Shown piece by piece: positions 1-64,000 of a DNA stretch of 64,000 nucleotides. Every line of letters begins with the position of its first letter. Positions within the stretch are counted from its first letter, which is position 1. Under the pieces are notes generated by a model that was not told the origin of the DNA, made no database searches, and saw only the letters and a list, made by a program, of their open reading frames with translations. This DNA is from an uncultured Candidatus Saccharibacteria bacterium (GTDB lineage Bacteria; Patescibacteriota; Minisyncoccia; Minisyncoccales; JANBVM01), in contig CAZBMQ010000001.1 of assembly GCA_964493485.1 (NCBI GenBank), forward strand, positions 43,616 through 107,615. The letters run 5' to 3'. The position numbers were made by a program, and so were the translations under genes.

Positions 1-249
1 CACCCCCTCTCCTGCTCTTCCAATTATCAAACCAGGTCTTGCTGTATGAATAATAATATTTATTTTTCCAGGTGACCTTTCGATCTCTATCTTGCCCACG
101 CCGAACCTTTTAGTCTTTTTTTCAAGAAATTCTCGTATCTTAAAATCCTCCTCTAAATATGAGGCAAAATCTTTCTCATAAAATCCTCTGGAATCCCAGT
201 CCTTTATACTCTTTATTCTAAATGCTTTTGGGTGGACTTTATGGGCCAT
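1..249 (-). CDS. rpsC: 30S ribosomal protein uS3, N-terminal 83 codons (gene continues beyond window start)
   Basis: Not in the ORF track because it is truncated. The minus strand from ATG at 249-247 reads MAHKVHPKAFRIKSIKDWDSRGFYEKDF...GKINIIIHTARPGLIIGRAGEG (uS3 KH region). It follows rplV as in the S10 operon. Confidence 0.85.
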   Translation of the reverse strand, partial: MAHKVHPKAFRIKSIKDWDSRGFYEKDFASYLEEDFKIREFLEKKTKRFGVGKIEIERSPGKINIIIHTARPGLIIGRAGEGV

Positions 250-321
250 AATAATTATTTGATTTTTATCATTTGAATTTGTTTCGAATTTCGAACTTAC
301 AATTTCGTATTTTTCCAAAGA

Positions 322-870
322 TTATATTGCTTTTCTTCTAAAGAATCTCTTCATTCCTCCTGGCAATTTTGGTTTTACTCTTTTAGGTTCAGGCCTCTTT
401 TTCATTTTTTTTATCTCTTCCTGCTCTAAAACTTCCTTTTCTTTTTTAGCCTCTTCTTTCTTTTCTAAAACCTTCTTTGTAGCCTTAGTTTTCTTTTCCT
501 TTTTGGGCACAGGTTTTTTCTTTTTGGTCTTTTTTTCTATTTCGTCAAGCACAAGCGTGATATGCGAAGTCTTTTTCTGTATTACATCTGCTCTCCCTCT
601 AGCTCTCGGAAGCTGTCTTTTAATTCTTGGCCCTTCATCTACCAAAATTTTAGCAATATATAAATTTCCCTCTTCTACTCTTGGATCTTCATTCTTTGCA
701 TTAGCCACTGCCTGATTTAAAAGCTTTAAAATAGGAAGGGCTGCTTTCTTTCTTGTAAAATTCAAAATAACCTGAGCTTTATCAACTCTTTCTCCTCTAA
801 TCAGGTCTGCCACCAATCTTACTTTCCGAGGCGCTATTCTTAAATATCTCAATTTAGCAGTAGAAATCAT
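322..870 (-). CDS. rplV: 50S ribosomal protein uL22 with ~70-aa Lys/Glu-rich C-terminal extension
   Basis: 182-aa ORF. The first ~110 aa (AKLRYLRIAPRKVRLVADLIRG...RARGRADVIQKKTSHITLVL) are canonical uL22. Operon position fits. Confidence 0.9.
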   Translation of the reverse strand: MISTAKLRYLRIAPRKVRLVADLIRGERVDKAQVILNFTRKKAALPILKLLNQAVANAKNEDPRVEEGNLYIAKILVDEGPRIKRQLPRARGRADVIQKKTSHITLVLDEIEKKTKKKKPVPKKEKKTKATKKVLEKKEEAKKEKEVLEQEEIKKMKKRPEPKRVKPKLPGGMKRFFRRKAI

Positions 871-897
871 AATTTTTTAAAAATCAAGTAAAATCAA

Positions 898-1212
898 CTA
901 ACTACTTCTCTTTTCTGCTTCCTTTTGAGCAGCTTTCTTTTCTAATTCTCTCTGCATCTTTCCACCGTGTCTTATAAACTTAGTGGTTGGAGCGAACTCG
1001 CCAAGCTTATGCCCTACCATGCTTTCATTTACTTTTACTGAAATAAATTCCTTTCCATTATGCACAAGGAAAGTAAAACCAATCATCTCTGGAGTAATCA
1101 CAGAAGACCTAGCCCATGTCTTAATGGGTTGTTTTTTATCCCCTTTCAACTTCTCAATCTTTTTCATTAGCTTTGGATCAATATATGGACCTTTTTTAAG
1201 ACTTCTTGTCAT
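898..1212 (-). CDS. rpsS: 30S ribosomal protein uS19
   Basis: [16 protein letters not shown]...[24 protein letters not shown] is typical uS19. Lies between rplB and rplV. Confidence 0.95.
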
Positions 1213-1237
1213 AGAATTTATTAAATATTTTTAACTT

Positions 1238-2038
1238 TTATTTTCTCTTTTTCTTTCTTCTTTTAATAATTAATTTATCTGTCCATTTCTTTTTTCTTGT
1301 CTTTACTCCTAAAGCAGGTTTTCCCCATGGAGTCTTAGGATGCTTCATTCCAATCGGACTCTTTCCTGAACCTCCACCATGAGGATGGTCATTTGGATTC
1401 ATCACAGTACCTCTTACTGTCGGTCTCCATCCTTTTAATCTCTTTCTTCCAGCCTTGCCAAGTCTCTCGAACCTCTTTCTTCGATTAGACACCTGGCCTA
1501 TTGAAGCAAAACACTCTGAAGGAATCTTTCTTATTTCTCCTGAAGGCATTTTCAAATTGGTATATCCTCCCTCATGAGCTAACACCTTAGCTGATGTTCC
1601 AGCAGCTCTCACCGTCTTTCCTCCTTTTTCAGGTTCCAATTCAATATTATAAACCTGAGTGCCTACAGGGATATTTTTAAGCCTCATTCTATTTCCAATT
1701 TTTATCTCTGCTTTGTCTGAACAAATTATCTCATCTCCAATCTTTAATTCTTCTGGAGCTAAAATATATCTTCTATTCCCATCTGTATATTCAATTAATG
1801 CCAAAAAGGCAGTTCTGTTTGGGTCGTATTCCAAAGCAACAACCTTTCCCTTTTTATCTTTTTTCTCTTGTCCGAAATCTACAATTCTATAAAGTCTTTT
1901 CACCCCCCCACCTCTGTGTCTAACCGAAATCCTGCCTGAGCTTGCTCTTCCTGCTTTTTTCTTGATAGCGACAAGCAAACTTTTTTCAGGTTCTTTCTTG
2001 GATAATATTTTTCTTGATGTGGTGGTTGTAGTTTTCAT
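1238..2038 (-). CDS. rplB: 50S ribosomal protein uL2
   Basis: [16 protein letters not shown] and [16 protein letters not shown] motifs. Operon position fits. Confidence 0.95.
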
Positions 2039-2045
2039 AATAAAT

Positions 2046-2564
2046 TTATATCACAAATTCCTCAATCTTCTGTCCTTCCTTTATCTTCACAATAGCTTTT
2101 TTATATTCTCTTCTCCATCCGCGTGTCATTCCCAATCTTCTCCTTTTCCTTGGCACTTTAATAATTTTAACATCTAATACATCTACTTTATATAATTGTT
2201 CTACCGCTTTTTTGATTTCAGTTTTATTCGCATCTGGATATACCCTAAAAGTATATTTATTTTCTCGTGCCAAATCAGTTGTTTTTTCTGTTATATGAGC
2301 TGACTTTAAAATACGGTATGCTAACTTACCTCCAGCAATTATGCTTTTTTCCTTTTTTGTCTTTTCTTTCTTTGTCTTTTCTTTCTTTAATTTTTCTTTT
2401 TTAACCTCTTCTTTCTTTTCTATTTTCTTTTCTTTAACCTCTTTCTCTTTTATTTCTTTTTCTGGAGAAGGCTTTTTCAATTCCTTCTTCTCTTTTTTTT
2501 CTTTCTTTTCTTCTTTCTTTTCTTTTATTTTTTTCTTTTTTTTGAAAATATCTAATAAAGCCAT
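2046..2564 (-). CDS. rplW: 50S ribosomal protein uL23 with ~75-aa Lys/Glu-rich N-terminal extension
   Basis: The C-terminal ~95 aa ([26 protein letters not shown]...[13 protein letters not shown]) are uL23-like. The N-terminus is a [13 protein letters not shown] low-complexity tract. Confidence 0.85.
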
Positions 2565-2576
2565 AAAATTTTAAAA

Positions 2577-3299
2577 TTATTTTTTCTTTTGTTTTTCTTT
2601 TGTTTTCTGCTTTTTACTCTTTATCTCTTGTTTTTTGTCTTTTGTTTCTTGTTCTTGCTCTTCAACTTTCTGTTTTAAAAATGTTTCTTTTATTACATTT
2701 ATACTTTCTAATGGCATCACTAAGTATTTAAATGAAAGCAGATCCAAACAATTTAAGTCCTTTGCCTGAATGGTTGCTTTTTTAGGTATATTTCTTGTCG
2801 CCCTAATAACATTTCTATCCATCTCAGGCAAGGCTACCAAAGAACTTTCTTCTTTGATGGGAAGTTTGTTAAAAATCTCTGCCATTAATTTTGTCTTTGG
2901 TTGTTCGATTTTTAAATTGTCCAACAATACTATTAATTTGTTTTTTGCTTTAGCGGATAAAACCATAAAAAGAGCTTTTCTCTTCATCTTCTTTGGAATT
3001 TTTTTCTTGAAAATTTTTGTCTTTACTGGTCCGAAAGCCACGCCTCCTCCCACCCATATTGGAGATCTTATAGAACCATGCCTTGCTCTTCCCAATCCTT
3101 TTTGACGCCATGGTTTTCTTCCACCCCCACTCACCTCTCCTCTATCTTTGGTATGGGCTATAGCTTTTCTTTTATTTGCCATCTGAGACACAACTACCTG
3201 ATGAATCAAATCAGGATTAACCTCTATTCCAAAAACCTCCTTTGGCAGTAAGGTCTCTTTGACTTTTTTTCCTTCTTTGTTCAAAACCTCGTATTTCAT
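2577..3299 (-). CDS. rplD: 50S ribosomal protein uL4 with Lys-rich C-terminal tail
   Basis: GGGRKPWRQKGLGRARHGSIRSPIWVGGGVAFGP core motif. Operon position fits. Confidence 0.9.
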   Translation of the reverse strand: MKYEVLNKEGKKVKETLLPKEVFGIEVNPDLIHQVVVSQMANKRKAIAHTKDRGEVSGGGRKPWRQKGLGRARHGSIRSPIWVGGGVAFGPVKTKIFKKKIPKKMKRKALFMVLSAKAKNKLIVLLDNLKIEQPKTKLMAEIFNKLPIKEESSLVALPEMDRNVIRATRNIPKKATIQAKDLNCLDLLSFKYLVMPLESINVIKETFLKQKVEEQEQETKDKKQEIKSKKQKTKEKQKKK

Positions 3300-3327
3300 A
3301 CTTTTTCTTTGTTAAAGATTCTTTTTT

Positions 3328-3939
3328 TTATTCTACTCGTATCTCCAGCAAACTTCCCTTACTCCCCGGCACTGCGCCTTTTAAAAGAAGTAGATTCTTT
3401 TCTGGATCAACTTTTACAATTTTAAGATTTTTAACTGTTACTCTTTCTCCTCCCATTCTTCCTGGCATTTTCTTTCCTTTTATAACTCTGGCTGGGGTAG
3501 ATCCCCCTATTGAACCAATTTTTCTTAACTCGTGCTTTGTCCCTCTTGTTCTGGGTCTCCCATGAAAACCCCATCTTTTCATTCCCCCTGCAAAACCCTT
3601 TCCTTTGGAAGTTCCTGAAATCTTTACCAGTTCTCCTTCATTAAAAACTGAAACATCTATTTTCTGCCCTACTTCGTATTTTTTAATTTCTTCTCCTGTA
3701 TCTTTTTTGATGCGAAATTCCCGTATATATCTAAAAGGCTTGTCCTTCTGGGTTTTCTTTACCTTCTTTTCTTTTAACTTCTTAAAACCTACCTGTATTG
3801 CTTCGTATCCATCTTTATCTTTTGTTTTTAACTGTAAAACCTGACAGGGACCTGCCTCAACCACAGTAACTGGAATCTGATTCCCTTCTTCATCAAATAT
3901 CTGGGACATTCCGACTTTTACTCCTAATATAAATTTCAT
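3328..3939 (-). CDS. rplC: 50S ribosomal protein uL3
   Basis: GVKVGMSQIF...GTSKGKGFAGGMKRWGFHG is typical uL3. Confidence 0.95.
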   Translation of the reverse strand: MKFILGVKVGMSQIFDEEGNQIPVTVVEAGPCQVLQLKTKDKDGYEAIQVGFKKLKEKKVKKTQKDKPFRYIREFRIKKDTGEEIKKYEVGQKIDVSVFNEGELVKISGTSKGKGFAGGMKRWGFHGRPRTRGTKHELRKIGSIGGSTPARVIKGKKMPGRMGGERVTVKNLKIVKVDPEKNLLLLKGAVPGSKGSLLEIRVE

Positions 3940-4115
3940 ATTTTTATAAATAACCTCTTTTCTAATGAAATACCGGGCAACTAACCCGGTATCAGATTAA
4001 TAGTTGCTCCAAATGTTTCTTACTATTAATTTAATTTAAAAAATCCATTGAAATTACTAATTATACACTGAAATTTCTTACAAGTTAAGAAAGGTTTAAT
4101 AATATCTTAAATAAA

Positions 4116-4451
4116 TTACATCTTTATCTCAATATCTACACCTGCTGGCAGATTCAAATTTCTCAAAGCATCAATCACTTTCATATTTGGCTCCAACACA
4201 TCAATCAATCTTTTATGAACTCTTATTTCAAACTGCTCTCTACTGTCTTTATGCACAAAAGTAGATCTGTTAACTGTATATTTATGAATCTCCGTAGGCA
4301 AAGGTACAGGACCTGAGAATTTGACCCCATAACGATTAACAACCTCCACAATCTGTTTAGCAGAGGTATCAATTACTTTATGGTCATAACTTCTCAATTT
4401 AATCCTTAGCTTAGGTTTTGCCTCTTTTTCCTCTGTTTTTTTCTTTGCCAT
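4116..4451 (-). CDS. rpsJ: 30S ribosomal protein uS10
   Basis: [22 protein letters not shown]...GPVPLPT...[12 protein letters not shown] is typical uS10. First gene of the S10 operon. Confidence 0.95.
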
Positions 4452-4493
4452 CTCTATCTTTTCTCAAGTATTTAGTGTTAATATTTAGGGTTC

Positions 4494-4521
4494 ATTATAC
4501 TGATATATAATTCAAAATCAA
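4494..4521 (-). promoter_or_regulatory. Candidate sigma70-type promoter of the S10 operon (TTGATT-N16-TATAAT on minus strand)
   Basis: -35 is the complement of 4516-4521 and -10 is the complement of 4494-4499. It sits just downstream of the tuf terminator hairpin and ~45 nt upstream of the rpsJ ATG. Confidence 0.5.
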
Positions 4522-4522
4522 G

Positions 4523-4554
4523 AGCTAGTAGCCTTTTTGTTTAAGCTACTAGCT
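4523..4554 (-). terminator. Hairpin after tuf (10-bp perfect stem AGCTAGTAGC/GCTACTAGCT)
   Basis: The stem arms are 4523-4532 and 4545-4554. The hairpin starts 5 nt after the tuf stop and is followed on the minus strand by CTTGATTTTG. Confidence 0.55.
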
Positions 4555-4559
4555 GTTGA

Positions 4560-5759
4560 CTATTTTATTATCTTCGTCACTACTCCTGCGCCTACGGTCT
4601 TTCCTCCTTCTCTGATAGCAAACCTCTGTTTTTCTTCCATAGCAATTGGTGCAATCAATTTAATCTTTAGGTTGACAGTATCACCGGGCATTACCATCTC
4701 TGTTCCTTCTGGTAAAGTGACTTCACCTGTAACATCTGTGGTTCTGAAATAAAATTGAGGCTTGTATCCAGTAAAGAATGGAGTATGTCTTCCGCCTTCT
4801 TCCTTGGTTAATACATAGACCTGTCCTTCAAACTCACTGTGAGGAGTAATGCTTCCCGGTTTAGCTAATACCTGTCCTCTCTCAACATCCTCTTTCTTTA
4901 GTCCTCTCAATAAAATACCAACATTATCACCTGCTCTTCCTTCATCAAGAATCTTGTTAAACATCTCAATTGAGACTGCTGTTGTTTTGACAGTATCTCT
5001 AATACCTACTAATTCAACCTCTTCGTTTGGCTTAATTACTCCTCTTTCAATCCTTCCAGTAGCTACAGTTCCCCTTCCTGCAATTGAGAATACATCCTCA
5101 ATTGCCATTAAGAAAGGTTTATCTATTTCTCTGGAAGGCTCTGGAATATATTCATCAACAGCCTTGATTAGATCAAGAATCGGCTTAGCTGCTTCATCCT
5201 CTAAAGATGTAACATCTAATGCTTTTAATGAAGATCCTCTGATTATTGGAATCTCATCTCCTGGAAATTCATATTTCTTTAATAGTTCTCTCAATTCTGA
5301 CTCAACCAAATCAATAATCTCCGGGTCATCAATCATATCGCATTTATTGATAAAAACCACCATTGAAGGCAGACCTACCTGCCTAGCTAAAAGAATATGC
5401 TCTCTTGTCTGAGGCATAGCCCCGTCAACAGCTGAAACAACCAGAATAGCTCCATCCATCTGGGCAGCTCCAGTAATCATATTTTTAATATAGTCTGCGT
5501 GCCCCGGACAATCAATCAAGGCATAGTGGCGCTTGTCGCTCTCAAACTCTACGTGAGAAACAGAAATGGTCAAGCCCCGTGCCTTTTCTTCAGGAGCAGC
5601 ATTCAAATCATCCACACCAGCATCTGAGGCTTGTAGACCTCTTAGCTTTGTTATTTTCAATATAGCTGCTGTGGTGGTAGTCTTACCGTGTGCCACATGA
5701 CCAATAGTACCTATATTGACATGCGGCTTTGTTCTAACAAATTTCTCTTTTTCTGCCAT
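4560..5759 (-). CDS. tuf: Elongation factor Tu
   Basis: [17 protein letters not shown] and NKCD G-motifs. I place the start at MAEKEKF (ATG at 5759); the 14 codons upstream in the track ORF lie inside the repeat hairpin. Confidence 0.95.
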
Positions 5760-5770
5760 AGTTTTTAGGG

Positions 5771-5851
5771 CCCGAAATTCGAACCTCGAAATCCAAAACA
5801 ATCTCTAAATATCTAAATTGTTTCGGATCTCGGATTTCGTGCTTCGGATTT
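5771..5851. repeat. CGAAAT/ATTTCG-rich long imperfect inverted repeat (family copy A)
   Basis: The core ATCCAAAACAAT (5791-5802) pairs with ATTGTTTCGGAT (5817-5828). The one mismatch becomes G-U only on the minus (mRNA) strand. The arms share GGATTTCGTGCTTYGGATTT with the copy at 10220-10339. Confidence 0.6.
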
Positions 5852-5925
5852 TTAAGATTATATATTTATTATTTTATTAACCTTTTTAAAAATAGTCAAC
5901 CCTTTTTATGGTTTTATTATCTCTT

Positions 5926-8073
5926 TTATTTCCTTTTCCCCTCAATAATTTCTTGAGCAATATTCGGAGGCACCTCAGCATATCGGTCAAACTCCATTGT
6001 AAATGTTCCTCTTCCTTCAGTCAAGCTTCTCAGCGTGGTAGCATATCCAAACATTTCAGATAAAGGTACATCTGCGTCAATAATTTTAAGATTTAATCTA
6101 TCTTTTGTTTCTTTTATTTTTCCTCTTCTTGAGGCTAAATCCCCTATCACATCACCAAAGAATTCAGCAGGCACAATCACCTCCAGTCTCATTATTGGCT
6201 CCAATAATACAGGATTTGCTTTCTTTGTTGCTTCCTGTAATGCCATAGAAGCTGCTATCTTAAAAGCAAACTCTGAAGAATCAACCTCGTGGAAAGAACC
6301 ATCATAAAGAGTTACCTTCATATCAACCAAAGGATAACCTGCAATAACTCCTTTCTCCATTGCCTCTTTTACTCCTTTTTCAACAGCAGGAATGAATTCG
6401 CTTGGTATTATCCCTCCTTTAATTTCGTCTTTAAACTCAAAACCCTCTCCCCTTTCTTTTGGCTCTAATCTAAGCCAAACATGTCCATATTGTCCTCTAC
6501 CCCCTGATTGTCTAATATATTTGCCCTCAGCTTCTGCCATTGCCTTAATTGTTTCTTTGTATGCAACCTGAGGTCTTCCCACATTAGCTTCAACATTAAA
6601 TTCTCTTTTTATTCTATCTACAATAATCTCTAAATGAAGCTCACCCATACCAGAAATAATCGTCTCTCCAGTCTCCTCGTCTCCCTTCACTCTAAATGTA
6701 GGGTCTTCTTGCGACAATCTCTTTAAAGCCGTATTCAACTTCTCTTCATCTGCTTTATTTTTTGGTTCAATACGAATAGAAATAACAGGCTCTGGAAAAG
6801 TAATCTTTTCTAAAACAATTGGATGACCTTCATCGCAAAGAGTATGGCCTGTAATAGTCTTTTTCAACCCAATAGTAGAAGCAATGTCTCCAGCAAACAC
6901 CTCATCAATATCCTCTCTCTTATCAGCCCTCATTCTTAAAATCCTGCCTATTCTCTCTTTCTCACCTGTGGTGGTATTTAATACATAAGAGCCTTTATTA
7001 AGATGACCTGAATACACCCTGAAATAGCTTAATGTTCCGACATATGGATCTGCAGCCACCTTAAACACCAGAGCAGCGAAAGGTTCTGAGTCATCACTCT
7101 TTCTTTCAATCTGTTCTCCGGTTTTTGGATCAGTTCCCTTCACTGGAGGCAGGTCAAGAGGGCTTGGTAAATAATACACTATTGCATCTACAAGAGGCTG
7201 AACCCCTTTGTTTTTCAAAGCTGAGCCGCAAAATACAGGGATGAGTTTGTAATTTACTGTGGCTTTTCTCAAAACATTTCTTAATTCTTCGATAGAAATC
7301 TTTTCTTGTCCTAAATACTTTTCTAAAAGCTTATCATCTTCTGCAACAATCTTCTCTACTAATTTTTCTCTCCATTCTTTTGCTTTTTCCAATAAATCTG
7401 AAGAAACCTCTTTTTGCCCTTCTGGATGAGGATTGCCGTTTTCATCCAAAAGAGGAATCTCTATTACTTTCTCACCAAACTCTCCTTCAAATTTAATTGC
7501 CTTCATCTTCAGCAAATCGATTACTCCTTTAAAATTCTCCTCAGCCCCAATTGGAAGCTGAAGAGCTACTGCATTAGGAGATAACTTGTGCCAAATTGAC
7601 TCTAAGCTTTTTTCGAAATTAGCTCCCATACGATCCATCTTATTAATAAAACATATTCGAGGCACATTGAATTTATCAGCTTGACGCCATACTGTCTCTG
7701 ACTGAGGCTCTACACCAGCAACACCATCAAAAACAACAACCCCTCCGTCAAGTACGCGCAGGGATCTTTGCACTTCAGCTGTAAAGTCAATATGGCCTGG
7801 GGTATCAATAATGTTTATTTTATAATCTTTGTCTTCCTTGTTTTTTAAATCATCAGGCAGCCAGAAACAAGTAATGGCAGCTGAAGTAATTGTAATACCT
7901 CTTTCTCTCTCTTGCTCCATCCAATCTGTAATAGTGGTTCCTTCATCCACATTCCCAATTTTATATGTCATACCAGTATAAAATAAAATACGCTCGGTAG
8001 TTGTAGTTTTACCAGCATCAATGTGTGCAATAATTCCTATGTTCCTATATTTTTCAAGTGGATATTGTCTCAT
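5926..8073 (-). CDS. fusA: Elongation factor G
   Basis: [20 protein letters not shown] and NKMDR motifs. 715 aa, located between rpsG and tuf. Confidence 0.95.
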
Positions 8074-8078
8074 AATAA

Positions 8079-8124
8079 TGTTTGATGTTTGATGTTTGAT
8101 GTTTGATGTTTGATGTTCGATGTT
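8079..8124. repeat. Tandem heptamer TGTTTGA x6.5 (mRNA sense AACAUCA) immediately 5' of the fusA ATG
   Basis: Read directly: tgtttga repeated at 8079, 8086, 8093, 8100 and 8107, then the variant tgttcga at 8114 and a partial tgtt. Confidence 0.9.
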
Positions 8125-8139
8125 AAATATTTAGTCTTG

Positions 8140-8610
8140 TTATCTTGCAAAATGTGCAAATGCTCTGTTTGCTTCTGCCATCTTATGGGTATCCTCTTTT
8201 TTCTTCACTGCCCATCCAGTATTATCAGCTGCCGCAAGCAGTTCCTCTGCTAATTTTTCTTTCATTGGCTTTCCTTTCTTTTGTTTTGCCGCTTTAATAA
8301 TCCAGCGGAGAGCCAAAGCCAATCTTCTATCCCCTCTTACCTCCATTGGAATCTGATATGTAGCTCCTCCAATCCTTTTAGGTCTTACCTCCATAAGAGG
8401 ACTGGCATTTTTTATTGCTGTTTTGAAAACCTCTAGAGGATCTTTCTTGGTCTTTTCTTTTATAATGTCAAAAGCGCCATAAACAATTTTTCTGGCAATA
8501 GTCTTTTTTCCCTTTCTCATCACATAATTGATAAGCTTTGCGACAACCACATCATTATAAATAAGGTCTGGTTTGATTTCTCTTTTTTTTATTTTTTTTC
8601 TCCTGGCCAT
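8140..8610 (-). CDS. rpsG: 30S ribosomal protein uS7
   Basis: [23 protein letters not shown]...[10 protein letters not shown]...ANRAFAHFR is typical uS7. Confidence 0.95.
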
Positions 8611-8761
8611 AGTGGTAATACATCATCAGGTCGCTCGCTGAAGCTCGCTCCTTAGAAACCCACGGTTTCTAACGTTTTCGCCTTCAGCGAAAGCCTGTTT
8701 TCCTACACGGGGGCACCGAAGGGTTCCCCCGACCCCCCTCCGATATGTGAAGATTTAAACT
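8611..8761 (-). promoter_or_regulatory. GC-rich structured rpsL-rpsG intercistronic RNA element
   Basis: Nested hairpins are visible: TTAGAAACC-CAC-GGTTTCTAA (8652-8672) inside CGCTGAAG...CTTCAGCG, plus GGGGGCACC-GAAG-GGTTCCCCC. The segment is much more GC-rich than its surroundings. Confidence 0.5.
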
Positions 8762-9172
8762 TTATTTTTCTTTTTTTGTGCCGTACTTTGAACGCTCTTG
8801 TTTTCTTCCCTCAACTCCAGCTGCATCCAACACTCCTCTTATTACTTTATAGTTGACACCAGGCAAGTCTTTTATTCTCGCTCCTCTTATCAATACAACT
8901 GAGTGCTCCTGCAGATTATGACCCTCTCCCGGAATAGCAGCAGTCACCTCCTGCCCATTGCTTAAACGAACCCTCGCTACCTTTCTTAAAGCTGAGTGGG
9001 GCTTCTTTGGGGTCATTGTAAAAACCTTAACACAAACCCCCCTCTTAAAGGGAGACAAATATTTTGACCTTCTGTTCTTCAAAGTGTTAAATCCATATTT
9101 AAAAACAGGCGTTCTTGTGCGCTTCTTTGTCTTTTTCCTTCCCTTTTTAACTAATTGATGAATTGTAGGCAT
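8762..9172 (-). CDS. rpsL: 30S ribosomal protein uS12
   Basis: [53 protein letters not shown] is typical uS12. Confidence 0.95.
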
Positions 9173-9304
9173 TATACAATTTAATGAAATTAAATTTTGA
9201 AATTTAAAACAATTAAGCGCGGAGCGCTTAATCTAAAAGATTAACACGGATTAAAATAAAAGTCAATTCTCCTATAGATATTCTTCCATTAAAAAACAAA
9301 ATAA

Positions 9305-9922
9305 TCAACCCACAAAAATAGAAAAAAGAAAAAATGCCCCAAAAGAGATTAGCCCAAACCCAAAAAATATAAAAAGGAACAAAAGAATAATACTGTATCT
9401 CAATAGAAAAATTTTAATCTCTGAAAATTTCTCTGGAAGCAGTGAAAAAAGAATATGGTATCCATCAAGAGGTGGAATTGGAACTAAATTAAATAATCCC
9501 CAGGCAAAGTTATAAACTGCAATAATCTTGAAAAATTCAATCAAAGCCACAGGCAGTCTTAAACCAAAAAATCTTATAGCTAAACTAAAGATTATCCCAA
9601 TCAAAAAATTAACTGCAGGTCCGGCAATAGCAACCTTTAACTCTCCCCATTTTTGATCCCTGTAATTATAAGGATTGACAGGAACTGGTTTTGCCCACCC
9701 AAAGATTGGTCCCTGTCCTTGTGTGGCTATAAATAAAAACAAAGGAAAAAGAATAGAACCAAAAGGATCCAAATGTTTCAAGGGATTCAATGTCAACCGT
9801 CCAGAATATTTTGCAGTAGGGTCTCCCAAATACAAAGCCATACTGCCGTGAGCAATCTCATGAATAATGATTGAAAAAAGCAAAACAATCAATGTGAATA
9901 TGGTAACTATAGCGCCGCTCAT
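9305..9922 (-). CDS. Site-2 protease family (M50) membrane zinc metalloprotease
   Basis: HEIAHG (HExxH) lies in the first TM helix and the protein is polytopic and hydrophobic. The LNPLKHLDPFG motif is typical of the small SpoIVFB-like family. Confidence 0.75.
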   Translation of the reverse strand: MSGAIVTIFTLIVLLFSIIIHEIAHGSMALYLGDPTAKYSGRLTLNPLKHLDPFGSILFPLFLFIATQGQGPIFGWAKPVPVNPYNYRDQKWGELKVAIAGPAVNFLIGIIFSLAIRFFGLRLPVALIEFFKIIAVYNFAWGLFNLVPIPPLDGYHILFSLLPEKFSEIKIFLLRYSIILLFLFIFFGFGLISFGAFFLFSIFVG

Positions 9923-9944
9923 AATCTAAAAATTATATCACAGC

Positions 9945-9973
9945 TTGCTAAATTTGAAAAACTTTTCTATTAT
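9945..9973 (+). promoter_or_regulatory. Candidate promoter TTGCTA-N17-TATTAT for rpmB (near-leaderless)
   Basis: -35 is at 9945-9950 and -10 at 9968-9973. The ATG at 9982 is only ~9 nt after the -10. Confidence 0.4.
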
Positions 9974-9981
9974 TATTTATC

Positions 9982-10203
9982 ATGGCAAAAGAATGTCAAA
10001 TCTGTCACAAAAAATCTCATATATTCAAAAAAAGAATAAAACTGAGAGGTAAATATAATCCAAGCACTAAGAAAAGAAGATATCCAAATCTGCAATGGGT
10101 CAGGGTTCCTGTTGGGGTAAAAAAACAGGCTTTTAAAGAATTTGCTGGAAAAAGAATTTTAGCCTGCACTAAATGTATTAAAACACTCTCTAAGAAAAAA
10201 TAG
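9982..10203 (+). CDS. rpmB: 50S ribosomal protein bL28 (probable)
   Basis: 73 aa and basic. It starts MAKECQIC and carries the RRYPNLQWVRV motif resembling the bL28 R-x-F-x-PNLQ core. Confidence 0.55.
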   Translation: MAKECQICHKKSHIFKKRIKLRGKYNPSTKKRRYPNLQWVRVPVGVKKQAFKEFAGKRILACTKCIKTLSKKK

Positions 10204-10219
10204 ATAAACTCGAAATACG

Positions 10220-10339
10220 AAATTCAAAATCCAAACCAAACACCAATACCGAAGATTCAAACAACAAAAGCAGGTTTTGAATATTTGAGCATTCGGATTT
10301 TTGATTTGTTTCGGGTTTCGTGCTTTGGATTTAGAATTT
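10220..10339. repeat. 120-nt rod-like inverted repeat (family copy B) ending 7 nt before tRNA-Pro
   Basis: AAATTCAAAATCCAAA (10220-10235) pairs 15/16 with TTTGGATTTAGAATTT (10324-10339). There is an inner ATTCAAA/TTTGAAT apical stem. Shares arm sequence with 5771-5851. Confidence 0.6.
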
Positions 10340-10346
10340 ATCTACT

Positions 10347-10421
10347 CGGGGCATGGTGTAGCGGCAACATGCACCCTTGGGGTGGGTGTGACGGCGGGTT
10401 CGACTCCCGCTGCCCCGACCA
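10347..10421 (+). tRNA. tRNA-Pro (anticodon GGG), CCA encoded
   Basis: Hand-folded cloverleaf. Acceptor CGGGGCA/TGCCCCG, D stem GTGT/ACAT, anticodon stem CACCC/GGGTG with loop TTGGGGT (GGG at 10379-10381, G37). T arm GCGGG-TTCGACT-CCCGC, followed by ACCA. Confidence 0.85.
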
Positions 10422-10440
10422 AAAAATAATTAAATTTAAA

Positions 10441-10470
10441 AAACATCTATTTTGGATGTTTTTTTGTTTT
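10441..10470 (+). terminator. Weak hairpin plus T-run after tRNA-Pro
   Basis: AAACATC (10441-10447) pairs with GATGTTT (10455-10461), followed by TTTTTGTTTT. Confidence 0.45.
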
Positions 10471-10484
10471 TAATTTTTAGTATA

Positions 10485-10652
10485 AAAAACTAAAAAACAC
10501 CGCAGATGCGATGTGCTTTAGGGGCCCTGCTTTTCTGAAAAATGATCCTGAAATAAATCCAGGTGGGTGCCTAAGATGTACCCCGCAGGATACATACATT
10601 ATCAGGCTCCCAATGAGAGCTTATACGGGATTTTTACAGAAATAGCAGGGCT
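10485..10652 (-). ncRNA. Candidate ~170-nt rod-shaped sRNA, 6S-RNA-like architecture
   Basis: Its own promoter is at 10659-10686. A 14-bp closing helix (GCCCUGCUAUUUCUG / CAGAAAAGCAGGGC) is extended by AAAAAUCC/GGAUCAUUUUU. A ~16+16 nt central internal loop follows. The apical stem GGGAGCCU/AGGCACCC is capped by GUAUCC-UGCG-GGGUAC. The 3' terminator is at 10497-10514 plus a U-run. G-U pairs form only on the minus strand. Confidence 0.4.
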
Positions 10653-10658
10653 TATTTC

Positions 10659-10686
10659 ATTCTATCTCAAGCTGCCTGCCTGTCAA
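10659..10686 (-). promoter_or_regulatory. Candidate promoter TTGACA-N16-TAGAAT driving the sRNA
   Basis: -35 is the complement of 10681-10686 and overlaps the stop codon of the upstream ORF. -10 is the complement of 10659-10664. Confidence 0.5.
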
Positions 10687-10958
10687 CTTTCGAGCTTCCT
10701 CAACAAGGCATACACTATGTTGTTCATATCATAAGGAGTTAAGGTCAATGCTTCCCTTCTTCCTTTTTCAATAAGTCTTTTTCCTTCTTTTAACCGTTGA
10801 AGCGTTTTTCTGCCGCTATAATACCATAATGTCTTTTTCCCTGATTCCTCAATCCTTTTTATTTCTTCTTCTAAAATCTCTAAAGCCCCTTCATAGGGAA
10901 AGCGGTGTAAATAGTAATCTTTTTCTGTAAATTCTTCTTCTGTAAATTCTTTTTCCAT
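10683..10958 (-). CDS. Hypothetical 91-aa protein (tandem paralog 1)
   Basis: Shares KKTLWY-x-G-x-K-x-TL-x-x-L...LTP-x-D-[MV]-[ND]-NI-[IV]-Y-x-LL with the adjacent ORF. Confidence 0.6.
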   Translation of the reverse strand: MEKEFTEEEFTEKDYYLHRFPYEGALEILEEEIKRIEESGKKTLWYYSGRKTLQRLKEGKRLIEKGRREALTLTPYDMNNIVYALLRKLES

Positions 10959-10964
10959 ATATCT

Positions 10965-11225
10965 TTATTTTGCTTTTCTTTTTTCTCTTTCTTTTTGTTT
11001 TATTAATATCAATAAAAAATAAATGATATTATCAACATCATGAGGAGTTAAATTCTTGCCTCCTTCTTCTTCTAAATGTCTAAGTGTATTTTTAGCTCCA
11101 AAATACCATAGGGTTTTCTTTCCTGCTTTTTCAATATCTGCTATCCCTTCTCTTAGAAATTTTAATACCTTTTCATAATACCCCAAATATAGAATATAAT
11201 CTTTTTGAGTGAATCTAGGTTTCAT
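10965..11225 (-). CDS. Hypothetical 86-aa protein (tandem paralog 2)
   Basis: Paralog of 10683-10958 (see the motif there). Confidence 0.6.
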   Translation of the reverse strand: MKPRFTQKDYILYLGYYEKVLKFLREGIADIEKAGKKTLWYFGAKNTLRHLEEEGGKNLTPHDVDNIIYFLLILIKQKEREKRKAK

Positions 11226-11233
11226 AACTCTCT

Positions 11234-12298
11234 CTAAAGATTAAAAATATCATCTAATTGCTTTATCAAAGAAACAACCACAGGAGGAGGCAATAAACTA
11301 TAAGAAGGAACTCCATCGTTATCTTTTACTACCCAAGGCCTTTCTTTCATCTTAACTTCCTCAGTCTTCTCATCAAACTCAAAAACATATTCTGGGGTTA
11401 TCTCATAATCATCAACAAATTCTTTTGCCTCCTCAATAGGAATAGAGTTTCTCAATAATACCTTGGGGATTCCATAAAGAGACAGTGCCTGTTTTATTAA
11501 AACCTCGTCTGTCTCTAATCTTTTCCTTATTGGCTCAATACCCAGCTCATCTCCTTCTTTCAACACCATCTTAGCTCCCTTGCATCTTGGATTGTCGCAT
11601 ACTAAATAAAATTCTTTCTTCTTTTTATCAAAGCCTACTTTTGAGGTTGGGAGAAGCTTTAAGTTCCTTGATGTTTGACATATAGGACAGACTCTTCTCC
11701 ATTTAATTCTCTCATCAATCACTTCATTTGGAACATCAATTAAAACGAACACATCCGGGTCGTCCCTATAACCTATCAAGTCTCTGAAAAACAAGGAAAA
11801 ATCTATCTGATCCAAATTTCTGGGAAATCCGTCAACAAACAATGTCTTCTTTTCCATCTTTTCTATTTCTCTCTTTACCAATGTCAAAATCAATTCTGTA
11901 GGCAAAAGCACCTTTGTACTCCTGTTTTCCAAACTGGAAATAATCTCTTCTATAGAAATCCTGCCTCGATAGTTTCTCTTTAAAAACTCAAACAATTCCT
12001 TTCTCTTTTTTTCATCAGCCAACTCCCCATCGATCCTCCTTATCATATCCCCTATTGAGAAATGTTCAATCCTGTCAGGGCCAATGATTTCAGCAAACAT
12101 CTTTGAATAAGTCCCTTTCCCTGAGCTTTTCTTTCCCAATAAATATGCAATAAAGCTGTTTTCTTTAAGAAATTCTCTCAATTCTCTAATTTCTTTTCCT
12201 GCTTTTGCTTCAAAATATTCTCTCTGGCCCTCAGGGCTTATTAAATCAAATTTTTTATCAATGCCTTGTATTTTGGTTTTAAAAAGTGGAAACTTCAT
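11234..12298 (-). CDS. Atypically long adenylate-kinase-family protein with Cys4 LID
   Basis: P-loop GKKSSGKGT, VDGFPRN motif, and LID CPICQ...CDNPRCKG. I place the start at the ATG at 12298 (MKFPLFK) because the track ORF starts at a TTG. There are ~65-aa N-terminal and ~90-aa C-terminal extensions relative to ~215-aa Adk. Confidence 0.65.
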   Translation of the reverse strand: MKFPLFKTKIQGIDKKFDLISPEGQREYFEAKAGKEIRELREFLKENSFIAYLLGKKSSGKGTYSKMFAEIIGPDRIEHFSIGDMIRRIDGELADEKKRKELFEFLKRNYRGRISIEEIISSLENRSTKVLLPTELILTLVKREIEKMEKKTLFVDGFPRNLDQIDFSLFFRDLIGYRDDPDVFVLIDVPNEVIDERIKWRRVCPICQTSRNLKLLPTSKVGFDKKKKEFYLVCDNPRCKGAKMVLKEGDELGIEPIRKRLETDEVLIKQALSLYGIPKVLLRNSIPIEEAKEFVDDYEITPEYVFEFDEKTEEVKMKERPWVVKDNDGVPSYSLLPPPVVVSLIKQLDDIFNL

Positions 12299-12384
12299 AT
12301 GTTTAAAAGTTATTTTTCTTAATATACAAACTACAAAATACAAGCTACCAATTAAAATAGCTTGTGGAGTATTAAGTTCAGGGT

Positions 12385-13245
12385 TTATTTAAATTTTAAT
12401 TGTCTGCCGTCTGAAACAATCTTTATATCACCATCAATATCAGTTCTTAAAACTTTTATATCATATTTCTCTAAAATTTCCAAAACCTCCTTGTGGGGAT
12501 GATCATACTTATTATTCTTTCCGACAGATATTACAGCTATTTGAGGACTGACATTTTGTAAAAATTCCTCACCAGTTGAAGTCTTACTGCCGTGATGAGC
12601 TGTCTTTAAAACATCAGAATCCAGCACCACTCCTTTTTCTATAAGTTTATTTTCCACTGATTTATAAATATCTCCTGTGAACAAAAAAGATGTATTATCA
12701 AACACCAAGCGAAGAACTATTGATGTATTATTTGTATTCCCTATTTTTCTCCCTTGCAAGTCTTCAAAAGGAGAAATCACTCTGAAGCTTAGAGCTGGAG
12801 TAATAATCTTTTGTCCCCTCTTTACTATTCTCGTATCAATTGATTCTTCTTTTAATATCTTCTCCCATTCTTGATATTCTCCTGTATCTCTTAATACTCC
12901 TGTCCATAAAACATAATCTACTTTATATCTTTTCAAAACCTCAATTAAACCTGCCATATGGTCATGCTCAGGATGAGTTAGGACAATTAAATCTATTGTC
13001 CTATCCCAAAAAGGCATTTCTTGTCCCAACTTTTCTAAAATTGCGGAGGACGGACCTCCGTCAATTAAAATCTGATAGTTATAAGGTGTCTCAATAAATA
13101 TTGCATCGCCCTGACCTACATTAAAAAAATTAACCTCAAGTAATTGAGGTTTAATCAGCTCATAAACAATACTCCAGCTACATATATTTATAAATAATAA
13201 AACCCCAAAAATAAAAAAGAGGGGTTTTTTGAGAATTTTTTCCAT
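12385..13245 (-). CDS. ComEC/Rec2-type metallo-beta-lactamase domain protein, stand-alone, N-terminal TM anchor
   Basis: Motifs FNVGQGDAIFIE, LVLTHPEHDHMAGL and KTAHHGSKTS are present. ATG at 13245 (MEKILKK); the track ORF begins at an upstream GTG. Confidence 0.75.
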   Translation of the reverse strand: MEKILKKPLFFIFGVLLFINICSWSIVYELIKPQLLEVNFFNVGQGDAIFIETPYNYQILIDGGPSSAILEKLGQEMPFWDRTIDLIVLTHPEHDHMAGLIEVLKRYKVDYVLWTGVLRDTGEYQEWEKILKEESIDTRIVKRGQKIITPALSFRVISPFEDLQGRKIGNTNNTSIVLRLVFDNTSFLFTGDIYKSVENKLIEKGVVLDSDVLKTAHHGSKTSTGEEFLQNVSPQIAVISVGKNNKYDHPHKEVLEILEKYDIKVLRTDIDGDIKIVSDGRQLKFK

Positions 13246-13312
13246 TCCTATATTATACCACAATCTCACAAAATATTATCTTCAAAATTCGTTCTCATTG
13301 ATATTCTTTTCC

Positions 13313-15544
13313 TCAACCTATCTCTTTCACCTTACTATCCTCTGCCTCTAAGAAGTATTTATCCCTTTGATTGTAGTATCCAGTCTTTTTGTAGGTAGTG
13401 TGGTGTTCTGACAGGTCACTGACAGATACAGGTAGATCATTGTGTACTTCTCCAAGCACCACAACAGGTACATTTATTGATCTTGCATATTCCTTAAGAT
13501 AGGAAAAGAGTTTCTGAGTGAGCTGTGTGGGATATCTGGTAGAATAGTCAGTGTTGGCTTCAATGTTGTCAACCACTAAGGCAATGTTTCCTTGTGGGTC
13601 TGTACCTATCCAGCACCAGGCTGCAACAATGGGTTTTCCTTCTTTCTTGTCATATATGTTGACAACCTGTATGCCCAGATCAGTGAGATAGTCTGCAATG
13701 GTGACCTCTCCACCTTGGAACTTGCTGTCAATAGAGATACAGCATGGAGAGTAGTTACCTTGATAGAGGTCAATGTCTGGGTTCCTGTTCCATACAGATA
13801 CATACATTGGATTACCATAGAACCTTTGCTTTTTCTTGGAGAACATCTGGTTGATTGTGTGAGTGTCAGTAGCTATGTGTTCAAGGGATTCTGAGAGATC
13901 TTGGTTGAGTTCTTGTATGAGGGAGTCCTTTCTTTCTTTGCCAAGATGGGTGGAGAGAAGCTGGTCTAGTTCTTGTTTGAAGATATCTATTCTCTTTTGG
14001 GTTTTTGTGAATAGCTCCTTGAGAGAGTGTTTTGTTCTTGATATGCGTTGGGATAATTGTTTGGTAAATCCTTGTGTCTGTAGTGTGTGTTCTAATTCTT
14101 CTAAGGATGTGTTCTTTTGGGTTAGTGAGGTGAGTTGTTGTTCTATTGTGGAAATTCTGTTTTGTATGTGTTGCCATACAGAGATGGGTTTTTCTTGTTT
14201 GAGGTTGAGTTCTTCTTTCTGGAGCTGTACCTTAAGTCTTTGTATCTTTGTGAGGTTCTTTTTTGGTTTGGATTGTTCTTTTTTTATCTCTTCTTTAAGG
14301 TTGTGTATTGTTTGCTGTCTCTTTGTCTCAATATATAATGTATTCAGATCCTTGTCATATTCATAGTCTTGTAAGAGCTTGGGTATACTGTTTAGATACT
14401 CTTGTGCAGATGAGATGAATCTTTGAAGGTTGGGTTTGAGTATCTGGGAAAAGGTTTCTGGTTCTTCCTTTTCTGTTCCTAAGATAAAGTCTTGTTGTAT
14501 TGAATAGTCAAGCCATTGTTCTATGTTGATTCCTTTGTTTTTTAGTTCCTCTAGTATGTGTTGGTTGTTCCAGAGAGATGTGAGGTGTTCTTGCATGAGT
14601 GTTCTGAATTCTTTGGTGTTAGGATCAATATGTGGGTGTTCTGAGAGTATTTGTTGTTTTATGTCATACAGGGTCTTGATTTTTTCTTTTGAGATGTTGT
14701 CAAAACTATAGTATTCTGTGAGTAGTTTGGGGCCAAAACGAGGATTGGCAAATACTGCTTCTTTTAAAAAAGGATAATCTTGTAGTTGCTTTTTTAAGAG
14801 ATCTGGATTCTTTATGAATCTGAATAAAGAGAAGAATAGGTTTGGTGAGGTCTGGGCTTTTTCATATATCTCAGGAAATCTCTTTTTTAGCATGTGAAAT
14901 AACCTCTCAGCTTTTGGAATCTCTTCAATTATCTCTTCTCGAGAAACACTGAATGAAAATGCTTTTTCTATTCTCAAAGCATAATCAGTATGATTTGATT
15001 CAAGCAGTCTAATAAAAACTTTTTTCACTATTTCTTGTGTATGATTTTTTGACAAATTAAACTTTTCTTTTATTTCTAAAGCAGCCCCAAAATAACCCTC
15101 TATTAATCTCCTAATAAAACCTTGTTCTGCCGCTCTTTTTATTTCCTTGGTTCTAATAAAACTCTTCGATAGATTAAATTTTTCTTCTATTGCTAAGGCA
15201 GAGTCGATATCACCTGATTTCAACTTTTTTATACATAATTGCTCTGCCATCTTTTTTATCTTCCTATTCTCAATAAATTCTTTTGGCAAATTAAGTTCTT
15301 CTTGAATGATTAATGCGTTATAAAAATTATCTGCCTTCAATCCCTTAATGAAGCTTTTCTTTGCCGCTCGGAGGATTTTTTTGCTCTTTATAAACTTTTC
15401 TGGTAGATTAAATTCATCTTTAATATCTAAAGCCTTATATATATCTCCTTCTTCTAAATATCTAACGAAAAGTTCTTTTCCCTCTTTTAATGATTCTCCT
15501 TCTCTTTCATATCCTTCTTTTAGTCTTTCTACATTTCTTGACAT
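13313..15544 (-). CDS. 743-aa hypothetical protein: 5 tandem ~37-aa helical repeats, Q/K/E/T-rich coiled-coil middle, Cys-containing C-terminal globular domain
   Basis: Repeats have the form ..A-L-x-I-x-E-x-F-N-L-[PS]-K-x-F-I..I-K-x-x-A. The C-terminal part reads YQGNYSPCCISIDSKFQGGEV...AAWCWIGTDPQGNIALVVDNIE. Confidence 0.7.
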   Translation of the reverse strand: MSRNVERLKEGYEREGESLKEGKELFVRYLEEGDIYKALDIKDEFNLPEKFIKSKKILRAAKKSFIKGLKADNFYNALIIQEELNLPKEFIENRKIKKMAEQLCIKKLKSGDIDSALAIEEKFNLSKSFIRTKEIKRAAEQGFIRRLIEGYFGAALEIKEKFNLSKNHTQEIVKKVFIRLLESNHTDYALRIEKAFSFSVSREEIIEEIPKAERLFHMLKKRFPEIYEKAQTSPNLFFSLFRFIKNPDLLKKQLQDYPFLKEAVFANPRFGPKLLTEYYSFDNISKEKIKTLYDIKQQILSEHPHIDPNTKEFRTLMQEHLTSLWNNQHILEELKNKGINIEQWLDYSIQQDFILGTEKEEPETFSQILKPNLQRFISSAQEYLNSIPKLLQDYEYDKDLNTLYIETKRQQTIHNLKEEIKKEQSKPKKNLTKIQRLKVQLQKEELNLKQEKPISVWQHIQNRISTIEQQLTSLTQKNTSLEELEHTLQTQGFTKQLSQRISRTKHSLKELFTKTQKRIDIFKQELDQLLSTHLGKERKDSLIQELNQDLSESLEHIATDTHTINQMFSKKKQRFYGNPMYVSVWNRNPDIDLYQGNYSPCCISIDSKFQGGEVTIADYLTDLGIQVVNIYDKKEGKPIVAAWCWIGTDPQGNIALVVDNIEANTDYSTRYPTQLTQKLFSYLKEYARSINVPVVVLGEVHNDLPVSVSDLSEHHTTYKKTGYYNQRDKYFLEAEDSKVKEIG

Positions 15545-15773
15545 ATATTATGAAATATGGTTACTCCATATACCATTTTAGCATGAAGAAAAAACTTAAA
15601 AAATTTCGTGATGATTCATAATAATACATTTTATGCTTATTTTTTGCTGGGGAATACTCTGGATATTATCAATACAAGATGGAATTTCTATTTTTATTTA
15701 AATCAGAAAAAGCTTTTCATTAACAAACCGAATATTATTTTCAAAAAATTGATTGTCTCAAAAAACAAGATTG

Positions 15774-15796
15774 TTGCGGAGGTCCGTCCTCCGCAA
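15774..15796. repeat. Perfect 9-bp-stem hairpin TTGCGGAGG-TCCGT-CCTCCGCAA; 20 nt identical to comEC-like coding sequence at 13041-13063
   Basis: CGGAGGTCCGTCCTCCGCAA (15777-15796) equals the reverse complement of 13041-13060. Confidence 0.8.
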
Positions 15797-15890
15797 GCTT
15801 GATTTAAGGAAAAAAAGAAGTTTGTTTGACTAAAATACTTAATAAAGATAAAAAAAATATAAAGCATCTTAAAAATAAAGAGGGATAGAT

Positions 15891-16148
15891 TTGAATATAA
15901 AACTGTCTTTAATTATATTCAGCGCTGGAATTACTCTCTACTTTATAATGTTTGTATGGCTTTTTGATTCTACAGAAATTGCGATATTAGGAATGATAAC
16001 AATATTTCTTGTTTTAGTTTGGACTGTAGAATCTGTTTCTTTGTCAATAATACAAAAATACTATTTCTCAGAACTCGAAGAAACAACTAAAAAACTAGAA
16101 GAGAATCTTAAAAAAATAGCCGAAAAACTAGAGGAAACTTTTAACTAA
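15891..16148 (+). CDS. Small membrane protein (2 TM plus short coiled coil), TTG start
   Basis: Hydrophobic segments IIFSAGITLYFIMFVWLF and ILGMITIFLVLVW. A terminator follows at 16161-16187. Confidence 0.4.
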   Translation: MNIKLSLIIFSAGITLYFIMFVWLFDSTEIAILGMITIFLVLVWTVESVSLSIIQKYYFSELEETTKKLEENLKKIAEKLEETFN

Positions 16149-16160
16149 ATAATAAATAGA

Positions 16161-16187
16161 AAGGGCAAAAGCCCTTATTTTTTTATT
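16161..16187 (+). terminator. Intrinsic terminator AAGGGC-AAAA-GCCCTT plus T-run
   Basis: Read directly. Confidence 0.65.
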
Positions 16188-16200
16188 AAAAATTCTTTAT

Positions 16201-16228
16201 TTGACAGAGATTCTCTGAGAGTTAAAAT
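16201..16228 (+). promoter_or_regulatory. Candidate promoter TTGACA-N16-TAAAAT
   Basis: -35 at 16201-16206 and -10 at 16223-16228. SD AGGGGGTGAG lies at 16261-16270, before the ATG at 16274. Confidence 0.5.
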
Positions 16229-16273
16229 AAAATGGTGGATTCATTCTTTTAAAAAGGGTTAGGGGGTGAGCAT

Positions 16274-16573
16274 ATGCCTAAATTTTTCAGAGATGCTCAA
16301 GGGAGAAGAATCTCAATTGAGGAGATCGAAGAAAAAATTAGAAAGAAACGAGGAATTAACATTACTTCAAGAAGAGGGGTTATTCGGAGAGTCATACCGC
16401 ACAGAATAATATTTAAAAGATGTGAAGAGTGCGGCTTCCCCGTATTAGAAAAAATAAGAGAAGACGAAACTCAAATCAGAGCTGGATGTCCTTACTGCGG
16501 AACCTGTATTAATTTATTTTTAAAAACTCTTGAACATCTCACAAAACAAGGTGCAAAAGCACCTCTTTTTTAA
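16274..16573 (+). CDS. Hypothetical zinc-ribbon protein (CEECG...CPYCG)
   Basis: Strong SD and two CxxC pairs. Terminator hairpin AGGTGC-AAAA-GCACCT (16549-16564) overlaps the 3' end. Confidence 0.5.
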   Translation: MPKFFRDAQGRRISIEEIEEKIRKKRGINITSRRGVIRRVIPHRIIFKRCEECGFPVLEKIREDETQIRAGCPYCGTCINLFLKTLEHLTKQGAKAPLF

Positions 16574-16605
16574 AAAATAATCTTTCAAAACACCTGAAAT
16601 GTCTA

Positions 16606-17205
16606 TTACCACCTCAATAAAAACTCATGGTATTCATCTCCTTTAAACGGGCATTTTGTTTCTTTGCAGTCAACAGGTACATTAACCACCATTTTAATCA
16701 TATTGCCAAAATATCCTTCTAAAAGAGTACAGTGAAGCGGATGCAAAACAAAATTTTTAAGCCTTAAAATCACTTTCTTTTTTTTACTATCTATTTCTAT
16801 CACTTCAAAATCTCCTGTTGTATAATATTTCCTCCAAATCTTCGGACCTTGTTTTGCAAGCATCTCAAGAGAAACAAAAAATTTCATAAAAAGCTTTACA
16901 ATCAATGAAATCTTAGTCTGAAAAGCACCCATCTGTCTAAATTTTTCTTTATCAAAACCAAAAAGTTCCTTTATCGCCAAAAGCTCTATTCCTCTTAACC
17001 CCACAGGATAAAAATCCATAGGCCTTATCTCTTTGTATCTTATTGAAAAACCAAAATCATTTAATCTCTTTTCTAGTCTTGCCAACCCCTTTTGTCCTTC
17101 TTCCTTCAAAATAAATTCTCCATCAGACTTCAATGAGGTTCCTCTTGCCTCCCCTTGTATTTCCATTAATTTTTGTACAATCTCCTTTGTGAGTACTTCT
17201 TCCAT
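16606..17205 (-). CDS. V4R/H-NOX-like sensor-domain protein, paralog 1 of 6
   Basis: Aligns over its full length with 52090, 56537, 57807, 58439 and 60290. Ends CKETKCPFKGDEYHEFLLRW. I place the start at the ATG at 17205 (MEEVLTKE) to match paralog length; the track ORF starts at the TTG at 17277. Confidence 0.7.
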   Translation of the reverse strand: MEEVLTKEIVQKLMEIQGEARGTSLKSDGEFILKEEGQKGLARLEKRLNDFGFSIRYKEIRPMDFYPVGLRGIELLAIKELFGFDKEKFRQMGAFQTKISLIVKLFMKFFVSLEMLAKQGPKIWRKYYTTGDFEVIEIDSKKKKVILRLKNFVLHPLHCTLLEGYFGNMIKMVVNVPVDCKETKCPFKGDEYHEFLLRW

Positions 17206-17275
17206 ATCTTCTATGGTTATAATACCATAAATATCATTATCATTCCAGCTAAATATTTTGGGGGGGGTATTAAAC

Positions 17276-17305
17276 AAAATGCCAGCCCTTAAAGACTGGC
17301 ATTTT
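17276..17305 (-). terminator. Hairpin AAAATGCCAG...CTGGCATTTT (10-bp stem) after the small zinc-ribbon gene
   Basis: Read directly. It is flanked by A-runs and T-runs, so it could act in both directions. Confidence 0.55.
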
Positions 17306-17331
17306 GTTAAAAGACTTCCGGAAATCCTTTA

Positions 17332-17493
17332 TTAGGCCTTCCCTAAAATTCTAAACATCTTAGTGCCACATTTAGGACATTTTCCGGTTACAGCTCTTCT
17401 TTTTACCCCACCCTTTCCCTTCATTATTATTTCCTTTTCATCCTGCATTGTCTGCTTTTTTTTACATTTTACACAGTATCCTTGTGTTGCCAT
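17332..17493 (-). CDS. 53-aa Cys4 zinc-ribbon protein (DUF5679-like by recollection); absent from ORF track (<60 aa)
   Basis: Hand translation: MATQGYCVKCKKKQTMQDEKEIIMKGKGGVKRRAVTGKCPKCGTKMFRILGKA. A terminator lies 26 nt downstream. Confidence 0.6.
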   Translation of the reverse strand: MATQGYCVKCKKKQTMQDEKEIIMKGKGGVKRRAVTGKCPKCGTKMFRILGKA

Positions 17494-17561
17494 ATTGTTC
17501 TAAATTTAATTTTCCAAGACACGACCTTTAATAAATTAAACTAAATTTAATTTATTTTATC

Positions 17562-18125
17562 TTATTTTTTTAAAAAATGACAGTTAAAACACTCAAGTAC
17601 TATTGAGAGTATTGTCTTCACATCGATTATCTTTTTTTCTTTTATCATTTTCAAGGATTCTTGTAAATCAAATATCTTTACCCTGTTAATAACCTCTCCT
17701 TCTGTTTCGTCAAGAGATTGCTCTCCTTTTTTTAACATACTTGCCCTAAAAAGATGCATATATTCCTTTGTATAACCAGGAGAAACATAAAACTCCCCTA
17801 TCTTTTCTAATCTCCCTGCTTTAAATCCTGTCTCTTCCTTTAACTCTCTTTTGGCAGCTTCCTTTGGCTGTTCTCCTTTATCCACTTTGCCTGCTGGAAT
17901 CTCCCATAATTCTTTTTGAGCAGGAAAACGATACTGTCTAATCAATACTATTTTATTTTTACCCAACAAAGGCAGTACACCCACTGTATTGGGAAAATCA
18001 ACAATCTCTGCCTTCAATCTCTTATTTTTAAATTTAAACTCCACCACATCTAAAGATACTGCTCTTCCAGTAAATTTGTGTTCTTTTTTAATTATCTTAA
18101 TCTTTTGTTTCTTCTTGTTTTTCAT
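17562..18125 (-). CDS. NUDIX hydrolase (ADP-ribose pyrophosphatase-like)
   Basis: Nudix box GKVDKGEQPKEAAKRELKEETGF. Confidence 0.85.
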   Translation of the reverse strand: MKNKKKQKIKIIKKEHKFTGRAVSLDVVEFKFKNKRLKAEIVDFPNTVGVLPLLGKNKIVLIRQYRFPAQKELWEIPAGKVDKGEQPKEAAKRELKEETGFKAGRLEKIGEFYVSPGYTKEYMHLFRASMLKKGEQSLDETEGEVINRVKIFDLQESLKMIKEKKIIDVKTILSIVLECFNCHFLKK

Positions 18126-18676
18126 AGACCTAACTCTTCAGAGATCTTTTGCATTGAACACAACACAATCTCAATAAATTTTTCTAAAGATAAACTTAAA
18201 TATTCCTCACATTTTGCAATAATTTCTCTATTCGCTCCTCTGGCAAAAGCTTTTTCTTTAAAACGCCTTAAAACATTTTCCACCTTCAGCTCATTTATCT
18301 TTTTTGAAGGCAATACCAAAGTAGCAGCTACTATCAGCCCTGTCAAAGGATCAACGCAATACAGGGCTTTTGCCATCAGGCTGTTAGGTTCAATTCCATG
18401 TGCTTCATTATGAGTCAGCACTGCTTCACAGATTTCCTTATCTAAACCTGCTTTTTCAAGCATTTCACTTCCTTCTTTTGAATGCAACTCCATATTTTCT
18501 TTTACTCTTTCGTAATCAATATCATGCAATAAACCGCAAATCCCCCATTTTTCAACATCTTCTTTAAAATATTCAGCCAATCCTCTCATTGCTGATTCTA
18601 CTGCCAAACTATGTTTAAGTAAATTTTTGTTTTTTAAATTTTCTTTTAATAAATTTAAAGCCTGTTCTCTGTTCAT
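18122..18676 (-). CDS. HD-domain phosphohydrolase
   Basis: Motifs HSLAVESAM...GLLHDIDYE...LTHNEAHG. Has a 4-nt overlap with the downstream Nudix gene. Confidence 0.8.
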   Translation of the reverse strand: MNREQALNLLKENLKNKNLLKHSLAVESAMRGLAEYFKEDVEKWGICGLLHDIDYERVKENMELHSKEGSEMLEKAGLDKEICEAVLTHNEAHGIEPNSLMAKALYCVDPLTGLIVAATLVLPSKKINELKVENVLRRFKEKAFARGANREIIAKCEEYLSLSLEKFIEIVLCSMQKISEELGL

Positions 18677-18804
18677 ATTTTCTAATATTACTATATTATC
18701 TCATAATTTAAAACAAAATCTTCTCTTTTACAATCAATTAAGCTATAATAGATACTGATAAAAGTCTGTTTTTTTATTAAAAAATATAAAAATTTTCTTT
18801 TTCT

Positions 18805-19755
18805 ATGAAAAAAGAAAAACCAATATATATCACAGGTCATAAAAAACCAGATACTGACACAATCTGTTCTCCTATTGCCTATGCTGATTATTTGAATAAA
18901 AAAAATCCCTCATCTGACGGAAAAAAAGTCATTCCATGCAGATTGGGCAAGATAAATTCTGAAACCAGGTTTGTATTGAATTATTTTAAGGTAAAAATAC
19001 CAAAGCTTTTAAACAGCGCTAAAGGAAAAAGAATCATTCTGCTTGACCATAATGAAAAAACCCAAACCCTTGATGATATTGAAAAAGCAGAAATTATAGA
19101 AATCATTGACCACCACAAGATAAATTTTGAATACGAAAAGCCCATCTTTTTCCACACAGAACCTATTGGTTCTACTGCGAGCTTGATTGCAAAAAGGTAT
19201 TTTAATGATAAAAAAGCAAAGCTTTCAAAAAAAATTGCAGGCATACTCCTTTCTGCAATACTATCTGACACAGTGGTATTCCGCTCTCCAACCACAACAA
19301 AAGAAGATAAAGAAATTGCAAAAAAATTAGCTAAAATTGCAGGAATCAAGGATATAGAAAGTTTCGGTATTGAGATTAAAAAAGCAAAAGCCAGCCTGAA
19401 AGGAATGAAGGCGAAAGACATAATCTTTTCAGATTCAAAACAATACAAATTCGGCAATATAAAGCTTGGAGTGGGACAGGTAGAGGTATGCGGATTAGAA
19501 GAAGTAAATGCAAGAAAAAAAGAAATTCAAAAAGAATTAGAAAACTCAGCAAAAAAGGAAAATTATGATTTATTGGTATTAATGGCAACAGACATAATTA
19601 AAATGGGTTCCCTACTCTTGTTCTGGGAAAAAGAAAACTATATTGAAAAAGCTTTTAATAAAAAACCTAAAGACAATACTATTTATCTTAAAGGCGTAAT
19701 ATCAAGAAAAAAACAAATTATTCCCCCTTTGACCAAGCTATTTTCTAAAAAATAA
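18805..19755 (+). CDS. ppaC: Family II (DHH/DHHA2) manganese-dependent inorganic pyrophosphatase
   Basis: ITGHKKPDTDTICSPIAYADYLN and IIDHHK (DHH) motifs. ~310 aa with a DHHA2-like C-terminal half. Confidence 0.85.
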   Translation: MKKEKPIYITGHKKPDTDTICSPIAYADYLNKKNPSSDGKKVIPCRLGKINSETRFVLNYFKVKIPKLLNSAKGKRIILLDHNEKTQTLDDIEKAEIIEIIDHHKINFEYEKPIFFHTEPIGSTASLIAKRYFNDKKAKLSKKIAGILLSAILSDTVVFRSPTTTKEDKEIAKKLAKIAGIKDIESFGIEIKKAKASLKGMKAKDIIFSDSKQYKFGNIKLGVGQVEVCGLEEVNARKKEIQKELENSAKKENYDLLVLMATDIIKMGSLLLFWEKENYIEKAFNKKPKDNTIYLKGVISRKKQIIPPLTKLFSKK

Positions 19756-19783
19756 TTGGTTTGTTGTAAAGTAAAGAATAAAA

Positions 19784-19810
19784 ACGCAGAAGAAATTCTT
19801 CTGCGTTTTT
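19784..19810 (+). terminator. Intrinsic terminator ACGCAGAAG...CTTCTGCGT plus TTTT
   Basis: Perfect 9-bp stem, read directly. Confidence 0.7.
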
Positions 19811-19816
19811 AGGGTA

Positions 19817-19856
19817 TAAAAATACACAGGGTCGACCTGTGAATTACCTGTGTATT
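19817..19856 (-). terminator. Terminator of the giant surface-protein gene (AATACACAGG...CCTGTGTATT, 10-bp stem)
   Basis: Read directly. An alternative inner hairpin CACAGG-GTCGA-CCTGTG exists, and T-runs lie on both sides. Confidence 0.6.
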
Positions 19857-19889
19857 TTTTGTGTGTTATTAAGGGTTAAATTTTCCCTT

Positions 19890-22800
19890 TTATATTACCT
19901 TTTCCTTTTTTTGGAAGTACCAGGAAAGGAAGAAGCTAATCAAACCCAACAAAATGAATATCCATACATTCACACAGAAAGGCAATGTCTGTAAATAGCA
20001 TAGTACAGTTAATACCACAAGCAAAAGCATCCATATAAACCAAATCTTAGCTTGCTTCTTTCTTAACTTTCTCCAGTCATCCATAGCTTTTAACAATGAA
20101 TATCCAGCAAATACCAAGATTGACCAGCAAGGAAGACAGAGACAAGCGCCCCCAAACATTCCAGAAAAAAATCCACCAATACTAGCTAAAAGATTAGCAA
20201 AGAAGTTTCCTTCTGCTGGCTGCACTACCTCAGCCATCATTTCCTCTTCTGGAGCTTCAGCTTCTTCTACTACTTCTTCTTCAGAAGAAGTAGCTACAAC
20301 CTCCTCTTCAGGAAGACCTTCCTCTGCAGGAGGTACTTCTTCTGGACCACCCTCTGTTTCAGCAGGAGCGGCTTCTGGAACAGAAGGAAAAGTCTCTTCC
20401 ATCTTGCATAATGTGGAAAAACTATACTCTGGACTAAATACGGGAGGTGAAGCTGAAGAAACAATTCTGTAATAATAGGTAGTACAAGCTTTCAAGTCTG
20501 GAACAAATATGCTGTGCAAACTTACCATTCTAGTATCTGCTGGGTCAGGATAGGCATGAGCATAGCCATAGTAAGGCGGACTAGATTCATCTAAATTATG
20601 AGGTTCGTCTTCTCCAGAATAGATTATCTGGCTTGTAGAATCTAGATTGGTCTGCCAGTTAACAATTACATGATCCTCTGTAATGTCGAAATGATATTCA
20701 TTAAATATCCTCAATTCAGTTGTACCGCCTCTTCCACCAGCACCTTGTCCTCCTTCTCCTGTGCATACTGGATTCTGTGCACAATCTTCATCATCGCAAT
20801 CTGTATAACCATCGCAGTCATCATCTAATTGGTTATCGCAGACCTCTGAAGCTCCGGGATTAATATTAGAATTTGAATCATCGCAATCATCTCCTACCAA
20901 GCATAAAGGATCAGAATAGGCATAATAACCATCTTGGTCTGTATCAATACAACCATGTCCAGTGCCAGTGGTCCATCCTCCGCCGCCTCCTCCGCCGCCT
21001 CCTCCATCTCCAGATCCCTGACAATCAGAATCATTATCATCAACATCTCCATCACAATCATTATCTATTCCATCATCACAAATTTCAGTAGCCCCAGGAT
21101 TTACAGCAGAATTGGTATCATCACAATCTCCATCCTGAGTAGCTGTGTAGTCGCCTGAAGGCTCTGTTAAACATTGGCTATCACCTGTCACCCCATAACC
21201 ATCTTGGTCTGAATCTTTATAATAATTAGTGCATTCAGGCCCCTCTTCACAAGCTGGATTCTGTGCACAATCTTCATCATCGCAATCTGTATAACCATCG
21301 CAGTCATCATCTAATTGGTTGTCGCAGACCTCTGGAATAGGTTCTGAATCTGGAACACATTCTCCCCAAAAACCATCTTGCGTACATGTCTGAGTTCCAG
21401 CTGAACAAATACCTAATTGTCCTGTATCACAAACTCTTTGTTCTCCTGGTTCACACTCTTCTTCAATCATACAATCAGCTGAACAGCCATCACCATTTTC
21501 ATTGTTTCCATCATCACACTCTTCACCTTCTTCTACTATTCCATTGCCGCATACTGGTCCTGGAGGAGTTTCTTGTTCACAGAGGCAGGTATCCAAATTA
21601 CATACTGTGCCTTCTGGACAAGCACATTCATAGCCTATTTCACATTGTTCCTCTCCTTCTAAAACCCCATTACCACAGACTGGAGCACTGCATTCTTCAG
21701 TTGGTTGATAATATAACCTTACCCTGTCCCTATGAACATTGGTAATACTGCAGATATCACCTGTATTTTCTCCAGAGACAAAATTATATTCGTCATTTCC
21801 TGGTTTATCATTTTGAGGATCTCCTTCTACAATACCACACCCTTGGGTATCAGGTTTTTCATAACCTCCATCTGGTCCATTTTGAATCTGATCTATTAAG
21901 GCATTAATAAACTCAATATCAGCCTTAACAGATTCTCTTGTTTCTTTATGGTTAAATCCATAAGCGCTTATCTCAACGAAAAGACCAGTTTCATTTTCTC
22001 CTCTTTGAATATGAAGCCCAGGAACATCATCCTGGAAGGAGCTGACCTGAGGATCTATAATAGGATTTGTTCTATTGTCGGTTGTCAAAGGAATTACAAC
22101 CAAGGTTTGTCCGAAAGGCTCTGAATCATTCCCTACATACACATAATCAGACATATCAGCATGTTTGATAGCTCCCTCAGGATCGTAATTAGCAAAATAG
22201 GTTATATGAACCTTTAAGAAAGATTCACACTCTTCTTCAATCATACAATCAGCTGAACAGCCATCACCATTTTCATTGTTTCCATCATCACACTCTTCAC
22301 CTTCTTCTACTATTCCATTGCCGCATACTGGTCCTGGCTCTGGTTCGCAAAGACAGGTATCAGTATTGCACACATATCCGGGACAACAATCATATCCTAC
22401 CTCACATTCCTCACCCGGTTCTAAAATACCGTTCCCACAAACAGGTTCTGTTTCTTCTTGATAATTACCAAAATCCACATATACAGGTTCTTCACCTCCA
22501 AATGTAATCTCCTGATACAATGGTGTGGAGTTTATCCATCCTGACTGTAAAACCTCCTCTATTCTATAATCACCAGGCTCAACAGAGTTAAAGCAATAAT
22601 TACCATTTTCATCGGTTATATCACTGTCAACAACCTCCCAATCAGAAATACAATGAATAGCTTTTACTCCGTCTACATCAAAACCATCAACAACTCCTGT
22701 AAAATCATTAGGGTCTGTAACATCCTCCAGCTTTAAGTATTTAGCCCAAGCCAACCCATTTAAATCAAATTCACTATCCAAACACCCTATACCTAAATCC

Positions 22801-24107
22801 TCCCATGTACCGTCTGCACCTGTTTGCGAGGCAAAAACATGAACTTTTTCCGGATACTGAGTGCAACTTGGACTGCCATAAGAGGTCTCAACAACCTCTA
22901 TGTCGTTCCCAGCCCCATTAATAATATAATTATCAAATTTCAAAACCAAAGAACCACCAAAGCCCAAAGAAACAAAATTCAATGTATCATTGTATTGAGC
23001 AGGTCCTAAAGCCTTTGAAGAATCTGTTCTTTCTATATCAAGAGGATCTCCATTGCTCTTTGTACCCTGATTATATTCAATAACCTCATCTGCCCATTCT
23101 TCTCCTTCTTCACAAGCAACAGGTTTCTTTAATTGAATTGTCCAACCTGATAACCCTTGCTCTTCATCATTAATACCGTTTTGGTTCTCATCATAAAATT
23201 TTACTCCAGAGATATCACATTGCTGTTCACAAAGGCATGTATCTAAATTACATACTGTGCCTTCTGGGCAAGCACATTCATAGCTTATTTCACACTCTTC
23301 ACCTTCTTCTAAAATTCCGTTTCCGCATACAGGCTCTGGCTCTTGAACAAGAGCGTTAAAGGCAACACAATAATAAGTTTCTCCTAACTGAGGATTTTTA
23401 ATATAGTCGTAATTGTCGAAATTTAAAATATCATCATGACACCACATCTCAGCTGATATATCATTTTGAAGACTCCCTGGAGGATTAGCAAAGGGAATAT
23501 ATCCCTCTTGTAAATTTTCTCTTACCCAAATCTTTGAAGTTCCTTCTTGTAAATCATAAATCTCTACTTTGGCTGGAATTCCTCCTTCACCTGTTGAAGA
23601 ATCAAAATCATTCCACCCCGTGCCCTCTGGAGCAGGACCTATATAATCTCCTTGCTGTTTTTGTCCTTGAGGCCCCCATTGGAATTCCCAACCAGAAGCT
23701 AAAAAACATCTGCCCTGACTATTAGCAACATAGTCAGCCGCAGTATCTGCAGTAATAACCTCAGGCTCTCCCAGCTGTAATCCTTTTAAGCCCCAGTTTG
23801 GCAAATCTTCTTCACTTTCACAAATTACTTTATATGCAATAATCGTAAGTGGTGAGGGCTCTGGTTCCTCAGGTTCGCAGAGACAGGTTTGAGTATTGCA
23901 TACTGTACCCTCTGGACACATACACTCCCAACCTATCTCGCATTCCTCATCAGGATCTAATATGCCATCACCACAATATGGTTCACAAGGATGGCAAGCA
24001 AATGTGTTTCGAAAAAAACCAAAAAGTGCAAAACCTATAATAAAAGTAAAAAATAGTATTGCCTTTAAGTTTTTTTCTGAATTATTTCTTAGAGTTAATT
24101 TTTCCAT
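19890..24107 (-). CDS. 1405-aa Cys-rich giant surface protein
   Basis: N-terminal signal anchor. Repeated CGNG-[IV]-[LV]-E-x-GEECDDGN..DGCS..C modules (myxobacterial-type Cys-rich repeat, by recollection). One Cna-B/SdrD-like unit (DENGNYCFNSVEPGDYRIEE). DNDCDG metal-binding-like repeats and a Gly10 run. Acidic E/P/A/V linker, then C-terminal TM helices. Confidence 0.8.
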   Translation of the reverse strand: MEKLTLRNNSEKNLKAILFFTFIIGFALFGFFRNTFACHPCEPYCGDGILDPDEECEIGWECMCPEGTVCNTQTCLCEPEEPEPSPLTIIAYKVICESEEDLPNWGLKGLQLGEPEVITADTAADYVANSQGRCFLASGWEFQWGPQGQKQQGDYIGPAPEGTGWNDFDSSTGEGGIPAKVEIYDLQEGTSKIWVRENLQEGYIPFANPPGSLQNDISAEMWCHDDILNFDNYDYIKNPQLGETYYCVAFNALVQEPEPVCGNGILEEGEECEISYECACPEGTVCNLDTCLCEQQCDISGVKFYDENQNGINDEEQGLSGWTIQLKKPVACEEGEEWADEVIEYNQGTKSNGDPLDIERTDSSKALGPAQYNDTLNFVSLGFGGSLVLKFDNYIINGAGNDIEVVETSYGSPSCTQYPEKVHVFASQTGADGTWEDLGIGCLDSEFDLNGLAWAKYLKLEDVTDPNDFTGVVDGFDVDGVKAIHCISDWEVVDSDITDENGNYCFNSVEPGDYRIEEVLQSGWINSTPLYQEITFGGEEPVYVDFGNYQEETEPVCGNGILEPGEECEVGYDCCPGYVCNTDTCLCEPEPGPVCGNGIVEEGEECDDGNNENGDGCSADCMIEEECESFLKVHITYFANYDPEGAIKHADMSDYVYVGNDSEPFGQTLVVIPLTTDNRTNPIIDPQVSSFQDDVPGLHIQRGENETGLFVEISAYGFNHKETRESVKADIEFINALIDQIQNGPDGGYEKPDTQGCGIVEGDPQNDKPGNDEYNFVSGENTGDICSITNVHRDRVRLYYQPTEECSAPVCGNGVLEGEEQCEIGYECACPEGTVCNLDTCLCEQETPPGPVCGNGIVEEGEECDDGNNENGDGCSADCMIEEECEPGEQRVCDTGQLGICSAGTQTCTQDGFWGECVPDSEPIPEVCDNQLDDDCDGYTDCDDEDCAQNPACEEGPECTNYYKDSDQDGYGVTGDSQCLTEPSGDYTATQDGDCDDTNSAVNPGATEICDDGIDNDCDGDVDDNDSDCQGSGDGGGGGGGGGGWTTGTGHGCIDTDQDGYYAYSDPLCLVGDDCDDSNSNINPGASEVCDNQLDDDCDGYTDCDDEDCAQNPVCTGEGGQGAGGRGGTTELRIFNEYHFDITEDHVIVNWQTNLDSTSQIIYSGEDEPHNLDESSPPYYGYAHAYPDPADTRMVSLHSIFVPDLKACTTYYYRIVSSASPPVFSPEYSFSTLCKMEETFPSVPEAAPAETEGGPEEVPPAEEGLPEEEVVATSSEEEVVEEAEAPEEEMMAEVVQPAEGNFFANLLASIGGFFSGMFGGACLCLPCWSILVFAGYSLLKAMDDWRKLRKKQAKIWFIWMLLLVVLTVLCYLQTLPFCVNVWIFILLGLISFFLSWYFQKKEKVI
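20768..20848. repeat. 81-nt intragenic repeat, copy 1 (80/81 identical to 21254-21334)
   Basis: Encodes EVCDNQLDDDCDGYTDCDDEDCAQNP. Read directly. Confidence 0.85.
21254..21334. repeat. 81-nt intragenic repeat, copy 2
   Basis: See 20768-20848. Confidence 0.85.
21450..21563. repeat. 114-nt intragenic repeat, copy 1 (apparently identical to 22224-22337)
   Basis: Encodes PGPVCGNGIVEEGEECDDGNNENGDGCSADCMIEEECE. Compared by eye. Confidence 0.85.
22224..22337. repeat. 114-nt intragenic repeat, copy 2
   Basis: See 21450-21563. Confidence 0.85.
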
Positions 24108-24162
24108 AATTTTATAAGTTCTTTTTAGAACTAATTATTTATTTTATTTATGCCACTAATAA

Positions 24163-24192
24163 GTTATAGGCATAAATTACGAGCATTGTCAA
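24163..24192 (-). promoter_or_regulatory. Candidate proximal promoter of the giant gene (TTGACA-N18-TATAAC)
   Basis: -35 is the complement of 24187-24192 and -10 is the complement of 24163-24168, ~55 nt upstream of the ATG at 24107. A second candidate, TTGACA-N17-TAAGAT, lies at 24376-24404. Confidence 0.45.
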
Positions 24193-24404
24193 TAACCTGA
24201 CCTTTGGTTCACAAAATATTTATGAAACACACCAAAAATGGGCTAAAGTTTTAGCTTTGTATAAACAAAGGATAAATGTCTTAATTTTTGTCAATGAGTA
24301 CTTTTTATCTTTAACAGATAAAAAGACAAAGAAGAAAAAGAAAGAACTATTATTCTAAAACTCTAAAGATGATAAATCTTATAAGGAAAAATAAGTATTG
24401 TCAA

Positions 24405-24436
24405 ATTGAATAATCAATTAATTGAATAATCAATTA
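24405..24436. repeat. Perfect tandem 2 x 16 nt ATTGAATAATCAATTA, each an ATTGA-N4-TCAAT palindrome
   Basis: Read directly. Sits just upstream of the distal TTGACA box. Confidence 0.85.
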
Positions 24437-24460
24437 AATTAATTACTTAAATGTCAAAGA

Positions 24461-24521
24461 TTAGGACATTTTAATTCTATGTCCTAATTTTGTCCTATTT
24501 TAGTGTCCTAATTTTGTCCTA
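24461..24521. promoter_or_regulatory. Cluster of five TGTCCTA/TAGGACA motifs (one inverted pair forming a 9-bp hairpin, then GTCCTAATTTTGTCCTA x2)
   Basis: TAGGAC at 24462; GTCCTA at 24481, 24492, 24505 and 24516 (spacings 11, 13, 11). The cluster overlaps the last codons of 24500-27553. Confidence 0.5.
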
Positions 24522-27500
24522 GTTCTTCTCTTTCTGACTATTTTCTTTACTTTTTTGTTTTTGGATTCCTCTTCTGAATCTCGTCTTTTCCAAAATAATA
24601 AAATCAATAAAAGAATAGGAAAAGCTATCCCATACATTTCATCGTCAGAAAGAAATTGTCCAACTGCAGCCAAAAGGTTGCCAAATACATTGTATTCTTT
24701 TTGATAGGAGAATTCGTCAGACATCAAATCATAGTATTTCGATTCGTAAGTTTCCGGTTCTCCTGTCTCTTCCTCTGCTAACACCTCTTGCACTATTGTT
24801 TTTACAAATTTTTCTGCTGGAGGTTCGGGGGTAATTCTTTGTATCTCTTCGTTTATTATCCTTATTTGTTTTTCAATCTCATCTAACTTTTCTTCAATCT
24901 CTTCAATAGAAACACCAGGCTCCTCTTGAGACTCCTCTGGTTCTGTTGCTTCCTCTTCAGAAAGAAGTTCTCCATTTCTTACCTCAATTGTCGTAGAAGC
25001 TATTTCTGAACTTACTGGATTGCCCAGTTGTCCAAAACCAATAGCCTGAGCAGTATTAGTATACAATCCAGATGGAATTTCTCCTCCTATAGCCACAGTG
25101 TAATCTATTGTTATCTCCTCATGTGGTAGTACCACGCCCAAATCCCAAGTATAGGTATTAATCACCTCTGAATCTTCATTTAATATGGTGTCTGTTACAA
25201 CCACATCATATGCTGCCCCATTACTATTATTAAGCAATACAATGGTATAACCTACATTCACAGGAGGAGAAACATAATCAGTATTATTTGTTTTTGTGAT
25301 TTCTAATTTAGGAAAAAACCACAAAAGAGGAACTGTTTTATATACTTCTACAGACAGACTGTCTGAATTATCTGCCTCATTCCAGTCGTCCTCATAACTG
25401 TCTATTATAGCCTCATTAACTAAATAACTATTTCCAGAAGGGATATCAGAATTAACTGTCACAGTATAAGAAACTGAACCAGAACCGCCTGCTGGAACTG
25501 TCCCAATTTCCCACATTATCTCTCCAGGATTATCTATCACAGTACCTCCCCCCTTATCTTTTATTGAAATATATCTTTCATCAAAATCATCTGTGATGAC
25601 AACCCCAGTAGCATCAGCATCCCCGTTGTTTCTATAGGTTAAAGTGTATGTAATAGTACCTCCTGGTTGAGTTGGTGTAGATTGAGTAATAGCGCTCTCA
25701 CCAATCCATAAATCTGGTCTGCCAAAAGCAAGATTGCCTTCCCAAGTGCCAAAAATGTTTATCATTCCCAGCAGCCAGTTTGTTCCAATCAGATCTGAAT
25801 TTAAAATATTTATAAGATTACTGAATACATTGGCATTCCCTGTCTGAATTGCAGCTTCTCCATTCTCAGCAAAAGCTGTATTGTCTCCAGTAGAGACATT
25901 CACTATTACACTATTTTTAATAAATCCTGTATTATCATTGACAATATCTAATACAGTATTTCCTGCCGGATTATTAAAGCCGTCGGAATCTAAATTATAA
26001 ATTTTAATTCCATTTATGTCTTCTGCTATATCTAATCCAGGAGGCAGGCTGAAAATATTTCCCTTCCATCCTCCAAACACATTAATTGCCATTATTAACC
26101 ATCTCCCTCCTACAAAGCTAGTGTTTACCATGTTCATAATATTGCTTTTAACAGTGCTGTCTCCTGTATAAATTACTGCATCCTCTCCTTCAGCTTCGTT
26201 TGTTCCAGTATCAGCATTTATTGAAACTTCGTTCTCCACCACACCTTCTGATGTATTGATTATAGAAGCCCCGCATCCTCCTATACAAGCAGTTGGCTGG
26301 TCTAAAAATCCCTGCACAGAATCTTTATTAGGAAGTATTAAGTCCCCTACCCAGTTATCAAATACATTAATAATTAAATTAGTCCAGTTTGAACCAATAA
26401 CATTGGTATTTAAAAGATTAAAAATACTGGCTGAGACATTTACATCTCCAGTATTGATAAATGCATCTCCATCTTCACTGGTAGCTGTATTCGAACCGCT
26501 TGAACCTTCAATAAACACATTGTTTTCAATTACTCCCGCATTCTCGTTGTGAATATCAAAACAATCTGTTGTAGAAAGCGCATGATTTTCAGAGATAGAG
26601 TTATCTAAAATATCAGAGATATTAATGTCTCCTTGTAAAAATTCAAAAATATTAAATAGAAAATTAGAAAAATCAGAATTGATAATATTTGTATTAACGG
26701 TATTGGTCAAAGCCACTACTAAATTTGTATTTCCAGTATAGATAAAACTGTCTCCTGAGTTACTTTCTGCTGTATTTTCTCCTGTCTCTCCTTCTAACAC
26801 TATATTATTTTCCACTATTGCCTCGTCTTCATTAACAATGCCAATTTCACAATCACATTCACATGGACATTCGCATTCCTCCTCAGGCTCTCCGCATTCG
26901 CATTCTTCTGGACACTCACATCCACAGGTTTCTGTTTCTGTCTCATCAGAATTTACTTCATTTTCAATATCAACTTCCCCATCTGCATCTCCTGTGACTA
27001 CAACACTATCTTCGTTTCCATCTTCATTCCCCTCTTGTAATCCTTCGTCTTCAGGCAAAGTTTCTTGAATATCATCTGAACTTGAGGAATTATTTGTTTC
27101 CTCTGGAGCTGTGTTTTCTGAGCTTGTTGCAGCTGGTGTTTCAAATTCTTCAGTACTCTCTCCTTCATTGTTCTCACTGTTCTCTCCTTCAGAATCCTCC
27201 TGGGCTGTATCTTGATCTGTGCTTCCTGAACCTTCATTATCTTGTGCTTCACTATCAGCGTCGTTTTCTTCTTCTGGAGCTTCTCCATTATCAGACCCGT
27301 TCTCTTCTGGATTCTCCTGGGTATTGCTCTCTTCCCCAGTACTCTCTTCATTTGAATCTCCTCCATTGCCTCCATTATCCATATCTGAATTCTGTTCAGA
27401 GTCTTCGTTTTCATCTGAAACAACGTCTGTATTAATTGAAGACCCTCCGTCTTCTGCTAAAGCAAAAAAGGTGTGATTATTGAAAACCACTAAACTAAAA

Positions 27501-27553
27501 ATAACTACACCCGCCAGAAAGAACCTTTTTAATTTATTTTGTTTTTTGTTCAT
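24500..27553 (-). CDS. 1017-aa secreted surface protein
   Basis: Signal peptide, then an acidic D/E/N/S region and a Cys-rich CxC patch. Four copies of the TG-x-N-x-A / TG-[DN] module. Two DUF11/CARDB-like repeats (ITYTLTYRNNGDADATGVVITD...). Acidic linker, then C-terminal NLLAAVG motif, TM helix and basic tail. Confidence 0.8.
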   Translation of the reverse strand: MNKKQNKLKRFFLAGVVIFSLVVFNNHTFFALAEDGGSSINTDVVSDENEDSEQNSDMDNGGNGGDSNEESTGEESNTQENPEENGSDNGEAPEEENDADSEAQDNEGSGSTDQDTAQEDSEGENSENNEGESTEEFETPAATSSENTAPEETNNSSSSDDIQETLPEDEGLQEGNEDGNEDSVVVTGDADGEVDIENEVNSDETETETCGCECPEECECGEPEEECECPCECDCEIGIVNEDEAIVENNIVLEGETGENTAESNSGDSFIYTGNTNLVVALTNTVNTNIINSDFSNFLFNIFEFLQGDINISDILDNSISENHALSTTDCFDIHNENAGVIENNVFIEGSSGSNTATSEDGDAFINTGDVNVSASIFNLLNTNVIGSNWTNLIINVFDNWVGDLILPNKDSVQGFLDQPTACIGGCGASIINTSEGVVENEVSINADTGTNEAEGEDAVIYTGDSTVKSNIMNMVNTSFVGGRWLIMAINVFGGWKGNIFSLPPGLDIAEDINGIKIYNLDSDGFNNPAGNTVLDIVNDNTGFIKNSVIVNVSTGDNTAFAENGEAAIQTGNANVFSNLINILNSDLIGTNWLLGMINIFGTWEGNLAFGRPDLWIGESAITQSTPTQPGGTITYTLTYRNNGDADATGVVITDDFDERYISIKDKGGGTVIDNPGEIMWEIGTVPAGGSGSVSYTVTVNSDIPSGNSYLVNEAIIDSYEDDWNEADNSDSLSVEVYKTVPLLWFFPKLEITKTNNTDYVSPPVNVGYTIVLLNNSNGAAYDVVVTDTILNEDSEVINTYTWDLGVVLPHEEITIDYTVAIGGEIPSGLYTNTAQAIGFGQLGNPVSSEIASTTIEVRNGELLSEEEATEPEESQEEPGVSIEEIEEKLDEIEKQIRIINEEIQRITPEPPAEKFVKTIVQEVLAEEETGEPETYESKYYDLMSDEFSYQKEYNVFGNLLAAVGQFLSDDEMYGIAFPILLLILLFWKRRDSEEESKNKKVKKIVRKRRTRTKLGH

Positions 27554-27563
27554 AAAATAATTT

Positions 27564-28139
27564 TTACAGATTGATTATATTAATAAGATTTTGAAAAAAT
27601 GATTTTAGATTTTCGACAAGACCTAAATACCATTTTTTAATAAAATTAACTTGTTGTGTTTGAAATGCTTCATTTTCTTTAATACCTACACTGCTTGTTT
27701 CTATTTTCTGTGGGTTTTCTAAACTCACTTCATAAGTGTGTGTGCTCTTTTTTGAATCAATTTCTACTTCTCTTTCAACCTTAATTTCATCACCTTCTCC
27801 ATCTGTCTCAATCTTATTTTCTACTTTCACCTTATTTGCTTCTACCTCAATCTCAATTGGCTCTATCTCTACACCATTAATTACATTTTTTACCTCCACC
27901 TTTATCTCTTTTTTCCCTTCTTTTATTGAAGATGTTCCATTGTCAGCCTCATTCCCGCCTGTATTGGAAGAGACATTGATTTTGTTAATAACTCTAGTTT
28001 CTCCCTCAGTAGTATTATCTCTAGAAAACCAATCATCAAAGAGATCTTCTAGAAAAAACCCCTGACAATATCTTGGAATAATTCCTAAAAACACAAGCAA
28101 GACAAACAATCCAATTTCTTTTTTAATTATTTTTCTCAT
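27564..28139 (-). CDS. 191-aa secreted/anchored protein with one partial TG-x-N-x-A module and E/K/V-rich beta-like repeats
   Basis: N-terminal hydrophobic segment IGLFVLLVFLGIIP, and VINKINVSSNTGGNEADNG. Confidence 0.6.
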   Translation of the reverse strand: MRKIIKKEIGLFVLLVFLGIIPRYCQGFFLEDLFDDWFSRDNTTEGETRVINKINVSSNTGGNEADNGTSSIKEGKKEIKVEVKNVINGVEIEPIEIEVEANKVKVENKIETDGEGDEIKVEREVEIDSKKSTHTYEVSLENPQKIETSSVGIKENEAFQTQQVNFIKKWYLGLVENLKSFFQNLINIINL

Positions 28140-28229
28140 CTTCCTTTGTATGAACCCTTAAACATCGGCTTAAAAGCTCGTACAAAGGAAGAGGCAAGGA
28201 ACCCTCTTCCTTGTGATTAACAGTCAGTT

Positions 28230-29018
28230 CTAGCGTAAAATTCTGTTAATCACAGAGTTAATAACATTCATAACATTTGCCTGTGCCCAAGCATTACCTG
28301 TGAAGATAACACCCCCATTACCGCCTCTGCCGCCATTTCCGCCATCACCACCATTGTTTCTCTGTTCTCCCCATGCACAATGGCCACAACCGCCGCTGTT
28401 TCCATTATGGTTGGCGTCACCAGCATTACCGCCATTGCCGCCGTCCTCACCATTGGCTCCGTTTTGACCGCTTTCAGCATCAACAGATACTGTATTGTAA
28501 ACATCAGCCCAGTCTTTATTGACAACTATTATGTCATCAATACAGCCGCAAGGAGGATATGATGGTCCACATCCGTTTCTTTCAATACAAGAATCGTTGC
28601 ATGGCTCATTTTCAGGAGGACAAGCGCAGGCATTAATCTTGGTATCATTTGTATTGACAAGATTATTTACATTTGCCCGTGCCAAAGCATTCCCAGTATC
28701 CACAAAGCCTCCATTGCCGCCAGCTCCTCCATTTCCGCCATTACCACCATTGTTTCTCTGGTCGCCTCTCCAGTTTCTATTGTAAGAAGCAGAACCAGCA
28801 TTACCGCCGTTGCCGCCATCATCACCATTGGCTTCGTTATAGCCAGTGCTGGCACTTACTTCTACCCTGTTCTTCACTACTGCATCCTTTTTGTTCACAA
28901 CTATAATATCGTGACCAAAAAATCCAAATGGGAAAAACCCATCTCCTGCAAATACAGGTGCAGCAGCAGAAACGAGTAAGGCTGCGGTGGTAAAAACGCC
29001 TAAAATTTTCTTGTTCAT
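28230..29018 (-). CDS. 262-aa secreted Gly/Asn-rich protein, two copies of the shared module each split by a GGNGGNGG tract
   Basis: Signal peptide MNKKILGVFTTAALLVSAAAPVFA. Module halves VVNK..V.N.V.V.A.[ST]G.N.ANG ... NNGG[ND]GGNGG.GGNGG.[IV].TGNA.A.ANV.N, present twice. Confidence 0.7.
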   Translation of the reverse strand: MNKKILGVFTTAALLVSAAAPVFAGDGFFPFGFFGHDIIVVNKKDAVVKNRVEVSASTGYNEANGDDGGNGGNAGSASYNRNWRGDQRNNGGNGGNGGAGGNGGFVDTGNALARANVNNLVNTNDTKINACACPPENEPCNDSCIERNGCGPSYPPCGCIDDIIVVNKDWADVYNTVSVDAESGQNGANGEDGGNGGNAGDANHNGNSGGCGHCAWGEQRNNGGDGGNGGRGGNGGVIFTGNAWAQANVMNVINSVINRILR

Positions 29019-29039
29019 TTTTGTTTTGAAATTATTTAC

Positions 29040-29300
29040 TCCGCCTCAATCCTATATAGGATATCAACGGATCTCTCTGCTATTTTTTCGTTTGCCCGAT
29101 AAGTCTTTCATTTTTGTCAGCAGAGATTTTTTCGGGCAACGCGACCTTTGCTAGGTTCTAATCCCTGAACCTTGCTCCGAACTCCATAGAGCTCGGGACT
29201 CGCCCCGAACCTTTATGGATCGGGGCATGGCACAGGATAGAGCCCAAGCTTTAATGCATTTTGATGCACTAAAGCCAGAGTTCTATTATTGTGCTTTTAA
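29040..29300 (-). promoter_or_regulatory. Structured ~260-nt leader upstream of the Gly/Asn-rich protein gene
   Basis: Stems seen: GCCCCGA/TCGGGGC, CCGARCTC/GAGCTCGG, GCTTTARTGCAT/ATGCACTAAAGC, CGTTTGCCCGA/TCGGGCAACG interleaved with TCTCTGCT/AGCAGAGA (pseudoknot order), and palindrome ATCCTATATAGGAT. Mismatches become G-U only on the minus strand. Confidence 0.5.
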
Positions 29301-29311
29301 AAAAAATAAAA

Positions 29312-29334
29312 AACTTCTCCTTCCGGAAGAAGTT
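29312..29334. terminator. Hairpin AACTTCT(CC-TTCC-GG)AGAAGTT flanked by A-run and T-run
   Basis: Read directly. It lies inside the long minus-strand leader. Confidence 0.5.
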
Positions 29335-29728
29335 CTTTTTGGAACTAGGTATTTATATTTATTTGTATCAATCTGCCATTTCCTCCCTGGCATTTAAATC
29401 TCAATCTAGTCCTCCCCTAAATTGATACAACACTACCTAGTCCTCCTATCTAGATAGCGATGAATTTGTCATGTTTTTCTATTTTATGCTATTTCAAAAA
29501 ATAATGTTAAGCGGGGAAAAATTTTTTGTCCTTATCTTATGTCCTGCTTTTACCTACTCTATCTCTTTTTAAAACAAAAGTCAAGAAAACTCTCAACCAT
29601 AAATAGCCTATTGTCCTAATCTATACTATTTTCGAAAAAAGTCAAGAAAAACATATTCTTTTTAAAATATCTTAATTTCTTTTACAAAATTATTTCTTTC
29701 TATTCTCTTTTTGTTTTTTAAAAACAAA

Positions 29729-29793
29729 AAGGCTGTCTTTGGGCGCCATAACTAAGGAGGAATTCATTTAGTACGGCGCCCAGAGACAGCCTT
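29729..29793. terminator. 24-bp hairpin (19-bp lower stem plus ACTAA/TTAGT) with a 12-nt apical loop GGAGGAATTCAT, flanked by A-run and T-run
   Basis: AAGGCTGTCTTTGGGCGCC (29729-29747) pairs with GGCGCCCAGAGACAGCCTT (29775-29793). There is one T-G (plus sense) or A-C (minus sense) position. Confidence 0.6.
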
Positions 29794-29861
29794 CTTTTTT
29801 CTGTTTACTACGAAATATTTAACTTAATTAAAAACATAGAATTTGCACTCTATGTTTCTTT

Positions 29862-29889
29862 ATTATACCAAGTCAAAAAATTTTGTCAA
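29862..29889 (-). promoter_or_regulatory. Near-consensus promoter TTGACA-N16-TATAAT pointing toward the leader and secreted-protein genes
   Basis: -35 is the complement of 29884-29889 and -10 is the complement of 29862-29867. Confidence 0.6.
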
Positions 29890-29894
29890 TATTT

Positions 29895-29975
29895 CCTGTC
29901 CTATCTTCTAACACCTTGTCCTACCTTATATCATATAATTAGGACAATTTAAAGATAGGACAGGAGTCTTAGGAC
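29895..29975. promoter_or_regulatory. Nested inverted repeats built from TGTCCTA/TAGGACA between the divergent promoters
   Basis: Outer pair CCTGTCCTATC (29895-29905) / GATAGGACAGG (29954-29964), perfect 11 bp. Inner pair TTGTCCTA (29916-29923) / TAGGACAA (29940-29947). An extra TAGGACA lies at 29970. Confidence 0.55.
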
Positions 29976-29983
29976 AAAGTTAT

Positions 29984-30012
29984 TTGACTTTTTTAATTTT
30001 AAAAGGTAATAC
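29984..30012 (+). promoter_or_regulatory. Candidate promoter TTGACT-N17-TAATAC for the GT2 operon
   Basis: -35 at 29984-29989 and -10 at 30007-30012. ATG at 30049. Confidence 0.4.
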
Positions 30013-30048
30013 AAGAATATAAATTCATAATATGTCAAACATAGAAGT

Positions 30049-31383
30049 ATGAAAACATCTCTGATTGAGCTTACAAATGAATTATATCAATTAACTCTTC
30101 TTTTTCCGAAAAAAGAACCTCTGCGCTACAAACTTAGAGAAACAGCTGATGATATCTTGGCAGATTTTATTTCTCTTACTTCCTATTCCTCTATATATCA
30201 ACAAAATGAAATAGTTCTACAAACTAAAAACTTAAAAACAAAACTAGAAATCCTTGATAGTTTTTTGGAAGTCGCAAAGAATCAAAATTGGGTCAATAAA
30301 GAAAATATTTTAAGGTTAAAAGAGAAATATCAAAAATTATTAAAACCTTTCCTGCTTCAAGATATAAAAATTTCAATATTAATCCCCTGCTTCAATGAAG
30401 AAAAATCAATACGAAAATGTATTGAGTCTTGTTTAAACCAAACAAAAAAACCCTATGAAATTGTAGTAGTAGATGATGGAAGCACAGATAGAACTCCGGA
30501 AATATTAAAAAGTTTTGAAGATAAAATAACAGTAGTACGGATTCCTAAAAATACTGGAAATAAAAGCTATGCACAAGAGTTTGGATTAAAATTTATTCAC
30601 GGAGATGTTTTCATTACAACTGATGCAGATACAATATTAGATAAGAATTTTGTAAAAAGAATCTTTTTAGATTTTAAAGATAGAAAAGTAGCAGCAGTGG
30701 CAGGTTATGTAAGGTCCTTAAAATATAATTGGTTAACTACCTGCAGAGAACTGGATTATATTATAGGACAAGATATACATAAATTAGCACAATCATATAT
30801 CAATGCCTTGTTTGTTATACCTGGATGTGCAGGCGCTTTCAGAACAGAAGTGTTTAAAAAATATATAGGTTTTGACCATGACACAGTAACAGAGGACTTA
30901 GATTTTACCTACAAACTTCATGAAAACCAATTCAAAATAATATATGATAAAAAAGCCATAGCATACACTCAAGATCCTCAAAATCTCAAATCCTATATCA
31001 ACCAAATGAAAAGATGGTATAGAGGCGGATGGCAAAACCTAATAAAGCATCTTAAATCCATAAGCAAAAAGGAAGTAAATGTGTTCGAGTTATCCTTAAT
31101 TTATATAGAAGGACTTATGTTCTCAGCTCTGTTGTTTCTAATACCTCTGCTTAATATTAATTTCTTTAGACATTACATCTTCTTTTATTTTGCTGTTTTA
31201 TTTGGATGCGCAGTTTATGGAGCCCTCACAAGAAAAAGGCTTGATTTACTATTCTGTTTCCCTTTTTATTTCTTGATTGTATTTTTAAATGCCTGGATAT
31301 TCTGGGAAGAATTTATTAAAGAAATAATATTTAAAAATGGAGACTTGGCCTGGTTTAAACCAGAAAGAGCCAGAATAATATGA
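30049..31383 (+). CDS. Processive family-2 glycosyltransferase (PgaC/NodC/IcaA-like) fused to an N-terminal ~110-aa four-helix-bundle-like domain
   Basis: GT2 motifs: SILIPCFNEE, VVVDDGSTDRT, TDADT, TEDLDF and QMKRWYRGGWQ (QxxRW), with C-terminal TM helices. The N-terminus (LTNELYQLTLLFPKKEPLRYKLRETADDI) resembles the 23S-IVS-type four-helix-bundle family (recollection). Confidence 0.75.
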   Translation: MKTSLIELTNELYQLTLLFPKKEPLRYKLRETADDILADFISLTSYSSIYQQNEIVLQTKNLKTKLEILDSFLEVAKNQNWVNKENILRLKEKYQKLLKPFLLQDIKISILIPCFNEEKSIRKCIESCLNQTKKPYEIVVVDDGSTDRTPEILKSFEDKITVVRIPKNTGNKSYAQEFGLKFIHGDVFITTDADTILDKNFVKRIFLDFKDRKVAAVAGYVRSLKYNWLTTCRELDYIIGQDIHKLAQSYINALFVIPGCAGAFRTEVFKKYIGFDHDTVTEDLDFTYKLHENQFKIIYDKKAIAYTQDPQNLKSYINQMKRWYRGGWQNLIKHLKSISKKEVNVFELSLIYIEGLMFSALLFLIPLLNINFFRHYIFFYFAVLFGCAVYGALTRKRLDLLFCFPFYFLIVFLNAWIFWEEFIKEIIFKNGDLAWFKPERARII

Positions 31384-31432
31384 ACACATTTGGAAGTCTA
31401 TCTTTAATAATTCATCTGTTTATCATTCTAAT

Positions 31433-32275
31433 ATGCAGAATAAAAAAGTTGACAAAAAGAGGTTAGCTTCATTTTTCATTGGATTAAGTGTTTTTACTCT
31501 CGCTTCTATCAGTGCAAGTTTTACTATTAAAAATTCTTTGGGTGAAGATTCAAATTTAAATTATTTAGCCCTTTTATTCCACAGGTGTGAACCCCTTAAC
31601 TATTTTAAAAAAGAAAAAAACATCATACTTAGAATAGATGACATCCAAGCATTTGCATGGAGGGATATCTCTATAAAAATGGTTAATGAAGCTTTTAAAA
31701 GAAAAATGCCGGTAGTTCTTGCTGTAATACCAGTAGGACTGGAGAAAGATAGAAAAATAGTAAATTATCTAAAGAAAAACCTCTGCAATATTGAGATTGC
31801 TCAGCATGGATGGGATAATAATATTTACAATAATCCTGACATACCTGAGTTCGGAGAATTAAATGAAAAAGAAGCCTATGAAAGAATAATAAAAGGAAAA
31901 AAAGTACTGCAAAAAATAACCAAAGACCCGATAATAACCTTTATCCCTCCAAACAACATATACTCTTCTGGAACCGCAGTGGCATTAGAAAAAACCGGTT
32001 TTAAAATTATCTCAAATGAAGGAAGCGGATATTTTGACTATACAGCTTCTACCTATGATTTTGAACATCATAAATTAACCAAAGTAACAGAGGTAATAAA
32101 TGAATGTAAAGAAGGTCTTTTAAGAAAGAATCTATGCATAATAATGCTGCATCCTCAAGATTATGCAACCGAAGGCAGATTAGATGAAGAGAAATATAAA
32201 AATTATTTAAAATTATTAGACGAATTAGAAAAAATGGATGTTGGGTTTGTTAAAATAAAAGATCTTATTAACTAA
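31433..32275 (+). CDS. Putative polysaccharide deacetylase (DUF2334/PgaB-like), membrane-anchored
   Basis: N-terminal TM. Motifs ILRIDDIQAF...VVLAVIP...IAQHGWDN...MLHPQDY. Lies directly downstream of the GT2 synthase. Confidence 0.55.
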   Translation: MQNKKVDKKRLASFFIGLSVFTLASISASFTIKNSLGEDSNLNYLALLFHRCEPLNYFKKEKNIILRIDDIQAFAWRDISIKMVNEAFKRKMPVVLAVIPVGLEKDRKIVNYLKKNLCNIEIAQHGWDNNIYNNPDIPEFGELNEKEAYERIIKGKKVLQKITKDPIITFIPPNNIYSSGTAVALEKTGFKIISNEGSGYFDYTASTYDFEHHKLTKVTEVINECKEGLLRKNLCIIMLHPQDYATEGRLDEEKYKNYLKLLDELEKMDVGFVKIKDLIN

Positions 32276-32375
32276 GATATATTTATCTTGAAAATATAAT
32301 TGACTTTTGTGTAAAGAAAGAGTAGGAAGAACAATATAACTTTATAGCTTTTTAAAAAAACAATAGGGATAAAAA

Positions 32376-33005
32376 ATGTCAGAAGAAAAAGATGAAATAA
32401 GAATTCTTATGCACGATATAAAAAATGTACTTTCGCGTTTTTTTCTAAGATTATCGTTAATCGAACAAAACATAAAAGACCCCGAAATCTTGAAATTGGT
32501 CTCTGAATTAAAAATAGATTCTGAGACAATAAAGGAAATAATAGAAAACTATGAAAAAATAGCTTTCCAAAAAACAGAAAAAAGGGAGTATATAAATCTC
32601 AAGAAAATATTTCAAGAAGCAGTTTCTCGTTTTCCTGAATTGAAAAGCAAAGAAATCAAGGTACAGTATGAATGCCAAGATAATCTTCTTTTGTGGGCAG
32701 ATTCGAGATTAATCATAATACTGCACAACCTAATTGACAATTCCCTCAAGCACGGCGGGGAAAACCTAAGTAAAATAACTCTTTCTTGCGAAAACAGACA
32801 AAATGAACTCAAAATATACTACAAAGACAATGGAATAGGAGTACCAGAAAAAGAAAAACAAAGAATCTTTTCAAAAAGCATTGGGTTATGGTATATCAAA
32901 AAGCTCTGCGGAATATATCGGTGGCAAGTAAAAGAGATTGGAGAAAAAGGATTTTGTCTTGAAATATCAATCAAAAACACCATAATTAAACCAAGAAAAT
33001 TCTAA
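32376..33005 (+). CDS. Minimal soluble histidine kinase (DHp plus HATPase_c only)
   Basis: H-box MHDIKNVLS, N-box LHNLIDNSLKHG, G1 DNGIGV. No sensor domain or TM, and no response regulator in the window. Confidence 0.7.
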   Translation: MSEEKDEIRILMHDIKNVLSRFFLRLSLIEQNIKDPEILKLVSELKIDSETIKEIIENYEKIAFQKTEKREYINLKKIFQEAVSRFPELKSKEIKVQYECQDNLLLWADSRLIIILHNLIDNSLKHGGENLSKITLSCENRQNELKIYYKDNGIGVPEKEKQRIFSKSIGLWYIKKLCGIYRWQVKEIGEKGFCLEISIKNTIIKPRKF

Positions 33006-33012
33006 ATTAAAA

Positions 33013-33043
33013 CCGATTTATTTTTAAAAATCGGCTTTTTTTT
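33013..33043 (+). terminator. Terminator CCGATTT...AAATCGG plus T8
   Basis: Read directly after the kinase stop. Confidence 0.6.
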
Positions 33044-33119
33044 ATTTCTTTTGCTTTATCTTTTCCTTTATTTCTTTTATTTTGTCTTTTATTTCTTCAA
33101 TTCTTCTTTTATCATTTCC

Positions 33120-33157
33120 ATACGCGTTAATTTCGGATATCCGAAATTAACGCGTAT
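33120..33157. repeat. 38-bp perfect palindrome ATACGCGTTAATTTCGGAT|ATCCGAAATTAACGCGTAT
   Basis: Read directly. Contains the ATTTCGGAT core of the intergenic repeat family. Confidence 0.9.
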
Positions 33158-33189
33158 ACTTTTGAAGCAACCATAAAGTAATTAAAAAT

Positions 33190-33240
33190 TCATACCATAA
33201 AAAATCATACCATAAAAATTCATACCATTTAAAACTCATA
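33190..33240. repeat. TCATACCAT(A)5 direct repeat, 15-nt period, 3.5 copies
   Basis: Copies at 33190, 33205 and 33220, with a partial copy at 33236. Confidence 0.8.
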
Positions 33241-33248
33241 AAGAAATT

Positions 33249-33290
33249 TTCGAATCAGTTAACTAATCATTCGAATCAGTTAACTAATCA
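33249..33290. repeat. Perfect tandem 2 x 21 nt TTCGAATCAGTTAACTAATCA; the second copy contains the copB stop codon
   Basis: Read directly. Each unit contains the palindrome AGTTAACT. Confidence 0.9.
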
Positions 33291-35245
33291 ATTGACAAGA
33301 ATCTGGCGTTAATTGCCACAATCACGGTGCTCAGAGACATCAAAACAGCACCAAGGGCAGGACTCAATAATATGCCAATACTATAAAAAACTCCAGAAGC
33401 CAATGGTATAGCGATTAAGTTATATCCTGTAGCCCAAAAGAGGTTTTGTTGCATCTTAGAGAAAGTGGCTTTTGCCAGTTTAACAACTGAGACCACATCT
33501 CTTGGATCATCTCTTACCAATATAATATCTGCTGACTCAATCGCAACATCAGTACCGGCTCCAATCGCAATCCCTACATCTGCCTGCACCAATGACGGAG
33601 CATCATTCACTCCATCCCCTACCATTGCCACATTTAGTCCATTAGATTGAAGCTTTTTTATTATCTCTGTCTTTTCGTGAGGAAGAAGTTCTGCAAAAAA
33701 TTCATCAAGCCCTAATTCATTGGCCACCCACTTTGCTGTCTGTCTATTGTCTCCAGTGAGCATCATACATTTAAATCCCATATCCTTTAGTCTCTTTACT
33801 GCTGTTTTTGATTCTTCTCTTATCAAATCAGCTAATCCTAAAATCCCGGCTATTTTCTCCTCTAATAAAATGTAAACCAATGTTTTGCCTTGTTCTAATA
33901 ATCTTTTAACTTCTGTTTCTGGTATTTTTATATCTTTTTCTTTAATATAATTCTGTCCCACTACCTTTATTCTTTTTCCTTCAACAACACCTTCAATACC
34001 TTTGCCAGGAAGCGATTTAAACTGCTGAGGTGGGGTTATTTCGATACCTTTTTCTTTGGCTTTGTTTAAAATACCTTTTGCTATAGGATGTTCTGAATTA
34101 GACTCCAAAGAAGCTGCATAAAAAAGAAGCTCTTCATCTTTAATATCAAAACTAACAATGTCTGTCACTCCAAACTCACCCTTTGTTAAAGTTCCGGTCT
34201 TGTCAAAAACAACTACATCTAAATCTTTTATTTTCTCAAAAGCTGCTCTGTTTCTTATTAAAAGTCCATGTTGCGCTGAGATTGATGTAGAGACAGCTAC
34301 CACTAAAGGAATTGCCAAACCCAAAGCATGAGGACAGGTAATTACCATTACTGTCACCATTCTTTCAATAGAAAAGGCGAAATCCTTTCCTAAAAAAGAC
34401 CAAGAAAACAATGTTATTACTCCAACAGAAATAGATATAACAGTAAGCCAAAATGCAGCTCTATCTGCAAAATCTTGAGTTTTTGACTTAGAAGCTTGAG
34501 CTTGTTTTACAAGCTGTATCACCTGGGAAAGATAAGAATCTTTGCCTGTTTTTCTCACCCTGACTTTTATCGATCCTTCGCCATTAATAGAACCTCCTAT
34601 TACTGTGTCTTCTTTTTGTTTAGATACAGGCTTTGATTCACCTGTAAGCATTGCTTCATTAACATTTGTTTTACCCTCTAGCACAATACCATCTACGGGA
34701 ATCTTTTCTCCTGGTTTTACAAGAACAATATTACCTACAACCAAATCAGAAATAGAAACTTCTTTTATCTTTCCATCTTCGTCTATTAAATGCGCCTGTT
34801 GTGGCATTAATTTTACAAGAGCTTCTAAAGCTTTCGAAGCTCCTAATACAGAGCGCATTTCTATCCAGTGTCCCAACAGCATGATATCAATTAGGGTAAC
34901 AAGCTCCCAGAAAAAAAGCTTTCCTTTAAAGCCAAATATTACTGCACTGCTATAGAAAAACGCTACACTTATAGCTAAAGCAATCAATGTCATCATCCCA
35001 GGCTGTTTCTTTTTAACTTCTTTTATAAATCCTTGTAAAAAAGGTTTACCTCCATAAAAAAATACAACTGAAGAAATAATAAAAAGCAGATATTTATCTC
35101 CTGTAAAAACAAATTTAAAATTAAAAAACTCCTGTATCAAAGGAGATAAAATCAACACAGGTAAAGTTAAAAGCAAAGAGAAAAAAAATCTCTTTTTAAA
35201 ATCCTCTGTCATCATCTTATGATGACCAATATGGGTAGATTTCAT
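33284..35245 (-). CDS. copB: P1B-type copper-transporting ATPase, CPH-motif (CopB-like), no HMA domain
   Basis: Motifs TGES, CPH (ITCPHALGLA), DKTGTLT and GDGVNDAP. Short His-containing N-terminus (HIGHHKMM). Confidence 0.88.
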   Translation of the reverse strand: MKSTHIGHHKMMTEDFKKRFFFSLLLTLPVLILSPLIQEFFNFKFVFTGDKYLLFIISSVVFFYGGKPFLQGFIKEVKKKQPGMMTLIALAISVAFFYSSAVIFGFKGKLFFWELVTLIDIMLLGHWIEMRSVLGASKALEALVKLMPQQAHLIDEDGKIKEVSISDLVVGNIVLVKPGEKIPVDGIVLEGKTNVNEAMLTGESKPVSKQKEDTVIGGSINGEGSIKVRVRKTGKDSYLSQVIQLVKQAQASKSKTQDFADRAAFWLTVISISVGVITLFSWSFLGKDFAFSIERMVTVMVITCPHALGLAIPLVVAVSTSISAQHGLLIRNRAAFEKIKDLDVVVFDKTGTLTKGEFGVTDIVSFDIKDEELLFYAASLESNSEHPIAKGILNKAKEKGIEITPPQQFKSLPGKGIEGVVEGKRIKVVGQNYIKEKDIKIPETEVKRLLEQGKTLVYILLEEKIAGILGLADLIREESKTAVKRLKDMGFKCMMLTGDNRQTAKWVANELGLDEFFAELLPHEKTEIIKKLQSNGLNVAMVGDGVNDAPSLVQADVGIAIGAGTDVAIESADIILVRDDPRDVVSVVKLAKATFSKMQQNLFWATGYNLIAIPLASGVFYSIGILLSPALGAVLMSLSTVIVAINARFLSID

Positions 35246-35868
35246 ATTTTAATATTGAATTTTCTTAAATCAGTTTTCAACTGTTTTGCATTCTTAAAAA
35301 GAATTGTATGCATCCCTAAAGACTTTTCCATCTCTAAAACCTGAGAAGAATTATCAACACAAACACATTCTTCGGGTTTGCATTTTATCTTTTTTAAAAG
35401 AATCTTATAGAATTTTTTTTCTTTTTTATTGGTGCCAAAATCAAATGAAAACACAAAATCATCAAACTCATTTAATAACCCGTATTTTTTATGTAAATAC
35501 TCAACTCTTTCTTTTATGTTTCCCGAAAAGACAATCACTCTATAATTCTTTCTTAATCTTCTCACAAGAGTCCTCATTCCCCTGTTGGGCTTATAAGAAG
35601 AATGCCAAATTTTTTCCAATCTGAGAAGCTGATTTTTACTAAGTTGAAGTTTTTTGGCAATCGCCTTCCAAAATTGCCTTCTTGTTAGTTTGCCCATACC
35701 ATAAAGAGCTTTTTCTTTACCTGTAAAAATATAATCAATCTTTCTTTTTCGGTCCTCTGGTAGGAATTTTAGCTTATTAAGATGTCGAAAAATTACTTTG
35801 GTTCCTGAACAAAAGTAAACACCACCCAAATCAAATACAATTGTTTTTATCATATTTTTTGTTTTCAT
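35242..35868 (-). CDS. HAD-superfamily hydrolase
   Basis: IVFDLGGVYF (motif I) with an ATGA overlap onto copB. The start may be the internal MIKTIVFD (35853). Confidence 0.65.
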   Translation of the reverse strand: MKTKNMIKTIVFDLGGVYFCSGTKVIFRHLNKLKFLPEDRKRKIDYIFTGKEKALYGMGKLTRRQFWKAIAKKLQLSKNQLLRLEKIWHSSYKPNRGMRTLVRRLRKNYRVIVFSGNIKERVEYLHKKYGLLNEFDDFVFSFDFGTNKKEKKFYKILLKKIKCKPEECVCVDNSSQVLEMEKSLGMHTILFKNAKQLKTDLRKFNIKI

Positions 35869-35889
35869 TGATATTTTAAATCTTGAAAT

Positions 35890-36051
35890 TTAGGATTTCC
35901 ATAATCCATGAACACTGCAACATTCTCTTGCTGTAATCCTCTTATCAGACTGGTGTAAATCAAACTCAACCTCAGGGTTATCTCCTGGTTTAAGAAATTT
36001 TCTATAAACCCTCTCCCCTACAACTATATTTGTATATTTGTCTCTGCCGGG
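35890..36051 (-). pseudogene. C-terminal remnant of a superoxide reductase (neelaredoxin-type)
   Basis: A 53-codon open frame without a start codon: PGRDKYTNIVVGERVYRKFLKPGDNPEVEFDLHQSDKRITARECCSVHGLWKS. The C-x-x-H-G-L-W end matches the SOR C-terminus (P. furiosus YCNIHGLWE, recollection). There is no room for the N-terminal His ligands before the rbr stop at 36072. Confidence 0.5.
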
Positions 36052-36071
36052 TCATATTTTATTTCTGTTAA

Positions 36072-36656
36072 TTAATATTCTTCACATTTTAACTCAAAAT
36101 AGTTCCTCGGATGATTGCAAGAAGGACAATACTCGGGAGGCTCTTCCCCTTCGTGAATATAACCACACTTTCTGCATACCCAATAAACCTTCTGTTCTTT
36201 TTTAAATACAGTATTTTGTTCTACTTCTTTTAACAACTTTTTGTATCTCTCTTCATGATGCTTTTCTGCTACAGCAATAGCACTCAATCTTGCTGCAATC
36301 TCTGGCAAACCCTCCTTTTCTGCTATATCTGCAAATTCAGGATACATTTGTGTATATTCATAATTTTCTCCTGCAATAGCTGATTTTAAATTATCTATAG
36401 TGCTACCCAAAATTGTGGGCACGCCAGCCTCTACTTTTATTTCATCGAACTCCTCATTGCTTTTCTTTTTTAAGTCATTAATCAACCTAAGAAGCCACTG
36501 AGCATGTTCTCTCTCATTTTCTGCGGTAATTAAAAAAATCTCTGAAATCTGCTCAAACCCTTCCTTTTTAGCTATCTTTGCATAAAAGGTATATCGATTT
36601 CTTGCTTGACTCTCCCCGATAAACGCCTTTGCTAAGTTTTCTATTGTGTTTTTCAT
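36072..36656 (-). CDS. rbr: Rubrerythrin
   Basis: Ferritin-like diiron domain ([20 protein letters not shown]) plus C-terminal rubredoxin-like CRKCG...CPSC. Confidence 0.9.
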
Positions 36657-36708
36657 AAATAGTATACTTTTTGTTAAATAAATAATATCGACCTTTTTAA
36701 AAATACAA

Positions 36709-37914
36709 TTAAGTCTCTTTGCAAGTATTGCAAACCATAAAAAATAAAACAGCTACTACAAAAGAAAGGGCTGCACCATAAACAAAAAGAAGGGTTGAAT
36801 TAATATCCCAAAGATATCCTGCAATAATACCTCCAGGAAGAGTCGCTAAACTTGTTGCTGTATGAAAAGTTCCCAAAGCAGTACCTCTCACTTCTTCTTT
36901 TGCCAAATCAGATATAAAAGCTCTCTCGGTAGCATTAACTAATGCATAATTCAAACCAAATAAAACAAATAAGATTATAAAAAACAAAAGAGAGTCTGAA
37001 AAAATAAAACCCAAACAAACCAATCCAAACAGTATATATCCCATCAATAAAACAGTTCTCCTACCTATTCTATCTGATAAAATCCCGGCTGGAACTGCAA
37101 ACAATGTATAAGCAGTATTGTAAAGAATATATAATAAAATAGGTATTCCTACAGCTGATCTCCCTTGAAAATAACTCTGACTCCTCAAAACAAAAAACAT
37201 ATAACTAAAATTACCTAAAGCAAACAAAGTTGCTAAAAAGATAAAAAGTCTGAGCGTTTTAGACAAGCTTTCTAATTTTATCCTCAAGCTTGTATTATCC
37301 TCTTTTGAGTTCTTTTTTTCTTCTTTTAGAAAAAATAAGGGAAATAAAGAAAAAAAGGCAATAATACCTGCTATCAAAAATATACTCTTGAAGCTTAATC
37401 TAAAATACCAAAACAAAACAAATGTAATAATAGCTCCCAAAACAGCTCCTCCGCTGTCCATGGCTCGATGAATACCAAAGCCCTTCCCTCTCTTGTCTTT
37501 TGTGGTAGAAGCAGCTAGGATTGCATCTCTCGGAGCTGACCTCACCCCCTTTCCAAACCTCTCTGTCATCCGCAAAAGCAATACATGGGGCCAAGTTCTT
37601 GCAAATGTAAATAAAAACTTACCAATAGAAGAGATAAAATAACCAAAAACGACAAAAGGTTTTCTTTTTTTAAATTTATCAGACCAATAACCTGCTATCA
37701 TTTTAAAAAGACTCGCAATGCTCTCGCCTAGCCCTGAAATCAAACCCACTGCCATGCCTCCTCCTCCTATTTCTTTAATAAAAAGAGGCAAGATAGGCAG
37801 AATAATCTTGCTGGAAGTGTCATTAATAAAACTGACCAAACCCAGCAAAATAACATTTTTTTGCCCTTCAGATTGTTTAGAGTTTTCATTATTAAAAGAC
37901 TCTTTTTCTTTCAT
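36709..37914 (-). CDS. MFS transporter
   Basis: ~12 TM segments with MFS loop motifs [12 protein letters not shown] and LSDRIGRR. Confidence 0.8.
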
Positions 37915-37919
37915 TTTTT

Positions 37920-38201
37920 TTATTTTCTTATCTTATATTCTTTTCTTTTTTTGTATTCTCTTTGTTTTGCAATATTCCATTGGGAAACTGGCCTCAAATA
38001 ACCGCACACCCTTGAATATACTTCGCATTTTCTAAAGTTTGTTAATCTTGGGTCTTTTTCAAAGCATTCTTTACATTTTACAACAAATAAATCCTTTCTC
38101 TCGTCTCTGTATTTTAATAAAACCTCCTCCCCTTCTTCAATCTCACTATTGCAATCATGGCAATAGCTATTTACTCTTCTCACATTTTTTGCAAATACCA
38201 T
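37920..38201 (-). CDS. 93-aa stand-alone NrdD C-terminal-type domain (zinc ribbon plus glycyl-radical motif RVCGY)
   Basis: CHDC...CKEC...EVYSRVCGYLRPVSQWNIAKQREYKKRKEY matches the class III RNR C-terminus. Overlaps the Fur-family gene by 35 nt. Confidence 0.6.
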   Translation of the reverse strand: MVFAKNVRRVNSYCHDCNSEIEEGEEVLLKYRDERKDLFVVKCKECFEKDPRLTNFRKCEVYSRVCGYLRPVSQWNIAKQREYKKRKEYKIRK

Positions 38202-38547
38202 AAATTAAAACTTGATATTTTTTAACTCTGCCGACCTTTGTCTTTTTAATCTCAGCCATCTTAATCTCTTCAAACACATCAAAAATCCCTCCGCATCTTT
38301 CACAAAAAAAATGGGCATGGGGAGACAAACATCCATCATAATGTCTTATCTCGCAAGGAAGTTCTTGAATTTCTCCTTTTTCTTTAAGATTGTTCAGAAT
38401 TCTATAAACAGTCCCCTTGCTTATCCGAGGAAGTTTCTTCCTTACATTTAAATAAACCTCTTCGGCTGAAGGATGGGATTTTGTTTTTTTTAAATAATCC
38501 AATATAATCTTCTTCTGAGAAGTGATTCTTTCTTTTACACTCTTCAT
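38167..38547 (-). CDS. Fur-family metalloregulator (PerR-like by context)
   Basis: Winged-helix N-terminus (HPSAEEVYLNVRKKLPRISKGTVYRILNNL), HFFCERCG and CKKC zinc site. Neighbours are rbr and an SOR remnant. Confidence 0.85.
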   Translation of the reverse strand: MKSVKERITSQKKIILDYLKKTKSHPSAEEVYLNVRKKLPRISKGTVYRILNNLKEKGEIQELPCEIRHYDGCLSPHAHFFCERCGGIFDVFEEIKMAEIKKTKVGRVKKYQVLIYGICKKCEKSK

Positions 38548-38598
38548 ATTAGTACTAATTCCTATTTAGATTCTATTCCTAATAAAAATAGCTGTCAA
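38548..38598 (-). promoter_or_regulatory. Promoter TTGACA-N17-TAGAAT plus 12-bp palindrome ATTAGTACTAAT abutting the Fur-family ATG
   Basis: -35 is the complement of 38593-38598 and -10 is the complement of 38570-38575. The palindrome is at 38548-38559. Confidence 0.5.
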
Positions 38599-38639
38599 CA
38601 AACAGCTTGTAGAAAAACAAAAAAGTTTTCAAAAATATA

Positions 38640-39014
38640 TTACTCTTCAACAGGCTCTCCTAACTTCCTTTTAAGTCTTTTTATTTCCTCTTTCAGTTCT
38701 ATCATCTTTAACTCTCTGCCCGTTGTCAGCTCACGCCACTGCTCAAGCTCCTCAAGTCTTTTCTTTGCTTCTTCTTCCCTCTTCCTTCTCTCTTCTTCCA
38801 TTTGTTTCCTTGTTTTTTCCAATTCCCGTAAGTCATCCATCATCAAACTCAATCCAATAAATAATTCTGAAAACTCATCTTCTTGTTCTGGAATTTCTAT
38901 TTTGCCTGAAAAATCTCCTACTGCTGCTTTCTGAATTATTGGAATCAACTGGGAAAGTCTCTTTTTTACATATTCTTTGTATTTTTTTAGCTCCTCTGAT
39001 TCTGTTTGATTCAT
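38640..39014 (-). CDS. 124-aa HAMP-like plus coiled-coil protein with TTGRELKMIELKEEI motif
   Basis: GDFSGKIEIPEQEDEFSELFIGLSLMMDDL is HAMP-like. The coiled coil shares a motif with the 49170-50084 C-terminus. Confidence 0.5.
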   Translation of the reverse strand: MNQTESEELKKYKEYVKKRLSQLIPIIQKAAVGDFSGKIEIPEQEDEFSELFIGLSLMMDDLRELEKTRKQMEEERRKREEEAKKRLEELEQWRELTTGRELKMIELKEEIKRLKRKLGEPVEE

Positions 39015-39035
39015 ATGTTTAATAAATATTATTAA

Positions 39036-39443
39036 TTAACCCTGCTTTAACCACTTTACTGCTTCTTCTTTTGAGCTAAATAATTTTATGTCTGATTTAA
39101 CTCCGCTTGCTGTTATTATAAATGAAGCTATGGTTCTTGCTATTATCCCTCCAAATACTGCCACCTTTTTAGGTGTCAATTCTTGAAACAACTCTTTCAC
39201 CCTACCTGCTATATCTTTTCTTAATTTAGAAGATAAAGGAATTAATCCGCTAGTAATATCTACCAAAACCAACAAATCTCCTGAAAATCTCCTTACTATT
39301 TCTCTCCCTTCTTTTATTAAATTGTCAATACTTTCCATATCTATATTTTTTATTAGTTTCACATTAGCTATCCCGTCTTGGTCTATCCAGATCTTCATTT
39401 CTTCCTTTGAACTTTCCCCAATTGTATTATCTTGGTCTGCCAT
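39036..39443 (-). CDS. SpoIIAA/STAS-like small protein, paralog 1
   Basis: Paralog of 57393-57785. C-terminal motif RTIA-x-FIITA...LFSSKE-x-A-x-x-WL. Confidence 0.55.
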   Translation of the reverse strand: MADQDNTIGESSKEEMKIWIDQDGIANVKLIKNIDMESIDNLIKEGREIVRRFSGDLLVLVDITSGLIPLSSKLRKDIAGRVKELFQELTPKKVAVFGGIIARTIASFIITASGVKSDIKLFSSKEEAVKWLKQG

Positions 39444-39476
39444 AGTTTTATTATAACATTTTTAGAAATTTATACA

Positions 39477-40244
39477 TCATCTTTTTTTCAAGAATACAGA
39501 CAAAAGAAAAAAGAAAGAATTTACTAGAATAATTAATGGCCCTGCAGAATATCCGGTTGATCTACTTATAAATATTCCAAAGATACAACTTACTGCACCT
39601 AATATCATTGCTCCATAAGAATATTGAAATAGGTTTTTGCTTAAATTTCTAGAAGCACATGCAGGAATAGCCACTAAAGCTGCTGTCAAAAGACCCCCTA
39701 CTATCTTTACGCCTAATACCACAATTATGGAAATACAAGCTAAATAAATAAAATTATATTTTCTTACATCTATTCCCTCTACCTTAGCTAAGTCTTCTGA
39801 GATGCTTAAAAAAATTATCTTGTTGTAAATTCTCTGAAGGATTAAAAAAATTATCAAAGATAATCCAACAGAAATAAAAGCCTCTAGAACCCCTACATTA
39901 GCAATATCACCTACCAAAGCTGTTTCTAAATCTTCAGAAGGAAGAATTAAAAAAGCCACAGCCACTCCAGTTGCAAACACCACAGCTGTAAGAGATTCTA
40001 CTGGTAAACGAGTTCTCATCTCAAAAAACCATATCAAAACAGCACCTAAAACCACAAAAGGTAAAGCTCCCAAAGAAACATCAAATCCATATATCAAAGC
40101 TAAAGCAATTCCCGGCAGAGTCAAATGTCCTAATGGTCCTGCAATCAAACCCATTTTCTTTGAAACCATCAAAGAGCCTAAATATCCTGCTGTTCCGCCA
40201 ATAAATATTCCTGTTATCAAACTAAATAAAAATTGATTATCCAT
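39477..40244 (-). CDS. ABC-3 family metal (Zn/Mn/Fe) transporter permease
   Basis: ~8 TM, ZnuB/MntB/TroD-like composition and size. Overlaps the ATPase gene. Confidence 0.8.
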   Translation of the reverse strand: MDNQFLFSLITGIFIGGTAGYLGSLMVSKKMGLIAGPLGHLTLPGIALALIYGFDVSLGALPFVVLGAVLIWFFEMRTRLPVESLTAVVFATGVAVAFLILPSEDLETALVGDIANVGVLEAFISVGLSLIIFLILQRIYNKIIFLSISEDLAKVEGIDVRKYNFIYLACISIIVVLGVKIVGGLLTAALVAIPACASRNLSKNLFQYSYGAMILGAVSCIFGIFISRSTGYSAGPLIILVNSFFFLLSVFLKKR

Positions 40245-40935
40245 GAAGATGTTGATAGAATTTTATTTCTCCTCCATAAAGCTGAACTAAGGTCTCCGGA
40301 GAAATAATTTCTCTCGGAGGTCCAAAGCATAAAGCTTTTTTATTAAGACACAATACTTTATCAGCTATCTTATATACAATATTTAAATCATGAGAAACCA
40401 AAAGCATTGTCATTTTCCTTTCTTTCTGAATTCTTCCTAAAAGATGGTAAATATTTTCCTGTCCTCCAATATCGATACCAAAAGTGGGTTCATCGAAAAG
40501 CAACACCTCTGGATTTTCGCATAAACCCCAAGCAACAAGGATTCTTTGAAACTGACCTGTAGAAAGAGTTGTTATTTTCTTTTTCAAAATGTCAGAGTGA
40601 AACATACCTACCGCCTTCAATATATTTAAAACCTCTTCATAATCTTTCTTTTTTAAATTAAAAAATTCCTTTATGGTCAAAGGAAAATCTTTTGCTAAAG
40701 GAAGATTTGTAGGAATATAACTTATTTTTAAACCCTTCCTCCAACTTATCTCTCCTTCATAGGGCAAAAGTCCCAACAAAGTCCTAAATAGAACAGTTTT
40801 TCCAGCACCGTTAGGCCCTAAGACAGTTAATGTTTCTCCCTCTTTTACTTTAAAACTTAAATCTTCAATAATTTTTTCTCCATTTAGCTTTACATTTAAA
40901 TTCTTCACTTCCAAAATATTGTTTTGCGTTTCCAT
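40237..40935 (-). CDS. Metal ABC transporter ATPase (ZnuC/TroB-like)
   Basis: Walker A GPNGAGKT, signature LSTGQFQR, Walker B LLFDEP. No substrate-binding protein gene is adjacent. Confidence 0.88.
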   Translation of the reverse strand: METQNNILEVKNLNVKLNGEKIIEDLSFKVKEGETLTVLGPNGAGKTVLFRTLLGLLPYEGEISWRKGLKISYIPTNLPLAKDFPLTIKEFFNLKKKDYEEVLNILKAVGMFHSDILKKKITTLSTGQFQRILVAWGLCENPEVLLFDEPTFGIDIGGQENIYHLLGRIQKERKMTMLLVSHDLNIVYKIADKVLCLNKKALCFGPPREIISPETLVQLYGGEIKFYQHLHG

Positions 40936-40993
40936 AATATTCCTATTCTATCACAAAAAATAAAATTAAAAAAAATTGTCTAATTTGTACATT

Positions 40994-41272
40994 CTATTTT
41001 CTGTGAATACGGATCGCTTTTCCTTCTATAAGAGCTTCGGCTATTTTTCTGCGAGCTGAGGCTAAAATCCTTCCAAGAGTACTTTGGGAAATTTTCATTT
41101 TTTTTGCTGCTTCTATCTGATCCAAATCTTTCAAATCACAAAGCCTTACTGCTTCTAACTCATCAACCCTTAAATCAACCTCTTCTAAATCAGAAAGAGG
41201 CACTGCTCTTGGCTTGAAATATGTCACATTAGGGTCAAATAAAATCCGTCTTGGTTTTATTGGTCTCACCAT
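40994..41272 (-). CDS. DUF134 (UPF0251) predicted DNA-binding protein
   Basis: MVRPIKPRR...YFKPRAVPL...LEAVRLCDLKDLDQIEAAKKMKISQSTLGRIL is a sigma-70 region-4-like HTH. Confidence 0.8.
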   Translation of the reverse strand: MVRPIKPRRILFDPNVTYFKPRAVPLSDLEEVDLRVDELEAVRLCDLKDLDQIEAAKKMKISQSTLGRILASARRKIAEALIEGKAIRIHRK

Positions 41273-41325
41273 AACACAATAATTAGGTGATAAGCTCTAA
41301 AGCTTACTCCTTGATATAATATATT

Positions 41326-42213
41326 TTACAAAATAAAAGTTAGTTTTTTAAAAATTTTAACAATTTCCTTTTTAGCTCTTAAATTAGTTTCCAAAATAGG
41401 AGTCAAATTGGCTACTGCCTTAAATATTCTTTTGTCGTAAGAAATACTTCCTAAAAACCTCTTGCCTGCCCATTTTTTTATTTCTTTTGCTATTTCTATA
41501 TTAATATCCCATTTATTTACAATAATCCTGTATGGAACCCTAAAATGATTTATTACCTCCAATACCCTCTTTAAATCAGAAAAACCAGAAACAGTAGGTT
41601 CTGTCACCAATACAGCAAAATTAGAATCCTGCAATGCCGCAATAACTGGACAACCTGTGCCGGGAGAAGAATCTAAAATCTGAATTTCAGCTTTATATCT
41701 ATCAGCTTCTTTTTTTATTTCTGTTATCACCTTACCTGAACCAGTCTCTCCAGGAAAAAGAATACCTGTTATTAAGGGAAACCCATATTTCGTAGCAACA
41801 ATAATCATTTCTCCATTTTGAACAGGCTTTAGCTTTACTGCTTTCTGAGGACAAACAATCTCACAAACCCCACATCCCTCACATAGGAAAGGATTTAAAA
41901 CAGGCTTCCCTTTTACTAACTCTATCGCTTTAAAACGACAATTTTTTATACATAAACCACAATTATTACATTTTCTCAAATCAATTTTTGGCTTTACAGA
42001 AGCAGTAATAGGGAGTTTTTTTAACATTCTCTCTCTTTTCTTCTCTATTGGTATACCAAGCCAGATTGCGAGATTTGGAGCATCAACATCACAATCAACA
42101 GCTGTTATCTTTTTCCTCTTCGCAAAAAGTAATGCGAAACTCGAAGCTATCATTGACTTTCCTACCCCTCCTTTACCAGATAGGATAACAATTTTTTTAA
42201 TCCTGCTTGCCAT
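41326..42213 (-). CDS. MinD/ParA-type P-loop ATPase with inserted 2x[4Fe-4S] ferredoxin motifs (copy 2)
   Basis: SGKGGVGKS, CNNCGLCIKNC and CEGCGVCEIVCP motifs. I place the start at MASRIKK (42213), which removes the overlap with the upstream gene. Confidence 0.8.
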   Translation of the reverse strand: MASRIKKIVILSGKGGVGKSMIASSFALLFAKRKKITAVDCDVDAPNLAIWLGIPIEKKRERMLKKLPITASVKPKIDLRKCNNCGLCIKNCRFKAIELVKGKPVLNPFLCEGCGVCEIVCPQKAVKLKPVQNGEMIIVATKYGFPLITGILFPGETGSGKVITEIKKEADRYKAEIQILDSSPGTGCPVIAALQDSNFAVLVTEPTVSGFSDLKRVLEVINHFRVPYRIIVNKWDINIEIAKEIKKWAGKRFLGSISYDKRIFKAVANLTPILETNLRAKKEIVKIFKKLTFIL

Positions 42214-42232
42214 TTTATACCTTTTAGGTTTC

Positions 42233-42748
42233 TTATTCAGGAAGAATACAAAGGGTGTTATTGAATCTATTAATATAGTTAAACAATCCAATAATTGACA
42301 CTATTTCTATTATCTCTTCTTCTGAAAAATCTTTTTTCAATTCTTCTAAAAGTTCGGGAGTACACACATGTGCTTTTAGCGTCACTTCTTTTACCAAAGT
42401 CAACACTTCCTTTTCATCTTGATTTGAACCTTCTCCGCTTCTCACCTGTTCTATCATCTCGTCTGAAGCTCCCAAAGATTTTAACATCTTTGTGGTCACA
42501 TCTACACAAAAAGGACATCTTAAAGAATTAGAAACCACAAATGCTATTTTCCACTTTAATAAAGGTTCTATTTTGCCTTCACCCATTATTACTTTAAAAA
42601 GCTCTGTAAATTCTTTTACTATTTTGGGGCTATGAGCCATTACTTTCACCCACTCAGGCACTTTTCCTGTTTGTTTTTCAAATTTCTCATAAACCTCACG
42701 AGCTATCTCATTTACCTCGTTTTTTTCTAATGAAGGAATTATCGCCAT
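42233..42748 (-). CDS. AhpD/carboxymuconolactone-decarboxylase-like protein
   Basis: CMD-like helical protein with a CPFC (CxxC) motif. Confidence 0.65.
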   Translation of the reverse strand: MAIIPSLEKNEVNEIAREVYEKFEKQTGKVPEWVKVMAHSPKIVKEFTELFKVIMGEGKIEPLLKWKIAFVVSNSLRCPFCVDVTTKMLKSLGASDEMIEQVRSGEGSNQDEKEVLTLVKEVTLKAHVCTPELLEELKKDFSEEEIIEIVSIIGLFNYINRFNNTLCILPE

Positions 42749-42765
42749 ATATTTAGTTTCTGAAT

Positions 42766-43599
42766 TTAGAATTTTTCTATATTTAATAAGCGACCTTTTG
42801 AATAGGATTCTGCCAATTCTCTTGAATAAGGAATCTCTTCTTCTATTTTTGTTTTAAATTTTCTAAGCACACTTATAACTTCTCTCTTATCTCCCAAGTC
42901 TGCTTGATTTAAAATTATCTTAGAGGGAATCTTCAGTTTTTCACACAACCTTAAAATCAAGCCCAAATCATGAGCTCCCATTGGAGTCGGCTCAGTTATA
43001 ATCATCGCTAAATCACAATTCAACAAAGCTGAAATTACAGGACAATGTGTGCCTGGTGCTGTATCAAATAGAATAATGTCAGCTTTTTGTTTTTTAGCAA
43101 AATCTAAAGCAAACTCTTTGGTTCTTAACACAATAGGACCTGTTTCTTCAATGCCAGGATTTGATAAGCCTGTAATCAACCAAAAATTATTTCTTACCTT
43201 ATTAACAAAAATCTGGCCTACTTTTTCCTTTTTCCTTTTTATCGCATTGTTTGGACAAACCATCCAACAAGCTCCACATGAAGAGCATAAATCTTTAATA
43301 AAAACAGGAAACTTTCCAGGAGCCTGGAAAATAGCATTGTTCTTGCAATTCCTTACGCACAATCCGCATTTCTTACATTTTGTCTTCAATAATTTAGGGT
43401 ATTCATTGTAAATATATTTTCTCGGTTTCTTTAGCCTCTCTCCAAGCAACAAATAATCATTTGGACATTCAACATCGCAATCGCATAAAATTATCCTTTT
43501 CTTTCTCTTTACAAACTGCTCTGCTTTCAACACAGCAACTGTTGATTTTCCTACACCTCCCTTACCTCCTGTGATTGCTATCTTTTTTAAATCCTTCAT
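42766..43599 (-). CDS. MinD/ParA-type P-loop ATPase with inserted 2x[4Fe-4S] ferredoxin motifs (copy 1)
   Basis: GGKGGVGKST, CKKCGLCVRNC and CSSCGACWMVCP motifs. Confidence 0.8.
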   Translation of the reverse strand: MKDLKKIAITGGKGGVGKSTVAVLKAEQFVKRKKRIILCDCDVECPNDYLLLGERLKKPRKYIYNEYPKLLKTKCKKCGLCVRNCKNNAIFQAPGKFPVFIKDLCSSCGACWMVCPNNAIKRKKEKVGQIFVNKVRNNFWLITGLSNPGIEETGPIVLRTKEFALDFAKKQKADIILFDTAPGTHCPVISALLNCDLAMIITEPTPMGAHDLGLILRLCEKLKIPSKIILNQADLGDKREVISVLRKFKTKIEEEIPYSRELAESYSKGRLLNIEKF

Positions 43600-43600
43600 T

Positions 43601-44845
43601 TTATTCTTTTTCTTTTGTAGGCTTGTCTAATTTTATTAATTTATTCCCAAAAAACTGTTTGATTACTTCTCCTACCTTATCTTGTTCTGCCTTATATACT
43701 TCTATTAGATTATTTTTCAAACTCTGAAAGGCTATCGGGCCAATCTCTTTTGTAATTAATATATCAGGCTCTTCTTTTGATAAATGCTCTGCCACAGCCA
43801 AACCTGCTCTTATTTCTTTGTTTTTGAAAGGATTTTCTTTAAATTCAAAAGACTGGATATTGTTTTTCTTAATTTTAACAAGAATAAAAGAATCTGCTCT
43901 TGCAAAACTATCGGATATTAAAGAATCAAGTCCGCTTTTTTGTTTTATTGGAACTACAATCATCTGCTCGAAAGATTTAAAAGGCTCAATATGAATAATA
44001 AAAGACTCAATCTGAGGAATCGCCTCTTTCACCTTCCTTTCTATCTGATCTGTTATATCATGGGCTCTTGCTACTTCAATAAATTTTTTAATTTTAATAT
44101 TCACTTCTCCAAAAATAAAAGGGCCTGATTTTCTCAGTTTTAATCCCGAAAAAGCCTTAATCTCTGAAATAGATTTCAAGACATCTGCAATTCTCTTTTC
44201 TATTTCTTCGCTCGGACTAACATCCATCAAAGAATAAATTGAGTCTTTAAAAGATTCAAGCCCTATCCTGAAAATAAGCAATGAAAACAAAATACCTATA
44301 ATCCCTTCTAATTTGGGAATATTCAAATAAGAAGAAAGAATTCCAACCACCACTAGAAAAGAAGAAACAATATGAGACTTTGCTTCTGTGCCATGTGCTA
44401 TCAAGCTTTGAGAATTTATCTCTCTACCAACTCTTACTTCATACTTTCCTACCAAATAGATTAAAAACGCGTCTAATATTGAAATAGCTATCGCAATAAA
44501 TGGAAGCTTTAAACTATACAAAACAGAAATTCTCTCACAGCTCTCTCTGGCAATCTCATAACCGGCATATAAAATCAAAACAGAAACCATCAAAGAGACA
44601 AGATTTTCTGCTTTATAAAATCCATAAGGAAATTGTTCTGTTGGTTTTCTTTGAGATATTTTAAAACCAAGCCATACAAAAAAAATAGAAAAAGCATCAC
44701 CAATACTATGAATAGCATCAGATAGAAGTGCTACACTTCCAGAAATAATACCTATCAACATCTTTAAACCCGCCAACAAAAAAACAACCATATTTACTTT
44801 TTTTGCTGTGGCTTCCCCTGTTTTTAAAATTTCTTCCTTTTTCAT
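43601..44845 (-). CDS. Cation diffusion facilitator (CDF) transporter fused to a C-terminal NifX/NifB-type cofactor-binding domain
   Basis: CDF TM core (LSDAIHSIGDAF, FPYGFYKAEN) plus a cytoplasmic CTD. Then ~110 aa (IVVPIKQKSGLDSLISDSFARADSFILVKI...ILITKEIGPIAFQSLKNNLIEVY) resembling the next gene. Confidence 0.7.
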   Translation of the reverse strand: MKKEEILKTGEATAKKVNMVVFLLAGLKMLIGIISGSVALLSDAIHSIGDAFSIFFVWLGFKISQRKPTEQFPYGFYKAENLVSLMVSVLILYAGYEIARESCERISVLYSLKLPFIAIAISILDAFLIYLVGKYEVRVGREINSQSLIAHGTEAKSHIVSSFLVVVGILSSYLNIPKLEGIIGILFSLLIFRIGLESFKDSIYSLMDVSPSEEIEKRIADVLKSISEIKAFSGLKLRKSGPFIFGEVNIKIKKFIEVARAHDITDQIERKVKEAIPQIESFIIHIEPFKSFEQMIVVPIKQKSGLDSLISDSFARADSFILVKIKKNNIQSFEFKENPFKNKEIRAGLAVAEHLSKEEPDILITKEIGPIAFQSLKNNLIEVYKAEQDKVGEVIKQFFGNKLIKLDKPTKEKE

Positions 44846-44865
44846 ATATTTACTTCTTTTTTTAT

Positions 44866-45291
44866 TTATCTTCCTCCTCTATGTCTGTGCCTATGTCTTC
44901 GTCTTTTTCCAAACCCAGAGCCAAAACCTCTTTGAAAATGTCCAGGAACACTTGGAATCTTAAGCTGGGTTAATTGATTTTTCTTCCACATTAAAAACAC
45001 CTGTTTTACTGTAAGATTAAACGGGGCAAAGAAAATCTTTACCCCGGCTGTGCTTAAAACATCGAAAGCATTGGGACCAATATTCCCTGTAATCAATACT
45101 CCTGCCTTTTTCGAAGCAATCTCTTGAGCAGCGGCGATTCCTGCTCCTCTCATAGCCCTTATTCCTGCATTCGGACATATATCTATTAAATCTCCATTTT
45201 CATCTAAAAAAAGAAAATAAGGAGCTCTTCCAAATCGAGGGCTGATAGGAGAATCCAGTGTTTTGCCTAAAGAAACTACACAAATATTCAT
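44866..45291 (-). CDS. NifX/NifB-C/NafY-type (dinitrogenase FeMo-cofactor-binding fold) small protein with His/Arg-rich tail
   Basis: SPRFGRAPYFLFLD...GVLITGNIGPNAFDVLSTAGVKIF, with tail KRRRHRHRHRGGR. Confidence 0.78.
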   Translation of the reverse strand: MNICVVSLGKTLDSPISPRFGRAPYFLFLDENGDLIDICPNAGIRAMRGAGIAAAQEIASKKAGVLITGNIGPNAFDVLSTAGVKIFFAPFNLTVKQVFLMWKKNQLTQLKIPSVPGHFQRGFGSGFGKRRRHRHRHRGGR

Positions 45292-45298
45292 ATTGTTT

Positions 45299-45676
45299 TT
45301 ATTTCTTTTTTTTCTCTAACCCTTTGAGTCTTTCTTCTATTGCTTTCATTTCTTCTCTTAAAACCTCAAGTTCATCTTTTAATATTTCTTTTTCTTCCTT
45401 TAATAACTCTTTCTCTTCTTTCGGAGTCAATTCTTCAACAGGATAGTCAAAATAAGGAAACATCCAAGCTGGAGGATATCCCCATCTTCGCCCCCATCCA
45501 AGACCCCATCCTCTGCCCCAACCTCTTCGCCAACCGAATCCTCGACCCCATCCTCTGCCCCATCCTCTGCCTATTGGGTTTAAATATCCAGGATACGGAT
45601 ATCCAGCACAATATCCCAATCTTCTCCCAGTACCAGGACCTAATCCCAAGGGACCTGTTTTATCTCCTAATGGCAT
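45299..45676 (-). CDS. DUF5320-family protein (Gly/Arg/Trp-rich N-half, coiled-coil C-half)
   Basis: MPLGDKTGPLGLGPGTGRRLGYCAGY, then (RGWG)n, then a LKEEKEILKDELEVLREEMKAIEERLKGLE coiled coil. ATG at 45676; the track ORF starts at an upstream TTG. Confidence 0.7.
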   Translation of the reverse strand: MPLGDKTGPLGLGPGTGRRLGYCAGYPYPGYLNPIGRGWGRGWGRGFGWRRGWGRGWGLGWGRRWGYPPAWMFPYFDYPVEELTPKEEKELLKEEKEILKDELEVLREEMKAIEERLKGLEKKKK

Positions 45677-45749
45677 ATTTTTCAAAAAAATAAATTATTT
45701 TAAGAAAAATCGACCTTTCTTCCGCTACATTATGAGTATATACCCATAA

Positions 45750-46943
45750 TTATTCCTTGTCAAGAGCTTTTCTCTCTCGAAGCCTCATTCCAAAAAGAAA
45801 ACGCATAATTCCTATTCTTTTAATAAATACCTCATAGATAAGAAATATTAAAATTAGAGAAAATATATCAATAAAGAAAAATTTAGCTAAAGCAGAAATA
45901 TTCCATTTTATCACATAAAATCCAACCCCAACTATTACTGTTTGATGCAATATAAAAAAGGGCAATACTGTTCCATTGAAATACTGTAATACTTTATTAT
46001 TAAAGCTCATAAATCTTTTTCCAAGATATAATACAGCCAATGTCCAAAACCAAATATTTATTCCTCGTAAACTCTCGAATATGTATTTTTTAACTATAAA
46101 ATCAAAAGAATATCTCTGTTTTGTGGCCAAAAATCCTATTTCTTTCCATCCAATCTTAAAAAGAATTAAGCTAAATACAACCGCTAAAATCAAAGAGGTT
46201 TTTCCATATTTTTCAATTGTTTCTTTAAATCTCTCATCTGAAAAAAGAAAAAATCCATATATAAAAATAGCAATATATAAAAATGGATTTTGAAAAAATG
46301 ACCATCCTTTTAGGGCTCGGGCTATCACCTCAATCACTGCCAAAGGAACTGCCAACAAAAATATACCAGCTGATGAATTACAAAAATCTGTTATTTTGGA
46401 AAGAATTTCTCTTCTTTGTTTAAAATAAATAAAAAACGGAAGAGTGATAAAGGAAAAAATAAATAAAATAGCCAGAAACCATAAATGAGCCAATTCAAAA
46501 CTTCCAGAATAGCTCCCCCCTAAAGGATATTCTCGATTAATATTAAAAAAATAATAAGAATAAAATTCTAAATAAGACTCCTGATATTCTGGAATACTTT
46601 TTAAAACAAAATAAAGTTGCGGAGGAACAATTATCAATACCCCGAAGATGAATGGAACTATAAGACGTTTGAATCTTTCTATTATATATTCTTTCTCTGT
46701 ACGATATCTCAAGGAAAAACAAGCTGCAGCACCAGCTATAAAAAAAAGAAAAGGAAGCTGCCATTGGTCAAGAAAAAAAATAAGGGTGTCACAAAAAGAA
46801 CATAGATTTTTACTCTTGATATAAAATGGAGCCACAGAATCAAAAATCCTAGCAGTATGAAAAAAAAGAAATAAAAATACAGTTAAAACCCTCAACCAAT
46901 CTAAATAATAAACTCTGTCTGGTTTATTTTTAGTTTTCTCCAT
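45750..46943 (-). CDS. Acyltransferase-3 family integral membrane protein
   Basis: ~10 TM with N-terminal YLDWLRVLTVFLFLFFHTARIF, typical of the family. Confidence 0.65.
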   Translation of the reverse strand: MEKTKNKPDRVYYLDWLRVLTVFLFLFFHTARIFDSVAPFYIKSKNLCSFCDTLIFFLDQWQLPFLFFIAGAAACFSLRYRTEKEYIIERFKRLIVPFIFGVLIIVPPQLYFVLKSIPEYQESYLEFYSYYFFNINREYPLGGSYSGSFELAHLWFLAILFIFSFITLPFFIYFKQRREILSKITDFCNSSAGIFLLAVPLAVIEVIARALKGWSFFQNPFLYIAIFIYGFFLFSDERFKETIEKYGKTSLILAVVFSLILFKIGWKEIGFLATKQRYSFDFIVKKYIFESLRGINIWFWTLAVLYLGKRFMSFNNKVLQYFNGTVLPFFILHQTVIVGVGFYVIKWNISALAKFFFIDIFSLILIFLIYEVFIKRIGIMRFLFGMRLRERKALDKE

Positions 46944-46968
46944 AATCTTTTATTTTATCAAAAATAAA

Positions 46969-48093
46969 TTAAATCTTAATTTCTTCTCTCACCCCTTCTA
47001 ATGATAGTTGTGTGTTAATAAAATAAACACCATTTTTTTGCCATTCTTTTTTTATTCTCTCTGCGTCTTGTTTGTTAAATACTATTGCTATCCCACAATC
47101 CCCTCCTCCAGCACCTGAAAGTTTTCCTGCTCCCCTGTTTCTATTCGCAATTTCGCTTAACTTTCTTAAAGTAGGAGTCTCTATATTAACATTAGATTTT
47201 TCCCCAAGCTCTCTCAAATAATATTCGTTTTCTCTTATCAGCTTCAAGATTTTTTCTTTATTATTTTTTTTCCAGTGTTTTAATAAATCTCTTACTAAAT
47301 TATTTATCTTTTTAATTATTTGTTTGTACTCCTTCTGATTTTTTACCTTCCATTTATTTAATTTCTTTACCATTTCTGCTGTAGAAGAAGATTTTCCTGT
47401 CCAGCCAACAAGTAAATGAAAATCTCTTGGAGTTTTCAATCTCTCAATATAAAAACCAGGCCACTTCATTTCGATTATTTTTTTTAGTCTCACTCTTTTC
47501 TTAATTCTATTAATCAGCCATTTTGAACTAAATCTTTTATAAACAAGTACTCCTCCAAATGTTGAAGCTGCAACATCAAAACCAGAACCTATTTTCCCTT
47601 GGACAAAAAAATGTGATATAGCTGCTAATTTAAATATTTTTTCTGATATCTTTTTCTCAATTTTCTTTCCATAAAATCTAAAAAGACCCGCAATAACAGC
47701 CACAGTAACAGCGGCAGAAGAACCAAAACCAATCGATTCTGTTTTCCCTCTTTTTTTTATAATTGTCTCTCCCCCCCATGTTTCTATCTCAAACGGCTGC
47801 GTAATCTCTAAATAATTTAAAACTGTCTCAATAGCGCGCCTTACAAAAGATACATACTTTTTCTCTTTTTTGGTTAATCTTTCTTTAAACCTAAGCTCCC
47901 CCTCTTGAAAATAAGCCTTAAGGTTTTTAATGCCAAAATCTCTAAGGGTAATGTGAATATATTTGTCTTTTGATTTTTTTATTTTCACAAATACCCTTTT
48001 TTCAAGAGCTGCCACAATCAAAGGATTACCTGTCTCTAGCACAGCCCATTCTCCTGCAATACAAATCTTTCCTGGAGCAGATATTTTTATCAT
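46969..48093 (-). CDS. mvaK2: Phosphomevalonate kinase (GHMP family, ERG8/MvaK2 type)
   Basis: ISAPGKICIAGEWAVLE, GFGSSAAVTVA and SGAGGGDCGIA motifs. Adjacent to mvaD. Confidence 0.7.
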   Translation of the reverse strand: MIKISAPGKICIAGEWAVLETGNPLIVAALEKRVFVKIKKSKDKYIHITLRDFGIKNLKAYFQEGELRFKERLTKKEKKYVSFVRRAIETVLNYLEITQPFEIETWGGETIIKKRGKTESIGFGSSAAVTVAVIAGLFRFYGKKIEKKISEKIFKLAAISHFFVQGKIGSGFDVAASTFGGVLVYKRFSSKWLINRIKKRVRLKKIIEMKWPGFYIERLKTPRDFHLLVGWTGKSSSTAEMVKKLNKWKVKNQKEYKQIIKKINNLVRDLLKHWKKNNKEKILKLIRENEYYLRELGEKSNVNIETPTLRKLSEIANRNRGAGKLSGAGGGDCGIAIVFNKQDAERIKKEWQKNGVYFINTQLSLEGVREEIKI

Positions 48094-48099
48094 ATAAGA

Positions 48100-49101
48100 T
48101 TAAAACAAATGCTTATTTGTTATTCTTGCTCCTCTTCCCGGTCTTGTCACAATAACTTTCTCTACCCCTTTGATGTACCTGCATCTTTTGATAATTTTTT
48201 TTATGTCTTTTTCCAAACAAATAATTTTTACTTGAGGACCTGCATCAATAGTAAAATAGCATTCTATTCCCTGGTTTTTCCATTCAATAATTCTATTAAT
48301 CAAATCTATGGTGGTGCTGTTCCAATAAAATATAGAGGGTTTCGATGTCATTGTAAGAGCGTGCATCTTTAAGCAATTTTCTTGAGCAGTCTCACCTACA
48401 AGTGTAAAATTTCTATCTTTTATTCCTTTTTTTATTCTTTTAATATCCTGGTCTATGGTTTTTAACCAAGCTTTATACATTGGAGAAGTGCGCACTGTTC
48501 TTTCCATTCCAGTCCTTGAAGACACCTTCTTTTCCCTACTCGAAGTAATACATATTATCATTCTAAAATCCTGCCAATAATCTGCAGGTACAATCTGGTG
48601 TGCATAGGAATCTAAACCATCTCTTCTTTTACCTTTTTTCCATTCTACAAAACCGCCAAAAATAGACCTCGAGGCAGACCCAGAGCCCCTTCTTGCAAGA
48701 ATACTTAATTCTTTTTTGTTTAGATTTAAACAAAGCGCCTGATTTACAGCAAGAGCTAAGGCTGCAAATCCGGCAGCTGAAGAAGCTAAACCAGCGGCTG
48801 TAGGAAAATTATTATAACTCATAATCTTGGCTCTCAAACGAATACCTGCTTTCTTTCTAACAACATTTAAAAATCTCCCTACTCCATCATCATATTCTTT
48901 CGAACCTTTTTTAAATGTTTTTCCATTTAAAATAAACAAATCTTCTTTATATTCTTTACTAAATTCAATTGTAGTATGAGTCATCAATCCTTCTGTTGTC
49001 ATACTAATACTGCTGTTATAAGGCAGCTTTAATGTTTTGTTTCTCTTCCCCCAATATTTTACTAATGCGATATTGGCATTGGCAATTGCTGAAGCCTTCA
49101 T
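48100..49101 (-). CDS. mvaD: Diphosphomevalonate decarboxylase
   Basis: ANIALVKYWGKRN, GLASSAAGFAAL and RRGSGSASRSIFGG motifs. Confidence 0.85.
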   Translation of the reverse strand: MKASAIANANIALVKYWGKRNKTLKLPYNSSISMTTEGLMTHTTIEFSKEYKEDLFILNGKTFKKGSKEYDDGVGRFLNVVRKKAGIRLRAKIMSYNNFPTAAGLASSAAGFAALALAVNQALCLNLNKKELSILARRGSGSASRSIFGGFVEWKKGKRRDGLDSYAHQIVPADYWQDFRMIICITSSREKKVSSRTGMERTVRTSPMYKAWLKTIDQDIKRIKKGIKDRNFTLVGETAQENCLKMHALTMTSKPSIFYWNSTTIDLINRIIEWKNQGIECYFTIDAGPQVKIICLEKDIKKIIKRCRYIKGVEKVIVTRPGRGARITNKHLF

Positions 49102-49169
49102 AGATAGTTTAGTTTAAAATTAAAACAACCTTATGGGCTGTCTTTGGAGATTAATATAATACATTTTTT

Positions 49170-50084
49170 CTATTTTTGTTTTTTGAGCTTCTCTTCTAAT
49201 TCTTCGATTTTCTTTTTTAACTCTACCATTTTCATTTCTCTACCCACGGCGAACTTTTGAAATCTTTCTAATTCTTCTACCTTCTCTTGTAATTCAATTG
49301 TTCTTTCCTTCACCTGCTGTTCCAGACTTTTTGCCAGCTCCTCCAATTCCTTTGTTCTCGCTCTCACCCTTATTTCTAATGTATCTCTTGTTTCTTCCAA
49401 TTTAAATTTTGCTTTCTGTAATTCCCTTCTTTCTTTGCTTAACTCCCTTCGTATTCTTCTAAATGTCTTTGAAAAATGCCTAACCAAAAAAGCAACATAA
49501 TGAAAACCAAAAACTGCCCCTGCGCATATAGTCACAAGCAAATAATTAAGATTTTTATAGGGCTCAGTGGCTGGAATAAAAAATTTATAATGAGGAAGAA
49601 TTCCGAAATACTCAAGAAATCCTAAAGCGGCATAAGAAATTGTAGCCAATACAGTAAAAAATACTGCCTTTCTTCTTGAAAGAAAAACATTAGCTTCTAC
49701 TATCTGAAAAAAATATATAAAAATTCCAATCCATTCCACCCCTCCAATATAATGAACAATTCCAGAATAAATTACCAAATTAGCCACAAAATAAGCGAAA
49801 CATAAATTTTCTATTTTATATATTCCACCTTCTTTTTCTTTTAATAAAGCATTCAGTGAATATATATAACCTGAAAGCACTACGCCAAATAAAAAAAGAA
49901 GGGCTAATACTCCTATTGAAATGGGTGCATCAAATATAAATTTAAGAATAGAAAATCCAATAAAAGCAATGAAAATTATCAAAATTGCTTTTTCGTTGAG
50001 AACAGTAAGAGCCTTCAATATCTCAACATATTCTATCAACTCTCCCCCTGCAAGTTCTTTTACCTTTTTCTCTTTTTTTTCCAT
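49170..50084 (-). CDS. Polytopic membrane protein (5-6 TM) with C-terminal coiled coil carrying the ERFQKFAVGREMKMVELKKKI motif; no catalytic output domain
   Basis: The TM region resembles sensor-kinase input modules. The C-terminal motif is shared with 38640-39014. Confidence 0.6.
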   Translation of the reverse strand: MEKKEKKVKELAGGELIEYVEILKALTVLNEKAILIIFIAFIGFSILKFIFDAPISIGVLALLFLFGVVLSGYIYSLNALLKEKEGGIYKIENLCFAYFVANLVIYSGIVHYIGGVEWIGIFIYFFQIVEANVFLSRRKAVFFTVLATISYAALGFLEYFGILPHYKFFIPATEPYKNLNYLLVTICAGAVFGFHYVAFLVRHFSKTFRRIRRELSKERRELQKAKFKLEETRDTLEIRVRARTKELEELAKSLEQQVKERTIELQEKVEELERFQKFAVGREMKMVELKKKIEELEEKLKKQK

Positions 50085-50128
50085 TTTATTTTATCCTATC
50101 ATATTCTATTTTTAAATTCTAATACCAA

Positions 50129-50932
50129 TTAAGAATGAGGCTTAATCCCAAATTCCAAAGCTGTTTTAATCTGAGTCAGTTCTAAAGGATTAATGTTTTT
50201 TAATGAATTACCTTTAAAGTTTTGGATGATTTTTATACCCTCTATATCTATAGCAATCCTGTCTGTAGAGGCTAATATCAATCCTGGTTCTTTTACCTCT
50301 CCCTCAGCCGGTCCTTTTTTGATAAAACATTTTCTTGCGTCCATAATTATTAAATCAGGATGTATAATTTTATTTAATTCTGCTATTTTTTCCTGTAAAT
50401 ATCTAAAATGAAAACCTACTCTCTGAAATGGCTTCATAAAACCCATTGATAATTTTAAACTTCCTGTAAATTGAGCTAAAAAATGCGTTTTTAAACAAGG
50501 AAGAAGTATTAACTTATCAGCTCTGTCTAAATATTCTGTAACAAAAACATTTTTCAGGTATTTCGCGTTTGGTATCTCTTTTTTTATCCATCTCCGTTCA
50601 TCAAAAACATAAATCCTTGGAGGTATTTCCATTTTTTCCAATTCAAAGACCCCGAGCTCCTCCATTACTTTTCTTGTATTCAAACTCATAGTGGAAGAAT
50701 CTCCAATCATAACTATCTTTGGCTCTTGTTCATAAGCAAGTTCTACTACAGCTTTTAAAAACTCTAAATCAGTAGATCCTGGAAAAGGATGAGATGTATT
50801 AAAATTCGGTTTTAATAAAACAACATCTCCCTTGTTAATAAACTTTTTAAAACCCCCTATCTCTTCTACTGCTTTTTTTATTGATTCTTTTAGATTCTCT
50901 TTAGCCTCTATTTTTGATACTCTTTCCAACAT
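50129..50932 (-). CDS. DUF362-domain protein
   Basis: GDVVLLKPNFN...IVMIGDSS...LKTH pattern is typical of DUF362. Confidence 0.65.
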   Translation of the reverse strand: MLERVSKIEAKENLKESIKKAVEEIGGFKKFINKGDVVLLKPNFNTSHPFPGSTDLEFLKAVVELAYEQEPKIVMIGDSSTMSLNTRKVMEELGVFELEKMEIPPRIYVFDERRWIKKEIPNAKYLKNVFVTEYLDRADKLILLPCLKTHFLAQFTGSLKLSMGFMKPFQRVGFHFRYLQEKIAELNKIIHPDLIIMDARKCFIKKGPAEGEVKEPGLILASTDRIAIDIEGIKIIQNFKGNSLKNINPLELTQIKTALEFGIKPHS

Positions 50933-50970
50933 AATAATATGAATAGTTTATCAATCTCTTAAAAACAAAA

Positions 50971-51005
50971 CCTCCTTCATGGTTTTTGCTTTTAAAAATG
51001 AAGGA
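50971..51005 (-). terminator. Hairpin TCCTTCAT...ATGAAGGA followed by a U-run on the minus strand
   Basis: Read directly, downstream of 51034-51261. Confidence 0.5.
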
Positions 51006-51033
51006 AACACAAATTAATCTTTTTTAAAAATGT

Positions 51034-51261
51034 TTATTGACTGGGGAGGTAAGGAGCGCACATCTGCTGAAGATTTGTCAAAGCTTGTTGACATTGTTGT
51101 GCTCCTGTCATACATTCATTTAATCCCGACTTCAGTTTTTCTACTCCTTGCGCACACTCCAACGCCTTGGACTTGCATAGTGTTAAACCAGAATACAGAT
51201 AATAGCATAAACCAGCCAACACCAGTACCGCCACAATCAAAAGAATATCTTTTGCGTTCAT
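51034..51261 (-). CDS. 75-aa membrane-anchored Cys-rich small protein
   Basis: TM segment ILLIVAVLVLAGLCYYLY followed by a Cys-containing helical segment. The overlapping plus-strand ORF is judged spurious. Confidence 0.45.
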   Translation of the reverse strand: MNAKDILLIVAVLVLAGLCYYLYSGLTLCKSKALECAQGVEKLKSGLNECMTGAQQCQQALTNLQQMCAPYLPSQ

Positions 51262-51296
51262 TCTTAATTTTTAATAAATATTAATATCCGACCTTT

Positions 51297-52061
51297 TTAT
51301 TTTTCTATCTCAATCTCTATTCCTATTGGACAATGATCTGAACCTTTAACATTACTCAAAATAAAAGCATCTTTTAGCTTTGGAGTCAATTTCTTTGAAG
51401 TAAAAGCATAATCTATTCTCCAACCCAAGTTTCTCTCTCTAGCATTCGCAAAATAAGGCCACCAAGTGTAATATCCTCCTTTTTTATGAAACTTCCTGAA
51501 GGTATCTGTAAAACCCAGGCTGATAATTCTATCTATCTGTTCTCTTTCTTTTGAGGTAAACATTATATTGTTTTGGTTTTCTTTTGGTCTTGCTAAATCA
51601 ATCTCTTGATGAGCAATATTGAAATCTCCAACCAATATTACACTTTTGTTTTTTATATCTTTTAAATAATCAAAAAGAAAATTATATACCTGAAGCTTAT
51701 AATCTAAATTTTCTTTCCCCCTCCCGCCATAAGGAATATATAAATTAATCAAAATAAAATAGGGATACTCTAACCTCAACATTCTCCCTTCTTGGTCAAA
51801 TCTCATCATCCCTATCTTCGTTCTTATCTTCAATGGTTTTTCTTTCACATACACTGCCACGCCGCTATATCCCTTTTTAAAGGCGGAATTAAAATAAGAA
51901 TCGTATCTATAAGGAGAAAGCAGCTCAGAGGGTAATTGCTCTGGCTGCGCTTTTGTCTCCTGGATGCATACAATATCTGCTTTTACTTTCTTTAACCATT
52001 CTAAAAAACCTTTTTTGTATACAGACCTCAACCCATTAACATTCCAAGATAAAATCTTCAT
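51297..52061 (-). CDS. xth: Exodeoxyribonuclease III (AP endonuclease)
   Basis: KILSWNVNGLRS, CIQETK, GDFNIAH and SDHCPI motifs. Confidence 0.9.
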   Translation of the reverse strand: MKILSWNVNGLRSVYKKGFLEWLKKVKADIVCIQETKAQPEQLPSELLSPYRYDSYFNSAFKKGYSGVAVYVKEKPLKIRTKIGMMRFDQEGRMLRLEYPYFILINLYIPYGGRGKENLDYKLQVYNFLFDYLKDIKNKSVILVGDFNIAHQEIDLARPKENQNNIMFTSKEREQIDRIISLGFTDTFRKFHKKGGYYTWWPYFANARERNLGWRIDYAFTSKKLTPKLKDAFILSNVKGSDHCPIGIEIEIEK

Positions 52062-52089
52062 AGCAAAACAGGTTATAACCCTTGAAACA

Positions 52090-52683
52090 CTACCATTTTA
52101 ACAAAAATTCATGATATTCATCTCCTTTAAATACACACTTTATTTCTTCACATTCCACCTTGCCGCCCACTACCATTCCTAATACACTGGCGAAATATCC
52201 TTTAAGCACCTGGCATTGCACAGGCACCAATCGGTAATTCTGAAGTCTCAACACTCCAGAAGATTCATCGAGCTTTACTACCTCTAAATCTCCTACTGTA
52301 AATGTCTGTCTCCAGATTTTAGGAGCCTCTCTTGCTGCTCTTTCAAGAGAAATAAAGTATTTCATAAAGATTCTTATAATAAAAGAGATTTTTGGCTCAA
52401 ACCTGCCCATTTCCTGAAATTTCTTGTCGTCGTAATTAAAAAGCCGTTCTATTACTGTCAACAGAACAGCATCATACCATAAAGGATAAAAAATCATCTC
52501 TTTCAGGTTTTTATATGTTATAGGACAACCAAAATCTGCTAATATCTTTTCTAGTTTCTCCAGATTACCCCTTCCCTCTTCCTTTAATATAAACTCCATA
52601 TTTTCCTTCAAAGCCACCCCCTTTACTTCTCCCTTTATCTTTTTAAACTCTTCTAATTCTTCTTTTGAAATTATTTGTTCCAT
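52090..52683 (-). CDS. V4R/H-NOX-like sensor-domain protein, paralog 2 of 6
   Basis: Full-length alignment to the family. Ends CEEIKCVFKGDEYHEFLLKW. Confidence 0.7.
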   Translation of the reverse strand: MEQIISKEELEEFKKIKGEVKGVALKENMEFILKEEGRGNLEKLEKILADFGCPITYKNLKEMIFYPLWYDAVLLTVIERLFNYDDKKFQEMGRFEPKISFIIRIFMKYFISLERAAREAPKIWRQTFTVGDLEVVKLDESSGVLRLQNYRLVPVQCQVLKGYFASVLGMVVGGKVECEEIKCVFKGDEYHEFLLKW

Positions 52684-52716
52684 ATTATTTTAGTTTATTT
52701 TAATTGTTTAATTTTA

Positions 52717-53403
52717 TCAAACATTATCCCAACCTTGAAGTTTTATTTTATGATTTTTAATATATTCAATTATTCTCCTGTCTATCAAGGTTTTGATTTC
52801 TTCTTCTCTTTCAACTGAATATGTACTAATCTTCCTCAACTCCAAATCTGCAAATCCCGGATGACACATTAGTTCATTAACACCATCTGCTAAATTAGAT
52901 AGAATATCCAAAAGAGAATTTGTGCTAATTCTTTCTAAATCTGTTTCTCCGGATTCATTTTTCCCAAAAAAAGATTCGATAAGATGGAATTTCCCTAATC
53001 CCCTTACAGGAATATTGTTCTCTTTTGAATATTCTTCGAATATAGGTTTAATTTGGGAATGAAAATGAATATGATGGTGGGAATCTAAATGGTCTGGCGG
53101 TTTTCCTAATATTTTGGCAAACTCATTAATTTGATTTTTAAATTCTTTTTTTATATTTTCTATTGTCAAAGAAGAAAGTATTTCTCTTTTTATTAATTTT
53201 GACCTTAATCTTTTATCAAAAATATCAAAATGAAGACCAACAGAAAGCGGATATTCCAATAATTCCCTTGCCTGCTTTGCCGCCATTCCATACACCATTA
53301 CTGAAGTACTAGTAACAATGCCTTGAGTATGGGCTTTTATTATCCCTTTATTCACTCCCTTGCTATATCCATAATCATCAGCATTAACCACTAAAACTTT
53401 CAT
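52717..53403 (-). CDS. ChbG/YdjC-family carbohydrate deacetylase
   Basis: MKVLVVNADDYGYSKGVNKGIIKAHTQGIVTSTSVMV plus HLDSHHHIH. Confidence 0.8.
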   Translation of the reverse strand: MKVLVVNADDYGYSKGVNKGIIKAHTQGIVTSTSVMVYGMAAKQARELLEYPLSVGLHFDIFDKRLRSKLIKREILSSLTIENIKKEFKNQINEFAKILGKPPDHLDSHHHIHFHSQIKPIFEEYSKENNIPVRGLGKFHLIESFFGKNESGETDLERISTNSLLDILSNLADGVNELMCHPGFADLELRKISTYSVEREEEIKTLIDRRIIEYIKNHKIKLQGWDNV

Positions 53404-53425
53404 GTTTGAATTCCTTTATTAATAA

Positions 53426-54301
53426 CTATATCTCATACCAAGCACATACCAAGGTATCAGGTCCCACTATAGCTCCAACTATATTATTAATGATATTTAT
53501 AAAAATCACCTCTGCTTTTGGAAAATTATCTTCTATCATTTTTTTTAATCTCTCAGCTCCTTTCAAATCATCGCCATGTGTTATCACTATTTTTAAACTA
53601 TTCTCCTTTTTTCTCTTTTTCATTTCTGTCTCAAATTGCTTGAAAAGGGCTGTGGGAATATCTTTAGCATGCATCTTTACTCCAGAAGGCACTAAAACTC
53701 CATTTTTAAATGTAAGAAGAGGTCGAACACCAGCACCAGCTAATCTTCTCAACAACCCAGCTACAATAGAAGAAATTCTCCCGCTCGCCTCTAACCACTT
53801 TGGGTCCTTAAACATCAAAAAAAGCCTAACTCTTGAAATTAGCTTTTTTAATTCCTCTATCACATCCTCTATCCCTTTTCCTTCCTTTATCAACTCAACA
53901 GCATACAAAATTAAAAGCGCTTCTCCAGCGCTGGCGTTTAATGTATCTACAACAAATACTTTCTCTTTTTTCTCTTGTGGAAGAAAGTTCTTTGCTTGAA
54001 TTGCTGAATTGTATGTTCCAGAAAGTTTCGAGGTAAGAGTAATACAAAGTACTATATCAAAAGATTCAAATTGTTTTTTATAAGCATCTAAAAAAGCTTT
54101 TGGAGAAGGCTGTGAGGTTTTACCAAAACTCTTTATGCCTCTTTTTTCTAATTCTCTCATTTTTTGAAATATATTCTCTCCTGGAAGATTCTCTATCTCT
54201 GGCCAATCGAGTTTAACTTTGGCTATCTCTATACGATTATTCTCAATTATATCTTGAGGTAAATCAGCTGCCTCTTCTGTTACAATGCCGATTTTTTGCA
54301 T
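53426..54301 (-). CDS. DegV-family fatty-acid-binding protein
   Basis: IGIVTEEAADLP...SQPSP...LSGTYNSA motifs, ~290 aa. Confidence 0.85.
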   Translation of the reverse strand: MQKIGIVTEEAADLPQDIIENNRIEIAKVKLDWPEIENLPGENIFQKMRELEKRGIKSFGKTSQPSPKAFLDAYKKQFESFDIVLCITLTSKLSGTYNSAIQAKNFLPQEKKEKVFVVDTLNASAGEALLILYAVELIKEGKGIEDVIEELKKLISRVRLFLMFKDPKWLEASGRISSIVAGLLRRLAGAGVRPLLTFKNGVLVPSGVKMHAKDIPTALFKQFETEMKKRKKENSLKIVITHGDDLKGAERLKKMIEDNFPKAEVIFINIINNIVGAIVGPDTLVCAWYEI

Positions 54302-54497
54302 AAACTTGACACTGAATTAAACAAAAGTCTCAACCGCAAAAAAGATTGAAACAATATATTTTTATTTTAGCAAGAATCCCCTATATCAAAAAGCATATCT
54401 GTGGAAAAATTTCAATAAAAACCCAGCACAAAGCTGGGAAACAAAAAATTTTGATCTCTATTCTTATTTAATAAAACCAGTGAAGTTTCTATTGGTA

Positions 54498-54653
54498 TTA
54501 CTTAATATATAAAGTATAGCCTATATAAAAAACTATAATAGAGGCAATCGTTCCAGCAATAAAACCTGCTAAGCTGGAAGCTAGTGTGTTTCCAATCTTA
54601 AAAGTAAAATCTCTATTTTCGTTTGAAACAAACTCTCGAATTAATTTATTCAT
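54498..54653 (-). CDS. Possible 51-aa single-TM peptide (not in ORF track)
   Basis: Hand translation: MNKLIREFVSNENRDFTFKIGNTLASSLAGFIAGTIASIIVFYIGYTLYIK. No other support. Confidence 0.3.
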   Translation of the reverse strand: MNKLIREFVSNENRDFTFKIGNTLASSLAGFIAGTIASIIVFYIGYTLYIK

Positions 54654-54845
54654 AAAGATTAAGTTTTAAAAATTTATTAACTCGACCTCAAAATTTTATA
54701 CTATATTATATTATATATCAATAGAGGTTACAAAAAATGTTGTGGAAAATTATTATTTCTTTCTTTTGCTTAGATGTATGGTATTATCTTATATTTTTAG
54801 TAAAATAAAATAATATAAAGGTCGTATCATCAAATTCACAAAAAT

Positions 54846-55412
54846 ATGGTTTTTTCTTTAATTCTTCGCATAGTCAACGGAGTAAAAGAAGGAGTAAGAG
54901 CTGGTTTAAAAGGTGTCACTGATGTTGGTAGTGTAATTGTAGATGTTGTTAAAAATACTACCGTTACCACCCTGGAGAAAACTGGAGAATTTCTTGCAAA
55001 AGGAGTAGAAACAGCTGCTTCAATAGTAGAAGGGGCAATTTCAGGAGTTGCAGATATCGGTGTATCAGTAATTGAAACAATAAGAGGAATCGTCAGAGGA
55101 GCAGTGAGAGGTTTCATGGAAATGGGAGGTAAACAAGATTCTGCAGTAACAGGAGCTGTGTCTCAAGCAATACATAGCGCAAAGACGTTAGGACTTGATA
55201 TTGGAGAAACAGCAGTAGAAGCAGTAAAAGGCTCCATAGAAGCTGTAAGAACAGTTGGTGGAGATGTGGTAGAAGCCACAAAAACTGCGGTATTAGCTGC
55301 TGTTGGAGCTGCAAAAGATATAGGAGGAGAAACAGTAGATGCAGTAAAAGACGCTCTTGAAAGCGGAGTGGAAGGAGCAAAAGATATTATTGACGCAATA
55401 AAAGAAGAGTAA
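54846..55412 (+). CDS. 188-aa Ala/Val/Gly/Glu-rich repeat protein (amphipathic 11-mer-like repeats)
   Basis: Repeats of the type AV-x-GA-x-x-x-AKD-IGGETVDAVK. A plus-strand gene isolated among minus-strand genes, with a terminator at 55449-55472. Confidence 0.55.
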   Translation: MVFSLILRIVNGVKEGVRAGLKGVTDVGSVIVDVVKNTTVTTLEKTGEFLAKGVETAASIVEGAISGVADIGVSVIETIRGIVRGAVRGFMEMGGKQDSAVTGAVSQAIHSAKTLGLDIGETAVEAVKGSIEAVRTVGGDVVEATKTAVLAAVGAAKDIGGETVDAVKDALESGVEGAKDIIDAIKEE

Positions 55413-55448
55413 AAAACTCTAGGTGGTTCAATCTTTGTTTTTAATAAA

Positions 55449-55472
55449 AACACCTAATTTGTTTTAGGTGTT
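55449..55472. terminator. Bidirectional terminator AACACCTAA-TTTGTT-TTAGGTGTT between convergent genes
   Basis: Perfect 9-bp stem, read directly. Confidence 0.65.
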
Positions 55473-55475
55473 TAT

Positions 55476-56498
55476 CTATTTTTCAGATTCAATCCATCTT
55501 GTCTTTAACATTTCTTCTACCTCTCTACTTTCTCCCAACTGGTCATGTTCTGAAGCCCACAGATGCAGAAATACTCCTGTTACATTATATTCCTTCAAAA
55601 CATCTAAGCTTAAATTGTATCCTTGTGCTCTTATCTCAGGAGAAGGCTCCTTGCCATACCAATAATCCATACCAAGTGTTGCTACAATCCTGCAGTCTGT
55701 ATTATACTTTTCTCCTAAATCATTTAATAATTCAACTTGTTTCTGAGTATGTTGTTTTAAATCTTCGAAACTCCTAAGATCATGTTCTCCGTCATAATCC
55801 TTCCAGGGGAAAATTGTAATACCTACACAATCATATCCTTCAAATACATTATCTTTTTCAATAAACTCCCATTGTTCTCCGTATGGAATTTCAGCAAAAG
55901 TAATCTTGCCTTTGTACACTTTTCTTATTTCAGGAAGAATTGTCTTAAACCACTTTTTTGCCTCTTCTTTATCCATAATTATCGCCATCTCAAACCCTGG
56001 AGCAAAAAGTTCTACATTGTTTTCCTGAGCAAAACGAGCCCACTTCAATACTTTCTCAGTCCATTTTTCAACATCAAGATTCCATTTTCTTTTGGGCCAG
56101 AATTCCATTGATTCAATAAAGGGACTAAGGAAAATTTTAATGTCGTAATTGTGCGCTATCTCAATTGCCTTCCTAAGAGATTCCTCTGCCTTTCTATCAT
56201 CTCCAATAAGTTTGCCTTCCTCAGTTCCACTATAAAAAGCTCTTATCAATAAATAATTAGCTCCTACATTTTTAGCTTTTTTAACCAAACGCTCATTAGC
56301 AGAAGGGTTGTATATTTCAGAATAAATAGATGGATTATAATAATAAGCAATAGATCTCCACATCAAACCTTGAATCTTAAATTCTTCGTGTCTTTTCGGA
56401 AAATGAAAATTAGTATTCTTTTGTGTTTTTTGAAAATAAAAAAAAGAGGTTAACCCAGCCAAACCAATTATTAACAAAATTATTGTCTTTTTTTTCAT
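55476..56498 (-). CDS. Secreted TIM-barrel glycoside-hydrolase-like protein (clan GH-A/GH5-like)
   Basis: Signal peptide, with alternating beta/alpha pattern resembling 63039-64000. The assignment is weak. Confidence 0.5.
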   Translation of the reverse strand: MKKKTIILLIIGLAGLTSFFYFQKTQKNTNFHFPKRHEEFKIQGLMWRSIAYYYNPSIYSEIYNPSANERLVKKAKNVGANYLLIRAFYSGTEEGKLIGDDRKAEESLRKAIEIAHNYDIKIFLSPFIESMEFWPKRKWNLDVEKWTEKVLKWARFAQENNVELFAPGFEMAIIMDKEEAKKWFKTILPEIRKVYKGKITFAEIPYGEQWEFIEKDNVFEGYDCVGITIFPWKDYDGEHDLRSFEDLKQHTQKQVELLNDLGEKYNTDCRIVATLGMDYWYGKEPSPEIRAQGYNLSLDVLKEYNVTGVFLHLWASEHDQLGESREVEEMLKTRWIESEK

Positions 56499-56536
56499 CT
56501 TTACAAATTGAAACCAAAAAACTTAGATACTTTGTT

Positions 56537-57139
56537 CTACCATTCCATTAAAAACTCATAACATTCATCTCCTCTAAAGGGAGATTTTATTTCTTCCCCT
56601 TTAGCTTTCTGTCCTCCTATCATCTGAAGGACGCTTGAAAAATAACCTATAAGAACCTGTCCTTGAAGAGGGTGAACTTTGAAATTCTCAATCCTTAAAA
56701 TCAAGCGTCTCTTCTCCTCATTGTATTCCATTAGCTTAACTTGTCCTATAGTATATGATTTTCTCCACATCTCGGGAGCTCGCTTCATTATTTCTTTAAC
56801 AGAGAAAAAATATCTTGCAAAAACTCTAACAAGTATTGAGCTTTTTGCTGAAAACTCTCCTATCTCCTGAAATGTCTCTGCTGTATAATTAAACATTCGC
56901 TTCATTAACTCCAAAATTACTGCCTGTAAACCTACAGGATAAAAATGCATTCCTTTCACTTCTTTAAATCTAAAGGGATACCCAAAGTCTGTTATTATCT
57001 CTTCTATCTCTTTTGTTTTCTCTTCTCCCTCTTTTTTAAGCAAATAATCCCCATATCCTTTTAGCGTCACCCCCCTCACCTCTCCTTTTATCTTCATCAG
57101 TTCATCAAATTCTTCTTTTGTAAGAAGAATCCTATCCAT
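56537..57139 (-). CDS. V4R/H-NOX-like sensor-domain protein, paralog 3 of 6 (Cys3-His positions all substituted)
   Basis: Aligns to the family. The C-terminus KGEEIKSPFRGDECYEFLMEW lacks the C-x4-C and the His. Confidence 0.7.
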   Translation of the reverse strand: MDRILLTKEEFDELMKIKGEVRGVTLKGYGDYLLKKEGEEKTKEIEEIITDFGYPFRFKEVKGMHFYPVGLQAVILELMKRMFNYTAETFQEIGEFSAKSSILVRVFARYFFSVKEIMKRAPEMWRKSYTIGQVKLMEYNEEKRRLILRIENFKVHPLQGQVLIGYFSSVLQMIGGQKAKGEEIKSPFRGDECYEFLMEW

Positions 57140-57208
57140 ACAATTATTGTATCAAAAAACCAAAATCTTTAAATCTCAATATTATCTTGATTGCTTTTTT
57201 ATATTAAA

Positions 57209-57230
57209 AAGGCGTCTTTCGAGACGCCTT
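57209..57230 (-). terminator. Intrinsic terminator AAGGCGTCT-TTCG-AGACGCCTT, 5 nt after the poly-Lys mini-ORF stop
   Basis: Perfect 9-bp stem with a TTCG loop and a U-run on the minus strand. Confidence 0.7.
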
Positions 57231-57235
57231 TCAGT

Positions 57236-57280
57236 CTATTTCTTCTTTTTCTTTTTCTTCTTTTTCTTTTTCTTTGCCAT
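57236..57280 (-). CDS. 14-codon mini-ORF MAKKKKKKKKKKKK (possible leader peptide)
   Basis: Hand translation: atg gca (aag/aaa)x12 tag. Not in the ORF track. Confidence 0.3.
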   Translation of the reverse strand: MAKKKKKKKKKKKK

Positions 57281-57392
57281 TTTGAAAAAGATTTATCAAA
57301 TAAGGATGCGGGAGACCATCCCCGCTATCTCTTTTTTTCTCTTATATAGAAGACGCATTTCCTATTAATTTATTACACTTTTCTAATCAAAA

Positions 57393-57785
57393 TTAAAAAC
57401 TTCTCAACCATTCCAAGGCTCTCTCTTTAGAAGAGAAAAGTCTTACATTTTTAATGTTAATTGCTGTAATAATAAACATTGCTATTGTTCTTGAAAAAAC
57501 ACTTTCTTCACAGATTGCCGCTCTCTCAAATACTATTTCTTTTAATTTCTCTCCTACCTTTCTTCTAAACCTATAAGAACGCAAAACCGAACCTTTCATT
57601 AAATTAACAATCAAAAGTTTAGGTTTTTTAGGAAATGACTCTGTGGTTTTTTTTGTTTCTTCAAGCAAACTCAAAATATCCTCTTCTGTCGTCTTTTCCC
57701 TCCTCACTTCTACATGAATAATGCCGTCTTTTTCTACAAAAACTTTATTTCCATTTTCTTTATTATTCTCTTGTAAATTATCCAT
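57393..57785 (-). CDS. SpoIIAA/STAS-like small protein, paralog 2
   Basis: Paralog of 39036-39443 (RTIAMFIITAINIKNVRLFSSKERALEWL). Last gene of a V4R-V4R-STAS tandem. Confidence 0.55.
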   Translation of the reverse strand: MDNLQENNKENGNKVFVEKDGIIHVEVRREKTTEEDILSLLEETKKTTESFPKKPKLLIVNLMKGSVLRSYRFRRKVGEKLKEIVFERAAICEESVFSRTIAMFIITAINIKNVRLFSSKERALEWLRSF

Positions 57786-57806
57786 ACTCTTAATAGGTTA
57801 TAATAA

Positions 57807-58409
57807 TTATTTCCACCTTAAAACAAACTCATGATACTTATCTCCTTTATGAATACATTTTGTTTCTTTACAAACAACCTCACCTTTTGTTACTATCTTC
57901 AACAATCCTACAAAAGAACCTCTTAAAGAATGACATTGCATAGGAAGATTTAGGAAATTCTCAAGTCTTAAAACAGCGTATTTGTCTTTTTCGTTGTATT
58001 CTATTACCTTAATATCTCCTATTGAAAAATATCTCCTCCACATTTTTGCAGCTCCATTTACAATACCTTTAATAGAACCGAAATACCTCATAAAAAGCCG
58101 AGTTAATAAAGAAGATTTTGTATGAAACTCACCCATTTCAAAAAAATCTTTATCTTTAAAACCCAAAAATTTCTCCAGGCAAGTTAATAAAAGATTATCT
58201 ATTCCTATGGGATAAAAATTTAAAGCCTTTATTTCTCTATATCTAATCGGATATCCAAACTCTTCCATTTTCTTTTCTATCTCTTCTATCTTTTCTTTGC
58301 CAAATTTTTTAAGGATATAATCAAAATCATTTCTCAAAGCTATTCCTCTTATCTCACCCTTCATATTAACTAATTTTTCAATCTCTTCTTTTGTTATTGT
58401 TTGCTCCAT
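57807..58409 (-). CDS. V4R/H-NOX-like sensor-domain protein, paralog 4 of 6
   Basis: Ends CKETKCIHKGDKYHEFVLRWK. Confidence 0.7.
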   Translation of the reverse strand: MEQTITKEEIEKLVNMKGEIRGIALRNDFDYILKKFGKEKIEEIEKKMEEFGYPIRYREIKALNFYPIGIDNLLLTCLEKFLGFKDKDFFEMGEFHTKSSLLTRLFMRYFGSIKGIVNGAAKMWRRYFSIGDIKVIEYNEKDKYAVLRLENFLNLPMQCHSLRGSFVGLLKIVTKGEVVCKETKCIHKGDKYHEFVLRWK

Positions 58410-58438
58410 AATTGTTTTTTATTAGTTTTTTATTTTTA

Positions 58439-59041
58439 TTATTCCCATTCTAAAACAAACTCATGATACTTATCTCCTTTATGAATACATTTTGTTTCTT
58501 TACAAGTAACCTTGCTTTTAACTAACATCTGAATCATATTAGCATATATACCTGTCATCACAGCACATTGAACAGGATGTAAACAATAATTCTTTAATCT
58601 CAAAATTCCTCTTTTTTTCTTTTTATCAAAATCTATAGCTTCCAATTCGCCTACTGTAAAATATTTTTTCCACATTTCAGGAACCTTTTTTATTGCTTTT
58701 TCAAAAGAAAAAAAATAATTTATGAAAATTTTAATAAACACATATGCTCTAGACCTAAACCTTCCCATCTCATGAAGATCTTCGTAAGTGTACTTAAAAA
58801 GTCTTTGAGTTACTAAAAGTGTAAGACCTAATAAATTAAGAGGGTAAAAACCTATTGATTTTATTCTATTGTAATTTATTGGATATCCCAATTCTGCCAT
58901 TACCTTCTCTAACTTTTGCAATCCCTCTCTCCCTTCTTTTTTCAATACAAAATCAGCAGTATTTTTCATAGCAATTCCTCTTACTTCTCCTTTTATCTTC
59001 ATCAGCTCATTAATTTCTTCTCTTGAAATCATTTGTTGCAT
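58439..59041 (-). CDS. V4R/H-NOX-like sensor-domain protein, paralog 5 of 6
   Basis: Ends CKETKCIHKGDKYHEFVLEWE. Confidence 0.7.
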   Translation of the reverse strand: MQQMISREEINELMKIKGEVRGIAMKNTADFVLKKEGREGLQKLEKVMAELGYPINYNRIKSIGFYPLNLLGLTLLVTQRLFKYTYEDLHEMGRFRSRAYVFIKIFINYFFSFEKAIKKVPEMWKKYFTVGELEAIDFDKKKKRGILRLKNYCLHPVQCAVMTGIYANMIQMLVKSKVTCKETKCIHKGDKYHEFVLEWE

Positions 59042-59132
59042 ATTCTTTTATTATATCAAATAACCAAGTAATGAAAACTATATTGATTTTTAAAAGAATT
59101 TATAAAAAAACGCCTAAACATATAAGGCGTAT

Positions 59133-60119
59133 TTACAGCATATCCATTTTCTGAAACCATTTAATTATATCTCTTATCGAATTTCTAATAGGATAATGAT
59201 GATAGCCTAACTCCCGAGTTGCTTTTTCATGACTTACTAAAGGAGGGTTTACAATAGTATCTATAGAATACTTTGTAAAAAGAGGCTCTTTGTTCACTAG
59301 TTGAGAATATGCAACAGCAAAAAAAGCTATTATCTTTGCCGCCCATGCAGGCATTTTAAATCGAGGAGGCTCTACACCTGTTATATCTTGAAGCACTGAC
59401 ATCATTTCCTCTATTGTGATTAACTCCCCAGAAATAATATATCTTTCTCCGCAAAGCCCTTTTTGGCAAGCAAGGATAAGTCCTCTCGCAACATCTCTCA
59501 CATCAACGAAATTAAATGCACCTCCGACATAAGCTTTAAGTTTCTTCTTTGCAAAACTAAGAAAGAATTGTCCCATTTGAGAAGGTTTAAAATCCCAAGG
59601 TCCTACAACCCCTGTAGGACATACTATTACTGCATCAAGACCCTGCTCTTCTACTGCTTTTAAAACCTCTAAGCTCGCTTGAGCTTTTGTCCTGTCATAT
59701 TCTCCCCTTCTTCTCGTATAGGGATCAAATGGCACAGATTCATCAATTATCTCTCCCTTAGGAACATCAGCTAAGGCATGGATAGAGCTTGTATATACCA
59801 TTCTAGAAATCCCACAATCTAAACAAGCTTTTATTACATTAATTGTTCCATCTACATTCACGCTTCTCATCAACTCATTTTTACCAGGCATTGTTGATAT
59901 CACTGCGGCAAGATGATATACAACTTGGGCATCTTTAAAAGCTTTATACAAAGAATTAATATTTAAAATATCTCCCTCAACTTTCTCCACATCCAATCCT
60001 TTAAGTGAGGTTTCATTTTCAAATGGAGGAATCACTACCTTAACCTCTTCTCCTATTGAAAGCAATTGGCGAACAAGAACATTTCCTACATGACCCGTAC
60101 CTCCTGTGACTACAATCAT
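59133..60119 (-). CDS. NAD-dependent epimerase/dehydratase (extended SDR)
   Basis: VTGGTGHVGNVL Rossmann motif and YDRTK (YxxxK). ATG at 60119; the track ORF begins at an upstream TTG. Confidence 0.8.
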   Translation of the reverse strand: MIVVTGGTGHVGNVLVRQLLSIGEEVKVVIPPFENETSLKGLDVEKVEGDILNINSLYKAFKDAQVVYHLAAVISTMPGKNELMRSVNVDGTINVIKACLDCGISRMVYTSSIHALADVPKGEIIDESVPFDPYTRRRGEYDRTKAQASLEVLKAVEEQGLDAVIVCPTGVVGPWDFKPSQMGQFFLSFAKKKLKAYVGGAFNFVDVRDVARGLILACQKGLCGERYIISGELITIEEMMSVLQDITGVEPPRFKMPAWAAKIIAFFAVAYSQLVNKEPLFTKYSIDTIVNPPLVSHEKATRELGYHHYPIRNSIRDIIKWFQKMDML

Positions 60120-60289
60120 TTTCAATCACACTCATTTTTTTATTTAATTGTTAACAAATATATCCTTCTTACAACTTATAGAGAGCAACACACCCTGTCA
60201 AGAACCTTAATTAAAATTCCTTAAGTATTTTTAAAAAATAAAAAACGTCAATATAGACATTTCCATAAACAGTTTAATATTCTCAACCT

Positions 60290-60889
60290 TTACCATTCAA
60301 CTATAAACTCATGATATTTGTCTCCCATACGAGGGCATTTTATCTCTTTGCAAAAAACTTGGCTTTTTACTACCATCTGAACCACCCCAGAGAAATATCC
60401 TTTGAGTATATCACAATGAGCAGGGAAATAAGGAAAATTTTCGATTCTCAAGATTATATATCTTTTTTTCTCATCAAACTCTATCAATCTAGCTTCTCCG
60501 ATTGTATAATATTTCCTCCAATATTCTGGAATGGTAGTTACTATCTTCTTAAGTGAAACAAAATATTTCATAAAAATCCTAACAAGCATTGAAAGCTTGG
60601 CACCCATTTTTCCCATATCTTGAAAATTTTTATCATCATAATCAAAAAGTCGCTTCATCACTAACAAAGTTATTGCGAGTAGTTTTATAGGATAAAGATT
60701 GTTTTCTTTAATCTCCTGATACTTTAATGGAAATCCAAGTTTAATCATTGTATCTTCTATTTTTTTTAATCCATTTTCTCCCTCCCTTTCAAAAACAAAA
60801 TTCATAGGTTCTCTTATTCCTCTTCCTCTTACTTCACCTTTTATCTTCATTAAATTATTAAATTCTTCTTTTGAAATTATCTGCTCCAT
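60290..60889 (-). CDS. V4R/H-NOX-like sensor-domain protein, paralog 6 of 6
   Basis: Ends CKEIKCPRMGDKYHEFIVEW. Confidence 0.7.
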   Translation of the reverse strand: MEQIISKEEFNNLMKIKGEVRGRGIREPMNFVFEREGENGLKKIEDTMIKLGFPLKYQEIKENNLYPIKLLAITLLVMKRLFDYDDKNFQDMGKMGAKLSMLVRIFMKYFVSLKKIVTTIPEYWRKYYTIGEARLIEFDEKKRYIILRIENFPYFPAHCDILKGYFSGVVQMVVKSQVFCKEIKCPRMGDKYHEFIVEW

Positions 60890-61014
60890 ATTTTAATTAT
60901 AACAAAAACAGAAACTGTTTCATCAATTTCTTCTATAAACTAAATTTCTTCCAACTAAAAAACTACAATTTTCATAAATTGCAGCTTTTAAAAAGATTGA
61001 AAGAAAATCCTTTT

Positions 61015-61215
61015 CTATTCAAATATTCCAAATCTATTCTTCAACTCTCTTATTTTCTTTTCATACTCTTCTTTTATCTGTCTGGAAATCGCATCAATCA
61101 ATCTCTGTTTATTCCTGCTATGCTCTGCCTTCAGGAGAAATATTCCTATCCCTAAGCTAAGTCCGAACCCTATAAAAAACCAAATTGTACAAAATAAATT
61201 ACAGGAAATACTCAT
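61015..61215 (-). CDS. Small membrane protein (1 TM plus basic helix)
   Basis: TM segment WFFIGFGLSLGIGIFLL. ATG at 61215. Confidence 0.35.
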   Translation of the reverse strand: MSISCNLFCTIWFFIGFGLSLGIGIFLLKAEHSRNKQRLIDAISRQIKEEYEKKIRELKNRFGIFE

Positions 61216-61223
61216 TTTCACTC

Positions 61224-61257
61224 TTTTCTTTCAGCTCTTTAAAGAGCTGAAAGAAAA
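61224..61257. repeat. 34-bp perfect palindrome TTTTCTTTCAGCTCTTT|AAAGAGCTGAAAGAAAA
   Basis: Read directly. Probably a terminator between 61364-61603 and 61015-61215. Confidence 0.8.
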
Positions 61258-61363
61258 ATCGTTTCTAAGTTTTTATGATAATCATTCAAAAACCAAAGTC
61301 AAGTATTATACTGAAAAATAGAAAATATATAAAAAATAGGAAGAATTTATTTTCTTCCTTTAA

Positions 61364-61603
61364 CTAGTAACTAGAAATTATCTTTTGAAGCTCAATTTTG
61401 TTGTCGTTTGCGTTTTTTATTTCTTTCTCTAAGTATTGCTTTTTTCTCTTAAATTCATCCTCATCAATCTTCCCTTGTTTTTTTTGTTCCAGTAAGGAAA
61501 GTCTCTCTTCGGTAAGTTCTGAAATATATTGATCCCACTGACCTATTGCTATTCTCATCTTTTCTATTGTTTTTTTGTCTAATTCTTTTTTATTAATCTC
61601 CAT
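61364..61603 (-). CDS. 79-aa coiled-coil protein, hypothetical
   Basis: ORF only; heptad-like K/E/L pattern. Confidence 0.4.
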   Translation of the reverse strand: MEINKKELDKKTIEKMRIAIGQWDQYISELTEERLSLLEQKKQGKIDEDEFKRKKQYLEKEIKNANDNKIELQKIISSY

Positions 61604-61665
61604 TCATATCACCCATCGGTTTTATACCAGAAATTAATAATTTTGTAAATCTGACTTTAATAAAC

Positions 61666-62145
61666 CTAAAAGCTTTCTTTTCGTATTTTTGTTAATATCT
61701 TGCAAAAAAGTTTAGCCGGAAGCGAACTTTTCTTTAACTCTCTCTGACCTATTTGATGAATCAGTTTTATTCCTCTTGTGGCTAATAAGGCTCTCATTGC
61801 TTCTCTATTTTGTTCAAACTTAGCTCTAATAGCCCTCTCTATTAGCTTATGATGTTTTCTAGACCCGTATTTTATTTTTTCTCCTTTCCACCAAACGAAT
61901 TTTTTCTCTGCCATCTTCCTCCCAAGATACTGAGCTCTTAACTTTTCTTTTATTGTATTTGCTCTGAAACATTCCCTTCTATAATGATGATTTTCATAAA
62001 ACTTTATCCCCTGTATAAATCCTTCTACTGAATTTATTTCCACTCCATCTATAACAAAAGGGTCATCAGAAAAATTACTTAATCTCTTAGCTCTCCAATC
62101 TTTTGATTTACTGCTGATATTTAAAACTTCTTTCAAATTATTCAC
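61666..62145 (-). CDS. NADAR/YbiA-family protein
   Basis: LSNFSDDPFVIDGVEINSVEGFIQGIKF and AIRAKFEQNREAMRALLAT closely resemble E. coli YbiA segments (FSNF...SEHYFQAQKF; ALRAKFEQH.ELRALLLAT, recollection). GTG start. Confidence 0.6.
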   Translation of the reverse strand: MNNLKEVLNISSKSKDWRAKRLSNFSDDPFVIDGVEINSVEGFIQGIKFYENHHYRRECFRANTIKEKLRAQYLGRKMAEKKFVWWKGEKIKYGSRKHHKLIERAIRAKFEQNREAMRALLATRGIKLIHQIGQRELKKSSLPAKLFCKILTKIRKESF

Positions 62146-62344
62146 CTAAATGGATTATTCCTCCCATAATATTTTCATAGGTTTTGTTTTTTTCCTCTGT
62201 TTCATCTTTTTATCAAATTCTTTAATTATTTTTAAGGTACTCAATTATCGGTATTTCATATTTATACAACAAATTCTTCTTGTCAATTTAAAAAAAGCCG
62301 AGTCTACGACTCGGGTGAGAATTTTCTTATTAAAAATATAAAAA

Positions 62345-63025
62345 TTATTTCTGGAGTGTTCTTTGAATCTTTTCACTTGCTAATTCTTTTATAGCATCCC
62401 TGGCAATCCATTTAGCGGTTTTGGAGTCAATCTTTTCAATCTCTTTTGCAAGTTTTACAGCTTTTTTGTTCAAATAAAGATTTCTCTTTCCTATCTGCCT
62501 CAATGCCCAATTTACAGCTTTTTTTACAAAGCTCCTTTCATCTTCTGCCGAATATTTTTTAATAACAGGAAAAAATCTTAAAAATTTCTCGTCTTTTGCT
62601 TCCTTATTATGCCATGCCAGACATGCCATTAAAGCAAATCCAGCGCGCCTCACAAATTCTTCTTCTAGTCTTGCCCACTCTATTGCTTTTTTCCAGGCAA
62701 TAGGAAGTTTATCAAAAAGATTCATACAGCATTGGTCGCACAAATCCCAAGAGTTAAATTCTTCCACCCATTCATCCATTTGTCTTTCATTCACTTTTTC
62801 TGGTTCTTCAATCATGCTGACTAATATCCTGGCTTCATGAATCTTTGTATGCCACAATTCCTGAGCCAATTTGTGATTTCTACCTATCTTTTTTGCTAAA
62901 GTCCTCAAAACCGGCACTCTCACCCCTAAAGCATATTCTGGATTAATACCAAATCGTGCCATTCCTTTTCTATCTTTAGGATTAGAATGTTTTTTTAATT
63001 GAATAATAATCTCTTTAAAATCCAT
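62345..63025 (-). CDS. DNA alkylation repair protein (AlkC/AlkD-like HEAT-repeat glycosylase family)
   Basis: MARFGINPEYALGVRVPVLRTLAKKIG...HEARIL...WDLCDQC...VRRAGFAL pattern. Confidence 0.75.
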   Translation of the reverse strand: MDFKEIIIQLKKHSNPKDRKGMARFGINPEYALGVRVPVLRTLAKKIGRNHKLAQELWHTKIHEARILVSMIEEPEKVNERQMDEWVEEFNSWDLCDQCCMNLFDKLPIAWKKAIEWARLEEEFVRRAGFALMACLAWHNKEAKDEKFLRFFPVIKKYSAEDERSFVKKAVNWALRQIGKRNLYLNKKAVKLAKEIEKIDSKTAKWIARDAIKELASEKIQRTLQK

Positions 63026-63038
63026 TTTATTAAATTAA

Positions 63039-64000
63039 CTACCGAGAAAACCATTCTTTTACCACATCCTCTGCTTTTCTATCTCTAAAACTAAATTCCA
63101 AGTCAGACCAGCCCAAAAAACAATATCCATCAACCTTTCCCCAAGTTTCCTCAAGAATAGTCCTAAAAATCTCAGCTTGAGTGTTTTCATCAACTCTCGA
63201 GTTTTCAGCTCCAAGTTCTCCAAAAATAAATCCTTTTAAGTTATACTTCTCTTTCAAACTATTCCCTTTAGCAACAGCTGTTCTTAAACGATCTCTCAAT
63301 TCGTTATACCTATTATCTCCCCACATAATATCGAAAGCTAAATAATCATAACCTTCTATATCGCTAATTTTCTCGGGACCAATATCAGCAAACTTCAACA
63401 CCAATCCTCCGGAAAAATCATCTTTCAGTTCTTTTGAAGACTGAATCCATTCATCAATAAGTTTTTGTGTGGCAAAGAAAGCATTAGGTTCATTAAGAGG
63501 CGAGAAAAATTCAACATTCTCTTCTTCTGCTATCTTTGCCCACTCTGAAGCGATATCTATAAAAGTATCAATATATCTGGGATCATCTGTCTGTTGCAGT
63601 CTCCCAAAAGTAAAAGCATTCGGTTCAAGAAACACAGCAAATCCAGCCTGATGAGCCTTTCTTATTAAATCTATATAATAATCCTTCCAGCCGAATAAAT
63701 AAGCTTTTCCATTTCCAGTAGTCTGATACATAGGACAAATCCTTATCCCATTTACATTCAAAGATTTAAGTTCAGATATCTCAGCTTCATCTAATTCATA
63801 TCTTCCATCCTCACTGGAAACAAACCTTAAAAAAGATATCTTTTCTGTTTGGGATTCTTCTGGCGAGGAAGTAGCGTTTTTTTCTTGTGTAGAGGTGGAA
63901 ATTTTCTGTTCTATTGGCTGTTCTTCTTGTATTTCAGCAGTTTCTTGTTGTGTGCTCTCTTGAGGTGATTGGTCTGGAATCACCTGCTCTTGCTGGGTCT
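63039..64000 (-). CDS. Secreted GH5-like glycoside hydrolase, 5' end beyond the window
   Basis: FSPLNEPN (GH5 acid/base NEP) and IFGELG (nucleophile-like) motifs. The frame stays open to position 64000 upstream of the GTG at 63983. Confidence 0.6.
   Translation of the reverse strand, partial: TQQEQVIPDQSPQESTQQETAEIQEEQPIEQKISTSTQEKNATSSPEESQTEKISFLRFVSSEDGRYELDEAEISELKSLNVNGIRICPMYQTTGNGKAYLFGWKDYYIDLIRKAHQAGFAVFLEPNAFTFGRLQQTDDPRYIDTFIDIASEWAKIAEEENVEFFSPLNEPNAFFATQKLIDEWIQSSKELKDDFSGGLVLKFADIGPEKISDIEGYDYLAFDIMWGDNRYNELRDRLRTAVAKGNSLKEKYNLKGFIFGELGAENSRVDENTQAEIFRTILEETWGKVDGYCFLGWSDLEFSFRDRKAEDVVKEWFSR

Follow-up and report, generated by a model that had tools for sequence, protein, structure and literature searches.

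The window, by which we mean the whole 64,000-nt stretch of DNA analysed here, encodes on its minus strand a 93-aa protein that resembles only the C-terminal, radical-bearing end of NrdD, the class III ribonucleotide reductase (RNR), and the gene for this protein overlaps the gene of a PerR-like regulator. What might a glycyl-radical domain do when it is encoded apart from its enzyme and next to a stress regulator? The first-pass annotation of the locus proposed a spare part for oxygen-damaged NrdD, a strategy that it considered logical and undescribed, and named a split nrdD gene and a degenerate fragment as the alternatives.

The 93-aa protein and its family

The small gene (37920..38201, minus strand) is an ORF that starts with ATG and encodes 93 aa; an identical product, P0001, is already called as a gene on an ENA metagenome contig of 133,305 bp, about 64 kb of which, in reverse complement, correspond to the window. 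The translation has the layout MVFAKNVRRVNSY-CHDC-(25-27 aa)-CKEC-FEKDPRLTNFRKC-EVYSRVCGY-LRPVSQWNIAKQREYKKRKEYKIRK, which contains both the CxxC...CxxC zinc ribbon and the RVCGY motif reported in the first-pass annotation. The accompanying statement that the ORF holds only the C-terminal end of a class III RNR was confirmed as well: the Pfam model NRDD (PF13597) matches the protein with E=3.1e-11 and 43.1 bits (gathering cut-off 26.2), solely through profile positions 509-562 of 562, that is, at the extreme C-terminus. The NCBIfam NrdD equivalogs match in their last 35-50 positions only (535-580 of 581 in the case of TIGR02487), and their whole-protein cut-offs are not reached, with 37 against 326 bits for TIGR02487, and 31 against 585 and 25.9 against 548 bits for the others. 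Among the hallmarks of NrdD, a predicted C-terminal zinc ribbon preceding the Gly loop is present (C14-H-D-C17...K42-C43-K-E-C46; 38064..38162, minus strand; recognised from the translation, its conservation and a predicted hairpin), as is RVxGY near the C-terminus, in the form R64-V-C-G67-Y68 (part of the glycyl-radical motif E60-VYSRVCG67-Y68, residues 60-68; 37998..38024, minus strand; Gly67 codon at 38001-38003), and there is no ten-stranded alpha/beta barrel to provide the finger loop with the catalytic cysteine (CCRL in CPR enzymes). As far as sequence can tell, the protein is derived from NrdD, yet is not an NrdD.

A profile of the family, searched against the PDB sequences, reached only the tail of the T. 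maritima NrdD (residues 612-645; 4COI and 4U3E; E~0.009), with which the small protein has in common the zinc ribbon and, after it, the Gly loop RV(V/C)GY and a short helix. The NrdD of phage T4 likewise ends in a zinc ribbon, a Gly loop and a short helix. The AlphaFold model of the 93-aa protein (mean pLDDT 75.6) contains a beta-hairpin at 26-43 that represents the ribbon, and a short helix; Gly67 is placed at the tip of a second hairpin (62-65/68-71), followed by a helix at 77-85, a predicted arrangement that is consistent with a glycyl-radical loop. A Foldseek search of the model against the PDB yielded nothing below E 0.76, with generic zinc fingers only; the domain is small and is normally packed inside the barrel. 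The similarity to the NrdDs of CPR is very high in the loop, reaching 100% at the DNA level in one locus (L006). Unlike the radical domain of NrdD, however, the small protein forms a polypeptide of its own, read from a separate start codon, and has neither a barrel nor an ATP-cone; its first knuckle is CHDC, as opposed to CPxHG in the CPR NrdDs examined, and it contains an insertion of 20-30 residues between the knuckles as well as the linker DPxLxNF. The start codon is real because the N-terminus, M-x-x-x-K-N, is conserved in homologues.

When the 93-aa protein was used as the query of a word-index search, all 90 matches were small proteins (68-129 aa) of the same build. An exhaustive search of representatives produced 1478 matches; about 130 of the best 150 were, again, small proteins of this build, and full-length NrdDs appeared only near the bottom of these 150. 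Complete small proteins with both the four cysteines and the Gly motif account for 88 of the 90 word-index matches and for 102 of the best 150 representative matches (median length 102 aa), and the deltaproteobacterial type alone comprises 592 clusters. Those homologues that carry names belong to Nealsonbacteria and Minisyncoccales, and the gene order agrees with that of CPR loci; on these two grounds, the window is assigned to a bacterium of the CPR/Patescibacteria. The build that is common to the entire family, and foreign to NrdD, consists of the CHDC knuckle, the insertion, a KCxxC knuckle and the linker (D/N)PxLxN(F/Y)xx, followed by EVYSR. Across 133 aligned members, C43, C46, R64 and G67 are invariant, and C14, D16, C17, K42, EVYS, Y68, R70, P71, W75, K79, E82 and R86 are conserved in at least 90%; in a set of 26 homologues, C14, D16, C17, K42, C43 and C46 are all invariant. 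The pairwise dN/dS of the small genes is 0.03-0.15 in three subfamilies. Judged from these alignments, the small proteins are a large, widespread and unrecognised family of putative free-standing NrdD radical domains. The survey for short NrdD C-terminal homologues and their neighbours that had been suggested at the outset thus turned up hundreds of such proteins, distributed over four genomic settings. In the databases, the small proteins are labelled ‘hypothetical’ or, wrongly, as full anaerobic ribonucleotide reductase.

Family-wide conservation and dN/dS values in this range rule out the reading of the gene as a degenerate fragment, and this alternative of the first-pass annotation was abandoned. 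More generally, it is exceedingly improbable that a disrupted nrdD left the protein behind as it decayed, or that gene calling produced it by error. In favour of such a reading, the protein is short, its similarity is confined to the end of a large enzyme family, and the source annotations list it as hypothetical or mislabel it as a full reductase. Against this, an ATG of its own and a conserved N-terminus are present, the zinc ribbon and linker are unlike those of NrdD and common to all the small proteins, the clusters run into the hundreds, selection on the genes is as described above, and the operon position is conserved.

The PerR-like operon and its surroundings

The first gene of the operon (38167..38547, minus strand) encodes a Fur-family regulator (PF01475, E=1e-22). 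The two NCBIfam models that top its list are PerR equivalogs, each with a score below the cut-off (NF047406, 89 against 200 bits; NF052545, 83.6 against 180 bits), and we therefore use the term “PerR-like” in preference to a certified equivalog name. The two best relatives of solved structure are the PerR proteins of B. subtilis (2FE3, E=8e-18) and S. pyogenes, and in the alignment with 2FE3, the equivalents of H37, D85, H91, H93 and D104 are kept along with both CxxC pairs. As the first-pass annotation had read from the ORFs, the regulator gene overlaps the small gene: 35 nt of its 3' end coincide, in a different frame, with the 5' end of the latter (38167..38201, minus strand). Comparable overlaps of 28-32 nt recur in five other loci (L003, L008, L009, L016, L017).

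Upstream of the regulator lies a sigma-70-like promoter, TTGACA-17 nt-TAGAAT (38570..38598, minus strand), which has 11 of 12 matches and is the best site in the interval 35800-39100. Between its -10 element and the ATG of the regulator, there is a perfect palindrome, ATTAGTACTAAT (38548..38559), a candidate operator of the Fur/PerR type; other loci have AT-rich boxes at the same place (AATTATTACTAAT, AATAGTTATCATTAAT, AATTATTATTAGTA and AATAATTATCAAAT). In L003, L009, L016 and L017, promoter and box can be aligned in the same layout ahead of the regulator gene, and in L010, promoter and box are located directly upstream of a pair of small gene and rubrerythrin gene. Elsewhere in the window, copies of the palindrome occur at chance level only, hence no regulon can be defined. 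Downstream, a gene for an MFS transporter (36709..37914, minus strand; PF07690, E=6.5e-51) lies 5 nt beyond the small gene and is probably on the same transcript; another 52 nt separate it from a rubrerythrin gene (36072..36656, minus strand; NF045767, 258 bits against a cut-off of 200). The rubrerythrin is therefore part of the same cluster, as had been pointed out, but is two genes away, with the MFS gene in between, rather than next to the small gene. From this anatomy of operon and promoter, regulation of the operon by peroxide stress may be inferred.

Oxidative-stress operons that combine PerR with rubrerythrin occur in anaerobes, for instance, Desulfovibrio vulgaris and Clostridium acetobutylicum. 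The window operon is similar to these in that rubrerythrin comes after a Fur-family regulator that has the ligand set of PerR, with an operator-like palindrome at the promoter; in relatives of the window, desulfoferrodoxin and hemerythrin also follow. The difference is the radical-domain gene that is wedged into the operon and overlaps the regulator gene, an arrangement unreported in the literature searched.

The catalytic barrel had been described as absent from both the ORF and the window, and this description holds: the Pfam match of the ORF is C-terminal only, and phmmer searches with CPR NrdD and NrdG queries detected no further NrdD or NrdG among the window ORFs of at least 40 aa. Pfam scans revealed no RNR of any class among the large window ORFs and, in the 10 kb past either end of the window (82 kb of the 133-kb contig covered in all), no NRDD or activase domain; these flanks carry bacterial ribosomal-protein operons and miscellaneous genes. 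At the site syntenic with the nrd cluster of L006, near the MBL...M50-S12-S7-EF-G block, the window contig has no nrd genes. Within the 82 kb, these absences weigh against a spare-part role of the small protein.

Genomic settings of the relatives

We compared 36 loci of the small type from one-genome-per-species GTDB contigs and, in addition, metagenome loci, all annotated by phmmer with reference proteins. The relatives were found in four settings: beside a complete nrdD, beside an nrdD devoid of the radical domain, in regulator-linked stress clusters, and alone in viruses. The gene order nrdR-nrdD-small-nrdG was observed in 17 species-representative GTDB genomes as well as in L006 and L094. 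In 11 loci with this order (setting A1: L006, L018, L022, L023, L025, L026, L032, L033, L038, L040 and L094), the adjacent NrdD is complete and keeps its own radical domain, with EVYSRVVGY and a tail of the form ...CPKC...EVYSRVVGYIRPV... (the intact NrdD tail being written ...EVYSRVVGYLRPV...). In seven others (setting A2: L013, L014, L027, L034, L035, L039 and L042), NrdD stops soon after the zinc ribbon, leaving degenerate remnants such as TEVFLKVGEEEL*.

The A2 loci provide the evidence for action in trans. Complete NrdDs have 228 invariant columns, and each of the seven A2 NrdDs retains 206-212 of these. Apart from 0-5 substitutions scattered over the body, the 16-22 columns that are lost belong to residues 694-721 (L006 numbering), the radical domain. 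Neither the CCRL cysteine loop nor the downstream nrdG is damaged in these loci, so that the small protein has the only glycine that NrdG could activate, and the gap between nrdD and the small gene, which is as short as 25 nt, leaves no room for a hidden exon. When the NrdD bodies were arranged in a neighbour-joining tree, without bootstrap, the A2 forms appeared at a minimum of three separate places among the A1 forms, which suggests that the built-in domain was lost repeatedly once a free one existed. Supply of a glycyl radical to class III RNR in trans is the best supported conclusion on the small-protein family. The exact site of cleavage by O2 is established for the NrdD of E. coli. The truncated A2 bodies are about the size of O2-cleaved NrdD, the backbone of which is cut at the glycyl radical.

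A split nrdD, the alternative raised in the first-pass annotation, therefore does exist in the family, namely, in the seven genomes where NrdD lacks the radical domain and the small protein is obligatory; for the window, the 82 kb contain no nrdD, complete or truncated. Applied to the 93-aa protein, this explanation would require an NrdD body without a radical domain elsewhere in the genome, for which the protein would be the sole carrier of the glycine, and the linkage to PerR would merely put RNR activity under redox control. We regard this as unlikely. It is true that 7 of the 18 nrdD-adjacent loci combine such an NrdD with a small protein and that a loss which occurred at least three times is a common outcome in the family, but in every case seen, the small gene is located between nrdD and nrdG, never at a distant stress locus, and the NrdD clade that pairs with the sequence type of the window (L023, L045, L050, L058 and L094) possesses the radical domain in every member examined.

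The A1 loci, in which the radical domain of nrdD and the small gene coexist and are both conserved, bear on the possibility of a spare copy. Here, the 3' end of nrdD is identical to part of the small gene over stretches of 90 nt (L006), 59 nt (L023), 56 nt (L094) and 35 nt (L033), compared with never more than 21 nt in non-cognate pairs; the third-position identity of cognate pairs averages 0.64 versus 0.45 for permuted ones, and none of 20000 permutations reached the observed value. Recurrent gene conversion keeps the loop of the small protein matched to that of the resident NrdD. The loop variant also follows the NrdD of the lineage: CEVYSRVVGYL is the version of the loop in the B-type small proteins and in the NrdD clade of L023, L045, L050 and L058, and TEVYSRVVGYI is that of the A type. 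B-type small proteins, recognisable by the EI(K/V)NGxLL insertion, are also encountered inside nrd operons (L023, L094 and P0060), and this ties the subfamily of the window to the reductase; in L023 and L094, the NrdD beside the B-type gene was confirmed to be complete.

In setting B, which includes the window, the small gene belongs to stress clusters. A PerR-like gene overlaps it by 28-35 nt in the window, L003, L008, L009, L016 and L017, often with rubrerythrin, desulfoferrodoxin or hemerythrin downstream; L005, L010, L012, L090 and L092 lack the regulator and have rubrerythrin or hemerythrin downstream of the small gene. One of the three proteins follows the small gene in L003, L005, L010, L012, L017, L090 and L092, and rubrerythrin in particular in L003, L005, L010, L017, L036, L090 and L092. 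Setting C consists of longer versions, 109-166 aa, in Desulfobacterota, with variable neighbours; among these, a deltaproteobacterial locus (L036) has the order Rrf2 regulator-small-rubrerythrin-like-flavin reductase/rubredoxin. The stress-gene setting of the small gene thus recurs independently. Among the 80 GTDB loci, which came from the first 600 stretches of the scan, no unlinked small gene had an assembly prefix in common with a complete NrdD; at this coverage, the absence carries no weight.

Could the small protein have a role apart from ribonucleotide reduction, such as sensing oxygen or peroxide, partnering the PerR-like protein, occupying the activase as a decoy substrate under stress, or donating a radical to another glycyl radical enzyme? 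The Gly loop and its flanks are specific to NrdD and co-vary with the NrdD of the lineage (CEVYSRVVGYL versus TEVYSRVVGYI), the small gene undergoes gene conversion with nrdD, the same protein type resides inside nrd operons, and Pfam shows no match to other families of glycyl radical enzymes. These observations make such a role distinctly improbable, notwithstanding that the small gene of the window overlaps a regulator gene with no RNR genes nearby, that unlinked copies in Desulfobacterota have variable neighbours, and that nrdD-adjacent small proteins often have a Cys-rich tail, which NrdD lacks, and hence are no plain copies of its end.

Viruses encode the small protein as well. In IMG/VR, about 40 contigs carry a complete version with no NrdD or NrdG within 6 kb, and in L110, a 90-kb contig of a tailed phage, the small gene is found among genes for tail sheath, tail tube, tape measure and head morphogenesis. 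A search of GenBank phages for the small protein returned a single record, that of the archaeal virus ANMV-1 (KP703175, 38.5 kb), which encodes a 144-aa small protein, AJP62049.1, and neither a barrel nor an activase. This protein is a member of the same family, with a CHDC...KCPKC zinc ribbon and the linker followed by EMYSRIVGYLRPVNQWNKGK, and differs from the window protein in its length of 144 aa, with an N-terminal extension. A virus that has only the radical domain must rely on the NrdD and NrdG of its host, and the barrel-less viral proteins parallel Y06I of phage T4, which serves pyruvate formate-lyase (PFL). In the paper on ANMV-1, the genome is termed complete, the gene is labelled nrdD, and the virus is inferred to encode an oxygen-sensitive reductase.

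Proposed role and comparison with known spare parts

On balance, we lean towards the view that the 93-aa protein is a GrcA-like spare radical domain for class III RNR, activated by NrdG and, at the window locus, controlled by peroxide stress. The PerR-linked setting combined with the complete NrdDs of the matching clade make a spare part the likeliest role at this locus. The spare-part idea of the first-pass annotation gains from the 11 loci in which a complete NrdD lies beside the small gene and nrdG, from the gene conversion that links both radical loops in several loci, and from the recurrence of the link to PerR-like proteins and rubrerythrin in other genomes; it does not extend to the seven relatives that use the small protein as an obligatory subunit instead.

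Under the spare-part scenario, peroxide or oxygen stress would raise the level of the small protein via the operon led by the PerR-like gene, a mode of regulation suggested by the genomic context. NrdG would abstract a hydrogen from Gly67, and the radical-bearing domain would then dock in trans into an NrdD barrel whose Gly loop is missing; docking of this kind is inferred from the natural NrdD variants that have lost only the radical domain. The docked radical would be placed beside the conserved CCRL cysteine loop, and nucleotide reduction would be restored. In this manner, unactivated, oxygen-stable spare domains could repair NrdD molecules that were cleaved by O2 at the glycyl radical. Since cleavage leaves NrdD in possession of its zinc ribbon, two ribbons would be present in the docked complex, an arrangement for which the variants without a radical domain show tolerance.

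Two small proteins are the closest precedents. Y06I of phage T4 is an autonomous glycyl radical cofactor for O2-cleaved PFL. The small proteins described here are similar to it and to its E. coli analogue in that a small protein essentially takes the form of a large glycyl radical enzyme's radical domain, in that the genome also encodes a parent enzyme which possesses that domain itself (in our case, in relatives, at 11 loci), in the existence of viral versions and a stress-linked setting, and in the proposed activation by the activase of the parent enzyme followed by docking into the damaged enzyme. The E. coli protein, GrcA (YfiD), is an autonomous glycyl radical cofactor that repairs O2-cleaved PFL. 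There is, nevertheless, no detectable homology with GrcA: the 93-aa protein matches the C-terminus of NrdD, and no PF01228 or GrcA model matches it. Furthermore, the 93-aa protein contains a Cys4 zinc ribbon where GrcA has a disordered N-terminal half, the enzyme that it would serve is another one, its operon is of the PerR type, and some lineages have made the small protein the sole radical subunit. Membership in the GrcA family (PF01228-type, IPR011140) was considered and rejected, given that searches of Pfam and NCBIfam at E up to 0.1 produced no match to a Gly_radical or GrcA model.

According to a review of June 2026, spare parts have been identified for no glycyl radical enzymes besides the formate lyases, the question being open for the others, and the 2021 paper on YfiD agrees that spare parts are identified for formate lyases only. 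Full-text literature searches yielded no description of an NrdD-type spare part, so the strategy was rightly called undescribed in the first-pass annotation.

A broader picture, for which we would stop somewhat short of calling the evidence favourable as a whole, is that class III RNR in CPR, many Desulfobacterota and their viruses is a modular two-piece machine with an exchangeable radical cartridge. In this joint reading, the cartridge gene, under peroxide-stress control, would re-arm an oxygen-cleaved reductase and spare the cell the resynthesis of a 700-aa barrel, some lineages would have dropped the built-in domain, and viruses would bring along their own cartridge and thereby boost dNTP synthesis in the host.

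The annotations of the small proteins need correction, one ‘nrdD’ label having been used in print to infer the RNR capacity of a virus. The naturally truncated NrdDs offer a built-in positive control, as they should absolutely require the small protein. The family is a testable spare-part candidate for the anaerobic ribonucleotide reductase, the most widespread glycyl radical enzyme; if the proposed role is true, this would be the first spare-part system for a glycyl radical enzyme beyond PFL and the first natural glycyl radical enzyme with the radical glycine on a separate subunit. The small proteins may explain why a radical-domain gene belongs to PerR regulons and why viruses of anaerobes carry a mini ‘nrdD’, and they may also explain by what means strict anaerobes that have tiny genomes and no more than one RNR withstand transient exposure to oxygen.

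Proposed two-piece class III reductases and small ORFs with the Gly loop alone

Examination of the 3' ends of nrdD at seven loci (L013, L014, L027, L034, L035, L039 and L042) shows that the glycyl-radical domain, and nothing else, is missing from the catalytic subunit, and that the small gene lies 25-140 nt 3' of each of these radical-domain-less nrdD genes. At L013, for example, the truncated nrdD occupies positions 7766-9961, and the small gene, positions 9986-10285. These loci would encode natural two-piece class III ribonucleotide reductases (RNRs), and the built-in glycyl-radical domain of NrdD apparently was lost at least three times. To our knowledge, no glycyl radical enzyme has been described in which a separate subunit carries the radical glycine.

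Many of the nrdD-adjacent small proteins (L018, L022, L025, L026, L032, L033, L034, L040 and L042) have Cys-rich C-termini, with endings such as ATCC, ACC, GCC, CASC and CVC, which are found neither in the C-termini of the cognate NrdD nor in the 93-aa protein of the window. The C-terminal cysteines of class I and class II RNRs are redox-active, and the Cys-rich tails are reminiscent of these.

The ribbon-bearing family is separate from a set of 43-90 aa ORFs that contain the Gly loop alone, without the zinc ribbon (L078, L087 and many viral loci, L137-L174). At L078 (9983-10123) and L087 (9998-10135), such ORFs are located directly 3' of an nrdD lacking that loop. The Gly-loop-only ORFs resemble simple split genes or terminal exons and may have an intron or endonuclease connection.

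Viral carriers of the small gene

Complete stand-alone NrdD radical-domain proteins are also encoded on viral contigs, namely, L110 and about 40 further loci from the IMG/VR scan (L095-L136), with no NrdD or NrdG encoded within 6 kb of the small gene. In the tailed phage contig L110 (IMGVR_UViG_3300025000_000005), the small gene (5833-6273) is flanked by a PmgB-like head-morphogenesis gene and a tape-measure gene. The published genome of the archaeal virus ANMV-1 (KP703175.1) encodes a 144-aa family member (AJP62049.1, positions 12507-12941) annotated as 'anaerobic ribonucleoside triphosphate reductase'. From this annotation, the paper describing ANMV-1 infers that the virus encodes an RNR, but neither a catalytic barrel nor an activase is present in the 38.5-kb genome.

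Genomic neighbourhoods and redox-stress settings

A block comprising metallo-beta-lactamase ... peptidase M50-S12-S7-EF-G is common to the window (5926-15544) and the CPR locus L006 (7235-20110). L006 carries nrdR-nrdD-small-nrdG just upstream of this block, whereas the corresponding place in the window contains no nrd genes; the place that ComEC has in L006 is taken in the window by a 743-aa ORF (13313-15544) without a Pfam match. Two very large ORFs on the minus strand (19890-27553; 1405 and 1017 aa), with MopE-type metal-binding, DUF4215, DUF11 and SdrD-like repeats, probably encode surface proteins.

Upstream of the PerR-like operon is a metal or Fe-S handling neighbourhood, which consists of a compact minus-strand cluster (40994-45685) encoding DUF134, a CMD-like protein, two ATPases of the MinD/CbiA type that contain 4Fe-4S ferredoxin domains, a fusion of a cation-efflux protein with a Nitro_FeMo-Co domain, a separate Nitro_FeMo-Co protein and DUF5320, and, after this cluster, an ABC-type metal transporter pair (39477-40935).

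About 800 nt of non-coding sequence, in which only tiny ORFs are called, lie upstream of the small gene in the small-rubrerythrin lineage (L005, 9217-10000; L090, 9118-10000; L092, 9116-10000). In L005, at least the last 150 nt of this sequence are extremely AT-rich and contain many short palindromes, for example, TTTAATATTTAAA and TAAAATCAAAATTTTA. In a deltaproteobacterial MAG (L036, 9488-11471), an Rrf2-family regulator precedes the small gene, and a rubrerythrin-like gene and a fusion of flavin reductase with rubredoxin lie downstream; here, the small gene is tied to redox-stress genes independently, under another regulator family.

What the first reader, a model, noticed from the sequence alone, without database searches (positions are those of the whole stretch)
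40994..45676. DUF134 / 2x MinD-ferredoxin ATPase / AhpD-like / CDF::NifX / NifX-like / DUF5320 operon: candidate metal-cofactor trafficking system inside a 17-gene metal/redox array
Seven tightly packed co-directional genes combine the following:
- a Gly/Arg/Trp-rich coiled-coil protein (DUF5320, with RGWGRGWGRGFGWRRGWGRGWGLGWGRRWG);
- a NifX/NifB-C-type cofactor-binding protein with a KRRRHRHRHR tail;
- a cation-diffusion-facilitator exporter;
- two P-loop MinD/ParA ATPases, each with two CxxCxxCxxxC ferredoxin motifs;
- a CxxC AhpD-like protein;
- a DUF134 HTH protein.

By my recollection, DUF134 + MinD-ferredoxin + NifX-like + DUF5320 is a recurrent neighbourhood in anaerobic bacteria and methanogens with no experimentally defined function.

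Here it continues directly into a metal ABC importer lacking a binding protein (39477-40935). After that come the STAS/HAMP pair, the Fur-family regulator, the NrdD-like protein, MFS, rubrerythrin, the SOR remnant, HAD and CopB (down to 33284). All are on one strand with tiny or overlapping gaps.

The context argues for assembly, insertion or buffering of a metal or Fe-S-type cofactor, coupled to oxidative-stress defence.
Basis: partly seen in the sequence, partly recalled or inferred. Interest (0 to 1): 0.6.

Follow-up and report, generated by a model that had tools for sequence, protein, structure and literature searches.

The report
ORP/IssA-type iron-sulfide handling operon
This seven-gene operon, from a tiny candidate-phyla-radiation (CPR) bacterium, is a variant of a gene cluster found throughout anaerobic bacteria and archaea; two partly studied relatives (the Desulfovibrio "orange protein" complex and the Pyrococcus iron-sulfur storage protein IssA) suggest it stores and passes on iron-sulfide, and two large families of unknown function, DUF5320 and DUF134, now get testable roles in it.

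Summary
All seven minus-strand genes, their domains and the quoted motifs are present.

The neighbourhood is far beyond chance. I anchored on DUF5320 in 80 species from about 25 bacterial and archaeal phyla. A NifX-like gene lies within 5 kb in 65 of them, and 43 carry exactly two MinD-ferredoxin ATPase genes.

The NifX-like family also includes IssA, the thioferrate iron-sulfur store of Pyrococcus.

New inferences here:
- DUF5320 looks like a free-standing IssA-type tail (disordered, cationic, Gly/Arg/Trp-rich) plus a coiled coil. It is fused to NifX in many proteins.
- CDF::NifX is a common fusion.
- DUF134 is probably the operon's repressor. It is fused to NifX elsewhere. It is nearly mutually exclusive with Fur-type and OrpR-type regulators. 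A 20-22 bp palindrome over the -10 box recurs upstream of these clusters in CPR bacteria, Asgard and other archaea.

The "17-gene array" is not a unit: the flanks vary between relatives, and a separate promoter starts a PerR-like/rubrerythrin module. The function itself remains inferred. Verdict: a new variant of a known, unresolved system.

The parts
45735..45763 (-). Sigma-70-type promoter (TTGACA, 17 nt, TATACT) of the operon, 59 nt upstream of the DUF5320 start codon
   Evidence: It is one of only two 11/12 consensus matches in 33000-47200. The same -35/17/-10 arrangement is conserved upstream of DUF5320 in L004 and L014, two Nealsonbacteria genomes whose CDF proteins are only 57-69% identical to the window's.
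45729..45750 (.). 22-bp palindrome ATTATGGGTATATACTCATAAT overlapping the -10 box; candidate operator, probably for DUF134
   Evidence: It is unique in the window; 0.02 matches are expected by chance. The core TTATG-NN-TATATA-NN-CATAA recurs directly upstream of DUF5320, NifX or DUF134::NifX genes in CPR bacteria, Asgard archaea, Methanosarcinales, Woesearchaeota and Syntrophorhabdus loci. There are 16 hits with at most 2 mismatches against 0.9 expected. Presence is associated with DUF134 (7/23 versus 3/57 loci, Fisher p=0.005) and is 0/21 in Fur loci.
45299..45676 (-). DUF5320 protein (125 aa). It has an invariant N-terminal motif MPxGDxTGPxGxGPxTGRxxGYC with the single Cys, a Gly/Arg/Trp repeat, and a C-terminal coiled-coil helix. 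Proposed role: a trans-acting IssA-type polycationic tail.
   Evidence: Pfam PF17253. The AlphaFold2 (AF2) model is disordered over residues 1-76 and helical over 85-124. Its composition matches the IssA tail (against PMC5524996). It is fused to NifX in many proteins. The family has 7190 representative clusters.
44866..45291 (-). Stand-alone NifX/ORP-like (PF02579) protein with a 31-aa cationic tail (pI 12)
   Evidence: Pfam. Best solved relatives are D. gigas orange protein 2WFB (1.9e-15) and MTH1175 (7.6e-15). Cationic tails are common on cluster NifX proteins.
43601..44845 (-). [quoted passage not shown]
   Evidence: Pfam. The 120 best homologues listed (489 at E<=1e-5) share the same three domains. 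The AF2 model has pLDDT 84.6. Foldseek best hits are YiiP and ZnT. The closest solved sequences are FieF/YiiP, with an invariant H46/D50/E154 and near-invariant H158 transport site. The closest curated models are MamM, MamB, MntE and FieF.
42766..43599 (-). MinD/ParA-class P-loop ATPase with an inserted 2x[4Fe-4S] ferredoxin domain, type A (Orp3/Orp4-like)
   Evidence: Pfam. Conserved across 85 homologues: the deviant Walker A motif, DCDV, eight ferredoxin Cys, and an invariant switch-II Cys. It belongs to the type that comes first in gene order.
42233..42748 (-). AhpD/CMD-like CxxC protein (peroxidase-related); lineage-specific insert
   Evidence: Pfam PF02627. NCBIfam TIGR01926 gives a hit below its cut-off. 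It is present in L005 and L009 but in only 1/80 DUF5320 loci.
41326..42213 (-). MinD/ParA-class ATPase with 2x[4Fe-4S], type B, with an amphipathic-looking C-terminus (KEIVKIFKKLTFIL)
   Evidence: Pfam. The second gene of the pair is closer to this protein than to type A in 34/34 loci. A C-terminal amphipathic helix is reported for Orp3 and Orp4 (PMC6345978).
40994..41272 (-). DUF134 helix-turn-helix protein; proposed operon-specific transcription regulator
   Evidence: Pfam PF02001 with sigma-70 region-4-like HTH. DUF134::NifX fusions exist. It is nearly mutually exclusive with Fur-like and OrpR-like regulators in these clusters. It is associated with the palindrome.
39477..40935 (-). ABC-3 type metal importer (ZnuC-like ATPase 40237-40935 and ZnuB/SloB-like permease 39477-40244) with no binding protein; lineage-specific associate, probably in the same transcript
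   Evidence: Pfam and NCBIfam. The same pair sits between the two ATPase genes in L014, again without a binding protein. No ZnuA/TroA-type protein was found anywhere in the window.
38570..38607 (-). Hairpin followed by a T-run, overlapping a second strong promoter-like site (TTGACA, 17 nt, TAGAAT); likely boundary between the operon and the PerR-like/rubrerythrin module
   Evidence: The Fur-family gene that follows (38167-38547) is PerR-like.

Best explanation
The locus is the candidate-phyla-radiation (CPR, Nealsonbacteria-like) version of an ancient gene cluster found across anaerobes. Its studied relatives are the Desulfovibrio ORP complex and Pyrococcus IssA.

Proposed working model (inferred except where marked):
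- NifX-like domains bind an inorganic, anionic metal-sulfide species without covalent links. This property is shown for homologues: ORP, IssA and the NifX-like (Di-Nase) domain of MrpORP.
- Here that cargo is most likely an iron-sulfide or thioferrate-like species.
- DUF5320 supplies, as a separate polypeptide, the disordered cationic Gly/Arg/Trp tail that IssA carries in cis. Its coiled coil makes it multivalent, so it can neutralise and condense the polyanion.
- The two paralogous MinD-ferredoxin ATPases form an A/B heterodimer. Co-purification of Orp3, Orp4 and Orp8 is shown for homologues. The heterodimer would carry four [4Fe-4S] clusters, plus a possible inter-subunit site made of the conserved DCD and switch-II cysteines. 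It would use ATP and electrons to build up, mobilise or hand on Fe-S units.
- The CDF::NifX protein couples this pool to Fe2+ (or Mn2+/Zn2+) efflux across the membrane, as an overflow valve or a cargo-gated exporter.
- The binding-protein-less ABC-3 importer feeds metal in.
- DUF134 is a dimeric repressor that binds the palindrome over the -10 box and responds to the same cargo, directly or through a NifX partner.
- The AhpD-like CxxC protein is an accessory thiol or peroxide reductase.
For: Identity with the ORP/IssA kind:
- The best solved relatives of the NifX protein are the orange protein and MTH1175.
- The paired MinD-2xFer4 architecture matches the description of Orp3/Orp4.
- DUF5320 loci from other phyla carry Mrp::NifX (Orp9-like) genes and PAS/sigma-54 activators (OrpR-like).

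Functional unit:
- There is strong, distance-dependent co-occurrence in 80 species.
- The core is conserved in CPR relatives while the flanks vary.

NifX as the common cargo domain:
- It is fused to a CDF transporter (120 best homologues listed, all three-domain).
- It is fused to Mrp, to DUF134, and to DUF5320 with or without a ferredoxin domain.

DUF5320 as an IssA-like tail:
- It is predicted disordered with a C-terminal helix.
- Residues 1-84 contain 23 Gly, 11 cationic, 18 aromatic and 10 Pro residues, one Cys, and have pI 10.2. The IssA tail has 15 Gly, 7 cationic, 14 aromatic and 11 Pro residues, one Cys, and pI 10.7.

Iron rather than another metal:
- In 21/80 loci a Fur-family gene lies in the locus; 20 of the 21 lie within 2 kb upstream of DUF5320.
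- All 8 of those sampled score best as ferric-uptake Fur.
- The CDF is closest to the FieF, MamM, MamB and MntE types.
- No Mo or W transporter family surfaced in an unbiased neighbourhood census.

Heterodimer:
- The two ATPase types are ancient and conserved in gene order (34/34 loci), with invariant catalytic motifs and cysteines.

Regulation:
- Promoter and palindrome are conserved.
- The three regulator types are nearly mutually exclusive.
Against: - No experiment exists for any protein of this locus.
- The physiological cargo is unknown even in Desulfovibrio, where the purified orange protein carries a Mo-Cu sulfide cluster and the proposed role was cell division.
- A Pyrococcus study of wild-type versus IssA-deletion cells exists (PMC8219758, listed). 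I did not read it in detail.
The resemblance rests on composition and on NifX::DUF5320 fusions.
- The window lacks two ORP components: Mrp::NifX (Orp9) and the small Cys-rich protein (Orp5).
- The CDF transport site (H-D/E-H) is non-canonical, so its metal is uncertain.
- The link between the palindrome and DUF134 is correlative. Only 7 of 23 DUF134 loci show the motif at the stringency used, and 3 loci have it without a detected DUF134 (on short contigs).
Confidence: 0.55

Rival explanations
1. The system handles a hetero-metal thiometallate. It would sequester or detoxify thiomolybdate, thiotungstate or copper as [S2MoS2CuS2MoS2]-type clusters, as found on the purified Desulfovibrio gigas orange protein, and the CDF would export the partner cation.
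For: - The closest solved relative of the NifX protein is the orange protein, which carries a Mo-Cu sulfide cluster (PMC6345978).
- The cargo is likewise a linear anionic metal sulfide, so the cationic tail logic applies equally.
- A CopB-like P-type ATPase lies 6 kb downstream.
Against: - Cluster-associated regulators are ferric-uptake-Fur-like.
- No Mo, W or Cu transporter family recurs near DUF5320 in 80 loci.
- The P-type ATPase is not a conserved neighbour.
- From general knowledge, not tested here: the system is kept in very small CPR genomes, which are not known for molybdoenzymes.
- The NifX-like domain of MrpORP binds an Fe-S cluster.
Confidence: 0.12
2. The MinD-like ATPases are a spatial or cell-division system, as first proposed for the ORP complex. 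The metal clusters would serve only as redox sensors that tie division to anaerobiosis.
For: - Loss of OrpR, and therefore of the Orp proteins, causes morphological defects in D. vulgaris (PMC8359166).
- MrpORP localises to the cell pole, and Orp3 and Orp4 have a MinD-like amphipathic C-terminus.
- Window ATPase B ends in an amphipathic-looking helix.
Against: - No MinC, MinE or other division genes appear in the neighbourhood census.
- The constant partners are cargo-binding NifX domains, a metal exporter and iron regulators.
- The authors themselves call the role 'still unclear'.
- The phenotype may be an indirect effect of Fe-S deficiency.
Confidence: 0.08
3. It is an oxidative-stress or redox electron-transfer module. 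The ferredoxin-domain ATPases would feed electrons to the AhpD-like protein, rubrerythrin and related detoxifiers, as the reader's '17-gene array' suggests.
For: - An AhpD-like CxxC protein lies between the ATPase genes.
- Rubrerythrin, a SOR remnant and a PerR-like regulator lie downstream.
- A rubrerythrin gene lies about 6 kb upstream of the cluster in one relative, L006.
- orp expression in Desulfovibrio is controlled by redox potential.
Against: - The AhpD-like gene occurs in 1/80 loci and rubrerythrin in 1/80.
- The PerR/rubrerythrin unit has its own promoter.
- The flanks are not conserved.
- This reading does not explain NifX, DUF5320 or the CDF fusion.
Confidence: 0.08
4. There is no joint function. 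The genes are adjacent only because the genome is compact and almost entirely coded on one strand.
For: Nearly all genes of the window are on the minus strand with short gaps, so packing alone proves nothing.
Against: - The same families cluster around DUF5320 in 80 species of about 25 phyla, with steep distance decay and a flat control family.
- There are multiple domain fusions among the families.
- Gene order of the paralogous ATPases is conserved.
Confidence: 0.02

Closest known systems
ORP (orange protein) complex operons orp3-4-5 / orp7-8-9 of Desulfovibrio vulgaris Hildenborough
   Same: - It has two paralogous MinD-type ATPases, each with two [4Fe-4S] motifs (Orp3/Orp4), plus a single-domain NifX-like protein (Orp8).
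- It is specific to anaerobes.
- Related DUF5320 loci also carry Mrp::NifX (Orp9-like) and PAS/sigma-54 OrpR-like regulators.
   Different: - The window has no Mrp::NifX, no small Cys-rich Orp5-like protein and no sigma-54 activator.
- Instead it has a sigma-70-type promoter with a palindromic operator, DUF134, a CDF::NifX exporter, DUF5320 as first gene, an AhpD-like insert and an ABC-3 importer.
- I could not check whether Orp7 (DVU2107) is a DUF5320 protein.
IssA, the thioferrate iron-sulfur storage protein of Pyrococcus furiosus (PMC5524996)
   Same: It combines a PF02579/IPR003731 domain with a disordered cationic tail rich in Gly, Arg and Trp, containing one Cys, that is proposed to wrap the anionic (FeS2-)n polymer. 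DUF5320 has nearly the same composition. The window's NifX protein has a short tail of pI 12.
   Different: - In the window the long tail is a separate gene (DUF5320), with an extra invariant N-terminal motif and a coiled coil.
- Thioferrate binding and particle formation are untested.
- Membership of the IssA clade was not determined.
NifX / NafY / NifB C-terminal domain with NifH in nitrogenase cofactor maturation
   Same: NifX-fold carriers of a complex metal-sulfide cluster work with a deviant-Walker-A dimeric ATPase that carries Fe-S clusters.
   Different: - There are no nitrogenase genes here.
- The ATPase belongs to the MinD/ParA class with an inserted di-cluster ferredoxin domain. It is not NifH: the Fer4_NifH Pfam hit has E=7.7e-4 and is below threshold.
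FieF/YiiP and MamM/MamB cation diffusion facilitators
   Same: It shares the six-helix transmembrane domain plus cytoplasmic dimerisation domain. Sequence and fold are closest to YiiP/FieF, and the closest curated models are MamM, MamB, MntE and FieF.
   Different: - It has an extra C-terminal NifX-like domain, and no solved structure has one.
- The transport-site quartet is H46, D50, E154, H158, rather than DD-HD or HD-HD.
Mrp/NBP35/ApbC Fe-S carrier ATPases (for example the Nbp35-Cfd1 heterodimer, and MrpORP)
   Same: They are deviant-Walker-A P-loop ATPases that act as (hetero)dimers in Fe-S cluster transfer. The N-terminal P-loop region gives weak hits to the MrpORP model.
   Different: The CxxC bridging motif is absent. 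Instead there are eight ferredoxin cysteines plus conserved DCD and GTxCPV cysteines. No curated family covers this architecture.

Membership tests
ORP complex gene cluster (Desulfovibrio orp operons) | Two paralogous MinD-type ATPases, each with two [4Fe-4S] ferredoxin motifs (Orp3/Orp4) | tested here: met
   Both window proteins have the deviant Walker A motif and two CxxCxxCxxxC motifs. The match to Orp3/Orp4 is at the level of architecture as described in PMC6345978. No direct sequence comparison with DVU2103 or DVU2104 was possible.
ORP complex gene cluster (Desulfovibrio orp operons) | Single-domain orange-protein/NifX-like protein (Orp8) | tested here: met
   The best solved relative is D. 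gigas ORP, 2WFB, E=1.9e-15 over residues 3-106.
ORP complex gene cluster (Desulfovibrio orp operons) | Mrp/NBP35::NifX two-domain protein (Orp9/MrpORP) | tested here: not met
   None is present in the window operon or in the CPR relatives. Mrp/MinD-type genes without a ferredoxin domain lie within 5 kb in 37/80 DUF5320 loci of other phyla, and some of these are Mrp::NifX fusions.
ORP complex gene cluster (Desulfovibrio orp operons) | Small Cys-rich [2Fe-2S] protein (Orp5 / Dde_3197) | tested here: not met
   Intergenic gaps of 1-58 nt leave no room for it. A candidate small CxCPxCG protein exists in L014 and as a C-terminal module on some NifX proteins.
ORP complex gene cluster (Desulfovibrio orp operons) | Sigma-54 promoter with the PAS-domain activator OrpR | tested here: not met
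   The window has a sigma-70-like promoter and no activator gene. OrpR-like genes occur in 12/80 loci, nearly exclusive of DUF134 and Fur.
ORP complex gene cluster (Desulfovibrio orp operons) | Physical complex of the proteins | not testable with these tools
   It needs pull-down or co-expression experiments. No multimer prediction tool was available.
IssA-type thioferrate storage proteins | IPR003731/PF02579 globular domain | tested here: met
   PF02579 hits in the stand-alone protein (E=8.7e-16) and in the CDF fusion (E=2.8e-14). MTH1175, used as the IssA structural model in PMC5524996, matches at E=7.6e-15.
IssA-type thioferrate storage proteins | Long (about 70 aa) cationic, Gly- and aromatic-rich C-terminal tail on the same polypeptide | tested here: not met
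   The window NifX tail is only 31 aa (pI 12). A tail of IssA-like composition is encoded separately as DUF5320, and it is fused to NifX in other organisms.
IssA-type thioferrate storage proteins | Membership of the IssA clade in the IPR003731 tree; thioferrate binding and nanoparticle formation | not tested
   The IssA sequence (Q8TZG9) was not available to the tools. Binding requires XAS, EPR and TEM.
Cation diffusion facilitator (CDF) transporters | Six transmembrane helices plus a cytoplasmic alpha-beta dimerisation domain | tested here: met
   Pfam Cation_efflux plus ZT_dimer. TIGR01297 scores 202 bits, above its cut-off of 82. The AF2 model has pLDDT 84.6. Foldseek gives YiiP at E=7e-14.
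Cation diffusion facilitator (CDF) transporters | Canonical transport-site quartet (DD-HD in FieF/YiiP, HD-HD in Zn-CDFs) | tested here: inconclusive
   Aligned positions are H46, D50 / E154, H158 (three invariant, H158 at 90% or more). This is a variant quartet whose selectivity I cannot assign.
Mrp/NBP35/ApbC Fe-S carriers | Conserved CxxC motif that bridges a [4Fe-4S] cluster between monomers | tested here: not met
   There is no CxxC outside the ferredoxin insert. The conserved cysteines are DCD (91%) and GTxCPV (100%). All NCBIfam hits are far below their cut-offs.
MinD cell-division ATPases | Deviant Walker A, C-terminal membrane-targeting helix, and partners MinC/MinE | tested here: inconclusive
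   The deviant Walker A motif is present. Protein B has an amphipathic-looking C-terminus. No MinC or MinE was found in the window or in the neighbourhood census. MinD model scores are far below cut-off.
DUF134 / UPF0251 | Match to the family profile, with a C-terminal helix-turn-helix | tested here: met
   PF02001, E=2.6e-25, with HTH_3 and sigma-70 region-4 sub-hits. No solved structure matches by sequence.

The most novel reading that the evidence does not exclude
The DUF5320 / NifX / paired MinD-ferredoxin cluster would be an ancient Fe-S storage and delivery route that needs no cysteine desulfurase and works directly from Fe2+ and sulfide. DUF5320 would act as a trans-acting IssA-type tail that condenses thioferrate-like polymers into granules. 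DUF134 would be a dedicated cargo-sensing repressor whose operator has been conserved across Bacteria and Archaea. This route would be a major way of handling iron-sulfide in CPR, DPANN, Asgard and many other anaerobes. It would also unify the unresolved ORP complex with IssA.
Probability: 0.2. Interest if true: 0.85.

Novelty: new variant of a known kind. Interest (0 to 1): 0.6.

Why it matters
How strict anaerobes store iron and build Fe-S clusters is an open question. The role of the ORP complex has been called unclear since 2011, and IssA homologues outside Pyrococcus are uncharacterised.

This locus and its 80 relatives contribute several things:
- They connect the ORP and IssA lines of work.
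- They assign testable roles to two large families of unknown function. DUF5320 has about 7,200 representative clusters.
- They add a transporter fusion, CDF::NifX, to the system.
- They predict a regulator and operator pair that can be tested by a gel shift.
- A bacterium whose close relatives have genomes of only about 0.65 Mb keeps six or seven genes for this system, which argues that it is important rather than peripheral.

Tried and rejected
- The founding ORP paper (Fievet 2011, PMC3133258) is not held. I therefore could not check the family of Orp7/DVU2107 or the paper's own synteny figure.
- Full-text searches for DUF134, UPF0251, DUF5320 and the related COG numbers found no functional study. 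The only mentions are a G-quadruplex motif scan and incidental listings.
- Rfam found only one tRNA in the window.
- The general repeat search in 33-47 kb gave only the coding G/R/W repeat and the paralogous ATPase segments. The operator was found by comparing upstream regions instead.
- Counts of promoter-like and terminator-like sites are no higher than in shuffled sequence. Only the two 11/12 promoter matches were used.
- DUF134 has no solved relative by sequence.
- The DUF5320 model is mostly low-confidence, so I ran no fold search on it.
- The idea that the 17 co-directional genes form one array was rejected.
- I considered whether the window's Fur-family gene is the cluster regulator seen in other phyla, and rejected it: that gene is PerR-like, while the regulators in other phyla are Fur-like.
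- Whether the genome lacks SUF, ISC or NIF could not be tested. None is in the 64-kb window, but the rest of the genome is not available. A literature search on minimal Fe-S systems in CPR gave nothing usable.

Full report
**What is there.** On the minus strand between 45676 and 40994 lie seven genes separated by 1-58 nt. Pfam assigns them as follows:
- DUF5320 (45299-45676; E=2.6e-25).
- A NifX-like Nitro_FeMo-Co protein (44866-45291).
- A three-domain Cation_efflux + ZT_dimer + Nitro_FeMo-Co fusion (43601-44845).
- A CbiA/ParA P-loop ATPase with two 4Fe-4S motifs (42766-43599).
- A CMD/AhpD-like CxxC protein (42233-42748).
- A second P-loop/2xFer4 ATPase (41326-42213).
- DUF134 (40994-41272).

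The only correction is the start of the second ATPase: it is the ATG that gives 295 aa, as in the public gene call.

**Source organism.** The window is part of a 133-kb metagenome contig. The window also carries a bacterial ribosomal-protein/EF-Tu/EF-G block. The nearest named relatives of its proteins are Candidatus Nealsonbacteria, Portnoybacteria and Parcubacteria. The organism is therefore a candidate-phyla-radiation (CPR) bacterium. Almost all genes of the window are on one strand, so co-directionality carries no weight as evidence.

**Is the neighbourhood more than chance?** I aligned diverse DUF5320 proteins and used the alignment to fetch DUF5320 loci from one genome per species. At least 445 species encode a relative. 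The 80 best loci come from about 25 phyla. These include Bacillota, Desulfobacterota, Planctomycetota, Spirochaetota, Chloroflexota, Omnitrophota and CPR, and among archaea Asgard, Bathyarchaeia, Methanosarcinales and Woesearchaeota. I built profiles from the window proteins and iterated them on the loci. Within 5 kb of DUF5320 I found:

| Family | Loci (of 80) |
|---|---|
| NifX-like | 65 |
| MinD-ferredoxin ATPase | 50 |
| Mrp/MinD without ferredoxin | 37 |
| Fur family | 21 |
| DUF134 | 17 (23 within 10 kb) |

- Forty-three loci have exactly two MinD-ferredoxin genes (counted within 7 kb).
- Among the 45 loci with at least 5 kb of downstream sequence, 32 have both NifX and MinD-ferredoxin genes.
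- NifX density is 4.5 per 10 kb in the first 2 kb downstream and 0.26-0.29 per 10 kb at 7-10 kb.
- An ABC-ATPase control family stays flat.

**What it is.** It has two.
  - These three proteins co-purify.
  - They receive Fe-S clusters from the Mrp::NifX protein MrpORP (Orp9).
  - They are transcribed only at low redox potential, under the sigma-54 activator OrpR.
  - Their role is still described as unclear (PMC6345978 and PMC8359166).
  - The best solved relative of the window's NifX protein is the orange protein itself (2WFB, E=1.9e-15).
  - DUF5320 loci of other phyla contain Mrp::NifX genes.
  - An unbiased clustering of all neighbouring ORFs also found PAS/sigma-54 activators of OrpR architecture in 12 loci.
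- *IssA.* The NifX-like family includes IssA of Pyrococcus furiosus. [quoted passage not shown] Two IssA homologues four genes apart are induced in pyrite-grown Methanococcus voltae (PMC8516115).

**DUF5320.**
- The family has an invariant N-terminus (MPxGDxTGPxGxGPxTGRxxGYC, containing the single cysteine), a Gly/Arg/aromatic repeat and a C-terminal helix.
- AlphaFold2 (AF2) predicts residues 1-76 as disordered and 85-124 as a confident helix.
- Residues 1-84 contain 23 Gly, 11 cationic, 18 aromatic and 10 Pro residues and one Cys, with pI 10.2.
- The 70-residue IssA tail is described as having 15 Gly, 7 cationic, 14 aromatic and 11 Pro residues and the protein's only Cys, with pI 10.7. It is proposed to wrap the anionic (FeS2-)n chain, and Trp, Gly and Arg recur in a repeating pattern in its homologues.
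- In four of the 80 loci the repeat-plus-helix part of DUF5320 is fused to a partner: after a NifX domain in three, and to a di-cluster ferredoxin in the fourth. One of the NifX fusions also carries a ferredoxin domain.
- A database search with one such fusion returned 120 best hits that are all NifX fusions of 200-330 aa. About 85 of them carry both PF02579 and PF17253 in the precomputed Pfam column; this count was made by eye.
- About half of the stand-alone NifX proteins in these clusters have C-terminal tails of 12 aa or more, and many of those tails are strongly cationic. The window's NifX tail has pI 12.
- I therefore read DUF5320 as the IssA-type tail made as a separate, multivalent polypeptide. 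This is an inference: I could not test direct homology to the IssA tail.
- The family is large, with 7,190 representative clusters at E<=1e-3. I found no functional literature on it.

**The NifX domain as the hub.** The same domain is attached to four different partners:
- a CDF transporter (the 120 best homologues listed all have this architecture; it also occurs in Desulfobacterota, Zixibacteria, KSB1 and Leptospirales loci);
- an Mrp ATPase;
- the DUF134 helix-turn-helix;
- DUF5320.

The simplest reading is that a transporter, an ATPase, a regulator and a polycation all recognise one cargo.

**The ATPases.** Across 85 sequences the following are conserved:
- the deviant Walker A motif;
- a DCDV motif (Cys in 91%);
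- all eight ferredoxin cysteines;
- a D..PG..CPV switch-II cysteine (100%);
- a TEPT motif.

The two paralogues are ancient types with conserved gene order. The second gene is closer to window protein B in 34/34 loci. Identity within a locus (0.27-0.38) is no higher than identity between orthologues from different phyla. Together with the published co-purification of Orp3 and Orp4, this points to an obligate A/B heterodimer. The two extra cysteines per chain could form an inter-subunit site, but that is inferred. No solved structure or curated family covers this architecture.

**The transporter.**
- The AF2 model is confident (pLDDT 84.6), and its membrane part matches YiiP and ZnT structures.
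- By sequence it is closest to FieF/YiiP. Among curated models it is closest to MamM, MamB, MntE and FieF, all below their equivalog cut-offs.
- The residues aligned with the YiiP transport site are H46, D50, E154 and H158 (three invariant in the family, H158 in 90% or more). This is a non-canonical quartet.

**Which metal?** Three observations favour iron over the Mo-Cu cluster seen on the purified orange protein.
- Of the 21 Fur-family genes in these loci, 20 lie within 2 kb upstream of DUF5320. All eight that I sampled score best against a ferric-uptake Fur model (101-142 bits, against 79-97 for PerR and about 40 for Zur).
- The neighbourhood census found no Mo, W or Cu transporter family.
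- The CDF has affinities with Fe/Mn-type transporters.

**Regulation.**
- One of only two 11/12 promoter matches in the region lies 59 nt upstream of DUF5320 (45763-45735).
- A 22-bp palindrome, ATTATGGGTATATACTCATAAT, covers its -10 box.
- Promoter and palindrome are conserved in two Nealsonbacteria genomes whose proteins are only about 57-69% identical to the window's.
- The core TTATG-NN-TATATA-NN-CATAA is unique in the window. It reappears immediately upstream of DUF5320, NifX or DUF134::NifX genes in Saccharibacteria, three Asgard loci, another archaeon, Methanosarcinales, Woesearchaeota and Syntrophorhabdus.
- In loci L007-L086 there are 16 hits with at most two mismatches, against 0.9 expected. 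The motif is associated with DUF134 (7/23 versus 3/57 loci, p=0.005) and absent from all 21 Fur loci.
- DUF134, Fur-like and OrpR-like regulators are nearly mutually exclusive (overlaps of 2, 0 and 1 loci).
- I therefore propose that DUF134 is the cluster's own repressor and that the palindrome is its operator. This is correlative and needs a binding assay.

**The wider 'array'.**
- The ABC-3 ATPase/permease pair is plausibly part of the same transcript. In a complete Nealsonbacteria genome it lies between the two ATPase genes, again without a binding protein. No ZnuA-type protein is encoded in the window.
- Downstream of 38640 the picture changes. A hairpin and the second 11/12 promoter precede the Fur-family gene.
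- That gene is PerR-like. It heads a unit with an NrdD C-terminal fragment, an MFS transporter and rubrerythrin, followed by an SOR remnant.
- None of these genes, nor the HAD and P-type ATPase genes, is a conserved neighbour in relatives.
- The AhpD-like gene is an insert of this lineage. Other CPR relatives carry UDG, isocitrate dehydrogenase, glutamate dehydrogenase or a thioredoxin fusion at that position.

**Verdict.** The locus is a new variant of a known but functionally unresolved system. The variant features are as follows:
- DUF5320 as first gene, read here as a tail acting in trans;
- CDF::NifX in place of Mrp::NifX;
- DUF134 with an operator shared across the two domains of life;
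- an embedded ABC-3 importer;
- occurrence in a CPR bacterium.

The mechanism I commit to is iron-sulfide buffering and ATP-driven hand-on, with gated efflux. It rests on homologues and comparative genomics only.

Noticed in passing
window 37920-38201 (-): A 93-aa ORF matches only the last ~55 profile positions of anaerobic ribonucleotide reductase NrdD. It includes a Cys-rich ribbon and an RVCGY glycyl-radical-type motif. It overlaps the PerR-like gene by 35 nt. No full-length NrdD is in the window. It could be a stand-alone 'spare-part' glycyl-radical protein or one piece of a split NrdD.
   Followed up: partly
window ~35900-36060 (-), between rubrerythrin and the HAD gene: A reading frame without a start codon encodes ...ARECCSVHGLWKS*. 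From memory, this resembles the C-terminal iron-ligand region of superoxide reductase.
   Followed up: partly
window 52090-52683, 57807-58409, 58439-59041, 60290-60889 (-): Four paralogous proteins of about 200 aa have a C-terminal V4R domain (Pfam hits just below threshold). A fifth 200-aa ORF at 56537-57139 has no hit. This is an unusual expansion for such a small genome.
   Followed up: no
window 45690-45705 (-); L004 and L014 upstream of DUF5320: A short element, AAAGGTCGA, lies in the predicted 5' untranslated region about 40 nt before the DUF5320 start. It is conserved in three Nealsonbacteria-like genomes and is separate from the palindrome. It could be a second operator half-site or an RNA element.
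   Followed up: no
L004 12462-13055, L005 14040-14636, L014 13792-14388: In three CPR relatives a uracil-DNA glycosylase gene (PF03167 in L004 and L005; in L014 judged from its position and N-terminal CxxC motif only) sits immediately upstream of the second MinD-ferredoxin gene, or in L014 upstream of the ABC pair that precedes it. From memory, family-4 UDGs carry a [4Fe-4S] cluster, so this could be a client protein. The window lacks it.
   Followed up: no
L014 10385-10678; C-termini of NifX proteins in L030, L060, L075: A Gly/Arg-rich segment is followed by a CxCPxCG...PH...PC...CxxCG cysteine module. It occurs either as a 97-aa protein between DUF5320 and NifX or fused after NifX. It may be the counterpart of the small [2Fe-2S] protein of the ORP operon (Orp5/Dde_3197).
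   Followed up: partly
L007-L086, within 7 kb of DUF5320: Further recurrent neighbours of unknown relevance: metallo-beta-lactamase fold (20 loci), SAM methyltransferase (19), ARMT1/DUF89 damage-control phosphatase (19), radical SAM (18), DnaJ-domain protein (6), DUF364/DUF4213 'heavy-metal chelation' (5) and CGGC domain (5).
   Followed up: partly
window 19890-24107 and 24500-27553 (-): Two very large proteins (1405 and 1017 aa) carry MopE-type metal-binding motifs, DUF4215, DUF11 and related repeats. They are probably surface proteins of this episymbiont-type bacterium.
   Followed up: no
window 46969-49101 (-): A GHMP kinase and a mevalonate-diphosphate-decarboxylase-like gene lie directly upstream of the operon, suggesting a mevalonate pathway in a CPR bacterium.
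   Followed up: no
window 13313-15544 (-): A 743-aa ORF has no Pfam match at E<=0.001.
   Followed up: no
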